Assembly: GCA_963832745.1 (NCBI GenBank)
Contig: CAWHVC010000004.1
Coordinates: 203,604-267,603, forward strand
Length of the DNA: 64,000 bases
Source: Candidatus Bathyarchaeota archaeon
Lineage (GTDB): Archaea; Thermoproteota; Bathyarchaeia; Bathyarchaeales; Bathycorpusculaceae
Reading direction: 5' to 3'
A model generated the notes under the pieces. The model was not told the DNA's origin. It saw only the letters and a program-made list of their open reading frames with translations, and searched no databases. A program made the translations under genes and the position numbers. Shown piece after piece: positions 1 to 64,000 of this stretch. The stretch's first letter is position 1; the number at the start of each line of letters is the position of its first letter.

Positions 1-2
1 AT

Positions 3-1094
3 GTTGCGGTTTTAACTGGTGTGCTTCTCATTATGGGTGGGGATACTCAGGCTAGAGAATACGCCGAGATGCCTTGGATAATTGATGTTCTTGTAGTCAT
101 TACATTAATTCTAATAGGAATCACAATAATTGGAACAATACTGAAACGGAAAGAACGTAAACTTTATGTGAGTTTATGGTTTTTCGCGGCTATTTTCCTT
201 TGGTTCCCCATAGTCTATTTCATAGGAAACGTAATGTGGAATCCTCCAACAGGTGCACTTTATGGCTTAACAGACGCCATCGTCAACTGGTTCTACGGAC
301 ACAACGTGTTAGGCTTATGGTTTACTCCTTTCGGGTTAGCTTTATGGTATTACTTTATACCTAAACTTACTAAAAGAGCATTATACAGCGTAACATTATC
401 GTTGATTAGCTTCTTTGCATTAGCGTTTTTCTACACTGGAGTTGGCGGTCATCACTTGCTTCAATCCTCAATTCCTGAATGGCTAAAAACAATCGCTGTT
501 GCAACAAGCGGTCTTATGATGCTTTCAGTTCTAACTTTCGCCACTAACATAGGCATGACAATGCGTGGCGCTTGGCATTCATTTTTAAGCAATGTACCTT
601 TAAGGTTCATTCTTTTCGGTTTTATCTGCTACATATTTGTCTCTATTCAAGGAACCTTTCAAGCACTTCGCGATATGAACCTCTACTTGCATTACTCTCA
701 ATGGACTGTAATGCATTCACATTTGGCATTATACGCATCATTCGGTATTACCATAATGGGCATAATGTTCTACGTTATCCCAAAAATTTCCGGAAAACAG
801 CTTTACAGCAAAAAATTGATGGATGTAACTTGGTGGGTTTCACTGCTTGGTTTTGTAATTTTCATGATGGGCATGTTACTGGCTGGATTAGTAGCTAACG
901 CAGGTTGGTTTACAAGTCAAACAATAGCGCAAGTTTTGCCACTGCTCCCTCCTTACTTTATTATACGAGCAATAGGCGGCGGAATAGTTGTTGTATCTGC
1001 TTTCCTGTTCGCTATTAACATTATAATGACAATTTTGTCCAAACCAACAGGTGAAGAGTTGACTAAACAAACAATGGTGGTGCAGCAGGCATGA
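3..1094 (+). CDS. ccoN: cbb3-type cytochrome c oxidase subunit I (C-family heme-copper oxidase), 5'-truncated by window edge
   Basis: Polytopic membrane protein; WFYGHN (helix VI His), YTGVGGHH (helix VII Tyr plus CuB His-His), WTVMHSH (heme ligands), YAEMPW and PPTGA-x-YG-x-TDA motifs; frame open from position 3. Confidence 0.9.
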   Translation, partial: VAVLTGVLLIMGGDTQAREYAEMPWIIDVLVVITLILIGITIIGTILKRKERKLYVSLWFFAAIFLWFPIVYFIGNVMWNPPTGALYGLTDAIVNWFYGHNVLGLWFTPFGLALWYYFIPKLTKRALYSVTLSLISFFALAFFYTGVGGHHLLQSSIPEWLKTIAVATSGLMMLSVLTFATNIGMTMRGAWHSFLSNVPLRFILFGFICYIFVSIQGTFQALRDMNLYLHYSQWTVMHSHLALYASFGITIMGIMFYVIPKISGKQLYSKKLMDVTWWVSLLGFVIFMMGMLLAGLVANAGWFTSQTIAQVLPLLPPYFIIRAIGGGIVVVSAFLFAINIIMTILSKPTGEELTKQTMVVQQA

Positions 1095-2677
1095 ATGGCT
1101 TCGAGAAAAAACTAGAAAAGAACTTTGAAAGAATAGAAAATGCTGTAACTAATCAAACAAAACATCGTAAAAAACTAAGCTTCAAAAATCTTTTCCCGTT
1201 AGTAGCTGGTGGGGTGGCTGTCTTCCTGCTTATGGTCAGCATGGTTGTAGTTGCTCCTTACATGTTCCTCTTAGATGTCCCCCCAACCGACACTGCACAC
1301 GTTTACACCACGCAAGAAGCTGAAGGCAGAAGCCTTTACATGAGTTTAGGTTGCTTCTACTGCCATTCTCAACAAGTTCGAGCCTCTGACTGGGGACTAG
1401 GCAATGTTTCTCAAGAAGGCGACTACGTGTATGACAGCCCGAACTCTTTAGGAACAGAAAGAACTGGTCCTGACCTTGCTCAAATAGGCGGTATGCGTCC
1501 AACTGCTTGGCATCAAATGCATTATAGAGATCCAAGAAGCGTATCTCCCGGTTCAATAATGCCCAACTTTGAATTCCTAACAGACCAACAAATCGATTCC
1601 TTAATCACCTACATACAGAACCTCGGTCAAGAAAACCTACAAGTTCAACAATCAATAACTAACGGCTCCGCCTATCACCCGGTAGTTCCTGAAGAATACA
1701 TAAACGCAACCAACCAGTTTGAACCAATGTATCTAACCGTTTTATCACAATATGATGCAACAAATGATGTTTACAATGGCAATGCCTCACTTGCAGATCA
1801 ATGGGCTGCGATTTATGACGTTGCCAAAGCCGATTACACCCAACGATGCTTACCTTGCCATGGCTGCTCTGGAAATGCTCAGGGCCCATACGCTCGGCAT
1901 GTGGTAACTCAACCCGCTAACCTGCATGAAAGAATCGCTACTTTTCCAGGTGATAACTATCATATCTGGCGAGTGAGTGAAGGTGTGCCTGGAACTGCAA
2001 TGCCTGCATGGAAGCTTTCTCTAAACAGCACCGAGATTCAGTTAATCGCAATTTACGAAATGAGCTTTGTTTTTGGTTCAGCAAGAACTTTTCCAGGAAG
2101 CACCTCAGACGATGAAGGCGACAATTACGCATTGACTGTTTTGAATACGCCGCCAATAAGCGGTACTCAGCAAGATTTCCAGTCAGGACAAGACATTTTT
2201 AATTTATACTGCGCTCAATGTCACGGTTCAGATGGTCAAGGTGACGGTCCAGCATCCATCAATGTTCCTGGCGGATATATCAGCCCTGCTCCAGCCAACT
2301 TTACAGAGTCAGGAAGCGACTTCCAATATTATGGCAGATACGTCTGGAAAGTAAAAGAAGGAGTAGAAACGACCAACATGCCACCATGGAAATACGCCTT
2401 ATCAGACAACGAAATCTACCAAGCAGTCTTATACGTTCAAAGCTTTTCAACAGCACAAGATTACAATTCAAAATGGGCACCACAATACACAGACCCCTAT
2501 GCAAGAAACCTCAAGATTAACGCTGCATCAAGTAGCTTCACAAGTATAGAAACTAACCCTGTTGCCGTAATAGCGGTATTGTCCGCTGCTGTGCTTTGGA
2601 ATCTGCAGGTAAATCGCCAAATTTTACGAACCAAAAATTTAACCTGTTTTTTACGTTTTAGGAGGAACCTGAAGTGA
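1091..2677 (+). CDS. ccoO: cbb3 oxidase subunit II (CcoO) fused to two further cytochrome c domains (triheme)
   Basis: N-terminal TM; GCFYCHSQQVR...GTERTGPDLA...PGSIMP CcoO signature; further CLPCH and CAQCH heme motifs with distal AMPAW and NMPPW Met ligands; ATGA overlap with ccoN. Confidence 0.88.
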   Translation: MNGFEKKLEKNFERIENAVTNQTKHRKKLSFKNLFPLVAGGVAVFLLMVSMVVVAPYMFLLDVPPTDTAHVYTTQEAEGRSLYMSLGCFYCHSQQVRASDWGLGNVSQEGDYVYDSPNSLGTERTGPDLAQIGGMRPTAWHQMHYRDPRSVSPGSIMPNFEFLTDQQIDSLITYIQNLGQENLQVQQSITNGSAYHPVVPEEYINATNQFEPMYLTVLSQYDATNDVYNGNASLADQWAAIYDVAKADYTQRCLPCHGCSGNAQGPYARHVVTQPANLHERIATFPGDNYHIWRVSEGVPGTAMPAWKLSLNSTEIQLIAIYEMSFVFGSARTFPGSTSDDEGDNYALTVLNTPPISGTQQDFQSGQDIFNLYCAQCHGSDGQGDGPASINVPGGYISPAPANFTESGSDFQYYGRYVWKVKEGVETTNMPPWKYALSDNEIYQAVLYVQSFSTAQDYNSKWAPQYTDPYARNLKINAASSSFTSIETNPVAVIAVLSAAVLWNLQVNRQILRTKNLTCFLRFRRNLK

Positions 2678-2826
2678 ATATTGACATGTTGATATATACT
2701 ATAGGCGCTTTTCTCATTACTCTAATAACGGCTGGTTTTGTAGTTTGGGCTTTCAAGACTAAACAGTTTGAAGCCAACGACTTTTTACGTTACATGCCAC
2801 TTGAGGAGGACGCAGACGAAGAATGA
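2674..2826 (+). CDS. ccoS: cbb3 oxidase assembly protein CcoS/FixS-like (50 aa, not in ORF track)
   Basis: Manual translation MNIDMLIYTIGAFLITLITAGFVVWAFKTKQFEANDFLRYMPLEEDADEE: TM, WAxKxxQF and acidic tail as in CcoS; AGGAGG upstream; overlaps both neighbours by 4 nt. Confidence 0.8.
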   Translation: MNIDMLIYTIGAFLITLITAGFVVWAFKTKQFEANDFLRYMPLEEDADEE

Positions 2827-3113
2827 CGTGGCCATTTTACTTAACTGCATATATTGTCTATCTTGATCCAACTTACGTTTACTTTACGTTATTCTTAATT
2901 GCAGCAGTTTCAATTGTCATCTACTTAGTTGTCAGAAGTTCGAACGATTTCTCAGTTGAAGAGACCGAAAAAAACTCTGAAGATTTTGCCGGAGAAGTTC
3001 GTGACTCAAACGGTCCAGTGACCAAATGGCTCTGGGTAGTTTATGCTGGATTAATAATTTGGGCATTAGCTTATTTGGTTCAGCATTGGAGCGAATTTGC
3101 GGTTTTCCCATAA
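2823..3113 (+). CDS. small membrane subunit resembling CcoQ plus the CcoP N-terminal (FixP_N) anchor
   Basis: Two TM segments; FAGEVRDSNGPVTKWLWVVYAGLIIWALAY resembles the FixP_N pattern GIxExxNPLPxWWxxxFYxTIxxAxxY; last gene of the operon, followed by T tracts. Confidence 0.65.
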   Translation: MTWPFYLTAYIVYLDPTYVYFTLFLIAAVSIVIYLVVRSSNDFSVEETEKNSEDFAGEVRDSNGPVTKWLWVVYAGLIIWALAYLVQHWSEFAVFP

Positions 3114-3175
3114 AATCTATTTTTTCAATTTCTACCTGCGCGCTTTTTTTGATTTCAGAAAACTAATAAATTGGT

Positions 3176-4501
3176 TTGTTACGTTACTTTCAATGGTGTC
3201 CTTGTTTGGTTACTGAAAAAGTTACTCGATTTTACGGCTGCCAATTAACCACTACTCATTCAGCAAAACAACATAAACTAAGCAAACTAATCGCTTGGCT
3301 TTCTGATAAAGAAGCGCCAGACCGAGAATTTATTTCTCTTTACATTCCCCCGCATATTTCAATAGAGCAAGTGGTAGCAAACATCAAAAAAGAAGCAGAA
3401 TCAGCAGTTCTTGACTCAAAAAACGCTACTGACCGCCTACAAACCGCAGTAAAAAACATGCTCCAACATGTCAAAGCAAAAACTGAGTTGCCGGAAAACG
3501 GCTTAGCCATTTTTGCAGGAACTTTCCTTGGGAATAACCAAGATAAGCCTGTTTTAAACGTGGAAGAACTTGTTCCACCTCAACCGATTGCGACGTATCT
3601 TTGTAAGGCCGATAACCAGTTCGAGTTAGAACCACTGAGGCAAATGTTAAGAGATGAACGTATTATTGGTTTGATTTCGTTGGATTCTAAACAGGCAAGT
3701 TTTGGGTTGGTTGTAGGTGAACGTTTTGAGCCTCTGAAAAGCATTTCTTCGGGGGTTATGGGAAAAACTGGTAAGGGTGGCCAAAGCCAGAGACGCTATG
3801 AAAGGGAACGTGACATGTCTATCGGTTTCTTTTTTCGCCGAATCGCAGAGCACGCGACAAAAGAGTTTCTTGAAAACCGCAGCATTACCTTGCTAATAAT
3901 CGGCGGGCCTGGACAAACAAAAAATGATTTTCTAAAAGGTGATTACCTAAATTACATGTTAAAAGATGCTCTTTTTGGCATGTTTGACGTTCAATCAGCA
4001 GGTCCAGAGGGCGTCAGGGAAATTTTTGAAAAATCATCTGATAGCCTAAAAAATGTTTGTTTGCCGGTTGAGCGGAAAGTTATGCAGCGGTTACAGATTG
4101 AACTTAACAAGGATGCAGGGTTAGCCATAACCGGTTTAGACCCAGTGCTTGAAGGCTTAAAAACTGGCGAAGTTGAAGTGGCACTTGTCACGGACTCAAC
4201 TGATCTGATACAAGCAGATGCTACATGCAAAAAATGTGGTTTAACAAAAAATGAACTGCTGCATAAGTCATACATTCAGGGTCTGCAGGAGTTCCTTTCA
4301 ACGCCCTGTACCCGTTGCAACGCAGTGGATTTCGAGTTGGCTGAAAAAGACATCATCGACGTCTTAGAAGACTTGGCTGCACAAACAAAGGCAAGCGTTG
4401 AAGTGATATTTACAGGGTCAGACGAAAAGGCGCAGCTTACTACTCTGGGCGGATTTGCAGCTTTACTAAGATATCGCTCTAACAATGAGGGCCTAGCCTG
4501 A
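3176..4501 (+). CDS. aRF1/eRF1-family peptide chain release factor paralog
   Basis: ISLYIP, ENGLAIF, GKGGQSQRRYER, GGPGxTK, CxxC...CxxC minidomain, LGGFAALLRY; NIKS absent; true start uncertain. Confidence 0.85.
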   Translation: MLRYFQWCPCLVTEKVTRFYGCQLTTTHSAKQHKLSKLIAWLSDKEAPDREFISLYIPPHISIEQVVANIKKEAESAVLDSKNATDRLQTAVKNMLQHVKAKTELPENGLAIFAGTFLGNNQDKPVLNVEELVPPQPIATYLCKADNQFELEPLRQMLRDERIIGLISLDSKQASFGLVVGERFEPLKSISSGVMGKTGKGGQSQRRYERERDMSIGFFFRRIAEHATKEFLENRSITLLIIGGPGQTKNDFLKGDYLNYMLKDALFGMFDVQSAGPEGVREIFEKSSDSLKNVCLPVERKVMQRLQIELNKDAGLAITGLDPVLEGLKTGEVEVALVTDSTDLIQADATCKKCGLTKNELLHKSYIQGLQEFLSTPCTRCNAVDFELAEKDIIDVLEDLAAQTKASVEVIFTGSDEKAQLTTLGGFAALLRYRSNNEGLA

Positions 4502-4555
4502 AAAGCGTTAAACAAAAAAAATAAAAGGGGATTATTTGGGGCCTATTTTTTTATT

Positions 4556-7153
4556 TTAGGGTTTTCTGTAGAGTAATGCGCCGACTATTGCTACAACAAC
4601 CATTACTGCTATACCCATAGCTACAATGGTCATTGTGTAGTCTGGTACCGAAATTTCCTGTTGCTGGCTTGATGGTGATGGTTGTGCTGCGCCTACCACT
4701 ACTGAAGTTGATGCGGAAGAGCTGCCGTACGAGTCGTCGCCCATAAAGGATACAATAATTTGGTAAGTTCCTTCCAAGTCTGGTGTCCAATCAATGCTGA
4801 AGGTTCCATAGTAACCGTTGGTTGTAACTTGGCCAATGTCTACTGTGTTTCCATTGGGATCAATAGCTGTGAGTATTACTTGAACGCCGTCTATTGTTTT
4901 ATTATTCCAGATTCCGCCAATTGGGTACTGTAAATGCAAGTACTCCATTTGTGTCGACATTGAATCTGCAGAAACGCACGGTGTGCCTGGCTGCGCTGGT
5001 GACATGTCTAAAACAGTGCCCTTGATTACTACTCCGTTGCCTTTTGCAATTACAATATCTGGAGCGGTTACGGTGGTTTGGGTTTCGCCTTTGCCGAAAA
5101 CAAATTCATAGCCGTTTCTTGAGTCAGCTGCGGCCAAGTATCCATCTGCTAAACCGCCAATTGCCATGGGGTTTGCTATTCGCCAAATTAGCTCGCCAGT
5201 TGTAGCGTTGATGCATAAAGTTCCCCAACCTCTTGTCAAGGGTTGGCTTTCAGTATGTTCAGTGTTGTATGTGTACATTTTGCCATCCACAATCTGGGCG
5301 CCAGTATTAATCGAGTATACAGTTGTTCCGTTTTTGTCTGTGTAAGGGCTTTCGTACATACTTAATGCATAGTCAACGTAATGCCAAACTATGCTACCAT
5401 CAGTCCAGTCAAAAGCGTAGACGCCGTCGTATGCTTCGCGGTATAACATGCCGTAAGCTGATTGTATAGCGTAGGCTCCGAATGCTGGCTCAGCCCATGG
5501 GTAATCCATTGCTTCACCTTTCCACGCTAGATTGCCTGTAGCTAAATCCCACGCCATAAAGTATCCGCCCATCATCAGGACTGCCACTTTGCCATGATCA
5601 GCTACACACACTGTCATGCTGTAGCAAGTATCTTTAACGGTTGTGTTCCAAAGTACTGCTCCAGTGTATAGATTGAAGCCTACAACGTTTGTTCCATACC
5701 ATGCGCCGACTTCCGGGGGTGTAAGTGACGTAACTGTTGCGCCATAACCTGTTTGCCAATCTATTAATGAAGGCAAACTAGCACTCGCATATGAGGTGTT
5801 GCTTATTATTCTTGAAGTAAAGTTAGTTGATGAACCTTTTGTAGTCCAGTTAATCAGCCGATAGTTAGGGTTAGCTGCGTTGCCAGCATTTTGGACACTT
5901 AAAACGTAGCCGTCCATCTGATTGTATAGTGTTCCACTGGTTAAAGGTGCAATTGAAGTATTGAGTGTCAAAGCGCCCGTGGCTGGATTCCATTTGTATA
6001 GACGACCGTTGCTTATTGTTAGCAACTCTATTGAGTAAGTTCCTACGGCTGCTGCTCCAGGTACTTCTAAGTTGCCACTTTGCGTGTAAACTATTGTGTT
6101 TGGCACTAAAGCAGTTGTGAACATCATTCCAAACATTGAAGCTGTCGTTGTTGCTGCAGGCTGTTCAAAGTAGACTTCTCCAGTGCGTAGATCACTACAT
6201 CGCCAATATGTTGCCCCGTTTTCTCCAGGTTTAGTATAACTGTCATAAACTTTTCCTGCATAAATCAAGTTAATGCTGCCGGGGCTGCTGGTTGTGGCTA
6301 AATTACCTGCTGGTCCACCGATTAAGCCTGCTATTGTATCTGAACGCTTCCAGACTATGTGCCCAGTTTCTGGTCCTTGAACCCATGGATGAAAATTGTA
6401 TTGTGCACTCCACATTGGATTGGTGTCTGGGTAAAGCATGTCCCACATTGGACCGCCACCTTGATAGCCTGTGCCTGGATAGTTGCCAAGTATTGGCCAC
6501 CATTCTCTATTTTCTAGTGCTACGGGTCTTGTCCAATAGTCTGTTGGTAATGGTGATTCAGGCCATGGCCAAACTGGGTCTTCTTGTACTGTTAGGGTTT
6601 GTTCTGCAGTTGAGCTTGGTTCGTAGTAGCAATCTCCGTTGAAGCTTACATAGCCTGAACCGAAAACTGCTCCTGGGTCTGCTGTGTAGTTTCCTGCCGG
6701 GAAGTATCCGCCTGGGAATTCAAATTTAAGTTTCCATTCACCGAGTTGGTCTGGTGCAAATTCAAACCAAGCGGTAGTGTCAGCTTCATAAGAATCCATC
6801 ACTCTTACGTCTGTGTGTCCTTGGGGGTCTGTGATTGTCACTTTGTAATCTGACATGTATCGGCTAACATGTGTTGCTGGGTTAAGCCAAACGTTGACTA
6901 GGACTGTTTGGCCTTTGCCGACTGGGTTTGGTCTAAAGCTTAGAAACGCGTGAGTTTCAATGGTTACGTCTGGAGTTATGCCTGATGCTAAGGGTCCTGG
7001 TATTGAACCGCCTTCTTGCAAGTTTGTTGGTGTAACGCCGGGTGGTAAAAAGGTTGATTGTGCTTGTGCTGGCGTTAACATTGCTATGGAGGAAATGATG
7101 AGAATTGCGGTGATAATCATTGAAAAGGTTGCTTTTTTGATAATTTTCTGCAT
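4556..7153 (-). CDS. large secreted, C-terminally membrane-anchored PQQ-like beta-propeller protein
   Basis: Signal peptide, repeated DxxTGxxxW blades, Ig-like C-terminal region, TM anchor ending YRKP. Confidence 0.75.
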   Translation of the reverse strand: MQKIIKKATFSMIITAILIISSIAMLTPAQAQSTFLPPGVTPTNLQEGGSIPGPLASGITPDVTIETHAFLSFRPNPVGKGQTVLVNVWLNPATHVSRYMSDYKVTITDPQGHTDVRVMDSYEADTTAWFEFAPDQLGEWKLKFEFPGGYFPAGNYTADPGAVFGSGYVSFNGDCYYEPSSTAEQTLTVQEDPVWPWPESPLPTDYWTRPVALENREWWPILGNYPGTGYQGGGPMWDMLYPDTNPMWSAQYNFHPWVQGPETGHIVWKRSDTIAGLIGGPAGNLATTSSPGSINLIYAGKVYDSYTKPGENGATYWRCSDLRTGEVYFEQPAATTTASMFGMMFTTALVPNTIVYTQSGNLEVPGAAAVGTYSIELLTISNGRLYKWNPATGALTLNTSIAPLTSGTLYNQMDGYVLSVQNAGNAANPNYRLINWTTKGSSTNFTSRIISNTSYASASLPSLIDWQTGYGATVTSLTPPEVGAWYGTNVVGFNLYTGAVLWNTTVKDTCYSMTVCVADHGKVAVLMMGGYFMAWDLATGNLAWKGEAMDYPWAEPAFGAYAIQSAYGMLYREAYDGVYAFDWTDGSIVWHYVDYALSMYESPYTDKNGTTVYSINTGAQIVDGKMYTYNTEHTESQPLTRGWGTLCINATTGELIWRIANPMAIGGLADGYLAAADSRNGYEFVFGKGETQTTVTAPDIVIAKGNGVVIKGTVLDMSPAQPGTPCVSADSMSTQMEYLHLQYPIGGIWNNKTIDGVQVILTAIDPNGNTVDIGQVTTNGYYGTFSIDWTPDLEGTYQIIVSFMGDDSYGSSSASTSVVVGAAQPSPSSQQQEISVPDYTMTIVAMGIAVMVVVAIVGALLYRKP

Positions 7154-7481
7154 TATTTGTTTTTCTCTCCTAAAAATATTTTATAAAAATCTATATGTTG
7201 CTTTCTCCTTTTAAGCTTTAGCGATAGCTTTAAATGCGATTTGCGCCAATTTCATGGGCATGTTTTGTATTTTAAGCGATGCAAATACTTTAAAACGTAT
7301 TTGCTCGATGTTAACCGGGTCTTGTTTTTGAAACTTAGCATATGCCTACAATTTCAATTGTTGATGTAAACTGTTCGAGACAACCCTTAGGATGAAAATT
7401 TTTCACCAGTCCATATCGTATCAATAGTTTTATAAGATTGGTTCATGCGTAAAAACTGCTTATGACTAGGGAGATTTCACC

Positions 7482-8156
7482 GTGAAAAGTATCAAAAACA
7501 TCCTCGTAGTTGGAGAAAAAAACATCTTCGGCGAAATTGCCCAAATCATAACTGTTGCCCAGGAAACAAACGAGATACTATATGAAATGCTCGGTGAATG
7601 TAAAAATGAGCAAACCCTTGACCAAGACATGCAAGCAATACGTGTCCTCGAGAAAAAATCTGACGACATCGCCTTCAAAGTTAACGAGGATATAACAACC
7701 GGCGCGGTTAGCCCAAGCATTATTGATAACCTTTTAAAATGCGTAGGCGTTGCCGACGATATTGTTGACAACTACTATTACCAGAGTCGCCAGCTTAGCC
7801 GTATGTGCAAAGCCAAATTTCCCTATTCCGATGCGCCTCAAGAAGCTGAATGGATTAAACTTTTCAAAACAATGCTGGATTTAGCAGGTCAAGCTTTAGT
7901 TAAAGTTAAGATGACCCTGTCCTTGTCTGACTTGTCTGAAATTTTGAAGCTTAGAAAGGAAATAGAAGAATTAGAGCAGCAGGGTGACGACATAAAAGAC
8001 AAGGGCTTTGACTGGCTCTACCATGAAGCCCCCCGAATGCATTACCTGCAATTCTACCATTACAGTGAATTGCTGCATAAATTTGACGATATCCTTGACG
8101 GTTGCGAAGACCTTTCAGACCTGATTTTATCAGTTATAACATCAATCCTAAAGTGA
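7482..8156 (+). CDS. DUF47 / PhoU-like phosphate transport regulator
   Basis: Duplicated helical ExxxD motifs (EKKSDDI, EQQGDDI, DGCEDLSD); directly upstream of a PiT transporter. Confidence 0.85.
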   Translation: MKSIKNILVVGEKNIFGEIAQIITVAQETNEILYEMLGECKNEQTLDQDMQAIRVLEKKSDDIAFKVNEDITTGAVSPSIIDNLLKCVGVADDIVDNYYYQSRQLSRMCKAKFPYSDAPQEAEWIKLFKTMLDLAGQALVKVKMTLSLSDLSEILKLRKEIEELEQQGDDIKDKGFDWLYHEAPRMHYLQFYHYSELLHKFDDILDGCEDLSDLILSVITSILK

Positions 8157-8163
8157 GATTGTC

Positions 8164-9066
8164 TTGATTCTTGAAGTCTTGCTTGTAGTTTTGGTTTTTC
8201 TTGCCGTTGCATTAGTTGCAGGAAATAATCTTTCTGCTTGTGTGGGACCTGCAGTTGGTGCACGGATAATTTCTAAACGTACAGGCGCATTGTTGGGACT
8301 TACAGGTTTTTCGGCTGGTTTAATAGTGCAGGGTTCAGGCATGTCTCATTCAGTGGCTACTTTGTTGCCTAACTCGACAATTGAGCTTCAAGTCATCGCG
8401 TTGCTAGTTGCTACTGCTATTTTTGGGGTTGCAAATTATGCGAGGGTTCCATTATCCTTAAGCATGTCGCTTGTAGGGTTGCTTGCGGGCTTATCATTTT
8501 CCCAAGGAATTACAACTAGTTTAACCTACCTTTCTGGGGTTGCTTCAATGTGGTTTATTGCTCCCGCGGTGGCAGCGCTCATCTCGTTTTACATGATACG
8601 AATCATAAATAAACGAAAAGTGATTGATATTTGGCGTAGAATACGTTTTTACAAGGCATTGCTAATCGTGCTCTCATTTACGACAGCGTTCGGTTTGGGC
8701 GCTAACACGTTGGGTTTGATTGTGGCAACAGCAGGCTTTAACCTAATAACTGTGGCTGTTGCTGTGGGCGGAATTTTTGTTGGCACATTTTATCTTGCTG
8801 AAGGTTCAATCCGTAGAATGTCACAAGAGTTTTACTTAATGCGGTATTCTAACGCTGTTGTTGTTCTTGCAACCTCAACAATTTTGGTGGAATTGGCGGC
8901 TTTTCTGAATATTCCGTTATCTAACACGCAGACAACTGCTGCAGCGGTTTTCGGAACCGGCGTTTCCTACAAAGCGAAGTTTATGTCGTTAAAACCATTT
9001 CTGGTTATCATTGCAGGTTGGGTTTTAGCGCCATTGCTCAGTTTCTTGATAGGCTGGATAATTTAA
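8164..9066 (+). CDS. PiT-family inorganic phosphate transporter
   Basis: GNNLSACVGP, GANTLG, PLSLS and PLSNTQ PHO4-type motifs; multiple TM helices. Confidence 0.85.
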   Translation: MILEVLLVVLVFLAVALVAGNNLSACVGPAVGARIISKRTGALLGLTGFSAGLIVQGSGMSHSVATLLPNSTIELQVIALLVATAIFGVANYARVPLSLSMSLVGLLAGLSFSQGITTSLTYLSGVASMWFIAPAVAALISFYMIRIINKRKVIDIWRRIRFYKALLIVLSFTTAFGLGANTLGLIVATAGFNLITVAVAVGGIFVGTFYLAEGSIRRMSQEFYLMRYSNAVVVLATSTILVELAAFLNIPLSNTQTTAAAVFGTGVSYKAKFMSLKPFLVIIAGWVLAPLLSFLIGWII

Positions 9067-9222
9067 GTAGCGTTAAATTTTAAGTTGTTTTAGGCAATTG
9101 TTATGTTGCTTTTTCTGGTTGCTGCTCTTTTTGAAACTGATATTTTCATGTTTATCACTGCCGATAAGCCGAGAAATAAGCCAGTTTTTATGGTGAGAAG
9201 ACAAAGCCGTCAGCATTGACGC

Positions 9223-9510
9223 TTATTTTTTGAGCATTTTTAGAAAGTCGTCAATTGGTTTTGCAGGCATGCTCATTATATGAACGGTTCCTCTTGAGCC
9301 TAACTCGATTGAGACGCGTGTGATTGTGTCATTGTCTGGAGCTTCGACTATGCTGACAAAATCGTATCTGCCGATTGTTGCATATTGTTCGAGGACTTTG
9401 GCGCCGAGTTTTTCAACTTCTTTATTAACTTCTTTGATGCGGTCAGGGCGTTCTTTGATTGTTTTTCTGCCTTCAGAAGTGAGGGTGGACATCATAATGT
9501 AGATTGCCAT
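9223..9510 (-). CDS. GYD domain protein
   Basis: YATIGRYDFVSIVEAPD motif, 95 aa. Confidence 0.85.
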   Translation of the reverse strand: MAIYIMMSTLTSEGRKTIKERPDRIKEVNKEVEKLGAKVLEQYATIGRYDFVSIVEAPDNDTITRVSIELGSRGTVHIMSMPAKPIDDFLKMLKK

Positions 9511-9692
9511 TAAAAATTCCTCAATTAAAATGAGGTTTCATAATGATTTAAGGTTTTTTACAATGGGTATTGTTGCTGTTTAGTGCCTGTTTGGTTTATA
9601 CTGTGTTGATTGGTGCGAATAATTTTTATTATTTATTGTTTGATATAATCTTAATTAGGTTAAGTGAGAAGTACTATATTGAGGAAGATTTT

Positions 9693-10529
9693 ATGGGGAT
9701 AATTAAAAACTCTAAAAAAGAGTTTCCGAGCGTCCTCGACAGTGCATATGAACAGTATAAACGAGATTTAGAACGTTACAAGCTTGTAGAAGAAATAATG
9801 ACTCCTAAAGTAATCACTATCGCGCCTGAAGAGTCAATGGATAAAGCCGCAAGAATCATGGGAGCCAAACATATCGGCAGCTTAATTGTCAAAAAATATG
9901 ATACCCCAGTTGGTATAGTAACAGAGCGAGACCTGCTAACCAAAGTTTTTGCTCAAAATAAGGAGCCAACACAAGAGAAAGTAGAAAACCACATGTCTTA
10001 CCCGCTTGCAACTATTTGTTACACTGCCAAAATTAAAGAAGCTGCACAGGTTATGATTCAGAAAAAGTGTCGCTTGGGCGTTTTTGATTGTGGAAAAATG
10101 ATGGGAATTGTTACTGCTTCTGATTTGATTCGAAGCTTGCCTGATATTCCAGAAACTGAAGCGTTGGTTGACAACTTTATGACTACGGACGTAATCACCG
10201 CTGACGAGTCGACACCTATACGTGTTATCGCTATGACTATGGGCGAAAAACGTGTAGGAAGCGTTCTTGTCACAAAAAAAGAAAAGATTTCAGGAATTTT
10301 TACCGAACGCGATTTGCTTAACACTTTTATCAATGAAGTTGACGGTTTAGAATCAAACGTTGGGAAACACTCGACAGCAGAGTTAATCACGATACCTTCG
10401 GGGACAAGTGTTCATAATGCAGCAACAACCATGACGATGAAACAGATACGTCGTTTGCCTATTATGAAAGATGACAAGTTTGTGGGAATAATCACTGCGC
10501 GTGATCTAGTAGAAGCATACGCAAAATAA
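9693..10529 (+). CDS. CBS-domain protein (two CBS pairs)
   Basis: Four CBS repeats (GIVTERD, GIVTASD, GIFTERD, GIITARD); ATG at 9693 preferred over the track start. Confidence 0.9.
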   Translation: MGIIKNSKKEFPSVLDSAYEQYKRDLERYKLVEEIMTPKVITIAPEESMDKAARIMGAKHIGSLIVKKYDTPVGIVTERDLLTKVFAQNKEPTQEKVENHMSYPLATICYTAKIKEAAQVMIQKKCRLGVFDCGKMMGIVTASDLIRSLPDIPETEALVDNFMTTDVITADESTPIRVIAMTMGEKRVGSVLVTKKEKISGIFTERDLLNTFINEVDGLESNVGKHSTAELITIPSGTSVHNAATTMTMKQIRRLPIMKDDKFVGIITARDLVEAYAK

Positions 10530-10549
10530 ACCCATGTAGTAACTCATTT

Positions 10550-11356
10550 TTATTTTCGTTTGTTTTTTTGGGTAAATAGTATTAGGCATCCAAAAATGAA
10601 TACTGCGAAGCTGATTATGTAAAGAATCCAAAGAGTTGTGCTACCTAATGTTTCGAGTTCTCTTTGCCACTGCCAAAAATAAGGTCCCTCTGGAAAGTCA
10701 GGGCTGACTGGAACGTCTGGCCAAGCTCCAATTAACAAATAAGTAAATCCGCTTAGTGTTAGAATTAGGCCGATAGCGGTTTTTTTGTTTGATTTAATTG
10801 GCTCTTTTATGATTGTGATGTATTCTTGGATGTCATTTTTTACGTTTTTCATGCTTGTTGCCGAGTAGCCTTTTGTTAAACCAAACGCTACAAGTAACGT
10901 TATTCCTGTTGTTATTAAGATGAGGCTGGTTACGAAAAATTCGATGTATAATGCTCTAATCAGCCATGTTGAGGTTAGGTATTTTTGTACATCATTTGCA
11001 AAGGCGAAGGGGTAGGCGGAGTTTGCTGTTAATAATGTGATTAAGCTTAGGCCTATAATTGTTGTCGTTGTCCCGTAAAATAAAAAATGATTTTTAATGT
11101 GTCTGAATAGGCTTTTTGCTGAAATAGCAAATCCTGTGAATATGATGATTACGCCTGAATCATAAAGGGCTGAGACGTAGCCATTAAGCGTCCATCTGTT
11201 AATGTTCAATATTATGTCTTTTTGCCATCTGAACCAAAACCAATCCGGCTCCAGACTCAAAAATCTTCCAGCTATAACTAGTGCTATGCCACCGACTATT
11301 AAGAAAATGCTCAAAACTTGCCTCTTAGTTAGGGGTCCTATCTGGTCTTGTTCCAT
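10550..11356 (-). CDS. hypothetical integral membrane protein
   Basis: About 6 TM helices; Trp-rich loop motif occurs twice. Confidence 0.6.
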   Translation of the reverse strand: MEQDQIGPLTKRQVLSIFLIVGGIALVIAGRFLSLEPDWFWFRWQKDIILNINRWTLNGYVSALYDSGVIIIFTGFAISAKSLFRHIKNHFLFYGTTTTIIGLSLITLLTANSAYPFAFANDVQKYLTSTWLIRALYIEFFVTSLILITTGITLLVAFGLTKGYSATSMKNVKNDIQEYITIIKEPIKSNKKTAIGLILTLSGFTYLLIGAWPDVPVSPDFPEGPYFWQWQRELETLGSTTLWILYIISFAVFIFGCLILFTQKNKRK

Positions 11357-11569
11357 TATCTGTTAGTCACCAGCCGGGTTGGTGCTATAATTTAGCCAAG
11401 TTAATATGTATTTGGAGTTATATTGATTTTGGTTTAGCTAGAATTTGCTTTTTTAGATGATTTTGTTCTGCGTTAGGAAAAGTTTTTGAATCCTTAATTT
11501 CAAGAGATTCTTTATTTTTTGTCCAAACACCTAAATCTTTGTTTTGAACCTTATTTTTTGGTGAAAAAT

Positions 11570-11773
11570 ATGGGCCGATGTACCAAGACTGTTGGCGAAC
11601 GTAGGCTTGGCAGAACCATCTACAAGCTTGGAAACAGCGTTGAATTCAGCAGCAAAGAATGTAACGTCAAAATGTCTGAAACAAAGACCAAAAAGCAGAT
11701 TCAAGAAGAGCAAGGCTACACGGATGATTCGCCAGTTCAGAACCTGCGTGATCCTAAAAGCTACAAAAAGTAG
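11570..11773 (+). CDS. hypothetical small protein
   Basis: ATG preceded by GGTGA; 67 aa; T-rich tract downstream; no recognisable motif. Confidence 0.35.
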   Translation: MGRCTKTVGERRLGRTIYKLGNSVEFSSKECNVKMSETKTKKQIQEEQGYTDDSPVQNLRDPKSYKK

Positions 11774-11905
11774 TCATAGCTTTTTTGTTGTTGCTCAGGG
11801 GCATTTTCTTTTTGTCTTGAATTAACTTTATGTAGTTTGTTTTGCTTTGAGTTGTAACTAAGCACGCACAGTTTACATAAGCCTAAACTGTCTGGGTGAA
11901 ACTTT

Positions 11906-12472
11906 ATGACTGAGACACCAGCAACTCAAGCTTCTAATGGGGAACAGCCGATAAAAGCTTCTGAACTGGACCCCAAGTTTAAGTATGAACTTGTAAAGAT
12001 GCATGGAAGCGAAAATATCCTCAAATGCTTCCAATGTGGAACCTGCACCAGCGATTGCCCCGTTGCACGTTTCAGTGACAGTTACCGACCGCGTACTTTG
12101 ATTCATATGGCAACTCTTGGCTTAAGAGACCGCGTGCTAAAAAGCGACACACTCTGGTTATGCGCAGCTTGCTTCACGTGTACCGACCGTTGCCCACAGG
12201 ACGTTGAAGTGGCAAGCGTAATTCGTGTATTCCGCAACTTAGCCGTTGAAAACGGTTGCATACCCCAAGTTTTCAAAGACCAATTTGGGTCAGTTCTCGA
12301 GTCAGGTTACGCTTACAAAATCCCTGAATTACGCATTAAAAAGCGTGACTCCCAGGGGCTTCCACCGTTGCCTAAAGGTGACGCAGACAAAGTCCAAAAA
12401 GTCCTAAAAGGCTTAAAAATAATTGACAAAATCCAAAAACCTCAAGGAGAAAACGCAAATGCAAAACAATAA
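11906..12472 (+). CDS. hdrC: heterodisulfide reductase subunit C
   Basis: CFQCGTCTSDCP and WLCAACFTCTDRCPQ 4Fe-4S motifs; overlaps hdrB. Confidence 0.92.
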   Translation: MTETPATQASNGEQPIKASELDPKFKYELVKMHGSENILKCFQCGTCTSDCPVARFSDSYRPRTLIHMATLGLRDRVLKSDTLWLCAACFTCTDRCPQDVEVASVIRVFRNLAVENGCIPQVFKDQFGSVLESGYAYKIPELRIKKRDSQGLPPLPKGDADKVQKVLKGLKIIDKIQKPQGENANAKQ

Positions 12473-13355
12473 GTACCTGATTTTTTTGGGCTGCGCTATT
12501 CCTTACCGTGTTTCCAGTTACGAAATTTCTTCACGCAAAGTGTTAGCTAAACTTGGGGTTGAACTGGTTGAAATGCCTGAATTCAACTGTTGCGGTTTAC
12601 CACTTGACCCCGTCAGCCATGAAGCAATGCTTGTGTTAGCTGCAAAAAATTTGGCGCTTGCAGAAAAGGAAGGCTTAAACATCCTAACGTTATGCCCAGG
12701 CTGTGCAGGGACACTTAAGAAAGTTAACAAAATCCTAAAAGAAGACCCCTCGTTAAAGCAGAAAATTAACGAGCACCTTAAAGAAGCAGGTTTAGAATTT
12801 AAAGGAACAGTCGAAACCAAACATCTGCTTCAGTTTCTAAAAGAAGACGTTGGCTTAGAAAAAATCAAAGCAGCCGTCACAAAACCGTTAACAGGCCTAA
12901 AAGTTGCCGAACATAACGGTTGCCATATTCTGCGGCCTAAACAGTACATTGGGTTTGATGATCCTGAAGACCCGCAAACTCTTAAAATGCTGGTTGAAGC
13001 AACTGGCGCCACCTGCCTTGACTATGTTGACGAGACTGAATGTTGTGGTGCACCCAGCGTTGGGGTTAGCGATAAGGTTGCGTTGTCGCTTGCAAGAGAT
13101 AAACTTAGCCACGTAAAAGATGTTCAAGCTCAAGCCTTGATAACTATCTGTCCATTCTGCCACATAATGTATGACACTAACGAGTTACGCATAGAGAAGA
13201 TGTTCAACGAAGCATACGGCATTCCTATTCTGCATTACCCACAACTACTCGGCTTAGCCATGGGCATGAATCCTGACGAGTTAGCATTCAAAGACCTCCG
13301 AGTCGACGCTTCAAACATTCTAAAACAGGTTGCTGCAATTCCCGACAAAGTGTAA
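12459..13355 (+). CDS. hdrB: heterodisulfide reductase subunit B
   Basis: FLGC, two CCG domains, CPGC, HNGCH, CPFCH, HYPQLLGLAMG. Confidence 0.92.
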   Translation: MQNNKYLIFLGCAIPYRVSSYEISSRKVLAKLGVELVEMPEFNCCGLPLDPVSHEAMLVLAAKNLALAEKEGLNILTLCPGCAGTLKKVNKILKEDPSLKQKINEHLKEAGLEFKGTVETKHLLQFLKEDVGLEKIKAAVTKPLTGLKVAEHNGCHILRPKQYIGFDDPEDPQTLKMLVEATGATCLDYVDETECCGAPSVGVSDKVALSLARDKLSHVKDVQAQALITICPFCHIMYDTNELRIEKMFNEAYGIPILHYPQLLGLAMGMNPDELAFKDLRVDASNILKQVAAIPDKV

Positions 13356-13451
13356 TCTTTTTTCTTTCATGTGACTTTTTTGGCGATTACTTTATTTTGC
13401 GATGATAAGTAATTAGACTTGACAGCTTACGTTATAATTTGGGGTTTAAAA

Positions 13452-14933
13452 TTGGCTCAAAAAAGCGTGTTAATTATCGGTGCAGGCATCGGCGGCTTAT
13501 CCGCAGGTTGCTATGCCCAAATGAACGGTTTTCAAACACAAATTTTTGAAATGTATACTCTCCCCGGCGGCCAATGTACTGCTTGGAAACGTGGCAGCTA
13601 CATTTTCGACGGCTGCATCCACCACCTTGCAGGCTGCAAACCCGGAAAACTCCTCTATGAGATGTGGGAAGAACTAGGCGCCCTGCCGCAAAGACCATTA
13701 ATTTACCCCGCAGACCTATGCCAAGTTGAAGATGAATCGGGCAAACGGTTTACCGTTTACGTTAACCTTGACCAGCTACAGCAGCACATGCTTGAACTTG
13801 CACCCCAAGACAAGTCCGCCATTGAAGGCTACATTAACGCAGCTAAAAGCTTCATGGACTTGGACTTCTTGGAAACTGCGTTGCTTGAAGGTGCCGCTTT
13901 CACTCGGCGGTTCCTCAAAATGGGTACAGTTCTAACTAAGTACGGTGCAAACATGACCAAGTACGCCGAAAAGTTTACTGACCCTTTTCTACGCAAGGTT
14001 TTTCCAACCATTCAGTATGACTGGACAGACATCCCCCTGTTCATTCACCTTAACATGATTGGCAACTGCGCCAGCAACAACTACGCTGTTCCAGCAGGCG
14101 GCTCACTCGAGTTTGCCAAAGCAATAGAGCAAAGATTCCTCAAACTCGGCGGCATTATCAATTACGGCAAAAAAGTCGACAAGATCCTTGTTGAAAACGA
14201 TAAAGCCGTTGGCGTCCGCCTAAAAGACGGCACAGAGCACCGTGCAGACATTGTGGTTTCTGACGCGTTTGGCTACACAACCATCTTCAGCTTGCTTGAC
14301 GGCAAATATGTAGATGACAAAATAAAGAAGCAGTACGCTAAGCATCAAGAAAACATGGTTATGGGTATTCACGTTTCATTTGGAGTGAATCGTGACCTTT
14401 CAAAAGAGCCCCGTGCGTTGGTGTTGTTTCTTGAAAACCCTGTAACTATCGCCGATCGGGAACACGCTAAGCTAGATTTGGAACTATTTGGTTACGACCC
14501 AAGCCTTGCACCAAACGGGAAATCAGTCATTAAAGCCCTCATAAACACAAACTACAGTTACTGGAAACAACTTTACAGTGACCCTGCAAAGTACAGGGCT
14601 GAAAAACAAAAAGTCGCTGACACTGTCCTGAAACTCCTGGAAAAACGGTTCCTCGGCATCCAAGGGCAAGTAGAAGTAGTCGACGTTGCCACGCCAATTA
14701 CTACTGAACGTTTTGTCGGTGTCGGTCAAGGGTTCGAATCCAACTGGGGTTTCTCTGACGCGGTAAGCATGATGCGTGGTCAACCCAAAACCCTGCCTAA
14801 ACTGCAAAACTTCTACATGGTTGGTTTCTCTGTTGGAGGCGGAGGCATTCCCGGTTGTGCCGCTATGGGACGCAACCTAGTCAAAAAACTCTGCAAGCAA
14901 GAACACGTTAGCTTTAATGCTTCAAAACCTTAA
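13452..14933 (+). CDS. FAD-dependent oxidoreductase, phytoene dehydrogenase-like
   Basis: IIGAGIGGL Rossmann motif, PGGQCTAWKRGSYIFDG, DVATPIT, GGGIPG. Confidence 0.85.
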   Translation: MAQKSVLIIGAGIGGLSAGCYAQMNGFQTQIFEMYTLPGGQCTAWKRGSYIFDGCIHHLAGCKPGKLLYEMWEELGALPQRPLIYPADLCQVEDESGKRFTVYVNLDQLQQHMLELAPQDKSAIEGYINAAKSFMDLDFLETALLEGAAFTRRFLKMGTVLTKYGANMTKYAEKFTDPFLRKVFPTIQYDWTDIPLFIHLNMIGNCASNNYAVPAGGSLEFAKAIEQRFLKLGGIINYGKKVDKILVENDKAVGVRLKDGTEHRADIVVSDAFGYTTIFSLLDGKYVDDKIKKQYAKHQENMVMGIHVSFGVNRDLSKEPRALVLFLENPVTIADREHAKLDLELFGYDPSLAPNGKSVIKALINTNYSYWKQLYSDPAKYRAEKQKVADTVLKLLEKRFLGIQGQVEVVDVATPITTERFVGVGQGFESNWGFSDAVSMMRGQPKTLPKLQNFYMVGFSVGGGGIPGCAAMGRNLVKKLCKQEHVSFNASKP

Positions 14934-15032
14934 CGCGTTTTTCTTTTTGCTTGTTCTTGGTAAAAATTGTCAAAAAATTCTTGTTAAAAACCGTTTTAGC
15001 CTGCATCACTCAATAGCGTTGTTGGTGAAAAT

Positions 15033-15596
15033 ATGTCTACTCAAAATGAACAAATTGAAACTGTTACTTTTCAAGCTTTAGCCCATCCTATTCGGCGGAC
15101 AATAATTAGACTTGTTCAGTCTCACAGTCAAGGCGTCACCTACACGGAATTACTTACTGACCTGGGGTTGCCTACTGGAAAACTGAACTATCATTTAGAA
15201 CAACTTAAAGGGGTAATTGAAAAGGACAGCAGTAGCGCATATGTTTTAACTTCGTTTGGCAAAAAAGCCGTTGAACATCTCAACCTAATAGAGCAGCGAA
15301 CTAACAGTGAAGACCAAAAATACGTTCAAATTGCCAGTTTATCCCACAAAGGCAGCCTTCAACCAATAATCAAAAGCTTCCTGATACTAACAATCATAAT
15401 GATGACGGTTTTCACGGGTTTATGGGTTTACATTGGCTGCATCGCATACATAGAGGGTGCTCCATCAGTGGTTTTTGTGCTGCTGCCAATAGGGATTACT
15501 GTTGGACTTGGTGTGCTTTCAGTTTCAGTCTATGCTTTACTAAAAACGCCAATGTGGCTTAGACGTTTCGAGCAAAGGTTCTTTGGTGAAAGCTAA
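15033..15596 (+). CDS. ArsR-type winged-HTH protein with two C-terminal TM helices
   Basis: FQALAHPIRR...GKLNYHL...YVLTSFG followed by hydrophobic helices. Confidence 0.8.
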   Translation: MSTQNEQIETVTFQALAHPIRRTIIRLVQSHSQGVTYTELLTDLGLPTGKLNYHLEQLKGVIEKDSSSAYVLTSFGKKAVEHLNLIEQRTNSEDQKYVQIASLSHKGSLQPIIKSFLILTIIMMTVFTGLWVYIGCIAYIEGAPSVVFVLLPIGITVGLGVLSVSVYALLKTPMWLRRFEQRFFGES

Positions 15597-15607
15597 CTCG
15601 CCAAAAT

Positions 15608-16342
15608 CTACCATCTTCCGCCTGCTCCACCACCGCCTGAACGTCCGCCACCAATTCTTCCCCTACCTGCAACAGGCACAAAAATGCCAAGCACAACTAT
15701 GACCACAATTAGCCAAAGGGGCATTCCGAAAAAGTACCAATCCCAGAATGGTGACGGCGTTTGGACGGGTTCGTTGGTGCTTTCGTAATAGTAGATGCCT
15801 CTTGCTGGAAGGTTGTTTGGTGTGGTTTGGGGTGGGATTTGTTCTCCTAAGGCTATGACTGTGTAGTACAAGCCTTTGCCATAATTGTTTTGCTGGAACT
15901 CTGGGACCAAATATTCTTGGGCAATCAGGTTGGCTTCAACGTCGGTTATGTCTCCTTCAAGCCCGTACCCAACTTCTATACGCCATTCCCGTTCCTCCAA
16001 CGCTACCAGAACCAGTACGCCGTTGTCTTTGCCGCTTTTACCAATGCCTGTTTGTTCTCCATCCCAAACTTCCAATGGTTCATCGTTTAAAATTTGGACA
16101 CCAAGCTGAACAATGTCATGGATTTCGTTGCCAGATTTGTCAGTTACTCCGTGACCAGAAAGTGAAGGCAGTACCACAACTACTATTTCAGCGGTTGTGT
16201 TCAGGTCAATTGAGTACGCGTAGTCTTCAATGCTTGCAACCCAATCGTTTTCAATATATTGAGCTTGACAGGGAATAGTAAACAGGACAGGGCTTACGAT
16301 AAGGAACAAAAGCAAAAAAGGAATGAAACGGTTTTTTTGCAA
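15608..16342 (-). CDS. TPM domain protein
   Basis: GIGKSGKDNGVLVLVA, RIEVGYGLEG, Gly-rich GGRSGGGGAGGRW tail; downstream of lemA. Confidence 0.9.
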   Translation of the reverse strand: MQKNRFIPFLLLFLIVSPVLFTIPCQAQYIENDWVASIEDYAYSIDLNTTAEIVVVVLPSLSGHGVTDKSGNEIHDIVQLGVQILNDEPLEVWDGEQTGIGKSGKDNGVLVLVALEEREWRIEVGYGLEGDITDVEANLIAQEYLVPEFQQNNYGKGLYYTVIALGEQIPPQTTPNNLPARGIYYYESTNEPVQTPSPFWDWYFFGMPLWLIVVIVVLGIFVPVAGRGRIGGGRSGGGGAGGRW

Positions 16343-16366
16343 ACCTTAGCCTTTACCTCAAACCGT

Positions 16367-16948
16367 TTAAAGGTTAACTTGGGGCGCAGTGTAAGCGGCT
16401 ACTTGTGCTTCAAAGAATGCTCTGCTTTCATAGCCCCATCCTGCCGCCCAAAGGTTTGCAGGGAATACTTTGATGGCGGTGTTGTAGTCGCCGACTGCTT
16501 CGTTGTAACGCATGCGTTCTGTTGATATGCGGTTTTCTGTGCCTTCCAATTCAATGATTAATGATTGGACTACGTCTGAGGCTTTTAGGTCTGGATAGGC
16601 TTCGACGCTTATGATTAACTGGGAAACGCCTGACTCCAAATTGTCTGTTGCGTTGCTGATTTCGTCGACGTTGCCGCCTGCTACTGCAGCATCCCATTGA
16701 GCACGTAAGCGCGTAACGTTTTCCAGCACGGAGCCTTCATAGGTCATGTAGGCTTTAGCTGCTGTTACAACGTTGGGTATCAAGTCGTAACGTCTTTGTA
16801 GTTCCTGATCAATCTGCGCCCACTTCTCGTCAACAGTAACGTTGAGGTTGACAAGGTTGTTGTAGGTTGTAAAGTATAATGCAGCAAAACTTGCCACGAT
16901 AATTATTGCGATAACCGCTATGGTTGCTACTACTATTTTGGTTTTCAT
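16367..16948 (-). CDS. lemA: LemA family protein
   Basis: YNNLV, LQRRYDLIPN, EAYPDLKAS, ELEGTENRISTERMRYN. Confidence 0.93.
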   Translation of the reverse strand: MKTKIVVATIAVIAIIIVASFAALYFTTYNNLVNLNVTVDEKWAQIDQELQRRYDLIPNVVTAAKAYMTYEGSVLENVTRLRAQWDAAVAGGNVDEISNATDNLESGVSQLIISVEAYPDLKASDVVQSLIIELEGTENRISTERMRYNEAVGDYNTAIKVFPANLWAAGWGYESRAFFEAQVAAYTAPQVNL

Positions 16949-17043
16949 GCCAAGCATCTCTCCCTGCCGAAAATATCGGTGAATACATATATTTACTGAT
17001 TGGTAAAAAAGCGAAATATTACCAGAACAGAAAGCGCAAAGTA

Positions 17044-17712
17044 TCAACTACGCAACTTTTTTACCAGTTTCTGCAGCCTCTGAGCCGTCAACTTGACATT
17101 AAGGCTTGCTGGAACAGGATGTCCATGCGCTTCACAATGCCCATCCACAATAGCTTTAGCGATAGCCTCCACAGTCGGCTCCTCCACGTCGATTGTTGTG
17201 TAGCCGAAACCGATTTGGGGACCATAATGCGCATCCGTGCCTGCAACTCTGGATAGATTGAATTTTTCTGCGGCTTCCGTGGCTTTTTTTACGCTTCTGC
17301 CAAACGGGAACGCTCTGGCATTGATGATTTCGATGGCGTCAAATTCTGCGCAGACCGCGTTGTTAAGGCATCCTTTTAGGAACACGTAGGGGTGACATGC
17401 AATTGCAACTCCTCCTGCCTCATGAATGCGCTGCACGGTTTCAACGGCTGTTAACCCTTTGGGAATAAGCTGGTTAACGTTTAAAGCTACGATGTGGCCT
17501 TCGCTGCTGGAAACCTCCATGCCAGGAATCACCAAGAAGTCTTTGGTTTCTTTGGCGATTTTTACTGCACCATCAAAATAGTTGTGGTCAGTGACTGCAA
17601 CCGCGTTGAGCCCATTCTTTTTAGCGTAAAAGATGAGGTCTTTTGGGGTGATCAGTGAATCGTTGGAGTAGGTGGTGTGTACGTGGAGATCAGCGCGGAT
17701 TTGAACAGTCAT
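17044..17712 (-). CDS. PHP domain metal-dependent phosphoesterase
   Basis: DLHVHT, AVTDHN, PGMEV, CHPY, GTDAH. Confidence 0.9.
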   Translation of the reverse strand: MTVQIRADLHVHTTYSNDSLITPKDLIFYAKKNGLNAVAVTDHNYFDGAVKIAKETKDFLVIPGMEVSSSEGHIVALNVNQLIPKGLTAVETVQRIHEAGGVAIACHPYVFLKGCLNNAVCAEFDAIEIINARAFPFGRSVKKATEAAEKFNLSRVAGTDAHYGPQIGFGYTTIDVEEPTVEAIAKAIVDGHCEAHGHPVPASLNVKLTAQRLQKLVKKLRS

Positions 17713-17761
17713 AATTAACCCTGTTTTCAAATGTTCACCGTTTAATATCTGTATTGCCACG

Positions 17762-19033
17762 TTAAACCATCAAAGGTTTAGGCGAAAAAACTGCTTTCCG
17801 CTTTATGATTAGTGTGACTGCGGCTAACGCAACCGTGGTTGCCAAGACTGCGATAATCCAGATTGTTGATGGTGAACTGGTTGGTTGAGCGGTTTCTGAA
17901 TGGGTGGATTCGGGGTTGCTAATGGGTGTGAGAGTTGGTGCTGGTTCTGGGGTTGGAGTTGATGGCACTAACGAGTTTGGTCTAACGCTGTAAAGGGTGA
18001 TATACGCTATTTCTTTGGTGTCTCCCCACATTTGTACTTGAACGCCTTGATGGTTGCTAATAGGTTTGAAATAAAATGTTGCTGACCAGTAAGGGTACAG
18101 TTTCAGCGGGTCTCGCGTAGCATTACCTTCGTTAACGCCGCTATCGCTAAGCGCGTTGTTAAGTTCATTGCTGAATTGTCGTCCAAGAATCATGTTTAAG
18201 CCGATGTCTACTGTTGTCCAGTTAGGCGTAATATTTATGGGACCACTGGTTGTGCCAACTTGTACTGTGGCGGCATAGTTTTTGGCTGCCGCGAACATCA
18301 AAGCTTGAGCTTCCTCTTGGTTGACAACGCTTAGGCACCCGATGCTGTAGAGGTTCCATAAATCAGTAAAAATGAACGTATTAGTGTTAAAAGTGATACT
18401 CATGCCCTTGTTTGGCATGTCAACGCCATCAAGAGTGTAGCACCAACCAATACTTGATTGCCCTATGCTCATCTTCATGTTGCCTTCTGTTATGTTGGTT
18501 GGAGTGAAGTCGCTTATGCCATTAAAGTTGGTTGGAGACCCATATGGTGGAGCGTTTGGGGTACTGCGAATCAGGCTTAGGGCTTGGGTAACCTGTGAAG
18601 CGTTTATACCATACTGCTCGGTAAAGTTTTGGTATCTTTCAAGAATATTTTTTGTTTCAACCAAAGCGTCATTTGACGGTTGCTTTGACCAAAAAATCGA
18701 GCCATTCATGGCGTTAACGTGTATCCACCAAATAAAGCCGTTATAGAAAATGCCTGAAACCGATAAACTGCCACTGTTGGATTCAAGATTAAAGGTTGTA
18801 CCTTCGTTTTTCACTTGACCACCAAACTCTGAAGGATAAGTGAGAGCATAACCCTCATTTGTTATGTTGTACTGTGAGACGTCAATACCCATAACGTCGC
18901 CGACAAAAGCTAAAACCTCTTTTTCTACCGCTTTTACTCCTTCGGGCTGGTCTGCTTGGGAAGACTGAACAAGCACAGCTGAAAAAACAAGGACTACAAC
19001 CACAAAGGCGCATGTTAACTTAGCTTTCCGCAA
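17762..19033 (-). CDS. hypothetical secreted protein with Pro/Thr linker and C-terminal TM anchor
   Basis: Signal peptide, many NxS/T sites, PTPEPAPT linker, TM followed by KRK. Confidence 0.7.
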   Translation of the reverse strand: MRKAKLTCAFVVVVLVFSAVLVQSSQADQPEGVKAVEKEVLAFVGDVMGIDVSQYNITNEGYALTYPSEFGGQVKNEGTTFNLESNSGSLSVSGIFYNGFIWWIHVNAMNGSIFWSKQPSNDALVETKNILERYQNFTEQYGINASQVTQALSLIRSTPNAPPYGSPTNFNGISDFTPTNITEGNMKMSIGQSSIGWCYTLDGVDMPNKGMSITFNTNTFIFTDLWNLYSIGCLSVVNQEEAQALMFAAAKNYAATVQVGTTSGPINITPNWTTVDIGLNMILGRQFSNELNNALSDSGVNEGNATRDPLKLYPYWSATFYFKPISNHQGVQVQMWGDTKEIAYITLYSVRPNSLVPSTPTPEPAPTLTPISNPESTHSETAQPTSSPSTIWIIAVLATTVALAAVTLIIKRKAVFSPKPLMV

Positions 19034-19101
19034 TCTTTACTCTCCCAGTATCTCAAGAATCAAAAGGAAAAAGTAAAGATAAAAAAGTTGCCTAGAAAAG
19101 C

Positions 19102-20811
19102 CTATTTCGGAAGGGTGCCGAGTTTTGAGCGGGTTTGTGCAAGTTGCTCGTCAAGTTTTGCTTCGTCTGTTTCGATTTTGTGGAATAGCGGTGTGGGTTT
19201 AGCGATTTTGTGTCCTCCTTCAATTGGCACGGTAGCGTCACTCCATTTTGAAACGTTTCCTGGCAGTTGCAGTGTGTGCCATAGCTGTTCAGCGGTTTGT
19301 GGCATGAACGGTGCTGAAACGACGGTGCATGCTTTGACCACTTGTGCTGCAACATAGAATATTGTGCCTGCTTTCTCCTTGTCGGTCTTCATGAGGTTCC
19401 ATGGTTCTTTGGTGTTAAGGTACTGGTTACCAATTCGGCTAATGCTGATGAGCGTAGTGGCGGCTGATTGTAGCCATCCGTCTTCAAATTCTTTAGCGGC
19501 TTGCTCAACCTTCGCTTTTACAGCGTCGAGAACTGCTTGGTCATCCGCCTCAAGCTTGGTTGGCGCTGGAATGGTACCTTCAAACTTGCTTGTGATAAAC
19601 GAGAGTGTGCGGTGAATGAAGTTGCCAAAGGTGTCGTTTAGGTCATTGTTGATTTTGTCTGCAAAGGCGCTCCATGTGAAGTTAGTGTCTTTGCTTTCGG
19701 GGCGGGTTGCCATGAGGAAGAAGCGCCAGTAGTCCACTGGGAACATTTCTAAGGCTTCGTCTATCCAGATGCCGACACGTTGACTTTTAGAGGCTTTCTG
19801 GCCGCGGAACTGCAGGAATTCTGTCGCGGAAACGTTCCATGGCAGGTTGTAGCCTTGACCAGACGCCAACAGTAGCGCGGGCAGGATGATGGTGTGGAAC
19901 GGAATGTTGTCTTTGCCTACAAAATAGAGTGTTTTAGCTTGGTTGTTTAGCCAGAACTCCCGCCATTTCTCAGGCTGTCCTAACTGTTGAGACCGCTCAA
20001 TCGTTGCCGAAACGTAGCCCAGCACGGCGTCTACCCAAACGTAGATGGTTTTTCCTTCTGCGCCCTCAAACGGTGCAGGGATGCCCCAGTCAATGTCTCG
20101 GGTGACAGCTCGGGGTTTTAAGCCTTCTTTTATCCAGTTTAGGCTGAAACTTTTCACGTTAGCGGGCAGTTGCTGGTTAGTTTTAAGATACTCGGTTAAG
20201 GGTTCGGCGAGTTTGGAGAGGTCAATGTACCAGTGCTTGGTCGTTTTGACTATTGGCTTGTTTTTGCAAATTGTACAGTACGGTTCCACGAGCAGTGTGG
20301 GTTCAAGCAGTTTGCCGCATGCGTCACATTGGTCACCTCGGGCTTTCTCGCAGCCGCAGTAGGGACATTTGCCTTCCACGAAACGGTCAGGCAAGAAGCG
20401 TTGGTCATGTTCACAGTAGAGCATTTGGGTTTCTTGCTCGAAAATATAACCATTTCTTTGAATTTCAAGAAGCGTTTTTTGGACGAATTCCTTGTGAACT
20501 GGGCTTTCAGTACAGGTGTAATTGTCATAGGAGGCGCCCCAGCGGCGGAAAAGTTCTGCAACTTTGGCGTGGTTGCGGTCTGTTAACTCTTTTGGGGTTA
20601 TGCCCTGTTTTATGGCTTCCACTTCGATTGGGGTGCCATGTTCGTCTGAACCGCTGACAAACAGGACGTCGTCGCCTTTTAGTCGATAATAGCGTGCAGT
20701 GACATCCGCGGATAATACGGAGCCGACGAGGTTTCCAAGGTGCGGCGTCACGTTAATGTAAGGCCATGCTGAAGTAACTAAAACTTTATCTGGCAAACTA
20801 TGTGTCTCCAA
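19102..20811 (-). CDS. metG: methionyl-tRNA synthetase
   Basis: TSAWPY-HLGN, GSDEHG, Zn knuckles, YVWVDA, GKDNIPFH, KASKS; start probably TTG near 20796-20814. Confidence 0.95.
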   Translation of the reverse strand: METHSLPDKVLVTSAWPYINVTPHLGNLVGSVLSADVTARYYRLKGDDVLFVSGSDEHGTPIEVEAIKQGITPKELTDRNHAKVAELFRRWGASYDNYTCTESPVHKEFVQKTLLEIQRNGYIFEQETQMLYCEHDQRFLPDRFVEGKCPYCGCEKARGDQCDACGKLLEPTLLVEPYCTICKNKPIVKTTKHWYIDLSKLAEPLTEYLKTNQQLPANVKSFSLNWIKEGLKPRAVTRDIDWGIPAPFEGAEGKTIYVWVDAVLGYVSATIERSQQLGQPEKWREFWLNNQAKTLYFVGKDNIPFHTIILPALLLASGQGYNLPWNVSATEFLQFRGQKASKSQRVGIWIDEALEMFPVDYWRFFLMATRPESKDTNFTWSAFADKINNDLNDTFGNFIHRTLSFITSKFEGTIPAPTKLEADDQAVLDAVKAKVEQAAKEFEDGWLQSAATTLISISRIGNQYLNTKEPWNLMKTDKEKAGTIFYVAAQVVKACTVVSAPFMPQTAEQLWHTLQLPGNVSKWSDATVPIEGGHKIAKPTPLFHKIETDEAKLDEQLAQTRSKLGTLPK

Positions 20812-20942
20812 CAAATCGTTAAGTCTCAACCTTATTAAAATTGCTATCCAAACAAAAAATTCAACTTTTAAGTGGTAATTAGCCAGCTGTTTGGCAACGC
20901 TTAAATCCAGATTCAAAAATACATTTACATCAGGTCAAACTT

Positions 20943-22046
20943 ATGCCTTACTGCCGAAGATGCGGAGCCAAACTTGCTGACGATGCACAATACTGTTACA
21001 ACTGCGGCGCCCCAGTTATTCCTCCAACAACCCAGACTTCGTCTCCTCCTCCACAGTCAAGAGCCTACGAAAGCCCCCATAGTCGCCCCCTGCGAAAGAA
21101 TCCTCTATTCATTCCCGTCATGGTCATAATCGCCATTACCATTTCAGCCTTGGTTATAGCCGCTTTTGCTGCTGCACCGATTAACCCTGTAAATTTCAAA
21201 GAGCAAAGCCAAATCCCAATATCAGGTCAAAACAAGTTAAACCTAGATTTTCAAGCTGACATCGGCGACATCAACGTTTACACCAACCTCACCGGCGATA
21301 GCATGTTGCTTATGGATGTTTCAGCAACCGGTGGCACCAGCATTTTTGGGTCAGATCAACCTGTAAAGTTTGATGTTCAAAACAGCACTGCTAATGGCAC
21401 GCAAATGGTTACGGCCGTTGTTTCTTCACCGATGAATTTCCCGTTCGCCGGAAACCTGCATGTGATCTGCAACATCTATGTTAACCCTCAAGCAAACTTG
21501 GCACTTAACGTGCATTCGGATGTTGGTGAAGTCTACATGGAAGCGGGTTTGAACGCAAAAATTGAGTTGCTTAAGCTTGAAACAATCACTGGCAGCACAA
21601 ATTTGAATCTTCAGAAAGGCGCTACTGTTAAAGGTGGTTTAACGCTTTCAACAGCAACAGGCACTGTTTGGTTTAGTATTAACCAAGTTAATGTTAATGG
21701 AAATGTAACTATCGATTTAGGTTCAGGTACTGGTAACGTGGAAATGGACATTAATCAAACGCAGAAGTTTAACGGTAACCTACAATTAAACGCTCACACT
21801 GGCACCGGTAACGTAAACCTTAATCGAATGCTAATAGATGGTGAAGTAGCCACAAAAATTCAATCTAACACTGGTCTTGGCCAAATACACGTTAACGTGC
21901 AAAACTTTAACGGGAACCAGTCGCCGATTCAATCAAACAATTACCCATCCAACTGCAACATCAACATGAACCTAAACACTGGCGTAGGCAACATCAACTT
22001 AAACGCTGTATACCAGACAACGATGGCGCCTACCCTTAGAGTTTAA
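20943..22046 (+). CDS. zinc-ribbon + TM + adhesin-like (DUF4097-like) beta-repeat protein
   Basis: CRRCG...CYNCG, TM helix, repeated TGxGxV/I beta motifs. Confidence 0.7.
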   Translation: MPYCRRCGAKLADDAQYCYNCGAPVIPPTTQTSSPPPQSRAYESPHSRPLRKNPLFIPVMVIIAITISALVIAAFAAAPINPVNFKEQSQIPISGQNKLNLDFQADIGDINVYTNLTGDSMLLMDVSATGGTSIFGSDQPVKFDVQNSTANGTQMVTAVVSSPMNFPFAGNLHVICNIYVNPQANLALNVHSDVGEVYMEAGLNAKIELLKLETITGSTNLNLQKGATVKGGLTLSTATGTVWFSINQVNVNGNVTIDLGSGTGNVEMDINQTQKFNGNLQLNAHTGTGNVNLNRMLIDGEVATKIQSNTGLGQIHVNVQNFNGNQSPIQSNNYPSNCNINMNLNTGVGNINLNAVYQTTMAPTLRV

Positions 22047-22110
22047 GCTGGTTAACGCCTTAACGTTTAAAACCTTGCCTAACCATTAGAAAAAGTGAAG
22101 GTGCATTTTT

Positions 22111-22353
22111 TTGGCAGAAAGAAAAATTTCTAAACAAGAGTTAGAAGAAAATAATGGAAAAGAAGGTAAACCAGCATATTTTGCGTATAAAGGAAAAGTT
22201 TACGAAGCTACCGATAGTGCAATGTGGATGGATGGAGAACACATGGGCATGCATCAAGCCGGCAAAGACTTAACTGACGACATGGATATGGCGCCTCACG
22301 GTCCAGAAAATGTTGAACGCGTAAAATACATCGGCGAATTAGCCGACTCCTAA
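22111..22353 (+). CDS. cytochrome b5-like heme/steroid-binding domain protein
   Basis: GKEGKPAYFAYKGKVYE, GEHMGMHQAGKDLT, APH. Confidence 0.88.
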   Translation: MAERKISKQELEENNGKEGKPAYFAYKGKVYEATDSAMWMDGEHMGMHQAGKDLTDDMDMAPHGPENVERVKYIGELADS

Positions 22354-23591
22354 AACAGACACTGCAACACGCCATCAACCCGAAGCAAGTTCTCGGTTAT
22401 TTTCTTTTTATCTTCAACACCAATTTTCTCTTTAAATCCTTCAAGTTCAATCATGGTTTCGTATAAGCTGTCAAAGGCTGTTTTTAAGTCTAAATTGTCA
22501 TTCATGGCCTCTTCGAAACCTGAAACAATTTTTTCCACAAGCACTTTGACCTTTTCTGATTCCTGTTTACTGTTAGGCTCTGTCTTTTGTAGGTCAGCAA
22601 TTTTCGCCTTTAAATTATCCAATTTTTTGGTTGTTTCGGCAAGCTTTTCAAAAGTGAAGTCCAACGTTTCCCTGTAGCAGCCGTAAATCAAAAAGAATCT
22701 CATCTTTCCGCCACTGTAACCATTTGCTTGTAGATCTTTGGGGTAATACACGTTGCCTTTGCTTTTAGACATCTTTTCCCCATCCACGTACAGGTGGCCA
22801 CCGTGAAGCCAGTAACGGGAAAACTGTCGCCCCGAAACCGACTCTACAACCGCAATAGTGTAATCATGATGCCTAACCAAATTGTCAACTCCACCACAGG
22901 CAACATCAATCTCGAAACCCAAATGTTTAGTTACAATCGCTGGGTCCTGAACGTTCCAAGCTGGTCTGCCAGTACCGACAGGAGTTTTGTAGCAGATGTC
23001 ACTTTTTGGGCAGCCATGCCAAAGAATAAAGTCACCCATGTTCCAAGGTGTACCTGGATACGTGTCCTTATGGAATCTACGCCGTTTTTTTGGCCATTTG
23101 CTCATGTCCAGATGCGCCAGTTTACCAAACCCTTCAAATTTAAGAGGGTCAAAATACACGTTTTCTTCTCCCTTGTAACAGTAATAATAGGCTGCTCCAC
23201 AATCGACAAGTTTGGTGATAAGCATAGCCGCTTGGTCCACCGCCGTGGACGCCCTAACCGCGAAGTTAGGCGTTTTGATTCTCAGGAATTTAAAATCGTT
23301 AAAAAAAGTTTTTTCGTTTCGGCTTGATAGTTCCTCGACTGTAAGGTTTTCTTTTTTTGCTTGCTCGATGGCTTTGTCTTCCACATCGGTTAAAGTGATT
23401 AGCCGCGTTACTTTGTAGCCTAAATATTCAAGGTACCTTTGCAGGATGTCTTCAAAAAGAAACGTGCGGTAGTTGCCAATGTGCGCTGGCTGATAAGTTG
23501 ACGGCCCGCAAGTGTACATTTTAACTTGCCCTTCTTCTCTGGGTTTGAAGGGCTCAACTTTTTTGGTCAGGGTGTTGTAAATGTTTAGCAA
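22350..23591 (-). CDS. cysteinyl-tRNA synthetase-like class I ligase (divergent, lacks anticodon domain)
   Basis: MYTCGP, HIGN, TDVEDK and KMSKS present; GRPAWNVQD and HHDYT replace GRPGWHIEC and HHENE; 413 aa. Confidence 0.8.
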   Translation of the reverse strand: MLNIYNTLTKKVEPFKPREEGQVKMYTCGPSTYQPAHIGNYRTFLFEDILQRYLEYLGYKVTRLITLTDVEDKAIEQAKKENLTVEELSSRNEKTFFNDFKFLRIKTPNFAVRASTAVDQAAMLITKLVDCGAAYYYCYKGEENVYFDPLKFEGFGKLAHLDMSKWPKKRRRFHKDTYPGTPWNMGDFILWHGCPKSDICYKTPVGTGRPAWNVQDPAIVTKHLGFEIDVACGGVDNLVRHHDYTIAVVESVSGRQFSRYWLHGGHLYVDGEKMSKSKGNVYYPKDLQANGYSGGKMRFFLIYGCYRETLDFTFEKLAETTKKLDNLKAKIADLQKTEPNSKQESEKVKVLVEKIVSGFEEAMNDNLDLKTAFDSLYETMIELEGFKEKIGVEDKKKITENLLRVDGVLQCLF

Positions 23592-23608
23592 TACGGCGTG
23601 GTTCTCCG

Positions 23609-24085
23609 TTATGTGGCAGCGGCTTGTTGTGTCTCTATTTCTTTTAGGGCTTTTTCTGCTTCTTGTACGTGTTGTTCAGCGTGGGTTTGGCTCTCAAAAA
23701 TGCTGCGGACAATGCCTTGCTTGTCGATGACGTAGGTGACTCTACCTGGAACGATTCCCATAGTTGAATGCACCCCATATAGTTCCCTAACCTTGTGGTC
23801 AGCATCGCTTAACAGGATAAAGGGTAAACCATAATGAGTGGCAAATTTCATGTGAGATTCGATGCTTTGGCTGCTAACGCCGAGCACTTCTGCTCCTAGA
23901 CTTGTTAATTCTTGGTAGTTGTCGCGGAAACTGCAGGCTTCTTTGGTGCAGCCCGGTGATTCATCTTTAGGATAAAAATACAGGACAATATTTTTTTTGC
24001 CAAGAAACTCTGAGAGGGTTACGTTGTCGCCCATTTGGGATGGAAGCGTAAAATCGGGTGCTTTATCGCCTACTTTAACAGCCAA
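23609..24085 (-). CDS. bcp: peroxiredoxin, BCP/PrxQ family
   Basis: [20 protein letters not shown]. Confidence 0.92.
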
Positions 24086-24201
24086 AAAATTTCACCACAA
24101 ACAAAAAGCCACTGTCAGCTATTATCTTTTTCGCAGATTATAAAATGGCAAATAGGGTTTTTAAGCGTCATCAGTGTTAACCAAAACATAGGCAGATCCT
24201 T

Positions 24202-24807
24202 ATGGAAAAAAAGTTATCCTTAAACGGTTACAAATGCCCCGCACTTGTAAATAAGGTGCCCGGTGTTCCAATAGTTTTCTTGCATGGTTTATCTTATAAC
24301 ATTGAAATCTGGAACCGAATCGGCATAACTGATGTTCTTGACGAAAAACATGTACCCTACCTTGCTTTAGACATGCCATACGGCGAGAAAAGCCAATGCA
24401 AACCAAAAACTCGTGACCCAGAAAAAAACGTAACCTTCGTCTATGAGGCTATAGAAAACGTTTTTGGAGGTCCATTACCTCCTGTTCTGGTTGGCGCAAG
24501 CATCGGCGGTAACATGGCGCTTCATTTTGCTTCCCGATTTCCGGTGAAGGGGCTCGTGCTTGTTGGTCCTGCCCGGGCGCTCGAAGAAGATTTAGTGCAT
24601 GCTTACGGCAGCTTTAAGTTTCCGTCAACCATTATTTGGGGTTCTGAAGACACCATAATTGCCAGCGAAAACATGCGGACCTTGGCTGACAAGTTGCCGA
24701 ATTCTAAACTGATTGTCTATCAGGGCGCGAAGCATTCAGCTTACAAGGATGAACCAGACAGGTTCAAACGTGACTTGTTGGAGCTTTACATTAACGCTGA
24801 AATTTAA
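24202..24807 (+). CDS. alpha/beta hydrolase
   Basis: VFLHG, GASIGG nucleophile elbow, WGSED, AKH. Confidence 0.88.
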   Translation: MEKKLSLNGYKCPALVNKVPGVPIVFLHGLSYNIEIWNRIGITDVLDEKHVPYLALDMPYGEKSQCKPKTRDPEKNVTFVYEAIENVFGGPLPPVLVGASIGGNMALHFASRFPVKGLVLVGPARALEEDLVHAYGSFKFPSTIIWGSEDTIIASENMRTLADKLPNSKLIVYQGAKHSAYKDEPDRFKRDLLELYINAEI

Positions 24808-25370
24808 AGGCCTTTTCTTGCCAGTACCAAGTAATGGTAGGGTCCAACATCAAAGCTGCATTGAACCATTAAACCGTGTGAACGCATCATGTTAGTCACG
24901 GTTACTTCATCAAATTTAATGTCCAACGGTGGACCCACCGGTATTTCTTCTTTCTTCCAGTCTAAATCAGCAACGATGCCATCCATTTTTAACATGTCCC
25001 TCGCGTTAGACAGAACTTGTTCAGGATAATCAAAATCGTGCAAGTCCATGCTAAAGAACACAATGTCGGCGCAGTTTTTGCAGAAAACCGTTTCCTCTGC
25101 TTTGCCCGCGGTTGCAGTGATGTTGTTGTAGCCTTCTTCTTTGGCTCTCTTTTGAATTTTCTCAATTGACTTTGGGTCAATATCGACTGCGTAGACTTTG
25201 CCTTTTTCGCCTACAATTTTTGCCGCTAAAAAGGTGAAATAGCCATCGCCGCAGCCTACGTCAACAAAAGTCATGCCTTCCCCTAGTTCAACCGCTTCTA
25301 AGATATCGTCCGGATTATACCATGAACGCCGTTTAGCCTCATCTAAGCTGAATCCACCATGACAAACCAT
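24804..25370 (-). CDS. class I SAM-dependent methyltransferase
   Basis: VDVGCGDG, VYAVD motifs. Confidence 0.88.
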   Translation of the reverse strand: MVCHGGFSLDEAKRRSWYNPDDILEAVELGEGMTFVDVGCGDGYFTFLAAKIVGEKGKVYAVDIDPKSIEKIQKRAKEEGYNNITATAGKAEETVFCKNCADIVFFSMDLHDFDYPEQVLSNARDMLKMDGIVADLDWKKEEIPVGPPLDIKFDEVTVTNMMRSHGLMVQCSFDVGPYHYLVLARKGL

Positions 25371-25382
25371 AACATTGCCTCT

Positions 25383-25682
25383 TTACTGTTGTCCAAGCAT
25401 TTCCTTAATTTGCTTTTCGTGGGTTTGCCTGGTTGTTAACGGGTAAATTTCTCGTTCGCACTCAAAGAACAGTGGGTCTTGCCCAATAATTTTTGGGAGT
25501 GCCTCGTCAGATTCAGCGTTAACGATTAGCATGCTGCCTTGATGCCCAATCAGGTGATAGCATGATTCTAAAGTTTTGGCTTTTTCTAAGGATTCAAAAT
25601 ATCGGAATTGTAACGGTAAAAACCGTGACCATTTTTCTAGGGGAACTTCACGTTTTACTTTTTGAATAATCAAGAATTTCAT
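25383..25682 (-). CDS. small ferredoxin-like fold protein (muconolactone isomerase/DUF3303-like)
   Basis: MKFLII...IVNAES...DPLF...IYPL pattern; GGAGG upstream. Confidence 0.55.
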   Translation of the reverse strand: MKFLIIQKVKREVPLEKWSRFLPLQFRYFESLEKAKTLESCYHLIGHQGSMLIVNAESDEALPKIIGQDPLFFECEREIYPLTTRQTHEKQIKEMLGQQ

Positions 25683-25784
25683 AAATAAGGTACCTCCTTA
25701 GACAAAGCACTATAAAATATAAAACATTTATGAAAAAAATTCAAAAGTAAGAAAACAAAAAGATGCTTAAGTCACTCTTGCACT

Positions 25785-25940
25785 TTATTCTTTCTTTTCG
25801 TTGCTTTTCATCATTTCTGGAATCTTTGTGCCTGCCTTAGACATTGCCTCTTTGACCACGTCCATTAGTTCGTCGTTGACTTCCATTTCGATGGTGAGTT
25901 TTAGTTTTCCGCTTTTTGAGGGCATTGCTGTTTCAGTCAT
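25785..25940 (-). CDS. hypothetical 51-aa protein (not in ORF track)
   Basis: Manual translation MTETAMPSKSGKLKLTIEMEVNDELMDVVKEAMSKAGTKIPEMMKSNEKKE; AGGAGGTG upstream; overlaps the stop of the upstream ORF. Confidence 0.6.
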   Translation of the reverse strand: MTETAMPSKSGKLKLTIEMEVNDELMDVVKEAMSKAGTKIPEMMKSNEKKE

Positions 25941-26244
25941 GGAACCACCTCCTGAACCGTTTTAGCTGTTTTGGAAAAATGTTACCGACAAGCCGAATTG
26001 CCTGCTTTCCTGTTAAATCTAAATCCATGGAGATTCGGTAATGGAACTTGCCAAGCCTTTTAGTATGCGCCTTGTAACTGCATATTGCGCCTAACTCTTT
26101 ATACCGCCGCAACCGCTGGTTAAGGTAAAATGTGATTGCAGTAGGCGCTAACGGTTCAAACACTAACACAATGCGAAACAAAACTCGCGTCGCGCTCTCC
26201 ATCAGCGACTCAGAAACAGATTCTTCCAAAACAGGCAACCTCAC
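25933..26244 (-). CDS. hypothetical protein
   Basis: 103-aa ORF translationally coupled to the 51-aa ORF. Confidence 0.55.
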   Translation of the reverse strand: MRLPVLEESVSESLMESATRVLFRIVLVFEPLAPTAITFYLNQRLRRYKELGAICSYKAHTKRLGKFHYRISMDLDLTGKQAIRLVGNIFPKQLKRFRRWFHD

Positions 26245-26360
26245 ATTTTAAAACTTAGCGCTCAAATTGAGAAACTGGCTTGCAAAACTCAAATCTAGTT
26301 GAAGGGCGCGAATTTTTTAAGGATGTGTGACTGTCAATATGCAACTACAAGACGGGTTGG

Positions 26361-26873
26361 TTGTTTGTGTCACTCGAAGAAATCAGCATGCAGGTTCAAC
26401 AATGTAAAAAGTGCCGTTTGTGGCAAACCGCAAAGCATGGGGTTCCTGGAGAAGGTCCCTTTAACGCAAAAATCATGATAATTGGGCAAAATCCTGGCGC
26501 CGAAGAAGATCAAACCGGACGCCCCTTTGTTGGTAGGGCAGGCAAATTCTTAACCAAAACTTTGGCAGAGTTTGGCATAAAACGTGAAGAAGTCTTCATA
26601 ACCAACATTGTTAAGCACACTTCGCCAGAAAACCGCAAACCCTACAATGACGAGGTCGCCGCGTGCCTGCCATACCTGAATCAGCAAATTGCCATAATAA
26701 AACCGAAAATTGTTGTGCTGCTTGGTGCAAGCGCAAAAGAAACCCCGCGTGTGGAAGGTATTGAGTATTTTGAGATTGTTCATCCCTCAGCGGCTATGAG
26801 GTTCACAAAGATGCGTGAAAAATTCCGAGCGCAGCTTGTAGAGCTTGCAAAGCTGATTCAAGAGTTCAAATAG
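26361..26873 (+). CDS. uracil-DNA glycosylase family 4
   Basis: CKKCRL, VPGEG, GQNPGAEEDQTGRPFVGRAG, HPSA. Confidence 0.9.
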   Translation: MFVSLEEISMQVQQCKKCRLWQTAKHGVPGEGPFNAKIMIIGQNPGAEEDQTGRPFVGRAGKFLTKTLAEFGIKREEVFITNIVKHTSPENRKPYNDEVAACLPYLNQQIAIIKPKIVVLLGASAKETPRVEGIEYFEIVHPSAAMRFTKMREKFRAQLVELAKLIQEFK

Positions 26874-26986
26874 TGTTGGATTTAATTGATAGTTACGAGG
26901 TAAATCTGGTCAATAAAGTTTGACTAACCTTAGTCAAGAATCCTTTACAAAAATCCTTTTCAATATTAATTGATTAATCGCTAACT

Positions 26987-28324
26987 ATGAATAAACCTGC
27001 CGTTTCCGTCCTCTTGTTTTGCTTATTGTTATCATGTTTAGTAATGGTGCAAACTGGTAAGGCAGATTCTAGAACAATTGTTGTTCCCACTGATTATTCA
27101 ACAATCACTGAAGCTATTAACAACGCTGTGGACGGTGATTCAGTGTTTGTTAAAAGCGGCGTTTATCATGAAAACATGTTAGCAGTGAATAAGTCTATAT
27201 CACTTATCGGTGAGAACGTTAACAATACAATAGTTTACTTTAACCCGCCTGTACTTAACGTGACAGTTTTTTCAACACCCTTTCAAATAACTGATAATTC
27301 AATAAAAATTAACGCTGACAACGTTACCCTATCAAATTTCAGCTTCTTCTGTCCAGATGTTATCTCTTCAATTGCAGGCCCCGGCGGCATTGCTTCAATT
27401 ACAGGCAACAGTGTCACACTTGTCGGAAACAGTTTCCCGACAGGGCTTAAACTTGTTGGCTCATGCTCAACTATCATTGATAATGTTATAAAAGGTGGAA
27501 AATTCGAATTAATCGGTTCAAACAATATTTTAATAGAAAACACAATAATGGCTTCGGAGACTCCTGCAGTTTCCTGTGAAGGCTCATACAACATAATCGC
27601 TGGAAACAACGCAACAGGTTCCACAAGCTTCTATGTAGAAGGCTACTCCAATGTTCTGTTTAACAATACGCTGAACTTTGTGGATGGTTTAGATTTAGAC
27701 GGCACAGAGTGCGTTATAGCAAAAAACAGTTTGACATCTCTAATTGTCTTAGGTTCAAACAATACCGCTTATGGAAACAAGGTTACTCAAGGAATGACAA
27801 TATGCTGTTCGAACAGCGTTTTTTATGCAAACACTTTTTCGCTGATTTATTCTATTGTCTGGCGTAATGATGCAAATAACCAATTTTACCATAACAATTT
27901 TGACTGCAACATAACCTTTCGGGAAGACCAAGAAGTTGCTTCTTACTATTGGGACAATGGGCAGGAAGGCAATTATTGGCAGAATTACTCAGGTCATGAT
28001 TTTAATGGCGACGGTATCGGGGATGTACCTTTTAGTGTAAGTAATAACACTGTTGACCGTTATCCACTCATGCTGGCCTTTGATGTTATTAATACAACAA
28101 TAGACTTGCCTGACTGGGTAAGTATCTTTTTGGGGGATCAGCCAGCATATTCAATTATTCCACCAAAAGAAGTTCAAACTGCGTCGCCCATAGAAACTAA
28201 TGATGAGTTATCCTCTTATGTTTCGGTAATGTTGGTTAGCGTTTTAGTGGTATTGAGTATAGGCGTCGTTTTTGCTATCTTGGTTAAATCTGGCAAAATT
28301 CGCAACCTATTTGGATCCTATTAG
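26987..28324 (+). CDS. NosD/CASH parallel beta-helix cell-surface protein
   Basis: VPTDYSTITEAI, Asn-rich beta-helix repeats, WDNGQEGNYW...DGIGD...DRYPL, C-terminal TM. Confidence 0.85.
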   Translation: MNKPAVSVLLFCLLLSCLVMVQTGKADSRTIVVPTDYSTITEAINNAVDGDSVFVKSGVYHENMLAVNKSISLIGENVNNTIVYFNPPVLNVTVFSTPFQITDNSIKINADNVTLSNFSFFCPDVISSIAGPGGIASITGNSVTLVGNSFPTGLKLVGSCSTIIDNVIKGGKFELIGSNNILIENTIMASETPAVSCEGSYNIIAGNNATGSTSFYVEGYSNVLFNNTLNFVDGLDLDGTECVIAKNSLTSLIVLGSNNTAYGNKVTQGMTICCSNSVFYANTFSLIYSIVWRNDANNQFYHNNFDCNITFREDQEVASYYWDNGQEGNYWQNYSGHDFNGDGIGDVPFSVSNNTVDRYPLMLAFDVINTTIDLPDWVSIFLGDQPAYSIIPPKEVQTASPIETNDELSSYVSVMLVSVLVVLSIGVVFAILVKSGKIRNLFGSY

Positions 28325-28392
28325 AAATAGTATGCAGAAACCTATAGGGGGTAGGTGCTAATGGCTGAAAAATAAGCCATTAACATGTTGAA
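28317..28392. repeat. dispersed intergenic repeat, copy 1
   Basis: CCTATTAGAAA..GCAGAAACCTATAGGGGGTAGGTGCTAATGGCT..GCCATTA..ATGTTGAA, shared with 58040-58155. Confidence 0.85.
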
Positions 28393-28395
28393 GAG

Positions 28396-29004
28396 CTATT
28401 TCATTGGTTGCCTAATGACGGTTTTTAGTTTCTCGGGTGCGACTTTGGCTGCGTTATTTAGATAGATTTCGTGGTGTTTGCCGCTCAGTTGGTGTCCGCT
28501 TTTGTGGATGTAGTCGTGGATTTTGGCTACTGTGGAACCTTCTTCTGAGTATGGTCCAACGTAGAAGATTTGCGCCGATAAGCCCTCCTTAAAGCTTTCA
28601 AAACGGATTTTATCGATTGCCGGCAGATCCTTCTTTTTGCGTGCCTGTTCAATGGTGGCTTTTACGTCGGCTTCTTTGACGTATTGGAGCTGCATAATCA
28701 TGCTTGTCCATTTCCACTCGTCCTTGCGTTCCGTGCTGAATTCAGCCATGTTATCCATCCACCATAAGCCCTCAAGAGGCATAACCGCGTAATCGATGCT
28801 TTTGGCTTTTTTGACCATGAATTTTAGGGTGTAAGACACTGTGAAAAGCGCTTCAATGGATTGCATGTACTCTGTTGAGGAAGGAGCGCCTTGTCCGTCA
28901 ACCATCAAAAAATTCATTTCTGGAACATCAACAGTGCTAACCTCTTTAGCTGACGGGTTATACAACTGTCTTAGTTCCTTTTTTAAGTCAATTTTAGTGC
29001 CCAA
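28396..29004 (-). CDS. GyrI-like small-molecule binding domain protein
   Basis: KIDLKK...Y, MPLEGLWW, GPYSEE, GKHHEIYL, KTVIRQP; TTG start at 29004 preferred. Confidence 0.85.
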   Translation of the reverse strand: MGTKIDLKKELRQLYNPSAKEVSTVDVPEMNFLMVDGQGAPSSTEYMQSIEALFTVSYTLKFMVKKAKSIDYAVMPLEGLWWMDNMAEFSTERKDEWKWTSMIMQLQYVKEADVKATIEQARKKKDLPAIDKIRFESFKEGLSAQIFYVGPYSEEGSTVAKIHDYIHKSGHQLSGKHHEIYLNNAAKVAPEKLKTVIRQPMK

Positions 29005-29068
29005 ATAAGTGAACGCTCCAGTTTTCTGTAGCCTTATTGAAAATAAAAAGAAATTGCACAGGTTTATG

Positions 29069-29572
29069 CTAAAGCGGCGAAAGCAACTCTTTAAGCCAAC
29101 ATTCAACCTGTTCCGAAGCCGCCACAAGCTCAGCCGACAAGCCTTCGCCAAACTCTATTTTTTTAGGTTGAATCAAAAGCAAAGCAATCTTGGCGCCCGT
29201 GGCTTCTTTAAGGTAATCACTAAAAACTCGTAAAGGCAAAACATGTGTGCTAAACGCTGAGAAACCCGCAACCTGCTCGGGAAAAACCAGCCGCGCCTCT
29301 CCAGGCACCAACTCTAACATTGCAGCGTCAATCAGCAGCACGTGTGAAGGTTTGAATTCTTCGATTTCGAGGATATAATTTTCGGGTATGGTCTCGCATT
29401 CGATTAGGCATATGTTGGCTGAGAGTTTGTCCTGGAGTTGCTGGACTATTTTTGTTCCCACGAAATCGTCGCTACGTATGGGGTTTCCAATGCCTGCAAT
29501 AACCACTCTGTCAGCGTTGCTGAACCAGTTTTTAAGTTGCCTATAAATTTCAGTTTGAGGCATAAACTCCAC
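29069..29572 (-). CDS. hycI: hydrogenase maturation endopeptidase (HycI type)
   Basis: GIGNPIRSDDFVG, ETIPEN, IDAA, STHVLPL. Confidence 0.88.
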   Translation of the reverse strand: MEFMPQTEIYRQLKNWFSNADRVVIAGIGNPIRSDDFVGTKIVQQLQDKLSANICLIECETIPENYILEIEEFKPSHVLLIDAAMLELVPGEARLVFPEQVAGFSAFSTHVLPLRVFSDYLKEATGAKIALLLIQPKKIEFGEGLSAELVAASEQVECWLKELLSPL

Positions 29573-29611
29573 AAAACATTAAGCGCGAGAGGCAAGAAAA
29601 ATGTTGCTTGC

Positions 29612-29962
29612 TTATTCTTCTTCTTGGCCGATGAAGCGTCTTATGGTTTCCACGATTTCTTGAACTTCAGAAGGCTTAAGCGGTGGGTCATAAGGAATCC
29701 TGAGAACTTCCCATCCTTGCAGTTCAAGCAACTCTACGATTTCTTCGTCTTTCTGTAGTTGCTTGTCTTTCTTGTGAACCTGTCTCCCGTCAAGGTAAAC
29801 GACTTTCTTAAGGTTGACCCAACAGAAGTCAGGAATTGTTGCTTTGAGGATGATGGGTTGCTGTGTTACCATGTTTGTGGTTAATCCTGCTGCGCTTAGG
29901 GCTGAGAAAACGCTGATTTCGCCTTTGCTGACTTTTGGATGCATGCGTTCTTTGTAACTCAC
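29612..29962 (-). CDS. Vsr/DUF559-like endonuclease-fold protein
   Basis: PDF...VYLDGxxxH...D...GWEVLRI. Confidence 0.7.
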   Translation of the reverse strand: MSYKERMHPKVSKGEISVFSALSAAGLTTNMVTQQPIILKATIPDFCWVNLKKVVYLDGRQVHKKDKQLQKDEEIVELLELQGWEVLRIPYDPPLKPSEVQEIVETIRRFIGQEEE

Positions 29963-30315
29963 CGTTAACTACCAAAGGATGCATGTGTAACATATCCTTA
30001 ATAAACAATCAACAAGATGGCGCGTTAAAAAGTGATGATGTAACTGGGGAACTAAAAGGAGGCTTGGACAAGTCGCCCCTCGTACCAAACCGCAGACCAA
30101 AAAAAGCCCCGAGCAGTTAGGTCCACCAGTCGTGCGGCTTGCGTAACAGCTGACCTGCCAAGCGTGGGTGTATCTCTTGGATGGCTATTTCTCTCGCAAA
30201 TAAACAACTATTTTGCAGGTATAAATGGAGTTGTGGTTGTGTCGGTGCAACAACAAGCGTGTAAGCTCTGCCGTATTTGACTTAAAAATAAGGGGTAACG
30301 TTTTGATTTTTTACC

Positions 30316-30534
30316 CTAATTTGCCAAGATTTCTTGGTTTTCTTCAAACGGAATGGCGCCGATGGTAACGTGGTCTTTGGTTTGTTTTGTCTGCTTAACT
30401 TGTGGTTTTGCTGAACTGGATTGGCCTGCTACATACATTACCCAGCCTATGGCAAATAAGCAAACTACTAGTGGGAGAAGTAAAACCATTAATGGCTTGT
30501 TCCGTTTAATTTTGTTTAATGCTGCCAACTTCAA
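30316..30534 (-). CDS. small single-TM hypothetical protein
   Basis: 72 aa with one hydrophobic helix. Confidence 0.5.
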   Translation of the reverse strand: MKLAALNKIKRNKPLMVLLLPLVVCLFAIGWVMYVAGQSSSAKPQVKQTKQTKDHVTIGAIPFEENQEILAN

Positions 30535-30637
30535 ACCCTAGTAACCCCTTTTCTGTTTGTTATAAGATAAGGGTTGCTTGCTTAAAATCTTAACTCAAAA
30601 TACATACGATACATAAAAAAGGAAAGTGTTGGCTGCA

Positions 30638-33052
30638 TTAATGTTCTAACCGTTTTTCCTCGCCAAAAGGCGAAAACTGCCTAAGCCGCTCCGCCATAAC
30701 CCCCAACTGCTTATCAACCAAATAATTCACTGTGCCCTCCTCAAAACTGCCATCCTCACGTCGCACACCAGCTTTTCTGCCAGTCAGCACTTCAATGCCC
30801 TCGTCAATAGTTTTAACGGAGTAAATGTTGAATTTGCCAGCCTTCACCGCTTCAACAACCTCTTCCTTAAGCATTAAATTCTGCACGTTACTTTCAGGAA
30901 TCATAACTCCTTGCTGACCCGTTAAGCCTTTAAGTTTGCAGACTTCAAAGAAGCCCTCAATTTTTTCGTTAACTCCGCCTATTGCTTGAACTTCACCTTT
31001 CTGGTTTACTGAACCTGTAACTGCAAGGTTTTGCTTAATTGGTAGCCCCGAAAGCGCGGAGAGAATCGTGTACAGTTCTGTGCTTGATGCGCTGTCGCCT
31101 TCGACGCCTTCATAATTCTGTTCAAACACTAACCTTGCTGAGAGGCTTAATGGTTTGTCGCGGGCGTATTTGTCGTTGATGTAGCCGCTCAGTATCAAGA
31201 CGCCTTTGGTGTGGATTGGACCGCCCATTTTGGCTTCACGTTCAATGTCAACTACGCCTTCTCTGCCAAGGCCGATGCTTGCAGTTACGCGTGAAGGCAT
31301 TCCAAACGTGAAGTCACCCAACCCAGCTACTGATAAACCGTTTGTTTGACCCACGCGTTCCTCCACTGTGTCAATTAAGAAGAAGCCGCGTTGAATCATT
31401 TCCTGAATCTTTTCCTGCACAAGTTTTGAACGGTAAATTTTTTCTTCAATAGCATTTTTTACATGTTGGCTGGTTACATATTCCGAGTTTTCTTGGTCAG
31501 CGTAAAAACTGGCTTCTCTAGCTAAATCGCTAATGAGCGAGAATTGTGTGGAAAGTTTGTATTGGTCTTCTGCTAGTCTTGAGCTGTATTCGATTATTTT
31601 TGCTAAGGCTGAGCTTTCAAAATGTTTTAGGTTTTCTTTACTGCAGAGCATGCAGACAAAAGCTGCGTATTGTCGGACGTTTTCGTCATTGCGGTTCATT
31701 GTTGTATCGAATTCTGCTTTTACTTTGAAGAGTTCCCGAAAGTCGGTGTCCATTGAAAACATTAACTGGTAAAGGTATGGGGTGCCGATTAGCATGATTT
31801 TGGCGGTTAACGGGATTGGTTGGGGCTTTATCGTTTTTATGCTGATGAAGCCGTAGCGTTCTTCGGGTTCTTCGATTACAATGTTTTGGTCTCTTATGCA
31901 CCGTTTTAAGCCGTCATACGAGAAAGGGTTTCTAAGAAGGTCTTCAACTTGCACTATTAGGTAGCCTCCGTTTGCTTTATGCAGGGCGCCGGCGCGGATC
32001 ATGGTGAAGTCGGTGGTTAAGGCGCCGAATTGGGCTTCTTTTTCTGTTCTGCCAAAAAGGTTATGGTAAGTAGGGTTTACCTCTATTACTAATGGTGCCC
32101 CTTTAGTGTCTGAGTTGTCTACGATGACGTTGACTTCATATTTTTTGAAGGGTTCTTCTCGTGCCCAAGGAACGGGGAACGGTAACTGCTGTTGCTGAGC
32201 GCTGCCTCGACGGGTGAATTGGGTTAAATTGTCTAAAATGTCGTTTTGTACTTCTTTAAGGTAGCCTGTTACTTCTGTTACTTCACGGTACTTCATCATT
32301 AAACTGTCAATCTGGGAACCTGTAGCGTACAATGCAACTTCCCGGTTTAGTTTCTTTACTGCTTCATGTATTTGCCGTTCCATATCGATAAGTTGCCTCA
32401 TCGTGTTTTGTAGTTCAGCTTCAAGCTTGTCATGTTTTTCTTGAAGGCTCTGTTTGGTTTTTTGTGGAAGAGCTAAAATTTCTTCTTCTGTTAATGGTCT
32501 GCCGTCTAAAACTGGGATAAGCAGCAGTCCGACTGGGGAGCTTTGAATTATGAAGCCTTCATTTTGGGCTTTTGCGGTTAATTCGTCAATTAAGTTTTTG
32601 CGTTGAACTTCTAAGCCTTTAAGTGTAGATTCTCGGCGTTTAACGTAGTCTTCGCTTTCAAAAGCTTTAGGTAATGAGGATTTGATGTTTTCAATAAAAT
32701 TTTTCATGTCTGTTTGGAAGTCTTTTCCTTTTCCAGAGGGCAATTTTATGGCTTTAGGTTCATACTGGTTACCGAAATTGTTAACGTAGCACCAGTCAGG
32801 GGGAACCGGCTGGGTTTTGGCGGTTTGGTCGATAAAGCTTTTTACTGCAGTTTTTCGGCCCGTGCCGGGGTAGCCTGAAACGTAAATGTTAAAACCGTGA
32901 TTTTTGATGCCTATACCAAACTTTAAAGCTCTAATCGCTCGTTCTTGGCCTACAATTTCGGCGAGCGGTTTTAGGTCTTTGGTTGATTCACACTGTAAAC
33001 TTTTAGGGTCACAAGTATTACGCAGTTTCTCTAGTGGTACTTGGGTTACCAA
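30638..33052 (-). CDS. Lon-like protease, LonC/AAA_32 type
   Basis: IVGQERA, GTGRKT, coiled coil, GALHKANGG, VEGDSAS Ser, TGSVNQKG..GGVNEKIEGFF Lys; no TM segment. Confidence 0.9.
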   Translation of the reverse strand: MVTQVPLEKLRNTCDPKSLQCESTKDLKPLAEIVGQERAIRALKFGIGIKNHGFNIYVSGYPGTGRKTAVKSFIDQTAKTQPVPPDWCYVNNFGNQYEPKAIKLPSGKGKDFQTDMKNFIENIKSSLPKAFESEDYVKRRESTLKGLEVQRKNLIDELTAKAQNEGFIIQSSPVGLLLIPVLDGRPLTEEEILALPQKTKQSLQEKHDKLEAELQNTMRQLIDMERQIHEAVKKLNREVALYATGSQIDSLMMKYREVTEVTGYLKEVQNDILDNLTQFTRRGSAQQQQLPFPVPWAREEPFKKYEVNVIVDNSDTKGAPLVIEVNPTYHNLFGRTEKEAQFGALTTDFTMIRAGALHKANGGYLIVQVEDLLRNPFSYDGLKRCIRDQNIVIEEPEERYGFISIKTIKPQPIPLTAKIMLIGTPYLYQLMFSMDTDFRELFKVKAEFDTTMNRNDENVRQYAAFVCMLCSKENLKHFESSALAKIIEYSSRLAEDQYKLSTQFSLISDLAREASFYADQENSEYVTSQHVKNAIEEKIYRSKLVQEKIQEMIQRGFFLIDTVEERVGQTNGLSVAGLGDFTFGMPSRVTASIGLGREGVVDIEREAKMGGPIHTKGVLILSGYINDKYARDKPLSLSARLVFEQNYEGVEGDSASSTELYTILSALSGLPIKQNLAVTGSVNQKGEVQAIGGVNEKIEGFFEVCKLKGLTGQQGVMIPESNVQNLMLKEEVVEAVKAGKFNIYSVKTIDEGIEVLTGRKAGVRREDGSFEEGTVNYLVDKQLGVMAERLRQFSPFGEEKRLEH

Positions 33053-33140
33053 AATTAAAAACTCCTTCTATAAATTATCAGGAACTGTTACTTTTATGCT
33101 TTAACCCTGCCAACCAACCTGCAAAAGAAAACGGCGGAAG

Positions 33141-33689
33141 TTACAGTTTTAACGTTAAAAACCGTTTTAAAATGTCTGGGTTTCTGACTTCAGGATGGAA
33201 AAGCACGCCATAAACGTTTTTTTGTTTGTGTTTTATGGCTTGAATATGTTTACCTGACTGTGCAAGCACTTCAAAGTTGTCTGATGGGACAACACTGTAG
33301 TTGTGTAGTGTGTAAACGTTAAAGTTGCCTTCGAAAAGCGGGTTGTCTTTTACGGTTTGGATTTCGGTCATTCCAATTTTCAGGCAGGGCGTCAATGGGT
33401 TATCGAAGAGGAGGCTGATGGTTTGCATTCCTGCGCAGATGCCCAGAATTGGGTTGTCAAAATTTTTTATCCAGTTGAATTTGTCGAGGTGTTTTTGTGT
33501 TTCGTGGTCTTTTAGGGTGTTTCCCGAAAGAATGATTTTGTCTGCTTTTTCAAGTTCGGCGGGTTTAATTTCCATGTAATGCTTACTTGTGCATTCTTCC
33601 AGTGGCTCCACCACGTTGACTATGGCTTGGACAAACTCGTTAAAAGCCAAAGAATCTCTTTTCCAATTCATGTCAACAACAAGAATCAT
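33141..33689 (-). CDS. class I glutamine amidotransferase (GMP synthase subunit A-like)
   Basis: ILSG, PILGICAGMQ, FHPE triad. Confidence 0.88.
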   Translation of the reverse strand: MILVVDMNWKRDSLAFNEFVQAIVNVVEPLEECTSKHYMEIKPAELEKADKIILSGNTLKDHETQKHLDKFNWIKNFDNPILGICAGMQTISLLFDNPLTPCLKIGMTEIQTVKDNPLFEGNFNVYTLHNYSVVPSDNFEVLAQSGKHIQAIKHKQKNVYGVLFHPEVRNPDILKRFLTLKL

Positions 33690-34366
33690 TTCTGCACCAA
33701 CCGCGCCTTCTTGATAACGTAGACTCCTGAACTATAATTCCACATTACATCCGATTCAGCTACTTGGATTTTCTGCTTGAACATGGGGGCATCAAGCACG
33801 GTGGTTTCGATTTCTCCACCTTCACCCGTAACGCTGATGCCGTATTTTTCTGCCAATTCTGAAAGCTGCTCAATCATGCTGTAGTCTAACGGTTTGCCCA
33901 GCCACGACTCGTTTAACGGGTACGCAAACACGCCCGAAATAACCACTTCAAAACGGCGTTCAAGCAACGTTTCAAGCAGCGCTTTCTGGTTATGTTTCCA
34001 AAGAGGGTTGAAACACCACAGATCCAACTTGTTACAAATCCGTTGCACCCTTGAGGCTTGATAAACAGACTCTACCGCGCCAGTAACCACGCCTTCGATG
34101 CCATACTGGGTTTTGGCTTGCAAAATCGCGCATTCCAAGTCGGCAAGCTCCTTCTCTTTGCGTCCTTGCGTTTCAACCGTGACAAGCGGCAAATCCAAAG
34201 CTTGCGCCTGAAGCTGAGTCATGTCAACGTTGGGCGTGTGAAACATGTAACTTTCCTTGTTGACGGAAACCACTGTTATAAGGCAGGTTACCTCTTCTTT
34301 TTCCGAGGCCAAATGCAAGGCAAGCGTGGAATCCTTGCCGCCTGAAAACAACACGCCAAGCTTCAT
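33686..34366 (-). CDS. diphthine--ammonia ligase family (Dph6-like) PP-loop ATPase
   Basis: LFSGGKDS, SYMFH, GAVESVYQ, PLW, GEGGEIETTVLDAP. Confidence 0.88.
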   Translation of the reverse strand: MKLGVLFSGGKDSTLALHLASEKEEVTCLITVVSVNKESYMFHTPNVDMTQLQAQALDLPLVTVETQGRKEKELADLECAILQAKTQYGIEGVVTGAVESVYQASRVQRICNKLDLWCFNPLWKHNQKALLETLLERRFEVVISGVFAYPLNESWLGKPLDYSMIEQLSELAEKYGISVTGEGGEIETTVLDAPMFKQKIQVAESDVMWNYSSGVYVIKKARLVQK

Positions 34367-34423
34367 TTGAGTAGTCATACATGAAAACCTGCTTATATAC
34401 ACTCCAACATGTACCCTGCCATT

Positions 34424-35020
34424 CTAGCCAGCCTGTTGATTTAATTCAATCAAAATATTGTCACGATTAGAAATGCTGATTTTGCAGACGGCGTTTGCTG
34501 TTCCATCGTCCATGTCTGCGTTAAGCGTGGTATAAGCGCTTCCATTAACAACTAAGGTTTCTCCAGCATTGATTCGATCAATATTGAATGTTCCTTGCTG
34601 TCCAATTTGGGCGCCGCTTTCCTTATCAAAAAAACAGAACTTTGCAGTTAACCCACAGAGGGGCAACACGTCGCTGTTATGGATGGTGACATTTACTGGA
34701 TGGCTAACTGTAACACCTCCAAGTGGGTACCAGCCTTTATTCCAATACGCCTGAGTAATCTTAACATTCAGGTGACGTTCAAGAGCAAGCTGGTAAGTAA
34801 ACTCGCTTAAATCCTCTTGGTTTAGGGTTTGAAGCTCATTCATTTGGGCTTGCAGAGTGCTGTTTTGGGTGCTTAGTTCAATGTTTTGCGTTTCAAGCTG
34901 GTTTACTTTTGCTTGTAGTTCACCAAATTGGCTGTAAATGGCAATTGAGATTACCGATAAGATGACAATGACTGCGGTTAATATGACGGTTAAGGTTTTA
35001 CTTTTCATGTTCAAACCCAT
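34424..35020 (-). CDS. hypothetical membrane-anchored coiled-coil/Ig-like protein
   Basis: N-terminal TM, heptad coiled coil, beta-rich C-terminus. Confidence 0.6.
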   Translation of the reverse strand: MGLNMKSKTLTVILTAVIVILSVISIAIYSQFGELQAKVNQLETQNIELSTQNSTLQAQMNELQTLNQEDLSEFTYQLALERHLNVKITQAYWNKGWYPLGGVTVSHPVNVTIHNSDVLPLCGLTAKFCFFDKESGAQIGQQGTFNIDRINAGETLVVNGSAYTTLNADMDDGTANAVCKISISNRDNILIELNQQAG

Positions 35021-35410
35021 TTAACCCTTGGTTTAAGTTACGTTAAATTGTTTTCTGTTCAGTTTCTATTTGATTAATTTGTTGATTTCTATCAGAGGCA
35101 CGGGTGCTGTTTACTGCTTTTCACTGCCTGTTCTGCTGATTGTTTTTGATTTACTTGTCTTTTATTGACGCTAGCCGCCTTTTTTTGACGCACTTTGACG
35201 TGCTCTGCAAACGTTTCGGGTTTAGAATCAAAAAAGCAACCCAAAACAAACCCTACAAAAACACAAAAAATTTTGCTGAAAAAGCAAAGAAAACAAAAGT
35301 AATAAAAAAACCAAAAAATCTCTAGAAGGGTAGCTCCGTATTAGCATTTTTTCTTGCCATTGGTATGTTGGAAAACAGTAAAAAATAAAGTTGAAAGGGA
35401 AAAAAGTCCC

Positions 35411-36598
35411 TTAGTATTTGACGTTGCAGACGTTGGGTACTGCTTTTAGTTGTGCCACAATTTCTGGTGTGGCTTGTTGATGCAAGACATAGACGCTGAT
35501 TGCATAGCCAGTGTTGATTTGGCGGCTGTAGTTTGCGCGGATGTTAATGTTGTTATCGCCGAGAACCTTGTCAATGTTTGCAAATACACCTGGGATGTCT
35601 TTGTGGTGGATGAAGAGTGTAAAGACTTGCTTTTCTTCTACTTCGATGCTTTCGCCTGCGTTTACGGCGTTGGTGAAGTCTCCGCCTTGAAGGTATGCTG
35701 ATAGGACACGGGCGATTTCGGTTGATGTTGCTACTTGAGCTTCAACAGTTGATGCGCCAAGGTGGCTGCTTAGCACGACGTTGTCAAGTTCTTTGAGTTT
35801 ATCATTAAATGCGTCGCCTTCAGCTTTGGGCTCTTCCTTGTAAACATCCGTTGCGTAACCGCCAAGCTTCTTCTCCTTAAGCGCCGTGAACAAAGCATCT
35901 TGGTCGATGTTATTGCCCCTTGAAGTGTTCACAATAAAAGCTGTCGGCTTCATCATAGCCAATTCTTCTGCCCCAACAATAATGTTTTTGCCGCCCGTAT
36001 GAATGCTGACGTAGTCGGCTTTAGCAAGAACCTCTTCTTTTGTCATGAACTTAATACCGCTTTCCTGATTAGGACAAATATCATACCCGACAACTTCCAT
36101 GTCAAAACCGCGTTTCGCGATTTGAGCAAGCTTCTGCCCAATCCTACCGCAGCCAATAATGCCCAACGTTTTGTAGGCAAGCTCCCTACCTTCAAGCTTC
36201 TTCTTAATCCAAACACCATTCTTCAATGAATGATGCGCCTGAGGCGTATTACGAGAAATACTAAGCATCAAATCAATCGCCAACTCCGCAACCGCATTAG
36301 TGCTCCCGTACGGTGCAATCTTTACAACGATACCGTTTTCTGAAGCCGCCGCCGCGTCAATGTTGTCAAAGCCGACTCCTGCACGTCCAATAATTTTGAG
36401 TTTTCCTTTTGCGCCTGCTTCAATAACTTCTCGTGTAACTTTGGTGGCGCTTCTAACTACTAAAGCGTCAAACTGGCCTATTTCAGCGATTAACCCGTTT
36501 AAATCGCGTTTTTTAGTGTCAGTTTCTATGCCAGCTTCTTGGAAGATTTTTATGCCTTCCTTTTCTAATCCATCGTTTAAGAGTACTTTCAACTGCAA
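35411..36598 (-). CDS. serA: D-3-phosphoglycerate dehydrogenase with ACT domain
   Basis: VVRSATKV, GRAGVGFDNID, GCGRIG, HLGASTVEAQ, HKDIPGV ACT domain. Confidence 0.92.
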   Translation of the reverse strand: MQLKVLLNDGLEKEGIKIFQEAGIETDTKKRDLNGLIAEIGQFDALVVRSATKVTREVIEAGAKGKLKIIGRAGVGFDNIDAAAASENGIVVKIAPYGSTNAVAELAIDLMLSISRNTPQAHHSLKNGVWIKKKLEGRELAYKTLGIIGCGRIGQKLAQIAKRGFDMEVVGYDICPNQESGIKFMTKEEVLAKADYVSIHTGGKNIIVGAEELAMMKPTAFIVNTSRGNNIDQDALFTALKEKKLGGYATDVYKEEPKAEGDAFNDKLKELDNVVLSSHLGASTVEAQVATSTEIARVLSAYLQGGDFTNAVNAGESIEVEEKQVFTLFIHHKDIPGVFANIDKVLGDNNINIRANYSRQINTGYAISVYVLHQQATPEIVAQLKAVPNVCNVKY

Positions 36599-36675
36599 GA
36601 GTCTCCTTTAGAGATTAACAGAAAGTTGATTGTATTTGTTGATTAATAAAGTTCTCCTTAAACAAGAAGACGGTT

Positions 36676-36948
36676 TTATGCTTTCTTTCTAACTTTCGGC
36701 TTACTAACCCTTGTTGAAGCAATATCAAACGTGTTTACTTCATGACAATAAGGACATTTGAGGCGTCGCCTGTTCCCATACCGTAATGAGGTCAAGGTTG
36801 CTCCTGGAATCCAATGGAAATTAAACACTTTCCGACAGTTTGGACAAACCAGCCTTGAAGTATAATGCGGGCCGTACCGTGGCAGCAAAATAAAAAAGAT
36901 AAAGAAACCAATCACCACGATGGGCATTAGAACATAAATTAAGTCCAT
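36676..36948 (-). CDS. small TM + zinc-ribbon protein
   Basis: TM helix, CPNC and CPYC. Confidence 0.65.
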   Translation of the reverse strand: MDLIYVLMPIVVIGFFIFFILLPRYGPHYTSRLVCPNCRKVFNFHWIPGATLTSLRYGNRRRLKCPYCHEVNTFDIASTRVSKPKVRKKA

Positions 36949-37041
36949 GAATTTTCAGCATCAAAAAACATTACTTGACCTAATTAATGTTTAGGAAAAA
37001 AACAAAACTAAAACCTGAAAATAAAGAAAGAAAATTTAGAG

Positions 37042-38376
37042 TCACGCCTTAACATAATTTAGGGCTTCCTCAACGCTTTGGAAGCCAAACTTTACTTGAC
37101 TAAACTCCTTCTTAAGCGCCATAACATCAACTTTAACCTGCTCCGGCGTACGCTTACCCTTGATAATATCCAGCATCAAATCACAAAGATGCTTAATATC
37201 ACCCTCACCCATACCATGACGCGTCACATCCTGGAAGCCAATACGCAAACCAGCAGGGTTCTCTTTATCACTCTGGTCATCGTAAGGCAACAAGTTCTTG
37301 TTAAGAATAATATTCGCATCCTCAAGCTCTTGAGCAATCTTGTTGCCGCCGCCAAAACCTCTAACATCAAGCGCAAGCTGATGCGACTTAGTAAAGCCTT
37401 TATGCTCCGCAACCACTTTAACGCCGTTCTCATACAGGTACTGACCTGCAGTTTGCGCGTTTTTAACGATTTGCGACGCCAACTGTTGACCAAAAACCTT
37501 CATTTCAAGGCAGGCAATGCCTAACGCAGGTAACCTGCCAAGATGAGTACTTGAAGCAGTTAATGGAAATATGGAATACTGGATTTTTCTAACAGCCTTC
37601 TCTTTTGCCGGCGTATCGGGCACGCCCATGATGACGCCGCCTTGAGGGCCTGGAAAAGTCTTGTGGGTGGATGCTGTGATAAAGTCTGCGCCTTCACGAA
37701 GTGGATCCTGGAATTGGCCACCTGCAATCAAACCCAGCACGTGGGCTGCGTCGTAAGCTATGTATGCGCCTACTTCGTCACAGACTTCTTTAAGTTCCTT
37801 AATTGGATGTGGAAACAGGAATAGACTGCCGCCAAATGTTACGATGCCCGGTTTAGCGGCGCGGATAACGTAAGCGGATTTTTCTGGATCAATATTAAAC
37901 TCGTTAATGTCATAAACATGGTTGATGTTGTCAATGCCCAAGATGCTGCCTGCAAGCCCTGTGTAATCGTGGCTAATGTGTGCGCCGCAGCTAAGTGGTG
38001 TGACAACCATTTTGTTGTTTTTTGAAGCTAAAGATAAGCCTTTGAACGTGGCAGTGTTTGCGTGAGTGCCAGAAATCAAGCGGACATCAGCCCATGTAGC
38101 GCCAAACAAGCTCTTTACTGCGTCAGTTGCATCGTCTTCGATTTGGGACATGTATTTTTGGCCTTGGTAAAAACGTTTCTTTACATGGCCTTCTCGGTCG
38201 TTTTCGCCTTCTGCGTACCGTGTGGCAAGGTCATGTGACATGTCGAGCATTTGGGAAACAGCGGGTGATTTGATGCCTTCGCTGGCGATCATGTTTATGC
38301 ATTCTTTATCGCGGTATTGTTCGTGTTTTTTTGATGCTTCTATTAGGTCATGGACTATGTTTGGCAGGTCTTTCAT
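37042..38376 (-). CDS. glyA: serine hydroxymethyltransferase
   Basis: NMIASE, YAEG, GAHISH, DAAHVLGL, STHKTFPGPQGG, NKNLLP. Confidence 0.95.
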   Translation of the reverse strand: MKDLPNIVHDLIEASKKHEQYRDKECINMIASEGIKSPAVSQMLDMSHDLATRYAEGENDREGHVKKRFYQGQKYMSQIEDDATDAVKSLFGATWADVRLISGTHANTATFKGLSLASKNNKMVVTPLSCGAHISHDYTGLAGSILGIDNINHVYDINEFNIDPEKSAYVIRAAKPGIVTFGGSLFLFPHPIKELKEVCDEVGAYIAYDAAHVLGLIAGGQFQDPLREGADFITASTHKTFPGPQGGVIMGVPDTPAKEKAVRKIQYSIFPLTASSTHLGRLPALGIACLEMKVFGQQLASQIVKNAQTAGQYLYENGVKVVAEHKGFTKSHQLALDVRGFGGGNKIAQELEDANIILNKNLLPYDDQSDKENPAGLRIGFQDVTRHGMGEGDIKHLCDLMLDIIKGKRTPEQVKVDVMALKKEFSQVKFGFQSVEEALNYVKA

Positions 38377-38518
38377 TGTTTGGTTCCCACGCTGATTACC
38401 CAACGGATTGGGGTTTGCAGTATTTAGCCGTTACTGGCGGGTGTGGTATGTTCAGAGGGTGTGTGGTTGAGGATTTTATTGTTTGGTGAATTTTAAAATG
38501 TTTTGTTGTGTGAACTTT

Positions 38519-38576
38519 TTTAGGTGCTCCTAAATGTTTATATGGGTCCAAAACAAGAAGTTTAGGTGAACCTAAA
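38519..38576 (+). promoter_or_regulatory. two DtxR/SirR-type palindromic operators flanking a TATA box
   Basis: TTTAGGTGCTCCTAAA (38519-38534) and TTTAGGTGAACCTAAA (38561-38576) either side of TTTATAT (38537-38543), upstream of the DtxR-family gene. Confidence 0.8.
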
Positions 38577-38593
38577 TTAAGGTTGGGGAACAA

Positions 38594-39313
38594 ATGCAAA
38601 AATCAACACAAGACTACCTAAAAGTCGTATATAGCCTATCCAAAAACGGCGACTTAGTAAGCAACACAGACATCTCCCAAAAACTAGACGTTGCCCCAGC
38701 CAGCGTAACAGAAATGCTAAAAAAACTATCTGAAGAAGGCTACGTAAAATATTCGCCCTACCATGGCAGCACCCTAACAGACAAAGGCATACAAGAAGCC
38801 CAAAAAGTAACCCGAAAACACCGACTTCTCGAAAGCTTTCTATCAAACGTGCTACACATAGGCAAAGACAAAGTACACCTCGAAGCCTGCCAAATGGAAC
38901 ATGCACTGTCTGATGAAGCAGAAGAATCATTGTGCCGTTTTCTGCAGCACCCTGACACTTGCCCAGATGACGGTAAAATCATTCCCGCTTGTGATTTGCC
39001 ATTTTCAAGCTGTGAAGAATGTATCCAACTTCACAAAAAGGGTTTAGAACAAGTTGGGCGCCGAGACAAAAACCTTACTTCAATTCGTGATTTAAAGGAT
39101 GGTAAGTATGGTAAAATCAGTTTCATTCGGGGAGAACATAAAGTGCTTCAGCGTCTTTTAGATATGGGCCTTACCCCTGGAACACGCATTCGTATTGTTA
39201 AAGTTGCGCCGATGGATGGACCCGTTGAAGTTGCTGTTCGAGGCTCCAAACTGGCTTTAGGCCAAGACATAGCCTGTAACGTGTTCGTGGAAGTAGAACC
39301 CGTATCAGACTGA
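38594..39313 (+). CDS. DtxR/MntR-family metal-dependent regulator with C-terminal FeoA domain
   Basis: QDYLKVVY, PASVTEM, RKHRLLE, EACQMEH, RLLDMGLTPG...VRGSKLALG. Confidence 0.92.
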   Translation: MQKSTQDYLKVVYSLSKNGDLVSNTDISQKLDVAPASVTEMLKKLSEEGYVKYSPYHGSTLTDKGIQEAQKVTRKHRLLESFLSNVLHIGKDKVHLEACQMEHALSDEAEESLCRFLQHPDTCPDDGKIIPACDLPFSSCEECIQLHKKGLEQVGRRDKNLTSIRDLKDGKYGKISFIRGEHKVLQRLLDMGLTPGTRIRIVKVAPMDGPVEVAVRGSKLALGQDIACNVFVEVEPVSD

Positions 39314-39331
39314 AAAGGAGGTCCAAATTAG

Positions 39332-41332
39332 TTGTCATCAAACAAGCAAACTGTTTCTGACAGTAAACAATCTACAGTTAACCAGTCAACATCAACTATG
39401 GCTGGAAAGCATCTGACTTTTGCACTTGCCGGAAACGCAAACGTAGGTAAAAGCGTAATCTTTAATCAACTTACAGGGTCAAATCAAATAATCGGTAACT
39501 GGCCAGGGAAAACCGTTGACCGAGCAGAAGGCACATTGAGTTTTGAAGGTTATGAAATAAAAATCATCGATTTGCCTGGCATTTACTCTTTCTCTACATT
39601 TTCTATGGAAGAGATTGTTTCACGAGATTACGTGGCTTTGGAGAAGCCGGATGCTGTTATCAACGTAGTTGACGCATCTGTTTTGGAACGTAACTTGTTT
39701 TTCACTTTGCAGCTTCTGGAAATGAATGCACCGCTTGTACTGGTTTTAAACCAGATAGACGTTGCCAAAAACAAAGGTATTCTCATCGATAAAGACAAAC
39801 TCTCAAAAACCTTGGGCGTTCCAGTTGTCTTTGCTACGGCTACTCGTGGAGAAGGAATTTATGAAGCGGTTAAAGAGGCAGTAAAAGTCGCTGTAGAAAA
39901 ACCCAAACCCGCGCATCTGAACTACCGAAAAGACATTGAAGAACAAATCGAAAAACTTCAACATACAATAGAAAAAGAAAACCTCAACCTGCAGTATCCC
40001 TCACGTTGGTTAGCCATCAAACTGCTTGAAGGCGACACTGAAATCAACAAACTTGTTGCCGAAAAATCAAAGACAGTTATCCTACAAACGAAACTAGTAA
40101 CTGCTGAACTTGAAAAAAGTTGCCACGAAAAATGTTTCTCAGTAATTGCTTCTGAACGGTATGCCCTTGCAAGCTCTATTGTGGCTTCAGCACTGCAGCA
40201 AGATGAAATTTGGCATCCATTTACTGACAAGCTGGACTGGTTCACGACTCACCGAGTTTTTGGGTATGTAACCGCGGTAGGTGTGATTGGTGGGTTGCTG
40301 CTTTGGACCTTCTTTGTAGGCAACTGGTTGTCTGGCTTGATATCGGATGGTTTAAGCATTATTCAGCCTGTAGACCCAGCATTGTCTGCTTCCGCTCCAA
40401 TATTGAGCATTATTCTTAACGGGTTCTGGAGTGGATTCAACGCAGGTTTAACGTTGATTATACCTTTCGTTATTCCATTCTATGTGCTATTAGCAATGAT
40501 TGAAGACTCAGGGCTCCTAACCCGCGTTGCCTTTATGATGGACAGCGCAATGCACAAAATCGGTTTACACGGTAAAGCATTAATCCCAATAATTCTTGGA
40601 TACGGTTGTAGTGTTCCAGCAATTCACAGCTGCAAAATCATGGAAACCCGACGCGAACGACTCCTTGCAGCCTTTGCCATCACATTTGCTCCCTGTTCAG
40701 CACGCACTATCGTGCTCTTTGGCATGGTAGGCTTATTTGTTGGCATACAATGGGCTCTGCTACTGTACGTTGTTAATCTCGCTATAATCTTTGCTATGGG
40801 TAAAATAGCTATGAAAGCTGTTCCTGGAAAATCAACCGGGTTAATCATGGAAATGAGCAGTTTCAAACGGCCATCCATGAAAGTGGTTCTAAAACAGACG
40901 TGGACCCGAACTAAAACAATCATTTACGTTGTCTTCCCAATCTACATCGTTGGCAGCGCTCTTATTCAAGCATTATATGTTTACGACATATTGACGCCGA
41001 TAAGTAATGTACTTGCACCCCTAACTGTTCTATGGCTAGGCTTACCTGCATTCGCTGGTGTACTGCTAATACTTGGTACCGTTCGTAAAGAACTCATAAT
41101 CTTGGGTTCAGTAGCAATACTTGGAACAACCAACTTGTTAGTCGGCTTCACTCCAGTACAGTTGGTTGTCATGGCTTTGGTAGCAATGCTTTACATTCCA
41201 TGCGTTTCAACGATGGCTATACTTGGCAAAGAATTTGGCTGGAAAGCCGCAGCAGTAATCTCATTGGCAAACATTGTTACTGCATTAATAATTGGAGGCC
41301 TAGCTTACCAGTTATTAACCCTGTTTGTTTAA
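39332..41332 (+). CDS. feoB: ferrous iron transporter B
   Basis: [42 protein letters not shown]. Confidence 0.95.
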
Positions 41333-41451
41333 AACCGCTGTTGCGCTTTCTCAGTTGGGTTCTTCTCAATCGGCATTTTTCTTTTAGAATGTATGCTGGA
41401 TCACTTGAACAGCCTGAAAGCCGTGGAACCTAAACTTCCAATGATTACTTG

Positions 41452-42072
41452 TTACTCATTTTCTTTTTTAGGATTCTTAGGTATAACCCAGTAATCAATA
41501 ATGGAGCCTTTTACCCATTTGCCGCCAATGCTTTTCACCGTATCGTTGATGTCTTCCCATTCGGTTTTTAGAAACTGGATTGGCTTAACTATAACGTATT
41601 CTCCGTCAACTGCAAAACGAAGTAATTTACGTTGATCCTTCGTGAATTCATCTTCCAAACCGCCTGTATCTTGGTTTGCTTCTGGTTTAGGTCCAAGCGT
41701 TTTTACTCCGGTGCCGATGCTGGCTGAGGCGGACGCTTGAGTTGAAGTAGTTAGAGTTTGGATGAGTGACTTTTGTGGTGATGTGGGTGCTGGCTGGGCG
41801 AGCACTGGTGTTTTTGGGGTTTCAATTGGTGCTGGTATTGGAGTAGGCTGCTGAGTTTGTGTAGCAGTGTCATGGGTTAGTTCTGGAGTCGGCATGTTTT
41901 CAGCAACATCTTCAAAGGTATCGCTTCGCACAACCGCAGTTACTTGCTTGTTAAAAGCGTCATATTTTATGTCTATAAGCTCCAAGTCTGCTGGGAGGCT
42001 GAGTTGAGCTGGTTTGCCTTGGATTGCCCGTATGACCTCTTCAGGGGTGAGCTTTAGAATTCTTTGCTTCAT
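41452..42072 (-). CDS. hypothetical two-domain protein with Pro/Thr linker
   Basis: 206-aa ORF; C-terminal KSIGGKWV...YWVIP domain. Confidence 0.6.
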   Translation of the reverse strand: MKQRILKLTPEEVIRAIQGKPAQLSLPADLELIDIKYDAFNKQVTAVVRSDTFEDVAENMPTPELTHDTATQTQQPTPIPAPIETPKTPVLAQPAPTSPQKSLIQTLTTSTQASASASIGTGVKTLGPKPEANQDTGGLEDEFTKDQRKLLRFAVDGEYVIVKPIQFLKTEWEDINDTVKSIGGKWVKGSIIDYWVIPKNPKKENE

Positions 42073-42146
42073 TCGCGGTTTACCTGTGACTTGTGTTTTA
42101 TGGTTTAGTGCTTAAAAGCATTGTTGAATTATGTCACTCAGCAAGG

Positions 42147-43825
42147 TTAAGTGGATAATAATTCAATCATTTTCTTGTTAACGTCTATTCCTGAAATTAC
42201 TCCGATGAGTTTCCGGTCTTGGTCAATAACGAAAATGTGGTCTTGCTGTTTATCCATCATCACGTGTACCATGTTTGTCAGGTTGGTTTGAGGCTGAATG
42301 AGTGTGGGTTTGTGCATTACTGTGTCTGAAAGGCTCATTGATTGCCGGTAAACATCAACATACCCTAAATCTTCAAGGTTAACAGCTCCGATAACATGGT
42401 TCTCTTCGTCAACAACTGGAAACACTCTGAATTTAGTGCCTTCGAACAATTCTAAAGCTTCTTTTACGCTAGCGCCTTTATGTAATACTACTGGATCTTT
42501 TGTCATTACATCTGACGCAAAGGTTGTTTGCAGTTTTTCTGGTGCTATTTTTTCTGCTTTGCTGAAGAACCTTTCAAGAGCAAGTTCTTCTGCTTTTAGT
42601 CTTGTACGCGGTTGCAGTGAATAGAATGAGTATCTGCCTGAAACCACGTAACTAACACTATTGGCTAACAATGCTGGAATGGCAAATAAACCGCCTAAGG
42701 TTTCCATAATGAATGCGATGGGTGTTAGCAGTATTTTGTGTGTTCCCGCCTAAAAGCGCTGCCATGCCTACAGCGATAAACATTACTGGGTAGTTAGCGT
42801 GGAAGACCTGTGCGAATATGCAGCCTATGCCTGCGCCGATAACAATTGAAGGGAAGAACAATCCGCCGTTTCCTCCAAAATTCAACGTTACCGCTGTTAT
42901 GACTGTTTTTAACAGGACAACTGCGACTAGTACCGCTAAACTGAATGATGTTGTCTGAATTATTGCGCTAGTAAATGTTAATCCAATCCCGATGGTGTAA
43001 AGCGAAATTGCTCCCAGAGAAGCTAATTAAAAGTGCCGCTGTAGTAATGACCGCTTTAATTCCATATTTTTTCTTGATTTTTAATGCCAGATTTCCTGTC
43101 CAACTGAACAATTTGGTGAAAAAGATTGCGTATAATCCGCAAATTAGGCCTAACAGTAGTGACAGAGCAATTTCAGTCCATGAAATGGTTGCGTTTAATG
43201 TTAAACCGAAAAGGGGTTCACTGCCAAGAACAGTTATTGAAAGTAGATAAGCTGGAACCGAAGCAACTACTGCTTCAATGAAGGTTTCTCGATCTAAATC
43301 GTTCTTGTAAGGAATTTCTAAAGCAAAAAGAATGCCTGTTAATGGCGTGCGAAAAGTTGCTGCTAAGCCTGCCGCTGCACCTGCAACAAATAATCGTCTG
43401 CGCAGGTCGGCATGAATGTGAAAACGTTTGGATAATTCTGAGGCAACTCCGCCGCCTGCAAGTAAACTTGGGCCTTCTGGTCCTGCGCTTCCACCTAAAC
43501 CTATTGTTAGCATGCCTGCGATGGGTTTAACGATGGTGTCCCTGAGGCTGATTTCGCCGTTTGTTAAATGGTAAGCTTCAAGCACTGAGTGGGTGCCTGA
43601 ACCGGTTGTTTTGGTTTTAGCGAAGCGTTTAACGATTACGTACGGTAGTCCGATGGCTAAGAAGGATAATGGAACAATAATGAGTATGGAGTAACCTAAG
43701 GCTTCTTGTGTTAAATTCCAAATCTGCTGGTACAGTAAATAAAAACCAATTGAAACGGACGCCGCAATCAAACCGACTCCTGCCACCAAAAGGTAGTACT
43801 GGACACCGTCGCTGTATTTACTCAT
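42147..43825 (-). pseudogene. ClC chloride/proton antiporter with CBS pair, broken by two frameshifts
   Basis: GSGT, GGSAGPEGP, AGAAAGLAATFRTP, GGLFFPS and CBS domains in three frames; single extra bases near 43016 and 42746. Confidence 0.8.
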
Positions 43826-43964
43826 GTGGAGCGCACAAATTACGCTATGTAATATAAGTTTAATGTTTCAAATGTTCAATTCGAAAAGGTGCTTTAAGCC
43901 GTGATGTTTAAATTTTGAAAAAGAAGAAAATTGATAAGTCCATCGGGCTACTAACTTGTGTTAA

Positions 43965-45287
43965 ATGAAGACCAGTAAAACCATAAGCGTTAAGGTTGCA
44001 ACTGCAGTAGGGCTAGGTGCTATAATTGGCGCTGGAATATTTGTTCTAAGCGGAACCGCTATTGCTCTTGCTGGTACAGCGGCTCTTATTGCGTTTGTTA
44101 TTGTGGGCGTAATTGCTTTGATAGTGGCTTTTGAACTTGGCGAGTTAGGCTCAATTATGCCTTCTGCTCAGGGTGGGTCATACTCTTATGTTTACGAAGC
44201 ATTCGGAAGCGAATTGGGTTTCATAACGGGAATAATGCTGTATTTCAGTTACGCTTCATCTATAGCGCCTATTGCGCTTGGTTTTGGCTCTTACCTGTCT
44301 GGTTTACTTGGGCTTTCAACAAGTTTTTATTCAACAGCGTTTGCTATAGGTTTGATTCTTGTTCTTGCTGTCGTTAACATTTTAGGCGTTAGTAAAGCTG
44401 CTAAAGCAGATTTTGTGCTGGTCATCATAAAAATAGGCATATTAATCATCTTCATCATATTTGCACTAATTTTTGCAGTAAACAACGGCTCGGCAACTGC
44501 TTCACATTTTACGTTTGATTCTAGCTTTTTTAATGTGAACGCAATTTTTGCTTCAAGCGTTGTTATCTTTTTTGCATACTCAGGATTTCAGGCAATATCA
44601 ACAATTACCCAGGACGTTAAAGGGGGTGGTTCAGGCGCTGCTAAAGCAATTGTTTCTTCGGTTCTAATCAGCATGGCACTTTACATTCTTGTAGTGGTCT
44701 CACTGTTGCTAATGGTTCCCGCGAACCTTTTCACCATATCATCCGACCCTTTATCATTCGCGTTACAGGCAGCAGGCGCACCTAACTGGCTATTTACTGC
44801 AGTTTCAATAGGCGCATTAATAGCGACAACATCAGCGGCTCTCGCAATGATTCTTGGGTCATCCCGAGTCTTACGCCAAATCGGTTCAGACAAACTATTG
44901 CCTAAATTCGTACGTAAATATGACAAGAAACGTGATGTTGCAGTAAACGGGGTTTTGATTTCTTCAGCTATCGGCGTTGTGATGCTTTTTTCGGGCGACA
45001 TTTACGTTATGGCTTCAATAAGCAATTTTGGTATCCTGTTTTGTTATCTTATGGCAAGCTTTTCTCTTATTCATTTCAGACGCAAGAAAGCTGCCGCCGA
45101 CTTTAAGGTTCCACTTTACCCATTAATTCCTGCAATCGGAATTGTGGGTTTGATGGCTTTGTTGGTTGGTATGCCCCGTGAAGCTCTGATTGTCGGCGTC
45201 GCCATGATTCTAGCGTTAATAGCTGTCTATTACCTGCTGGTTGAAGCTGAGTCACGAAAGGTTGAGAAAATAAAACTTTTCAACTAG
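43965..45287 (+). CDS. APC-family amino acid permease
   Basis: GAIIGAGIF, GGSYSY, FFAYSGFQ, about 12 TM. Confidence 0.9.
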   Translation: MKTSKTISVKVATAVGLGAIIGAGIFVLSGTAIALAGTAALIAFVIVGVIALIVAFELGELGSIMPSAQGGSYSYVYEAFGSELGFITGIMLYFSYASSIAPIALGFGSYLSGLLGLSTSFYSTAFAIGLILVLAVVNILGVSKAAKADFVLVIIKIGILIIFIIFALIFAVNNGSATASHFTFDSSFFNVNAIFASSVVIFFAYSGFQAISTITQDVKGGGSGAAKAIVSSVLISMALYILVVVSLLLMVPANLFTISSDPLSFALQAAGAPNWLFTAVSIGALIATTSAALAMILGSSRVLRQIGSDKLLPKFVRKYDKKRDVAVNGVLISSAIGVVMLFSGDIYVMASISNFGILFCYLMASFSLIHFRRKKAAADFKVPLYPLIPAIGIVGLMALLVGMPREALIVGVAMILALIAVYYLLVEAESRKVEKIKLFN

Positions 45288-45305
45288 CCGGGCTTGAGGT
45301 TAGGT

Positions 45306-45719
45306 TTACTTGAATTTACTAAGCGCCTCTTCAAGAATATCAAAACTTTTGATTATCACGTCTGAATGAACTTTAATCCATGGGCTAAGACGCTCCATGT
45401 CTGAAACGACGATGACTTTTTTGCCTTTACGTTTAGCGTAAAACATTTCCATGCAGGCACCCGCACTAAGTTTAGGCAGGTAAACCACCATTATATCACA
45501 TCGGTCGGCGTCTTCAAGGTCACGTTGCACGAAATCGTAGGTTTCGTAAGTGTTCCACCAGCACTCCTCGTCTCCTTTGTATAGGCATTTTTCCCGTTTC
45601 CAAGGGTCAATGACTTCAAAGCCAAGTTTATGACTGACGGTTGTGATAGTGTTTCGGTAGTGGTCTTGATTGTTTTCCATGCCAAGAATTGGGCCTGAAA
45701 TGAATACTTGCTTTTTCAT
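45306..45719 (-). CDS. nucleoside 2-deoxyribosyltransferase-like protein
   Basis: VFISGPI, RDLEDADRCD, SAGACMEMFYA. Confidence 0.75.
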   Translation of the reverse strand: MKKQVFISGPILGMENNQDHYRNTITTVSHKLGFEVIDPWKREKCLYKGDEECWWNTYETYDFVQRDLEDADRCDIMVVYLPKLSAGACMEMFYAKRKGKKVIVVSDMERLSPWIKVHSDVIIKSFDILEEALSKFK

Positions 45720-45875
45720 AGCTTAACGTTCATAGAATTATCGAAACGGTTTAATTTGCATTTGCTAACCTGACGCTGAATTTTGTTAAAATTAGATAAT
45801 TTAAAAAATTTTGATTTGTAAAGATCAATAAAGTAAAAAACGTTCTTAATGTTTTTTTGTTTAGTGATGTCTTTT

Positions 45876-46022
45876 TTAGGCTGCTTGTGCTTTTGCTCTT
45901 TCTAATTTTTGCAACATCTTCTTTGTTGTTGGTTTGGGCTTAGATTTTACGCGGTATACGGTGCCGTGAGTGTTTTTGTAAAGTTTGTGTCCTTTTGCTT
46001 TTAATTGTGCTTTTCTTGGCAT
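45876..46022 (-). CDS. small highly basic protein (48 aa)
   Basis: MPRKAQLKAKGHKLYK...; GAGGTGA upstream; T tracts downstream. Confidence 0.55.
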   Translation of the reverse strand: MPRKAQLKAKGHKLYKNTHGTVYRVKSKPKPTTKKMLQKLERAKAQAA

Positions 46023-46226
46023 TATATCACCTCTAAATTGACGTAGACAATATTGCGTCACTTTATATGGCTACATGCCTAATTGCCTATTTGAATATGC
46101 ATGTAAAAACGTGAGAATTGATCATTACTAAAGTGTTGTAAAAATTTTTGTTTATAAGTACGGGTTGAGTATTTTATTAGGACTTGTAAGAGGAGCTTTT
46201 TGCAGGGACAACTGGAGAAAGATGTC

Positions 46227-46361
46227 ATGTTTAATTCCAAGAAATTGTTTGAAGTAACCTATAAATGTAGAGTGTGCTCTGCTCGTTTTAATAATCCTGA
46301 CGAATTGAGAATTCACAGCATGGTCAGTCATAAAGGGCATATGCTTGTAATTAAACGCTAA
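46227..46361 (+). CDS. stand-alone C2H2 zinc-finger microprotein (44 aa, not in ORF track)
   Basis: MFNSKKLFEVTYKCRVCSARFNNPDELRIHSMVSHKGHMLVIKR fits Y-x-C-x2-C-x3-F-x5-L-x2-H-x4-H; T7 tract directly after the stop. Confidence 0.75.
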   Translation: MFNSKKLFEVTYKCRVCSARFNNPDELRIHSMVSHKGHMLVIKR

Positions 46362-46990
46362 TTTTTTTGGTTTTGCTTTTTCGAGATTTAATTTAATTCC
46401 CTTTTTAGTTATTCGACAAAAACTGAAAAAAAGATTTGCAAAAAGAACAAACAAAAAATTGAGCAAAAACGCTTCTATGCTGATGTTGTTGCTGTCTTCT
46501 TTTTGACGTTATCAGTAAAGACCTTTTTTGTAGGTTTCTTCCTGTAGGTGCAATTAAGCCGAATTGATGATTTACATCTGCGGCAATTTTTTACTAAACC
46601 TGCTCGTAGCATACACAAATTTGTTTACCTCTTGATTTTTTTGAAAAGAATCAGTTATACGGTTAAGCTCAATTTCCTCAAGGGGATAAGAGAAACTCTT
46701 CAGCTTTATGTTTATGTCTTGCTCCCTAATAAAGACGGCAATTCAAGTTTTTTTGAAAATTAAAAAAATTTTGGCTTTTTTGGGTAAAAAGAGTTGGTAT
46801 TAAAAATTATTTTCGAAATTTAAGCCTAAAAAAAGGTGTTTTTTTATAGTCACGCTAATATACTCGGGAAAGCCATTATTGTATACTTAGGATTCTTTAG
46901 AGAAAGAGTTATCTCTCTGCTAAATGGTTTGCTTACTTTTTCTCCGATTTATTCTATAAAAGTTGGCAAAAAGCCAAATAGGTTATCTGG

Positions 46991-47296
46991 ATGGGTAGAA
47001 AAAAAATAACTAATGAAGGCAGTCTCGATAATATGGTGCTTCCTTCAGCAAATGATGTTTTAGGCGTTGCAGTAAAAATGCTGGGTGCCGATAGAGTCAC
47101 AGTTAAATGTCAAGACGGAAAAGAACGCTTATGCCGAGTTAGAGGCAAACTGAAAAAGCGTGTTTGGATTCGTGAGGGTGACATAGTTCTTGTTTCACCT
47201 TGGGATTTCCAGCAAGAAACACGCGGAGACATTTTCTGGCGATACAGGAAAAACCAGTCTGATTGGTTAAGAAATCACAATTATCTTACAATGTAA
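46991..47296 (+). CDS. eif1a: translation initiation factor aIF-1A
   Basis: KMLGADRV..CQDGKERLCRVRGKLKKRVWIREGDIVLVSPWDFQ. Confidence 0.95.
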   Translation: MGRKKITNEGSLDNMVLPSANDVLGVAVKMLGADRVTVKCQDGKERLCRVRGKLKKRVWIREGDIVLVSPWDFQQETRGDIFWRYRKNQSDWLRNHNYLTM

Positions 47297-47307
47297 GGTT
47301 TTGACTT

Positions 47308-47472
47308 ATGATTTTGAAATGTACTGAATGTGGGAACACCTTTTCGCGGGAAGTAAAAGACGGCGAGATTGTTTCTTGCCCCATTTGTGAAGCTGCGTTT
47401 AAGGCTACAATTAAAGATGGAAAGGTTCGCTTAGAAGACTTTATTGACGAAGAAGATTTAGGCGAACTCTAA
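47308..47472 (+). CDS. LysW-like zinc-ribbon amino-group carrier protein (54 aa, not in ORF track)
   Basis: MILKCTECG...GEIVSCPICEA...EEDLGEL; LysW pattern with a variant C-terminus. Confidence 0.7.
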   Translation: MILKCTECGNTFSREVKDGEIVSCPICEAAFKATIKDGKVRLEDFIDEEDLGEL

Positions 47473-47492
47473 ATTAGAAACAGGTAATTATT

Positions 47493-47900
47493 TTGGATTG
47501 CAAATTAAAAATAATGAAAGTAGAACCAAACAAGGATAGTTTTCAAAGTAATTACCGTTTCGCAGTAGTCGATTTTAGCCGATCCGAGAGTTACCCTTCA
47601 AACTTTGTTTGTATGTTACCTGTAAAAATTGCTAAAGGAAAGAAAACTAACATTTTTGAACAAGTTTTTGGGGATGACAGTTTAGTTAAAGCCAAACTGC
47701 TTTTAAACGATTCTTTAAAGCATGAGCCTGATTTAGCTGTTAAAGCTGAAATAAATAGGCGGCTAGTTTTGCTTGAGCCTAAACTGGTACGTCTTGTTAG
47801 GTGTAGTGGATGTGGTAAACAGTTTAAGCCTAAAGGGTTGCGTAGGTTTAAACGGCATTTCTGTTCAGAGTGTCTGCGTAAAAGATTCGCTTCAAAATAG
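47493..47900 (+). CDS. hypothetical protein with C-terminal CxxC-x-CxxC zinc finger
   Basis: CSGCG...FCSEC; co-oriented with eif1a and the lysW-like gene. Confidence 0.65.
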   Translation: MDCKLKIMKVEPNKDSFQSNYRFAVVDFSRSESYPSNFVCMLPVKIAKGKKTNIFEQVFGDDSLVKAKLLLNDSLKHEPDLAVKAEINRRLVLLEPKLVRLVRCSGCGKQFKPKGLRRFKRHFCSECLRKRFASK

Positions 47901-47975
47901 TATGCTTTTTCGCAATATCTTCTAAAGCTTCATAGAGTAGCATTAACTAAACTAAGTGATTGAATTGGTGGTGTT

Positions 47976-48346
47976 GTGAGTTCTAACGCAACTTTAGGTC
48001 TGTTACTGAATATGTTGCCTCTCAACCCGTAACTGTGCAGCCACTTTTGCAGCAGATTCGACAAGCAATCAAAGAAGCCGCACCTGACGCTCAAGAAGTA
48101 ATCAGTTACCAAATGCCTGCCTTTAAGCAAGGTGAAGTATTGGTTTGGTATGCAGCTTTCAAAAACCACATCGGCTTTTACCCTAAAACTTCAGTAATGG
48201 AGCAATTCAAAGACAAATTAGTGCCGTACAAGACAAGCAAGGGCACAATCCAGTTTCCTTATGATAAGCCTCTTCCACTGGGGTTAATTAAAGAAATAGT
48301 TCAGTTTAGGCTAAAAGAAACTTCTCGGAAAGACTGGCCCGCTTAG
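47976..48346 (+). CDS. YdhG/DUF1801 family protein, N-terminal frameshift
   Basis: EVISYQMPAF, AAFKNHIGFYP, SKGTIQFP; one added A at about 47986 restores MSSKRNFRSVTEYV from GTG 47976. Confidence 0.8.
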
Positions 48347-48459
48347 AGTCTACTAAATTTTCCTGAGCAAAAATGTGGCTGACGTTTCGCAGTCACATAT
48401 TGTTAAGTAAGTACAGCAGAATTTTTTATTTGCTTTAGATCTTGATGGAGGTGAATTTT

Positions 48460-48891
48460 ATGCCTGATATTATTGATGCTGTCGTAGCCGAGGGTTCGTT
48501 CAAAACTCTTGTTGCAGCAATAAAAGCGGCAGGACTAGTCGATACCCTAAAAAATGGTGGTCCATTCACGGTTTTTGCGCCAAACGACGCTGCTTTTGCG
48601 CGTCTACCCCTTGGAACCGTTGATAATCTGCTTAAGGATATTCAACGTTTAAAGTTGATTTTATCCTATCATTTAGTTGCAGGCAAAATAATGTCTGATG
48701 ACATTCTAAGAATGAATAATGCAATAACCGTTGAAGGTGACGCTTTAAATTTTGATTCTTCCTTGTGGGAAATGCGTCGGAACCTCAGGGTTGACACGGC
48801 AGAAATCATTAAGCTAGATATTGCCGCTGACAACGGAGTTATTCACGTTATTGACCGAGTTTTGATGCCGCCGATTGAAATGACCCATTAA
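48460..48891 (+). CDS. fasciclin (FAS1) domain protein
   Basis: GPFTVFAPNDAAF, ILSYH, ADNGVIHVIDRVL. Confidence 0.92.
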   Translation: MPDIIDAVVAEGSFKTLVAAIKAAGLVDTLKNGGPFTVFAPNDAAFARLPLGTVDNLLKDIQRLKLILSYHLVAGKIMSDDILRMNNAITVEGDALNFDSSLWEMRRNLRVDTAEIIKLDIAADNGVIHVIDRVLMPPIEMTH

Positions 48892-49048
48892 GTAAATTTC
48901 CATTTTTCCTTATTTTTGGAATTAGTTTTTTATTATTTTTTCGAACTCGCATGTTTGCTTTGCTTCTTATTTTCAGGTGAAAAACGTGAAGGTTATCAGA
49001 AATCCTTAAAATCATTTGTTATCATGTAATTGAGAAAGTGAAGGCTTT

Positions 49049-49279
49049 ATGGCTGAATCAATCAAAAAAAGAGTACAAGAAGCACTTGACCAGATTAGGC
49101 CACAAATACAAGGTGACGGCGGAGACGTGGAACTAGTAGCAGTCGAAGGCAATATTGTGAAGGTTCGACTTGTCGGTCACTGTGTAGGTTGTCCTATGGC
49201 TCAATTGACGCTTAAGAATGGTATTGAAGCTTACGTTAAAGAGCGCGTGCCAGAAATCGAAGCAGTTGAATCAGTATAA
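49049..49279 (+). CDS. NifU-like (Nfu) Fe-S carrier
   Basis: IRPQIQGDGGDVEL, GHCVGCP. Confidence 0.92.
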   Translation: MAESIKKRVQEALDQIRPQIQGDGGDVELVAVEGNIVKVRLVGHCVGCPMAQLTLKNGIEAYVKERVPEIEAVESV

Positions 49280-49446
49280 ATTAATCTGACTCAGCTTCAT
49301 GCGCTTTTCTTAAGCATTTTTAGTCTGTTTTTCATTTTTTATCCTAATTCGGCTGGTTTATGTGTGTTTAATTTGGCTAAAAATCTTTAAGCGTTCACTT
49401 CTTATACTTGTGTTCTAAACTGAATTGGATAGTGGATATTCAACCC

Positions 49447-50886
49447 ATGTCAAATTCGACCTCGAAATATTTCCGCTTAAAGCTTTGGCAACGTGAATCC
49501 GGCGCACTTTGGCTACCATTTGAGCATGAAAGAATCAGAGAATTCTCAAACATAAAAGTCAACGAGCAAGTCACCGTAAGCGGATACGTAAAATGGGTTG
49601 ACAGCGCCGTGTTTGCCTTGGTGCCCACTCCTTTTTCAAACCAGACTTTCCTGTCCTGTATTAATTATTCGAAATCTTGCCCAGCAGAAAACGAGTATGT
49701 AACTGTCTCGGGGCATTCCAAACTAGCTAATTATAGACCATTATCATCTCGTTCACGCCGTTTCAACGGTGACTTAATCATTGAAGTATACAATTGGGTA
49801 AACGACAAACCAGCTATGGAACTGCCCCAACTCAATTTTGACTACAAAAATTTCCGTCAAGGCTTAACCTCCCGTATAGAAGGCTTAGAACCGCAAATCT
49901 GCGATTTCATTGCTTTTTCCGCCATAAGCTCACCAGCTTTTCTTGATAGTTTGGGCGGATTAAACATGACAATGTACGACTCTACAAAGGCAAATTTGCC
50001 AGCTAAAGTCGTACGCGAACTCAAGGCAATTATTCCCCAGGACATGGGTAGCATGCAACGTGTTGAAACCCCTTATGGCAGGTTCCAGTTGCGTTACAAG
50101 TACGCTTTTATTTCCCAAGACGCCGATAAACCCCTATCCGCGAAGACTGCAGATTTGCTTAGTCACAAAAACTCTAGACTACCCCCAGACACTGAACTGT
50201 CTATGTCACTTTTTAGCAAGAATAGCCAACCCGTTTCCATAGAGGACCCCTCATGCAGCCTCAGCGACGTTCCAACTGTTCTTCCCGAGGACACCAGCGT
50301 TAACCGTTCAAGACCTGTAATTGACCAGTTCGACGCCCTCAAATTCATGATGGTTAACCACATGAAAACCCCTGTGATCAACGATTTGCAGTCTTCACAG
50401 GAACAGATTGTTGATGGCTTAGAAAAACTGGTCGATAGCTACGGTCTCGACCCAGCGCATCTGAGCAAGTATGGGTTTTTAAGCGCCAGTTACAACGCCA
50501 AACCGCAATCGGTGCTGAGGGAATCCCTTGCGTATGCTCGGGCAAACGACGTCCATGTTGCGGGTCCAGATTTGACTGGAAAAGTGTTTAAGGATTTTTT
50601 TGAATGGAACTTCAAATACGTTTACGAAATCTGGGAAGACCTGCTTGCCACAAAAATAACTACCCAGAAAAACCTTGCTTCACTCAACATCAAGTACAGA
50701 GATATTATTCGTATCATCAGAAAATATCATTCAACCCATGAGCCGGGAGCCAAAAAAATCTGTATCTTAAAAGAAGCAAAAACTCCACCTCACGAAACTG
50801 AAAACCTGCTTAAAGAGTGCTTAAACGAGGGCATCATTTATGAGCCAATGTTTGAAGTCTACCGTTTAACAAGAGAACTCGCCTAA
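49447..50886 (+). CDS. hypothetical protein: OB-fold-like N-terminus, degenerate MCM-like middle, winged-helix C-terminus
   Basis: VTVSG repeats, SRIEGLE, SVLRESLAYARA, NEGIIYEPMFEVYRL; no Walker A. The CDS is solid; the fold call is tentative. Confidence 0.55.
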   Translation: MSNSTSKYFRLKLWQRESGALWLPFEHERIREFSNIKVNEQVTVSGYVKWVDSAVFALVPTPFSNQTFLSCINYSKSCPAENEYVTVSGHSKLANYRPLSSRSRRFNGDLIIEVYNWVNDKPAMELPQLNFDYKNFRQGLTSRIEGLEPQICDFIAFSAISSPAFLDSLGGLNMTMYDSTKANLPAKVVRELKAIIPQDMGSMQRVETPYGRFQLRYKYAFISQDADKPLSAKTADLLSHKNSRLPPDTELSMSLFSKNSQPVSIEDPSCSLSDVPTVLPEDTSVNRSRPVIDQFDALKFMMVNHMKTPVINDLQSSQEQIVDGLEKLVDSYGLDPAHLSKYGFLSASYNAKPQSVLRESLAYARANDVHVAGPDLTGKVFKDFFEWNFKYVYEIWEDLLATKITTQKNLASLNIKYRDIIRIIRKYHSTHEPGAKKICILKEAKTPPHETENLLKECLNEGIIYEPMFEVYRLTRELA

Positions 50887-50953
50887 ATAGTACACAAAAA
50901 ACCAAACAACGCCGCCGAAGTCTTATATAGCGCCCAAGAATAGGGCAGACGAT

Positions 50954-51940
50954 ATGAATACTGATTACGTTATTGAAACAAAACAGTTGAGAAAAACATT
51001 TGTTTCAAAAGAACACGGCGAAAAAAAGACACTTGAAGCCGTAAAAGGCGTAGATTTAACAGTTAAAAGAGGTCAAATTTTTGGTTTTCTTGGTCCAAAC
51101 GGCGCTGGAAAATCAACTACACAAAAAATGCTTTCCACACTTATGCGTCCAAGTAGTGGTGAAGCAAAAGTTTTGGGTTACGATTTAGTTGAGCAGCAAG
51201 AACAGATTCGGCAAAACGTCGGTTTTGTAAGTCAAGCTGGCGGCGCTGATTTAGCTTCTACTGGAACAGAGAACCTGATTTTACAAGCCCAACTCTTCGG
51301 TATTGACGAAGTAACTGCTAAAAAATCTGCAGAAGAATTTTCACAACGATTCCAAATGACCAGCTATGTAAGTCGTCCAGCATCGACTTATTCGGGTGGT
51401 CAGAAAAGACGTTTAGACATCGCTCTTGGCATGATTCATCATCCAAAGCTACTATTGCTTGATGAACCAACTACGGGTCTTGACCCTCAAAGCCGAGCGT
51501 ACCTATGGATAGAAATCCAGAAGCTCAAAACCGATGGCATCACCATATTCTTAACTACACAGTACATGGATGAAGCCGATAAGCTCTGTGATTCAATCGC
51601 AATTATTGACCACGGCCAAATCATAGTAATTGGTACACCTGACGAGTTAAAAAGTTCCGTAGGCGGCGACACAATCGTTTTTAGTTTTGATTCTTCTGGG
51701 GTTGCATGTAAAGCTGAAGCGTTGCTTAATGAGCATGTTAAATTTGAGAGGCTTCAAGTCACTGAAAATTCAGTTTATCTCACAATTAAGGATGGCGAGC
51801 GCACCCTGCCCGATTTACTGCGTTTGCTTGACGGTTCCGGTTTGCAGGTACAGGGTGTAACGCTTTCTCGGCCAAGTTTGGATGATGTTTTCCTAAAATA
51901 TACTGGTCGCTCACTTCGAGAGGATGGTAAAAAACAATGA
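50954..51940 (+). CDS. ABC transporter ATP-binding protein (DrrA-like)
   Basis: GPNGAGKST, YSGGQKRR, LDEPTTGLDP, PSLDDVFL. Confidence 0.92.
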   Translation: MNTDYVIETKQLRKTFVSKEHGEKKTLEAVKGVDLTVKRGQIFGFLGPNGAGKSTTQKMLSTLMRPSSGEAKVLGYDLVEQQEQIRQNVGFVSQAGGADLASTGTENLILQAQLFGIDEVTAKKSAEEFSQRFQMTSYVSRPASTYSGGQKRRLDIALGMIHHPKLLLLDEPTTGLDPQSRAYLWIEIQKLKTDGITIFLTTQYMDEADKLCDSIAIIDHGQIIVIGTPDELKSSVGGDTIVFSFDSSGVACKAEALLNEHVKFERLQVTENSVYLTIKDGERTLPDLLRLLDGSGLQVQGVTLSRPSLDDVFLKYTGRSLREDGKKQ

Positions 51941-52701
51941 AGCTACTGCGCGATATCCGTTTAATGTTCATCAATAACATGCAGCACACTCTTAAGAGTC
52001 CAATATTTGTTTTTGTTAGCCTGTTCCAGCCGTTAATGTACCTTATTTTGTATATGCCATTACTAATGAATGGTTTAGGTAGCATGCCTGGATTCACTGG
52101 CGTTAATCCTGCAAACGTTTTCATTCCTGGGCTTCTGGTGATGCAAGCCATTTTTGGATGCGCTTTTGTAGGCTTTCCCCTTATTGACGATATTCGTTCA
52201 GGTGTTATCCAACGTTACTTGGTTACTCCTGTGAGTCGCTCGGCGATTCTGCTTGGGAAGGTCTTGCGTGATGTCGTTGTATTACTTGCTCAGTGTTTGC
52301 TGATAACGTTGGCTGCTCTTCCATTTGGTTTAACCGTAAACATTCCAGGTCTTGCTTTGTCTCTGCTAATGTATGCTTTGATAGGTATCACTATGTCATG
52401 TGTTTCCTACTCATTTGCGCTCATCTACAAGGTAGAAGACTCTCTTGCCCCAACGATGAACACCATCACCCTGCCGGTTTCGTTGCTGTCAGGCATCTTT
52501 TTGCCTATGGCTCTTGCACCACTCTGGCTACAATACCTTTCAAAAGTCAACCCGTTCTCGTATGGGGTGGATGCAACTCGTGACCTGTTTGTTGGGAACT
52601 TCCAAAGCATTGGTATACTTGTAGGCTTCATCGTTACAGGTGTCATCGCTGTTGTAGTGTTCTATTGGAGTTTGCATTCGCTTAAAAAAATGGCAACCTA
52701 A
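51937..52701 (+). CDS. ABC-2 type permease (DrrB-like)
   Basis: FIPG, LVTPVSR, LSGIFLP, NPFSY; 6 TM. Confidence 0.9.
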   Translation: MKLLRDIRLMFINNMQHTLKSPIFVFVSLFQPLMYLILYMPLLMNGLGSMPGFTGVNPANVFIPGLLVMQAIFGCAFVGFPLIDDIRSGVIQRYLVTPVSRSAILLGKVLRDVVVLLAQCLLITLAALPFGLTVNIPGLALSLLMYALIGITMSCVSYSFALIYKVEDSLAPTMNTITLPVSLLSGIFLPMALAPLWLQYLSKVNPFSYGVDATRDLFVGNFQSIGILVGFIVTGVIAVVVFYWSLHSLKKMAT

Positions 52702-52788
52702 CTCTTGCCTACTTTTCTTCATTTCAAATCTTATTTTTATTTAGTCTACCAGTATCTTCATTTAATACTCAAACGATTAATGCCTAAC

Positions 52789-53685
52789 ATGGAAAACGCT
52801 TTCGGCCTTGAAAGTTACGAAATAAAAGAAATTGTAACTGACAAAAGCGTCAAACAAACAATCAACTCCATGCTGCTGCCAATATTAACCTATCTGGACA
52901 TTCCACAGGACAAATCAAACCAAATAATCGTCGATTGCATGCAAACCGCCAGCAGCTACCAACGTCTCGAAGACTACGAAGCTCAAGCCCACCTGATTTT
53001 GGAAAAAGCGCAGGTTAGCCAAAAAATTCCTGAAAAACTCCAAGCAAGAGCCAACCTGATGTATTCACAAATAGCTCCATATCTGTTGCAGGGTACCGTT
53101 TTAGATTACGGTTGTGGCGACGGACAAGTCGGCGACTTTATTGCCAAAAACAAAAATCAAGCTGTCACAGTAACCGACGTTTATGAACATAGTCACATTA
53201 AGCAAGCTGGACTTAACTTCAAAAAATTCGCTCAAGGAGCACAAATGCCGTTTGAAACTGAAAAATTTGATAACGTTTTAGCATTAACCGTTTTTCATCA
53301 CTGCAGCAACCCAGTTAGCTCAATAAAAGACGTGTGTCGTATCACTAAAAAGTCTGGCTGCGTAATTGTTATTGAATCGGTTTATGACGTTGACGGAAAA
53401 GAGTTGCCGATAGCGATGCAGCAAAAAATTGGTGCTTACCTGTCGCTTTCGGGGGAGCAGCAACGAAAAGTCAACATTTTCTTTGACCATTTCTACAATC
53501 GTGTTCTGCATTACAGCCAAAGTGTTGAAACAAAAGTAAATGTTCCTTTCAATTTTAACACGCCAAAAGGTTGGGAAACATTATTTGCAAGTTGTGGCTT
53601 AAAACAGGAAGTGCTTGTTCATCTTGGGCTTGACCAGCCTACGGCGCTTGAATATCATACTTTGCATGTATTAAGAAAGGTTTGA
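52789..53685 (+). CDS. class I SAM-dependent methyltransferase
   Basis: VLDYGCGDG, FD..LALTVFHH. Confidence 0.85.
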   Translation: MENAFGLESYEIKEIVTDKSVKQTINSMLLPILTYLDIPQDKSNQIIVDCMQTASSYQRLEDYEAQAHLILEKAQVSQKIPEKLQARANLMYSQIAPYLLQGTVLDYGCGDGQVGDFIAKNKNQAVTVTDVYEHSHIKQAGLNFKKFAQGAQMPFETEKFDNVLALTVFHHCSNPVSSIKDVCRITKKSGCVIVIESVYDVDGKELPIAMQQKIGAYLSLSGEQQRKVNIFFDHFYNRVLHYSQSVETKVNVPFNFNTPKGWETLFASCGLKQEVLVHLGLDQPTALEYHTLHVLRKV

Positions 53686-53968
53686 GCGCCCGCCGCATAA
53701 CAAATCAGTTTTAGGCACGTTGTGGGCATGGGAATATTGTCGTTTGTTGTTCTATTGTTCTACAGTTTGGTTGCTGTAGTTTTTAGGTACTTTGTAGATG
53801 TTTTTGTATGTTGTAAGCGTGTTTTTGTAGATTTGACCTACAGTTTAGGTGTATTTTGATATGCTTGGGTTATGTCTGAGGTTTTATATGCCTGTTTATG
53901 GATTAGAAATACATACGACAACACCTGAAGTGTTGTCCAAAAAAATAAAAAAGACGGCGAAAAATGAA

Positions 53969-54373
53969 ATGACAAACAACTGCCAAAAAGAAATCCAAAC
54001 AAAACTTGCAAAAGGATTACTTGACATGATAGCATTGCAAATAATCGACCAGCAACCAATGCACGGTTACCAAGTTATTACAAAAATCCGCAAAACCTTC
54101 GGCATCTATTTTGGTCCAAGCACAGTTTATCCACTTTTAGCAAACCTCGAAAAGAAAGGATATCTTAAAAGCGAATGGAACATGACTTCTGAAAAACCGC
54201 GTAAAGTCTTTACCATAACAACCGTGGGGCAAACCATGCTAAAATTCACAGAAAACTCGTTGGGACTGATTTGCAGAACCTTGCAGTCAGTTGAAAGTAC
54301 AGCTAAAGGTACAGTTGAAATAAAGCCTATCGGCAACCCTAAACTTGTAAAAAATGCTCGACAGCTGGCCTAA
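53969..54373 (+). CDS. PadR-family transcriptional regulator
   Basis: PMHGYQ, GPSTVYPLL..LEKKG, RKVFTIT..G. Confidence 0.9.
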   Translation: MTNNCQKEIQTKLAKGLLDMIALQIIDQQPMHGYQVITKIRKTFGIYFGPSTVYPLLANLEKKGYLKSEWNMTSEKPRKVFTITTVGQTMLKFTENSLGLICRTLQSVESTAKGTVEIKPIGNPKLVKNARQLA

Positions 54374-54480
54374 TTAAGGCTGCTTTAGGGCATGTGTCTT
54401 TTCCCGACCATATATCGAAACCTAAAACAATCGTTATATTAAGATTTACGACTTAACATGTGTATCCGAGTGGTTCACAT

Positions 54481-54864
54481 ATGCAGTTAAAACAAGTAAC
54501 ACAACAAAACCGAGAACCAACCTGCATAATCACAATAGGTGCGAAAACAGACACAGATAAGTCATCCTTTATAGCTATACTTACCCAAGCCATCGACGAA
54601 GCTTTCTCTACATTAGGTTGCAAACAAAACATTTACAGTCAACTAGAAACAAAATACGCAATCACCCAAACAGGAATGGCGGAAAACCCTGATGCGTTTG
54701 TTGCTGCACTTAGGGACATGTTCGGTGAATCCTCTTTGCTTATCGAACTGAAAATAATGGGTTTGCTACACATTAAAGCGCCAAAAGTCAAGTATTATCT
54801 GCGAGCGGAAGAAGAACTCAATTTAAGTAGTTACATAAAAAACCTAAAATTTTATCTCATGTAA
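54481..54864 (+). CDS. hypothetical protein (DUF3227/NitrOD5-like)
   Basis: AIDEAFSTLG...PDAFVAALRDMFG..SLLIE pattern. Confidence 0.55.
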   Translation: MQLKQVTQQNREPTCIITIGAKTDTDKSSFIAILTQAIDEAFSTLGCKQNIYSQLETKYAITQTGMAENPDAFVAALRDMFGESSLLIELKIMGLLHIKAPKVKYYLRAEEELNLSSYIKNLKFYLM

Positions 54865-54965
54865 ACCCCAAATTCATGGGTTGCTTATTCTTATTTTCTA
54901 AAGCTCTACGTATTTCGCGTAAAAACTTTAATTAGCCTCCCTGAGCCAGTCAGTTTAAGGAGCGG

Positions 54966-56466
54966 ATTATTTTAGCCTCAAATTCTCAAACACACTTTTT
55001 CGCAGACAGATACGTATTAGGCAAAGACAAACTCGAGGAGTCAACCCACTTTTTAAGAATAAAAATCCCAAACGGACGCTTAACATCACAACAGTTCCGA
55101 TCAATCGCTGATTTATCCAAAACTTACGGCAAAGGCTACGCCGAAATAACTGACCGCCAAAACATCCAACTACACTGGATCGACCCACAAAACGCCCAAA
55201 CAATATTCGCAAGGCTTGATAGCATAGGGTTTTCAACGGACCACGGAGGTCAGGGCATTCCCGATCGCTCAAAAAGGTGACGTACGCGCCATCGCAAGCT
55301 GTCCCATTGCAGGTGTAGACAAAGACGAAATAATAGACACAATGCCAATAGTTAAGCAGTTAGACGCCTATTTTGACGGTAACACGGCTTTTTTGGATAT
55401 GCCTCGTAAACTGAAAATATCGATAAACGGTTGCAGCCTAAATTGTGGCAATTCCGAAATGCAGGATCTATCGTTTGTAGCTGTAAAACGTGATTTAGGA
55501 CATGTGGGTTTTGTAGTTTTTGTGGGGGGAACAGTTGCCACTGCCCCGCAGCTGGCTCGACCTCTCAACATAATCGTGACGTCCGAAGAGGTTTTGGAGG
55601 TTGCACGCTGCATTGCGGAGATTTTCCGGGACAATGGTAGCCGTGAAGTGAAAGCTAAAGCACGGTTTAGGTGGCTAGTTGACACTTTAGGAACCGAAAA
55701 GCTCCGTCAGTTGGTTGAGGAAAAGCTGGGGCATCCTCTTGAGACCTTCAAGCCTGAATACATGACCCACATTAAGGGTGAGCATATTGGCGTTCAGAGC
55801 CAAAAACAGGCAGGGTACTCATTCATTAACGTGCCAGTAATTGGTGGAGTTTTGTCTGCGGAAAAAATGCTAGAACTAGCGCAAGTGGCAGAAGATTTTG
55901 GCAACGGGACTCTGTGTTTAACACCTTTCCAAAACCTTATCATATTAAATGTGCCCGAACAATCTGTGGATACTGCTTTATGCCAGTTGAGTCATGTCGG
56001 TTTTAGTTTGGATGTTTCACCGCTCCGTTGGACAACCATTGCCTGCGCAGGCAATTTTTGTGGAAAAACCCTTGACCACCCCAAAAACCGTGCAAAAGAT
56101 GCTATCTACTACCTTGAAGAACGCTTTGGTCAGAAACTGGCAAACCTGCAGTTAACCATCGGTTTCAGCGGATGCCCCAATGGTTGTGCTCGTCACTTAC
56201 TCTCAGATATCGGCTTGCAGGGTACCGCGTTAAATGTTGATGGCAAAAACGTTCCCGCTTACAACCTGTATCTACGAGAAGAACAAGGTGCCATTCCAAC
56301 CTTTGGGAAGCTGATTCAACGGGCAATAAACGCTGAACAAGTCAAATATGCCTTAGCCAACCTCATCGAAGCATACCTGAACAATCCCCAAAACATGAGC
56401 TTTAACAAGTACTACAGCACAAAAACCGTTGAACAAATTCAGGAAATAATCAAAGCAAAATCATAA
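54966..56466 (+). pseudogene. ferredoxin-dependent nitrite/sulfite reductase (siroheme), one frameshift and no canonical start
   Basis: Upstream frame reads FLRIKIPNGRLT...EITDRQNIQLHWI and stops at 55278-55280; one extra base at about 55260 joins it to GDVRAIASCP, PRKLKISINGC, CAGNFC, SGCPNGC. Confidence 0.8.
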
Positions 56467-56506
56467 ACAAAAATTTAAACGGGTCAATCCCGTTTTTCAT
56501 TAATTA

Positions 56507-56878
56507 TTAAACAACGTTAACGGTGGCTGCAACAAAATCTGATTCTCCAACCACTCTGCCCTGATGACCATTGCCTGTGGTGTCTTCGAGAAGCAGCACG
56601 TCGCCCTGACCAAAAACCCGTTTTTCGCCATCGCCAACGGTGATTTCTATTTTTCCTACGCTGACGAAGAAAAACTGCTTTTTATCTGATGGGTGCAAAT
56701 TGGTTAACGCGCCTTGAGGTATCTTGGCAAAGAAAACCTGTGTTGTAGGCATACCGTTTGACACTTCTGCCGTTGGCGCATGTTGCAAATTCGCTTTATC
56801 AAATTCGACTGGTACATCTTTAAAGTGGCTTGTGCCGTTTTGGTCAGAGTAAACTACTGTATACTTCAAACGTTTCAC
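56507..56878 (-). CDS. cupin domain protein
   Basis: GTSHF, LHPS, GKIEI, EDTTGNGH. Confidence 0.85.
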   Translation of the reverse strand: MKRLKYTVVYSDQNGTSHFKDVPVEFDKANLQHAPTAEVSNGMPTTQVFFAKIPQGALTNLHPSDKKQFFFVSVGKIEITVGDGEKRVFGQGDVLLLEDTTGNGHQGRVVGESDFVAATVNVV

Positions 56879-57025
56879 CTTATTTTATGAAGCATCAGCA
56901 GTAAGGTGTATTTAAAATTAGCCAAAAAGTGCTTGGTCGACTGTCCAATTTTTAAAAAATCTATTATGCGAAAATATTTGACTATGTTTTGACTAGGAAA
57001 AGAGAAATTTAAAACGCGTTTTTCT

Positions 57026-57313
57026 CTATGGTTTTGTGAGAACGATTTCAATTATTGAAACCATACGCGTCTTGTTTTCGCCTTCTCTCGGCGGCATCTC
57101 TTCTGTACCTATCGCGATTTTGCTTACCTTTAGGTCCTTTAGGAAACGGTTTCTTGTTATTTCTGCCGCGTCAACTGCTGTAGTTATTGCTTGTCCTCTT
57201 GCTTTCAATGTTATTTCTTTAGCGTTGTTCGCCGAAAGGCCAGTAATAATCGCTAAAACATAATCCATGGGCATTTTATTTCCAACAAAAACGATACCAG
57301 ATTTTTCTGCCAT
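57026..57313 (-). CDS. albA: DNA/RNA-binding protein Alba
   Basis: VGNKMPMDYVLA, KARGQAITTAVDAAEI, VSIIEIVL. Confidence 0.93.
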   Translation of the reverse strand: MAEKSGIVFVGNKMPMDYVLAIITGLSANNAKEITLKARGQAITTAVDAAEITRNRFLKDLKVSKIAIGTEEMPPREGENKTRMVSIIEIVLTKP

Positions 57314-57834
57314 TTTGCATCACCATATACCAAAATATTGCTGTTCTATACTACACGAACCTGCTTATAAAGCGATTAAACGACAGAATCAGCGAAAGGG
57401 TCGCTGAGTTAATAGGCAATAATTTTTTTGGGCGGGTGTCCGCTTTAAACCAGTTTACGTTTGGCGAAGTCATCATCTTTTGATTTCTTCTACATCGATG
57501 TCTGCCCATTTTGACTTGTAAATGCTTGAATGGTTGCCCTTTGGAGGGTTTTGTAATGTAGCAGATTGTTCATGCTTAACTGAGCAGTTCTTCAAGCGAT
57601 AAATGGAGAACATCCATTAAGGCTTCGCCGAAGAAACATGAATTAATTTAAAGTCAAAGGAAAGAAAAACGGTTGTTTCAATAATTTGTGGGTAGAGCTT
57701 GTTAATGTTAGTCAATGGTCATACCGTTATCCCATTGACCCTCATCTGCAATATATCAGTCCATATTAAGTTGAGACGGAAAATAGGCGCGGGTTATTGA
57801 AAAATCAAGGTTGTTCTATTTAGAATGTTGTGAA

Positions 57835-57912
57835 TGGTGGGGCTCCCCGGATTTGAACCGGAGTCTATAGAGCCCAAGTCTACAAGCCTAGACCAAGCTA
57901 GCCGAGAGCCCC
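57835..57912 (-). tRNA. tRNA-Pro(UGG), CCA encoded
   Basis: Acceptor GGGGCTC/GAGCCCC, anticodon arm GTAGA-CTTGGGC-TCTAT, T-loop TTCAAAT. Confidence 0.93.
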
Positions 57913-58039
57913 AAACCTTTGATGCTGAAAAGATAATTTCACATGCGCAATAAAAACCTATTCCAACCAAGCCCACAAAAAAGTCAAAAACCCCGCAATT
58001 CCTACCAGCATTTCCGTTATCTCACCAACAAATTTGTAG

Positions 58040-58155
58040 CCTATTAGAAACTCGTTGCAGAAACCTATAGGGGGTAGGTCAAAAATAGCCCTTTTCCAGA
58101 AACACTAAGGGGGGTAGGTGCTATTGGCTAAAAAACGCGCCATTAGTATGTTGAA
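58040..58155. repeat. dispersed intergenic repeat, copy 2 (internal module duplicated)
   Basis: Same ends as 28317-28392 but with two CAGAAAC..GGGGGTAGGT modules. Confidence 0.85.
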
Positions 58156-58217
58156 AATCACTGCTTTACAGGTAAATGGCTGTCAACGTTCTTCAAGCCA
58201 AAAGCATGACTAAAAAA

Positions 58218-58580
58218 TTATTTTTTCCGTTGGTTGCATTGCATCGCTTTAGGACAAACAAGACACTCATCCGGTAATGTTCCTACTGAAAACATGCCAC
58301 CACCTAAACCGCCGCTAAAATGTGCACATTTGGCTGGAGAGTCAAACACTGTTGGGTAATCCATCGCTTTGACATCGATGACTTTCATGTTTTCTGTTAC
58401 TATTTCCAGTTTAGACATGCAGTGTGGGCAAGCATAATGAGTTTGACGTGGAATGGTTGATGCATCTGTAATCACTGTGGGTTTGCTGAAATTCTTTTCA
58501 CAGCCTTTGTATGGGCATTTCAATTTGCCCCCGCCGTCATTGTCGTTGCTGTTTCTGCCAAATAAACGCATGCATCTCAT
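58218..58580 (-). CDS. Cys-rich zinc-finger hypothetical protein
   Basis: CPYKGC, CPHC, CAH...CLVC...C. Confidence 0.7.
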   Translation of the reverse strand: MRCMRLFGRNSNDNDGGGKLKCPYKGCEKNFSKPTVITDASTIPRQTHYACPHCMSKLEIVTENMKVIDVKAMDYPTVFDSPAKCAHFSGGLGGGMFSVGTLPDECLVCPKAMQCNQRKK

Positions 58581-58939
58581 CTCCTTACGCTATCGGAACA
58601 TGTAAGATTTAATAAAGCTTTCCGCCTACACGAACAACAAAACTACAAACCAAAAAAGCTCCAAATAGTCTACTTTGGTCTGGTTTGAAGACCATTAAAT
58701 AAAAAAGCAAGGATGATTCTTGTAATTTGTGCTTTAGGCGCATAATTTTGGGCCTTAAACACGCTTACTGCAGAACTGAAATGCCGCAATCCCATCACAC
58801 GCTTGACTTTGCTAATTTATTGGATACTAAGACCGTTATTTTTGTTCAACAACAAAATTCGTGAAACGTCTAAAGCCTTAATTTAAATACTCATTCGAAA
58901 GAGGAACTATTAAGAAAAAAGGTAAAAGGTGAACAAAAA

Positions 58940-60151
58940 TTGGCCAAATTCTTTAACGAACCTTTAATGTATGGCATAATCATCGTAGTCATAGCAATTA
59001 TAGTAGTTGGCAGTGTTGTCGGCTACACCATTTTAAATCCTCCATCTCCAACTCCATCCCCCTCTCCTTCTCCTTCCACATCACCATCCCCCTCACCATC
59101 GCCTACTGCAACTCCTGCCCCTTCTGAAGTAACAGACTCAACGCAACAGATTCGCAATGAAACCATGACTTACATTGAAAACAATCACACTGAAACAGCA
59201 CAGTACATGCAAAACCTTAACTGGTCAGGCGGCAGAATAGACACCGATTTGGTAGGTGCAGAAAAATACGTCTATACCACACTAACCGAAGCACTTGGAA
59301 GCGCAGGTTGGACAGTAACCATCAGTTATCCAGTTGTTCCTAATCCACTCTACACTTTAATTGTTAATTATACCCAAACAGGCGTACAAAACCCCGTAAA
59401 TATTTCATGGAACGGCACATGGCAAAACGGAACAATCACCGAAACAAACTACCAATCTAACATCAACCAGACTTCATCTCCCATTAAAGAGCAAGTGCGA
59501 AACGACGTCATGAGCTACATACAAGCCATCCACGTTGAAACCAGCCAATTCATGCAGGACCTCAACTGGACTGGTGGACAAGTAGAAACAGGCCTTGTAG
59601 GTTCATCACAGTACATTTACACCACTGTTCACGGTATGATGGGCGGCGCATGGTGGACAGTTGAAATCAACAACCCCGTAGTTCTCAACCCAACCTATAC
59701 AGTAACCGTTAACTACACCCAAACAGGCGTCCAAACACCATACAACGTTTTCTGGAACGGAACCATGCAAAACGGCGTAATAACCGAAACAGCCTACAAT
59801 TCCAACATTCCAGTAACAACAGAACAAATACGTGACTCAATAGTGAACTACATACAAATTGTCCACAACCAAACAGCCCCATTCACACAAGACTTGACTT
59901 GGACTGGCGGAAGAGTGGGAACAGGCCTTATCGTTGGCTCTGAAACATACAATTACACCACTATGACTTCTGCCCCCGGCGCCGCAGGATGGACCATGAT
60001 AATTCAATATCCAGTGGTCCTAAATCCAACCTACACAGTGAGTGCCAACTACACTCAAACAGGTGTTCCATCACCGTACCAAATCTTCTGGGATGGGACA
60101 TGGCAAAAAGGCGCAATATCTGAAACAAGTTATACCTTCGTAAAGCCTTAA
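58940..60151 (+). CDS. membrane-anchored surface protein with Pro/Ser linker and three tandem ~112-aa domains
   Basis: N-terminal TM, (PS)n linker, three repeats of Q(I/V)R...W(S/T)GG...W...PV...YTQTGV...W(N/D)GT. Confidence 0.8.
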   Translation: MAKFFNEPLMYGIIIVVIAIIVVGSVVGYTILNPPSPTPSPSPSPSTSPSPSPSPTATPAPSEVTDSTQQIRNETMTYIENNHTETAQYMQNLNWSGGRIDTDLVGAEKYVYTTLTEALGSAGWTVTISYPVVPNPLYTLIVNYTQTGVQNPVNISWNGTWQNGTITETNYQSNINQTSSPIKEQVRNDVMSYIQAIHVETSQFMQDLNWTGGQVETGLVGSSQYIYTTVHGMMGGAWWTVEINNPVVLNPTYTVTVNYTQTGVQTPYNVFWNGTMQNGVITETAYNSNIPVTTEQIRDSIVNYIQIVHNQTAPFTQDLTWTGGRVGTGLIVGSETYNYTTMTSAPGAAGWTMIIQYPVVLNPTYTVSANYTQTGVPSPYQIFWDGTWQKGAISETSYTFVKP

Positions 60152-60241
60152 GCGCTAATAAAAACCCTCTTTTATTCCTTTTTTATCCTTACTTTTCTAA
60201 ATTACAAAAATAAAAAATATAAAAAATGTTAAACCAGTGCA

Positions 60242-60318
60242 TGGAGCCTCGAGCGGGCTTTGCTCCCGCGGCCTGCTGCTTACGAGGCAGCCGCTCTGCT
60301 GGGCTGAGCTATCGAGGC
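60242..60318 (-). tRNA. tRNA-Thr(CGU), CCA encoded, non-canonical D/T loops
   Basis: Acceptor GCCTCGA/TCGAGGC, anticodon arm GCTGC-CTCGTAA-GCAGC, T arm GCGGG-AGCAAAG-CCCGC. Confidence 0.88.
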
Positions 60319-60448
60319 ACAAACCCGTCAATACTGAGGATAATGCAGTATCCTTAAGGGTTTTTAAATGTTAGTTTGCGCCCTCTTGGGTTTTTGAGGC
60401 GTGTTTATCTGTTTGAATGCCCTTTTTTGCTTAAAGAAGGCTCACTTT

Positions 60449-61450
60449 ATGGTTACGTCTGAAGGTTTGGGTGAACATGAAATCATTAACCTGCTCCGCC
60501 AACGCTTAACACTCATGCCAAACATGTCTGTCCCATTCGGAGATGACGTTTCAGCTGTTCCAATTGGTAACGGCGAAGTAGCGGTTCTAAAAACCGACAT
60601 GCTGGTAGCCAAAACCGACGTGCCTGCCAAAATGAGCCTGTATTTAGCAGCACGAAAAGCCATAGTGATGAATGTGAGCGATTTTGCCTCAAAAGGCGTA
60701 CAACCCACAGCTGCTCTTGCTGCACTTGGCTTACCCAAACACTTGGCCACCCAAAAAACGGTCGCGGAAATCGCTGACGGCTTAAACAGGGGTGCAAGAG
60801 AATACGGAGCATACATTGTCGGGGGCGACACAGGCGAAGCAGACGACTTGATCATTTCAATTTCCATGTATGGCAAGACTAAACCGGAAAATTTGATGCT
60901 GCGTAACGGTGCAAAAGCTGGCGATATTTTGGCAGTTACAGGTATGTTTGGTAAATCCTCGGCTGGGCTGCAGCTTTTGCTTAACGGGGAATACACGGTG
61001 TCTGAAGGGGTGCGCTCAGTACTGGAGAATGCAGTTTTTAACCCTAACGCGCGACTGAAGGAGGGTTTAGCACTTGCAGAATCCAGCTGTATTTCCGCTT
61101 CAATGGATAGCAGTGACGGGTTAGCCTGGAGTTTGCATGAACTGATGCAAATGAGTGGAGTAGGTTTTGCTGTTGAAACAATTCCGTTAGCTTCTGAAAC
61201 AATAGAGTTCGCAGAACAAAACGGTTTAGATGCAGAAGCATTGGCTTTGTATGGTGGCGAAGAATACGAGCTTGTTTTAACTGTTAACCCTCAAAAATGG
61301 GCAGAAGCAAAAGCAGCTGTTGAAACTGTAGGCGGCAATTTAACGGTTATAGGTAGGGCAACAGTGGAAAATCAGTTAACCCTACTGGTGGACGGCAAAA
61401 AACGGCGTATTGAACCCTGTGGGTACGAGCATTTTAAGACTCAGTTTTAG
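60449..61450 (+). CDS. thiL: thiamine-monophosphate kinase
   Basis: GDD, KTDML, NVSDFASKG, GGDT, MDSSDGL, GGEEYEL. Confidence 0.92.
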   Translation: MVTSEGLGEHEIINLLRQRLTLMPNMSVPFGDDVSAVPIGNGEVAVLKTDMLVAKTDVPAKMSLYLAARKAIVMNVSDFASKGVQPTAALAALGLPKHLATQKTVAEIADGLNRGAREYGAYIVGGDTGEADDLIISISMYGKTKPENLMLRNGAKAGDILAVTGMFGKSSAGLQLLLNGEYTVSEGVRSVLENAVFNPNARLKEGLALAESSCISASMDSSDGLAWSLHELMQMSGVGFAVETIPLASETIEFAEQNGLDAEALALYGGEEYELVLTVNPQKWAEAKAAVETVGGNLTVIGRATVENQLTLLVDGKKRRIEPCGYEHFKTQF

Positions 61451-62009
61451 CCTTCTGGTCCAATGTGTAATTGATGATTGTTATGCATGAAGCAGCCAAA
61501 TAAGGCGTTTTGCCAAGGCTAATTTTTTCGCCGAAACGTAACGCGAAAGCCTCAGTTTTCTTAGGCATTCCAACATGGTCACCTAAAACGAATAATGGAT
61601 TTTCCCCAATCTCGACGTCTTTTAGGTATTTTCCCCCCTCTTCAAGCACGTAAATACTGCGGTTTCCAGCTGCAGCCTTCGATTTTAATAGTGCTTCAAA
61701 ACTGGTTTTATCCTTGCTTATTCCAGGATGTTGCTTGCCCGCAAGCGTCTTTTTAAGAATGCCCTGCCAGGTTTCCATGTCAGTGCGTACATCGTAGAGG
61801 GTTTCGCCGTCAATTTGGATGTGGATTGGCGGTTTCGGGGGGCCGTTTAAGATTGCATGAAATGTAACGTCTCTGCGTAGGCCATGCGATAGAAAGAGGC
61901 TGCTTACGATGCATTCATGTGCGATATCTAGTCTTCCTGCATCATGTAGACTGTTGAAGTTTGGGTCAGTTTGGCCGATGCGTGAGAATAATATGAATTC
62001 ACGAGTCAT
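61434..62009 (-). CDS. trmY: tRNA (pseudouridine54-N1)-methyltransferase, SPOUT DUF358
   Basis: AGRLD...SLFLSHGLRRDV, LEEGG, FVLGDHVG, ISLG. Confidence 0.88.
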   Translation of the reverse strand: MTREFILFSRIGQTDPNFNSLHDAGRLDIAHECIVSSLFLSHGLRRDVTFHAILNGPPKPPIHIQIDGETLYDVRTDMETWQGILKKTLAGKQHPGISKDKTSFEALLKSKAAAGNRSIYVLEEGGKYLKDVEIGENPLFVLGDHVGMPKKTEAFALRFGEKISLGKTPYLAASCITIINYTLDQKAKTES

Positions 62010-62150
62010 TAATGTTTCACTGTTAGAGGTAAATTGGGTGAGCAGGTTTTAAGAGGTTTCGAAAAAGTTTGGCTCTTTATTTCTTTTTACCGCAAAATTG
62101 AAAAACCCTGATGTCCATAGTGAAAAGAAAACTATTAGTGGCAGTGGTTA

Positions 62151-62399
62151 ATGGTGAAACTAAATAAAACTGACGAAGCAGTTGTTAAAACGTTAAAAGC
62201 TGAAGGTAAAGAAGGGTTAAGTCTCCAAGAAATAACTGATAAATCTGGCCAGCCATCCAAAAAAGTGTTCAAATCGTTAAAGAAGCTTTTCGAGCACGAA
62301 ATGGTGGATACTCAAGCACGTAAATACAAGCTGCTTAGAGATACGCCGCCATCGGGCAAAGACGCAAAAGCTGAAACAGCCGCGGACGAAGAAGAATAA
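62151..62399 (+). CDS. small winged-HTH protein
   Basis: LSLQEITDKSG..KKVFKSLKKL..V..RKYKL. Confidence 0.65.
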   Translation: MVKLNKTDEAVVKTLKAEGKEGLSLQEITDKSGQPSKKVFKSLKKLFEHEMVDTQARKYKLLRDTPPSGKDAKAETAADEEE

Positions 62400-62417
62400 A
62401 AAATTAAATTTTTTGAG

Positions 62418-62491
62418 AGCCTCGAGCGGGCCTTGATCCCGCGGCCTGCTGCTTACAAGGCAGCCGCTCTACCGGGCTGAGCTATCGAGGC
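62418..62491 (-). tRNA. tRNA-Thr(UGU), CCA not encoded, non-canonical T-loop
   Basis: Same stems as the CGU copy; anticodon loop CTTGTAA; T arm GCGGG-ATCAAGG-CCCGC. Confidence 0.9.
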
Positions 62492-63382
62492 AATGCAAAT
62501 CATTTTTACACCAACACATAAAAACTTACCCAAATAAAGTTACTGCTGACAACAGCTGATTTTCTCCCTTAGGCGTGTTAAATGTTGCTATTTTCAGGTT
62601 TTTTCTGCGCTTTGTGACTTGAAGTTAGTTCTTTTTCGTGGATTCTTCGGTTTGTTGTTACTTCGTGTGTTTTTGAGTGGTCTTTTATGTTCAGTAATTT
62701 TTAAATCTAAAACCTGTTGGGGGGCGTCTGATATTTGCTTTTTTTGCAAATTGTGGTGAAGACAAAAAATGCGGTGGGTGCAATAGAAATCGCATATTGC
62801 TTCATTTTTTTGAGGCTCGCGCATTTTTACGATGTTTTTCTCGAAAAAAATCAGAAAAAAAGCGTTGGCATATCTATTGCACCACAAAAAAAACTGTGCT
62901 GAAATAAAAAAATGCGTAAAAATGGTTTTTCAGACGGGCATTTAATTCTTATGCGTAATCCTTTTATCCATTGTTTCATTCGTTATATAATTCAGCGAGA
63001 GCGACTTTCCATTGAAAACGATGCAAACCATCAGTTAGTGATGGTCATCAAAGCTTTGGAGGGCATAAAGTGTTTCGTCAAGAAACATCAATATCTGAAA
63101 CGATACCCTTATATTGCAGATAGTCGCTTCTAATGCAATTCAGCAATTATGGGCGAACCATAAAATAGCGAATCAATAGATGCAACTCCCCACCTAATAC
63201 GTGTGGAGTGAAGGGTGTGACAAGAGCCCACAGATGTCGAAATGTGCACGCTCACAATGACACCATGCATAGGCAACAATTAACGACGCGCAACACAACA
63301 ATGTATACAATAAGTAGTAAACGTATGTGGAGAAAACAATAGGTTTTCACCAAACGCCAAACGAACACTACCATTGGCCTGA

Positions 63383-64000
63383 ACATGTTACGCTGTCTGG
63401 AGGATGGCTCGGCTTGAGAGCCGAAGAAGGGCGCGGCAAGCCGCGATACCGCCTCGGGTAAGCGCAAGCAGCTTTAGAACCGAGGATACCTGAATGGGAC
63501 TTCCTAGTAATGTTCCTTTACGGAACGGGAACTCCCCGAACGGAAGCATCTTAGTAGGGGAAGGAAAAGAAACCAACATGGGATTCCCTTAGTAGCAGCG
63601 AGCGAAATGGGAATAGTCCAAACCGAATCCCGCAGGGAAACTTGTGGGAGATGTAGAGTTAAGGGCCCGGATTCTTCTTCCCTGACGAAGTTGAAATGGT
63701 CTGAAAAGACCTGCCACAGAGGGTGATAGCCCCGTAAACGCAAGTCAGAATGAATTATGTCCGGAGTCCCAGACTACTGTACCCTGGCATGGGTGCAGAA
63801 AGTTGGGAGTCACCAACTTCCAAGACTAAATACGCCTCAAGACCGATAGCGCACTAGTACGGTGACGGAAAACTGAAAAGTACCCCGGAATGGGGGTGAA
63901 AAGTGCCTGAAACCAGACAGTAACAGACGTGTGTGGCCCGGAAGAGTAGATCCTTTCTAAAGGAAACCATTGTGAAGTGGCTGTACGAGGAAAGGGGATC
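63383..64000 (+). rRNA. rrl: 23S rRNA, 5' part (runs off the window; 5' end approximate)
   Basis: GGATGGCTCGGCTTGAG..CCGAAGAAGGGCG, GGAAGCATCTTAGTA, AGTAGCAGCGAGCGAA, GACCGATAGCG..CTAGTAC, helix 2 pairing CTGTCTGG/CCAGACAG. Confidence 0.96.

Follow-up and report, generated by a model that had tools for sequence, protein, structure and literature searches.

Bathyarchaeia have been modelled as anaerobic fermenters and acetogens. What enzyme, then, is encoded by four genes at one end of a stretch of DNA from this class that resemble an oxygen reductase operon, do they belong to the genome in which they stand, and what would their product do there? An earlier note on this DNA had read them as a cbb3-type operon by which an archaeon of an anaerobic lineage acquired microaerobic respiration or O2 scavenging. 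We consider it probable (about 0.72) that they form a functional, divergent cbb3-like operon for a C-family O2 reductase, native to its Bathyarchaeial host genome and common to a clade.

Four overlapping genes at the window edge

Four open reading frames lie on the same strand at positions 3-3113 of the window, by which we mean the whole stretch of 64,000 nt that was analysed:

3..1094, + strand: ccoN (5' end cut off at the window edge), predicted to encode subunit I, the catalytic subunit of a C-family haem-copper O2 reductase
1091..2677, + strand: trihaem subunit, a fusion of CcoO with a dihaem cytochrome c, 528 aa (FixO, Cytochrome_CBB3 and PRK14486 matches)
2674..2826, + strand: CcoQ(FixQ)- or CcoS(FixS)-like protein, 50 aa, single TM helix, GTG start (FixQ and FixS matches mostly below cut-off)
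2823..3113, + strand: FixP_N-like protein (N-terminal membrane domain of CcoP), 96 aa, two TM helices (FixP_N match below cut-off)
3114..3175, + strand: intergenic spacer ahead of the aRF1 gene, with T-runs at 3120-3125 and 3144-3150

Neighbouring genes overlap, with start/stop junctions of ATGA, GTGA and ATGA in order and an AGGAGG 8 nt upstream of the GTG start at 2674; this bears out the translational coupling that had been claimed for all four. The window begins inside ccoN and holds neither its 5' end nor its promoter; at the other end, the spacer with its T-runs is likely the end of the transcription unit, with a putative terminator role.

Family and active site of the oxidase

The ccoN fragment has 363 codons, about 113-118 N-terminal residues being absent by comparison with full-length relatives of 466-498 aa. 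It matches Pfam COX1 at 212.7 bits (cut-off 34.8) and five solved cbb3 CcoN chains at E values of 3e-54 to 4e-47, against 3.7e-6 for cNOR NorB. Its YTGVGGHH (fragment residues 144-151) aligns residue for residue with YIWAGPHH of P. stutzeri CcoN, placing Y144, H150 and H151 on Y251, H257 and H258; H100 aligns with H207, and H238/H240 with H345/H347. Five of the six metal-ligand histidines are visible in this way, and the sixth, a haem b ligand equivalent to H60, falls in the absent N terminus and, wherever its column is covered, is retained by every relative, including all 16 of 16 rows from Bathyarchaeia. The active-site tyrosine and the three CuB histidines are invariant in all 81 aligned relatives (19 Bathyarchaeial, 37 from the fused clade and 25 from the Anaerolineae clade) and in four reference sequences; the ligand set and tyrosine that the earlier note had picked out in subunit I are thus common to all of them. 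The cross-link tyrosine sits on helix VII in the C family and on helix VI in the A and B families; here it is of the helix-VII type, six residues ahead of the His-His pair as the C family requires, with a predicted covalent link. The residues T, Y, S, Y and N, which we take to be those of the C-family proton channel, are also kept.

Because the cbb3 matches far exceed the NorB match, and the Tyr-x5-His-His motif and all visible ligands are kept, CcoN is on its sequence a C-family O2 reductase and not a NO reductase; the grouping with NO reductases against which the earlier note had warned did not appear in these matches. The cNOR and qNOR enzymes, on the C branch of the HCO superfamily, have a distantly related subunit I fold, and cNOR likewise pairs with a cytochrome c; in the available parts of PMC11214002, however, NO reductases have no active-site tyrosine and an FeB with an extra Glu ligand, whereas the Bathyarchaeial enzyme keeps the tyrosine and the CuB triad. 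We think it improbable that the physiological substrate is NO, for detoxification or respiration, rather than O2. Relatives of the enzyme do occur in Methanoperedens, which is nitrate-reducing, and a NirA-like sirohaem reductase and a NosD-like protein are encoded elsewhere in the window. C-family oxidases are also described, in those parts of PMC11214002, as reducing NO in vitro and as the repeated source of NO reductases; but the E value for NorB lies 48 orders of magnitude behind that for CcoN, the active-site tyrosine that NOR families lack is invariant together with the three-His CuB site, and neither in the window nor in the flanks of relatives does the operon adjoin nir, nor or nos respiratory genes.

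The NCBIfam ccoN model (TIGR00780) is still the best-matching named family, yet the fragment scores 222.8 bits, below the equivalog cut-off of 583.15, and its relatives P0001 and L014, both full-length, reach 273 bits where canonical R. johnstonii CcoN has 788; this points to a divergent subfamily rather than the canonical equivalog. Identity to canonical CcoN is about 29-35%, and two positions that the canonical references conserve are changed, P. stutzeri E323 to Gln and H243 to Ser, Gly or Ala. Both changes recur in the non-canonical enzymes of S. meliloti and Paraburkholderia, which are aerobic; our literature search gave no usable account of the role of P. stutzeri E323.

A CcoO monohaem subunit is encoded after ccoN, here within a longer trihaem protein that has an N-terminal TM helix (37-55), a hydrophobic C-terminal tail and three haem motifs: CFYCH at 88 in the CcoO/FixO monohaem domain, and CLPCH at 253 and CAQCH at 374 in two further class-I cytochrome c domains. 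It matches FixO at 122.1 bits (cut-off 29.6), Cytochrome_CBB3 at 82.1 bits in two stretches, PRK14486 ('subunit II/cytochrome c') at 140 bits and solved CcoO chains at E values of 2e-23 to 3e-21; the NCBIfam ccoO score of 109.6 bits stays under its cut-off of 200.65. None of the 19 aligned relatives departs from the three CxxCH motifs or from M157, M304 and M430, which gives three invariant His/Met c-haem sites. We found no separate dihaem CcoP gene in the operon (TIGR00782 at 57 bits, cut-off 180), and the dihaem module prefers a Kuenenia dihaem cytochrome (6h5l_B, E 1.7e-12) to CcoP (2e-5). The AlphaFold2 model of this subunit is of low confidence (mean pLDDT 63, pTM 0.49), and because it is poor its Foldseek matches are weak: 1e-4 for 6h5l_B, about 1e-2 for CcoO chains and a non-significant 0.58 for CcoP.

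The 50-aa protein matches FixQ at E 9e-4 and 19.5 bits, under the cut-off of 29; among 14 orthologues, six match FixQ (one at or above the cut-off) and seven FixS (four at or above). Its gene is kept at the same position in 15 Bathyarchaeial loci and was seen only there. The 96-aa protein matches FixP_N at E 5.6e-4 and 20 bits, under the cut-off of 24.9; FixP_N is the only recurrent family among its homologues (11 of 25) and appears in 19 of 88 small profile matches, four of them at or above the cut-off, and homologues stand downstream of oxidase genes in 49 of 80 loci. Complex models of the 96-aa protein with CcoN gave ipSAE values of 0.82, 0.80 and 0.82 (best control 0.00), with at least 92% shared contacts and a partner pLDDT of at least 72, a mark that 116 out of 157 solved complexes attain, as do 2 out of 215 mismatched pairs; the protein probably binds CcoN as an accessory subunit. 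A like complex has been solved, with the CcoP helix on CcoN, and the model's pass may reflect that likeness.

Set beside canonical CcoNOQP (P. stutzeri 3MK7/5DJQ; R. johnstonii pRL9 ccoNOQP-ccoG-fixH, L082), the Bathyarchaeial operon shares the CcoN fold, six ligand histidines, helix-VII tyrosine, CcoO monohaem subunit, total of three c haems and a small, possibly Q-like ORF after ccoO. In contrast to the separate canonical CcoP, its dihaem module is fused to CcoO and the CcoP-like anchor is a separate 96-aa gene; Gln and Ser replace the canonical Glu and His at E323 and H243; and, unlike the R. johnstonii locus with its ccoG-fixH, no ccoGHI stands near the operon in the window or in the flanks of seven relatives. 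Some non-canonical C-family enzymes carry CcoO-cytochrome c or CcoN-CcoO fusions (NCBIfam PRK14486 and PRK14485; S. meliloti pSymA, L081), among them fused CcoN-CcoO ORFs of 879-985 aa in Methanoperedens, Methanolobus, Dehalococcoidia, Clostridia and Syntrophales. With these the operon shares the Gln and Ser/Gly/Ala signatures, the trihaem CcoO-dihaem architecture and a small downstream FixP_N-like protein; its ccoN and trihaem genes, however, are separate with a 4-nt overlap, where sister groups have one ORF in 33 of 37 loci, and it adds the 50-aa Q/S-like gene, an upstream CcmF/NrfE paralogue and a 146-aa membrane ORF. The enzyme is thus assigned to a divergent, non-canonical C-family subfamily without a separate CcoP, and the earlier label of cbb3-type operon survives for a C-family O2 reductase with CcoO, not for canonical CcoNOQP, given the sub-cut-off ccoN score and the fused dihaem module.

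Host genome and distribution

The window's housekeeping genes include aRF1, aIF-1A, Alba, Dph6 and TrmY, alongside an archaeal 23S rRNA start, and eight of nine NCBI-named aRF1 matches carry the submitters' label 'Candidatus Bathyarchaeia archaeon', the closest at 79%. On these genes and labels the contig is Bathyarchaeial, as had been supposed, and the HdrBC and hydrogenase protease genes reported from the same contig are present as HdrC/HdrB-like genes at 11906-13355 and a HycI-type protease gene at 29069-29572.

The operon lies at the extreme window edge and C-family oxidases are mostly bacterial, as might be expected had assembly or binning joined a bacterial operon to an archaeal contig near 3.1 kb, the chimera of which the earlier note had warned. 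We regard such an artefact as scarcely credible. The contig on which the window's aRF1 gene is recorded measures 267,603 nt; in GC, GC3 and codon usage the operon stays inside the range covered by the 26 other long window genes; and the closest CcoN (96%, full-length P0001) shares one 26,963-nt contig of an independent assembly with an 81%-identical aRF1, so that the ccoN-aRF1 pairing apparently recurs there. Synteny of the window flanks with relatives is almost nil (matches only to aRF1 in L005, at 57%, Alba, DUF1801 and fasciclin) and so does not itself confirm the linkage. The operon was found in 17 species-representative archaeal genomes, 16 of them titled Bathyarchaeota or Bathyarchaeia by their submitters; carriers include a closed 2.94-Mb chromosome and contigs of 0.7-2.5 Mb, on which it is flanked by archaeal genes (A-type ATPase, aRF1, an RPB9-like subunit and DHQS-II).

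In trees rooted on canonical CcoN only, Bathyarchaeial CcoN forms one clade, with support of 100/99 in a careful 48-row tree and an SH-aLRT of 99 in an 80-row tree, placed among the fused CcoN-CcoO enzymes of the groups named above. The non-canonical fusion enzymes, its nearest relatives, are 53-58% identical in CcoN; that the sequences form a clade of their own, at 55-58% identity to the nearest others, also tells against a chimera. Conservation of CcoN appears purifying, because 111 of 120 90%-identity clusters among the matches listed are at least 60% identical to the fragment and, of 18 Bathyarchaeial loci, 16 retain the complete module, the remaining two stopping at contig edges. One genome has two operon copies on one contig (L016 and L019). 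The operon looks like a trait of the whole clade and of long standing, not one that this organism acquired singly; of the earlier claim of an acquired oxidase in an archaeon, the archaeal host stands, and the single acquisition gives way to 17 species genomes and one clade. Recent lateral spread within the class, prompted by a pair with 88% identity in CcoN against 58% in aRF1, was rejected, as a closer pair scales alike (96% against 81%); slower evolution of CcoN may explain the gap.

A CcmF/NrfE-like gene stands directly upstream of ccoN in 16 Bathyarchaeial loci, at a position before which the window is cut, and a seventeenth locus has a full ccmABCEF cluster 2-8 kb downstream; the lack of cytochrome c maturation that the earlier note had named as a counter-sign is therefore not what these loci display. 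The 146-aa membrane ORF is conserved upstream as well. Among the window's other 60 ORFs we found no gene for Ccm, haem biosynthesis, a quinol:cytochrome c oxidoreductase, a copper chaperone or CcoGHI, and, CcmF/ccm aside, the 10 kb on either side of the operon in seven relatives held no haem-biosynthesis, donor-complex, copper-chaperone or ccoGHI genes.

Frames are broken or partial in some relatives (L052 is without an intact ccoN ORF, and the CcmF-like gene of L001 is split), which would suit a decaying, non-functional relic; those breaks could equally be assembly errors, though, and the window shows no interruption in any of the four frames, whose starts are coupled, and keeps every catalytic residue, making a relic very improbable.

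Proposed function

In the functional oxidase that we favour, electrons from a c-type cytochrome or other donor outside the membrane would enter the trihaem subunit at its two distal haems c and pass through the CcoO-domain haem c to the low-spin haem b of CcoN; the haem b3-CuB centre with its His-Tyr cofactor would then reduce O2 to water with four electrons, protons entering through a single C-family channel. On CcoN, the 96-aa protein would stand in for the membrane anchor of CcoP, the 50-aa protein may be a CcoQ/CcoS-type stabiliser or maturation factor, and System I would attach the haems c, using the CcmF/NrfE paralogue encoded beside the operon in relatives. Such a high-affinity oxidase would consume traces of O2 at oxic-anoxic interfaces, shielding an otherwise anaerobic-type metabolism and yielding some proton-motive force, possibly with proton pumping.

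Methanoperedens, Methanolobus, Dehalococcoidia, Clostridia and Syntrophales, the groups with the nearest relatives, are largely strict anaerobes, so scavenging fits better than growth-supporting respiration. It seems unlikely that true aerobic, growth-coupled respiration is the main energy metabolism of the Bathyarchaeial clade: the HdrBC-like and hydrogenase protease genes share the window, aldehyde:ferredoxin oxidoreductase, desulfoferrodoxin and [NiFe] hydrogenase genes adjoin the operon in relatives, and no donor complex was seen in the window or the seven relatives' flanks. The dedicated haem lyase paralogue, clade-wide conservation and doubled operon of one genome argue the other way, as does the proposal, in the available parts of PMC10321748, that another soil genus, Houtuousia, is (micro)aerobic.

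A bolder reading, which we offer as possible though doubtful, is that a whole, so far unnoticed soil and sediment clade of Bathyarchaeia runs a cytochrome c-based microaerobic respiratory chain ending in a distinctive four-gene C-family oxidase, which its own CcmF/NrfE paralogue matures, and that the oxidase module underwent at least three transfers between Archaea and anaerobic Bacteria. The four genes in that chain would be a split CcoN, the CcoO-dihaem subunit, the Q/S-like protein and the stand-alone CcoP-anchor-like subunit. If true, a class counted among the most abundant 'anaerobic' Archaea on Earth would in part conserve energy from O2.

We take Houtuousia (Houtuarculales) to be GTDB 40CM-2-53-6. 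In our literature search the oxidases described from Bathyarchaeia were all of the A family and from that genus, with no C-family report among them. The per-species table of Murali et al. gives C-family counts of 0 in all 127 Bathyarchaeia rows and A-family counts in 40CM-2-53-6; A-family oxidases of Houtuousia, a soil genus of the order Houtuarculales, are described in the available parts of PMC10321748, whose table has cydA, COX11, COX15, coxC and coxD and no cbb3, ccoN or K00404 term. Both oxidases are haem-copper enzymes in a class otherwise described as anaerobic, and both are read as adaptations to (micro)oxic soil, as far as the available parts of PMC10321748 and PMC12694404 extend; the Houtuousia enzyme belongs to a different HCO family, with no c-type cytochrome subunit or Ccm linkage described in those parts of PMC10321748. 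A C-family oxidase thus does occur in a lineage regarded as anaerobic, as the earlier note had it, but it is not the first oxidase in the class.

With a conserved oxidase of high affinity, served by a haem lyase of its own, the Bathyarchaeial niche at oxic-anoxic interfaces would be read differently, as would tolerance of O2 pulses and the contribution of these archaea to carbon turnover. Archaeal lineages with C-family oxidases are few; this one makes a third, which bears on how such enzymes spread between domains, and the operon offers a concrete target for metatranscriptomics and heterologous expression. Oxidative-stress genes also lie close by: desulfoferrodoxin and OsmC near the operon in relatives, and a peroxiredoxin gene in the window.

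The oxidase operon and the active site of subunit I

The window opens inside an operon of four genes, whose junctions are start/stop overlaps of ATGA, GTGA and ATGA, in that order:

3-1094 (+), ORF1, ccoN, cut by the left edge of the window, 363 codons present
1091-2677 (+), ORF2, trihaem subunit, 528 aa
2674-2826 (+), ORF3, 50-aa protein with one transmembrane helix
2823-3113 (+), ORF4, 96-aa protein with two transmembrane helices

Full-length CcoN relatives have 466-498 aa, as against the 363 codons of ORF1. An AGGAGG lies 8 nt upstream of the GTG start of ORF3 at 2674, and T-runs follow the ORF4 stop; the aRF1 gene then begins at 3176.

ORF1 is a subunit I of the HCO superfamily (Pfam COX1, 212.7 bits). 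Among all solved structures searched, it matched five distinct cbb3 CcoN sequences at E values of 3e-54 to 4e-47, as against ~1e-9 for B-family ba3 oxidases and 3.7e-6 for the cNOR subunit NorB, which speaks against a grouping with NO reductases, the outcome that the earlier note had named as contrary to its reading. Its residues H100, Y144, H150, H151, H238 and H240 align with H207, Y251, H257, H258, H345 and H347 of Pseudomonas stutzeri; because the alignment places the residues of YTGVGGHH on Y251, H257 and H258, this is the C-family Tyr-x5-His-His motif, as had been proposed from the sequence alone. The six residues are invariant in 19 Bathyarchaeial sequences, 37 from a clade in which CcoN and CcoO are fused in a single ORF, 25 from an Anaerolineae clade and four reference sequences.

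Linkage of the operon to an archaeal genome

The window is archaeal, with genes for aRF1, aIF-1A, Alba, diphthine-ammonia ligase, TrmY and a LonB-type protease; the HdrBC and hydrogenase protease genes noticed earlier are also present (HdrC/HdrB-like, 11906-13355; HycI protease, 29069-29572). The matches to an aRF1 search included the window's own protein, placed on a 267,603-nt contig. Of the 120 matches listed, nine carried NCBI names, eight of them 'Candidatus Bathyarchaeia archaeon' (closest 79%) and one Zixibacteria; the archaeal aRF1 labelled 'Zixibacteria' (P0208) looks like a mis-binned short contig rather than a transfer.

We weighed whether the operon had been joined to the archaeal contig by chimeric assembly. 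The ccoN and trihaem genes have GC contents of 0.396 and 0.437, a GC3 of 0.38 and codon-usage distances of 6.3 and 4.5, and both fall inside the spread of the 28 window genes of at least 250 aa in all three measures (mean GC 0.432, SD 0.026; GC3 0.418, SD 0.052; distance 5.57, SD 1.24). The nearest CcoN among the matches listed (P0001, 96%) and an aRF1 (P0123, 81%) each lie on a 26,963-nt contig from another source, which we take to be one and the same contig. A species-representative genome collection yielded 459 candidate stretches, of which 431 encode a relative; among the best 80 of these 431, 18 loci stand closest, at 65-90% identity, and are spread over 17 genomes, 16 with Bathyarchaeota or Bathyarchaeia in the title and one called 'uncultured archaeon'. 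A closed 2.94-Mb chromosome (OY969706.1) is among the sequences that carry these loci, as are contigs of 0.7-2.5 Mb, and their flanks are archaeal, encoding A-type ATPase subunits, aRF1, an RPB9-like subunit and archaeal DHQS-II. A chimeric join is therefore very unlikely: composition is typical, CcoN and aRF1 seem to recur together on an independent 26,963-nt contig, and the operon sits among archaeal genes in large assemblies.

On the same contig pairs, CcoN is more similar than aRF1 (96% versus 81% for the 26,963-nt contig; 88% versus 58% for a 1,314,818-nt contig); either a slow rate of change in CcoN or operon exchange inside the class could explain this.

A divergent C-family enzyme and its accessory genes

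Bathyarchaeial CcoN is only 29-35% identical to canonical proteobacterial CcoN, and full-length members score 273 bits against TIGR00780 (cut-off 583), compared with 788 for canonical Rhizobium johnstonii CcoN. The nearest relatives outside Bathyarchaeia among the best 80 of 431 loci, 53-58% identical, belong to Methanoperedens, Methanolobus, ANME-2, Dehalococcoidia, Syntrophales, Clostridia and Desulfosporosinus. In the fused clade, ccoN and the trihaem gene form one ORF of 879-985 aa in 33 of 37 loci, the other four being cut or broken, whereas in Bathyarchaeia they are two overlapping genes. CcoN, CcoO and the dihaem cytochrome make up one polypeptide in the Methanoperedens, Methanolobus, ANME-2, Dehalococcoidia, Syntrophales and Clostridia members of L017-L055, for example in Methanolobus vulcani (L040, 6605-9562).

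Bathyarchaeial CcoN, that of the window included, formed one clade both in a maximum-likelihood tree of 80 rows (SH-aLRT 99), from which the partial loci L003, L008, L015, L055 and L062 were dropped and for which L052 has no intact ORF, and in a second, careful tree of 48 selected rows (UFBoot/SH-aLRT 100/99). Together with the fused enzymes it falls in a larger, well-supported group, where support for its sister group is just 76/87. The Methanobacteriota label requires three changes on the tree; both trees are rooted on canonical CcoN only. A 'Bacillota' CcoN from a 4.4-kb contig of Gudongella sp. (L033) falls within the Methanolobus clade with full support, and looks mis-binned rather than transferred.

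Relative to two canonical references, P. stutzeri E323 is replaced by Gln and H243 by Ser, Gly or Ala in the subfamily; the same changes occur in non-canonical enzymes of Sinorhizobium meliloti pSymA and a Paraburkholderia plasmid. The trihaem architecture is likewise not confined to archaea, since the S. meliloti cluster encodes a 554-aa 'subunit II' comprising FixO and two cytochromes.

In ORF2, the trihaem subunit, an N-terminal transmembrane helix precedes a FixO/CcoO domain (122.1 bits; CFYCH at residue 88) and two further class-I cytochrome c domains (CLPCH at 253, CAQCH at 374); the three motifs and the candidate Met residues M157, M304 and M430 do not vary among the 19 relatives compared. 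Its dihaem part resembles CcoP weakly (TIGR00782, 57 bits, cut-off 180; 3mk7_C, E 2e-5), and is better matched by a Kuenenia dihaem cytochrome (6h5l_B, 1.7e-12). ORF3 appears FixQ- or FixS-like from its family matches.

ORF4 matched FixP_N, the N-terminal membrane domain of CcoP, below threshold; FixP_N was also hit by 11 of 25 homologues, and no other family recurred among them. A profile of the ORF4 family run against 1.84 billion proteins found 90 representatives at E <=1e-3, 88 of them of 52-152 aa, and FixP_N was matched in 19 of these 88, four at or above the Pfam cut-off. None of the 90 matches a full CcoP in length, so that the link to CcoP is consistent yet weak. Modelled as a complex with full-length CcoN P0001, which is 96% identical to the ORF1 fragment, ORF4 gave ipSAE values of 0.82, 0.80 and 0.82 (best of three controls, 0.00), with at least 92% of contacts common to the runs and a partner pLDDT of at least 72; of 157 solved complexes 116 attain this mark, and of 215 mismatched pairs 2 do so, counts that are rough because the author's own alignments were used. 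The model supports, rather than demonstrates, binding of ORF4 to CcoN, and the pass may stem from likeness to a solved complex, that of the CcoP anchor on CcoN.

By tblastn with the window's proteins, the module of ccoN, trihaem gene and small ORF(s) is present at 16 of the 18 Bathyarchaeial loci, the other two stopping at contig edges. Among the best 80 of 431 loci, an ORF4 homologue follows the oxidase in 49, and an ORF3 homologue was detected in 15, all Bathyarchaeial. The earlier note had made its reading depend on a cytochrome c maturation system, and candidate genes for one accompany the oxidase in relatives. A gene for a CcmF/NrfE-family haem lyase of 633-647 aa (TIGR00353, 172-183 bits) precedes ccoN in 16 loci, directly upstream and on the same strand in the annotated ones:

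L001-L007, L009-L012, L014-L016, L019 and L052, about 0.1-2.8 kb upstream of ccoN, CcmF/NrfE-family gene

In most such loci, this gene and the oxidase are separated by a conserved membrane ORF of 146 aa, which belongs to no known family. L008 ends before any upstream sequence, and at L013 a cluster 2-8 kb downstream takes the place of the upstream gene, made up of ccmB, an ABC ATPase gene, ccmE, a ccmC-like gene and ccmF; L013 also encodes MtrC/MtrF-like multihaem cytochromes, TatAC and a [NiFe] hydrogenase with HycI. Because it is just 29-34% identical to the CcmF of this complete ccm cluster, the oxidase-linked CcmF looks like a dedicated paralogue, and with the 146-aa ORF it may form a dedicated maturation pair. 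The window itself, which starts inside ccoN, has no ccm, haem-synthesis, bc1, ACIII or ccoGHI genes among its other 60 ORFs.

Other neighbours in relatives encode desulfoferrodoxin, OsmC, aldehyde:ferredoxin oxidoreductase, heliorhodopsin and a SOUL haem-binding protein. On the closed chromosome (L014, 15084-17142), heliorhodopsin, fasciclin and SOUL genes lie 2-4 kb downstream of the oxidase; fasciclin and DUF1801 genes ~57-58% identical to those of relatives occur in the window at 48035-48891. Two complete modules, each with a CcmF-like gene and the 146-aa ORF, lie ~807 kb apart on contig CAVZJV010000014.1 of a single Bathyarchaeial genome (L016 and L019).

Judged by sequence, the operon is that of a C-family O2 reductase, divergent and non-canonical, which is native to a clade of Bathyarchaeia. 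This retains the earlier proposal of a C-family O2 reductase in a Bathyarchaeial host and refines it as to the kind of enzyme and its nativeness to the clade; the predicted role is most probably low-O2 consumption.

The C-family and its presence in a few archaea are already known. Murali et al. 2024 (PMC11214002) describe a 'sparse distribution' of C-family enzymes in Archaea, and the portion of their Dataset S6 available to us gives C = 1 for Methanoperedens and Methanolobus species and C = 0 in all 127 Bathyarchaeia rows among those listed. Hou et al. 2023 (PMC10321748) state that the soil genus Houtuousia 'exclusively' encodes Sulfolobus-like cytochrome c oxidases, as a 2025 review repeats; the accessible table rows name cydA, COX11, COX15, coxC and coxD, and cbb3, ccoN and K00404 are absent from the accessible parts of the supplements. 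Searches combining Bathyarchaeia or Bathyarchaeota with cbb3, cytochrome c or terminal oxidase, and other carriers with cbb3, found no attribution of cbb3 to Bathyarchaeia in the portions of text returned, including those of PMC7565565, PMC10386581, PMC13503563, PMC13502194, PMC8280799, PMC11650866, PMC12766754 and one bioRxiv preprint; the corresponding part of PMC8470020 gives just a community-wide share of MAGs with cbb3, without attribution to Bathyarchaeia. JGI public annotation names many of the relatives 'cbb3-type subunit I/II', so the Bathyarchaeial enzymes are present in public annotations and undiscussed in the literature searched.

Other features of the window

At 63376-64000 (+) an archaeal 23S rRNA gene (513.8 bits) starts and is cut, after 625 nt, by the window's right end. 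The 900 nt before its start hold a tRNA-Thr gene (62417-62491 (-)) and a small ORF (62594-62887 (-)) on the opposite strand and no 16S gene, so the rRNA genes look unlinked.

At 11906-14933 (+), HdrC-like and HdrB-like genes are followed by one for a 504-aa CrtI/amine-oxidase-type FAD protein. Identity as a CoB-CoM heterodisulfide reductase is not certain, because HdrB scores 286 bits against an equivalog cut-off of 345 and also resembles an SdhE-type membrane anchor. Directly after aRF1, 4556-7153 (-) encodes an 865-aa protein in which a PQQ/BamB-type beta-propeller and an Ig-like domain are combined with a signal-like N-terminus and a C-terminal transmembrane helix; paralogues 30-32% identical to it lie near the oxidase in L002, L010 and L019. 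A 374-aa NirA/sulfite-reductase-like haemoprotein (55342-56466 (+)) matches positions 170-502 of the 513-position ferredoxin-nitrite reductase model, which leaves two readings, a short form or an N-terminal truncation. G+C is lowest at 46001-47000 (0.319 versus about 0.42 for the window), upstream of the aIF-1A gene (46991-47296).
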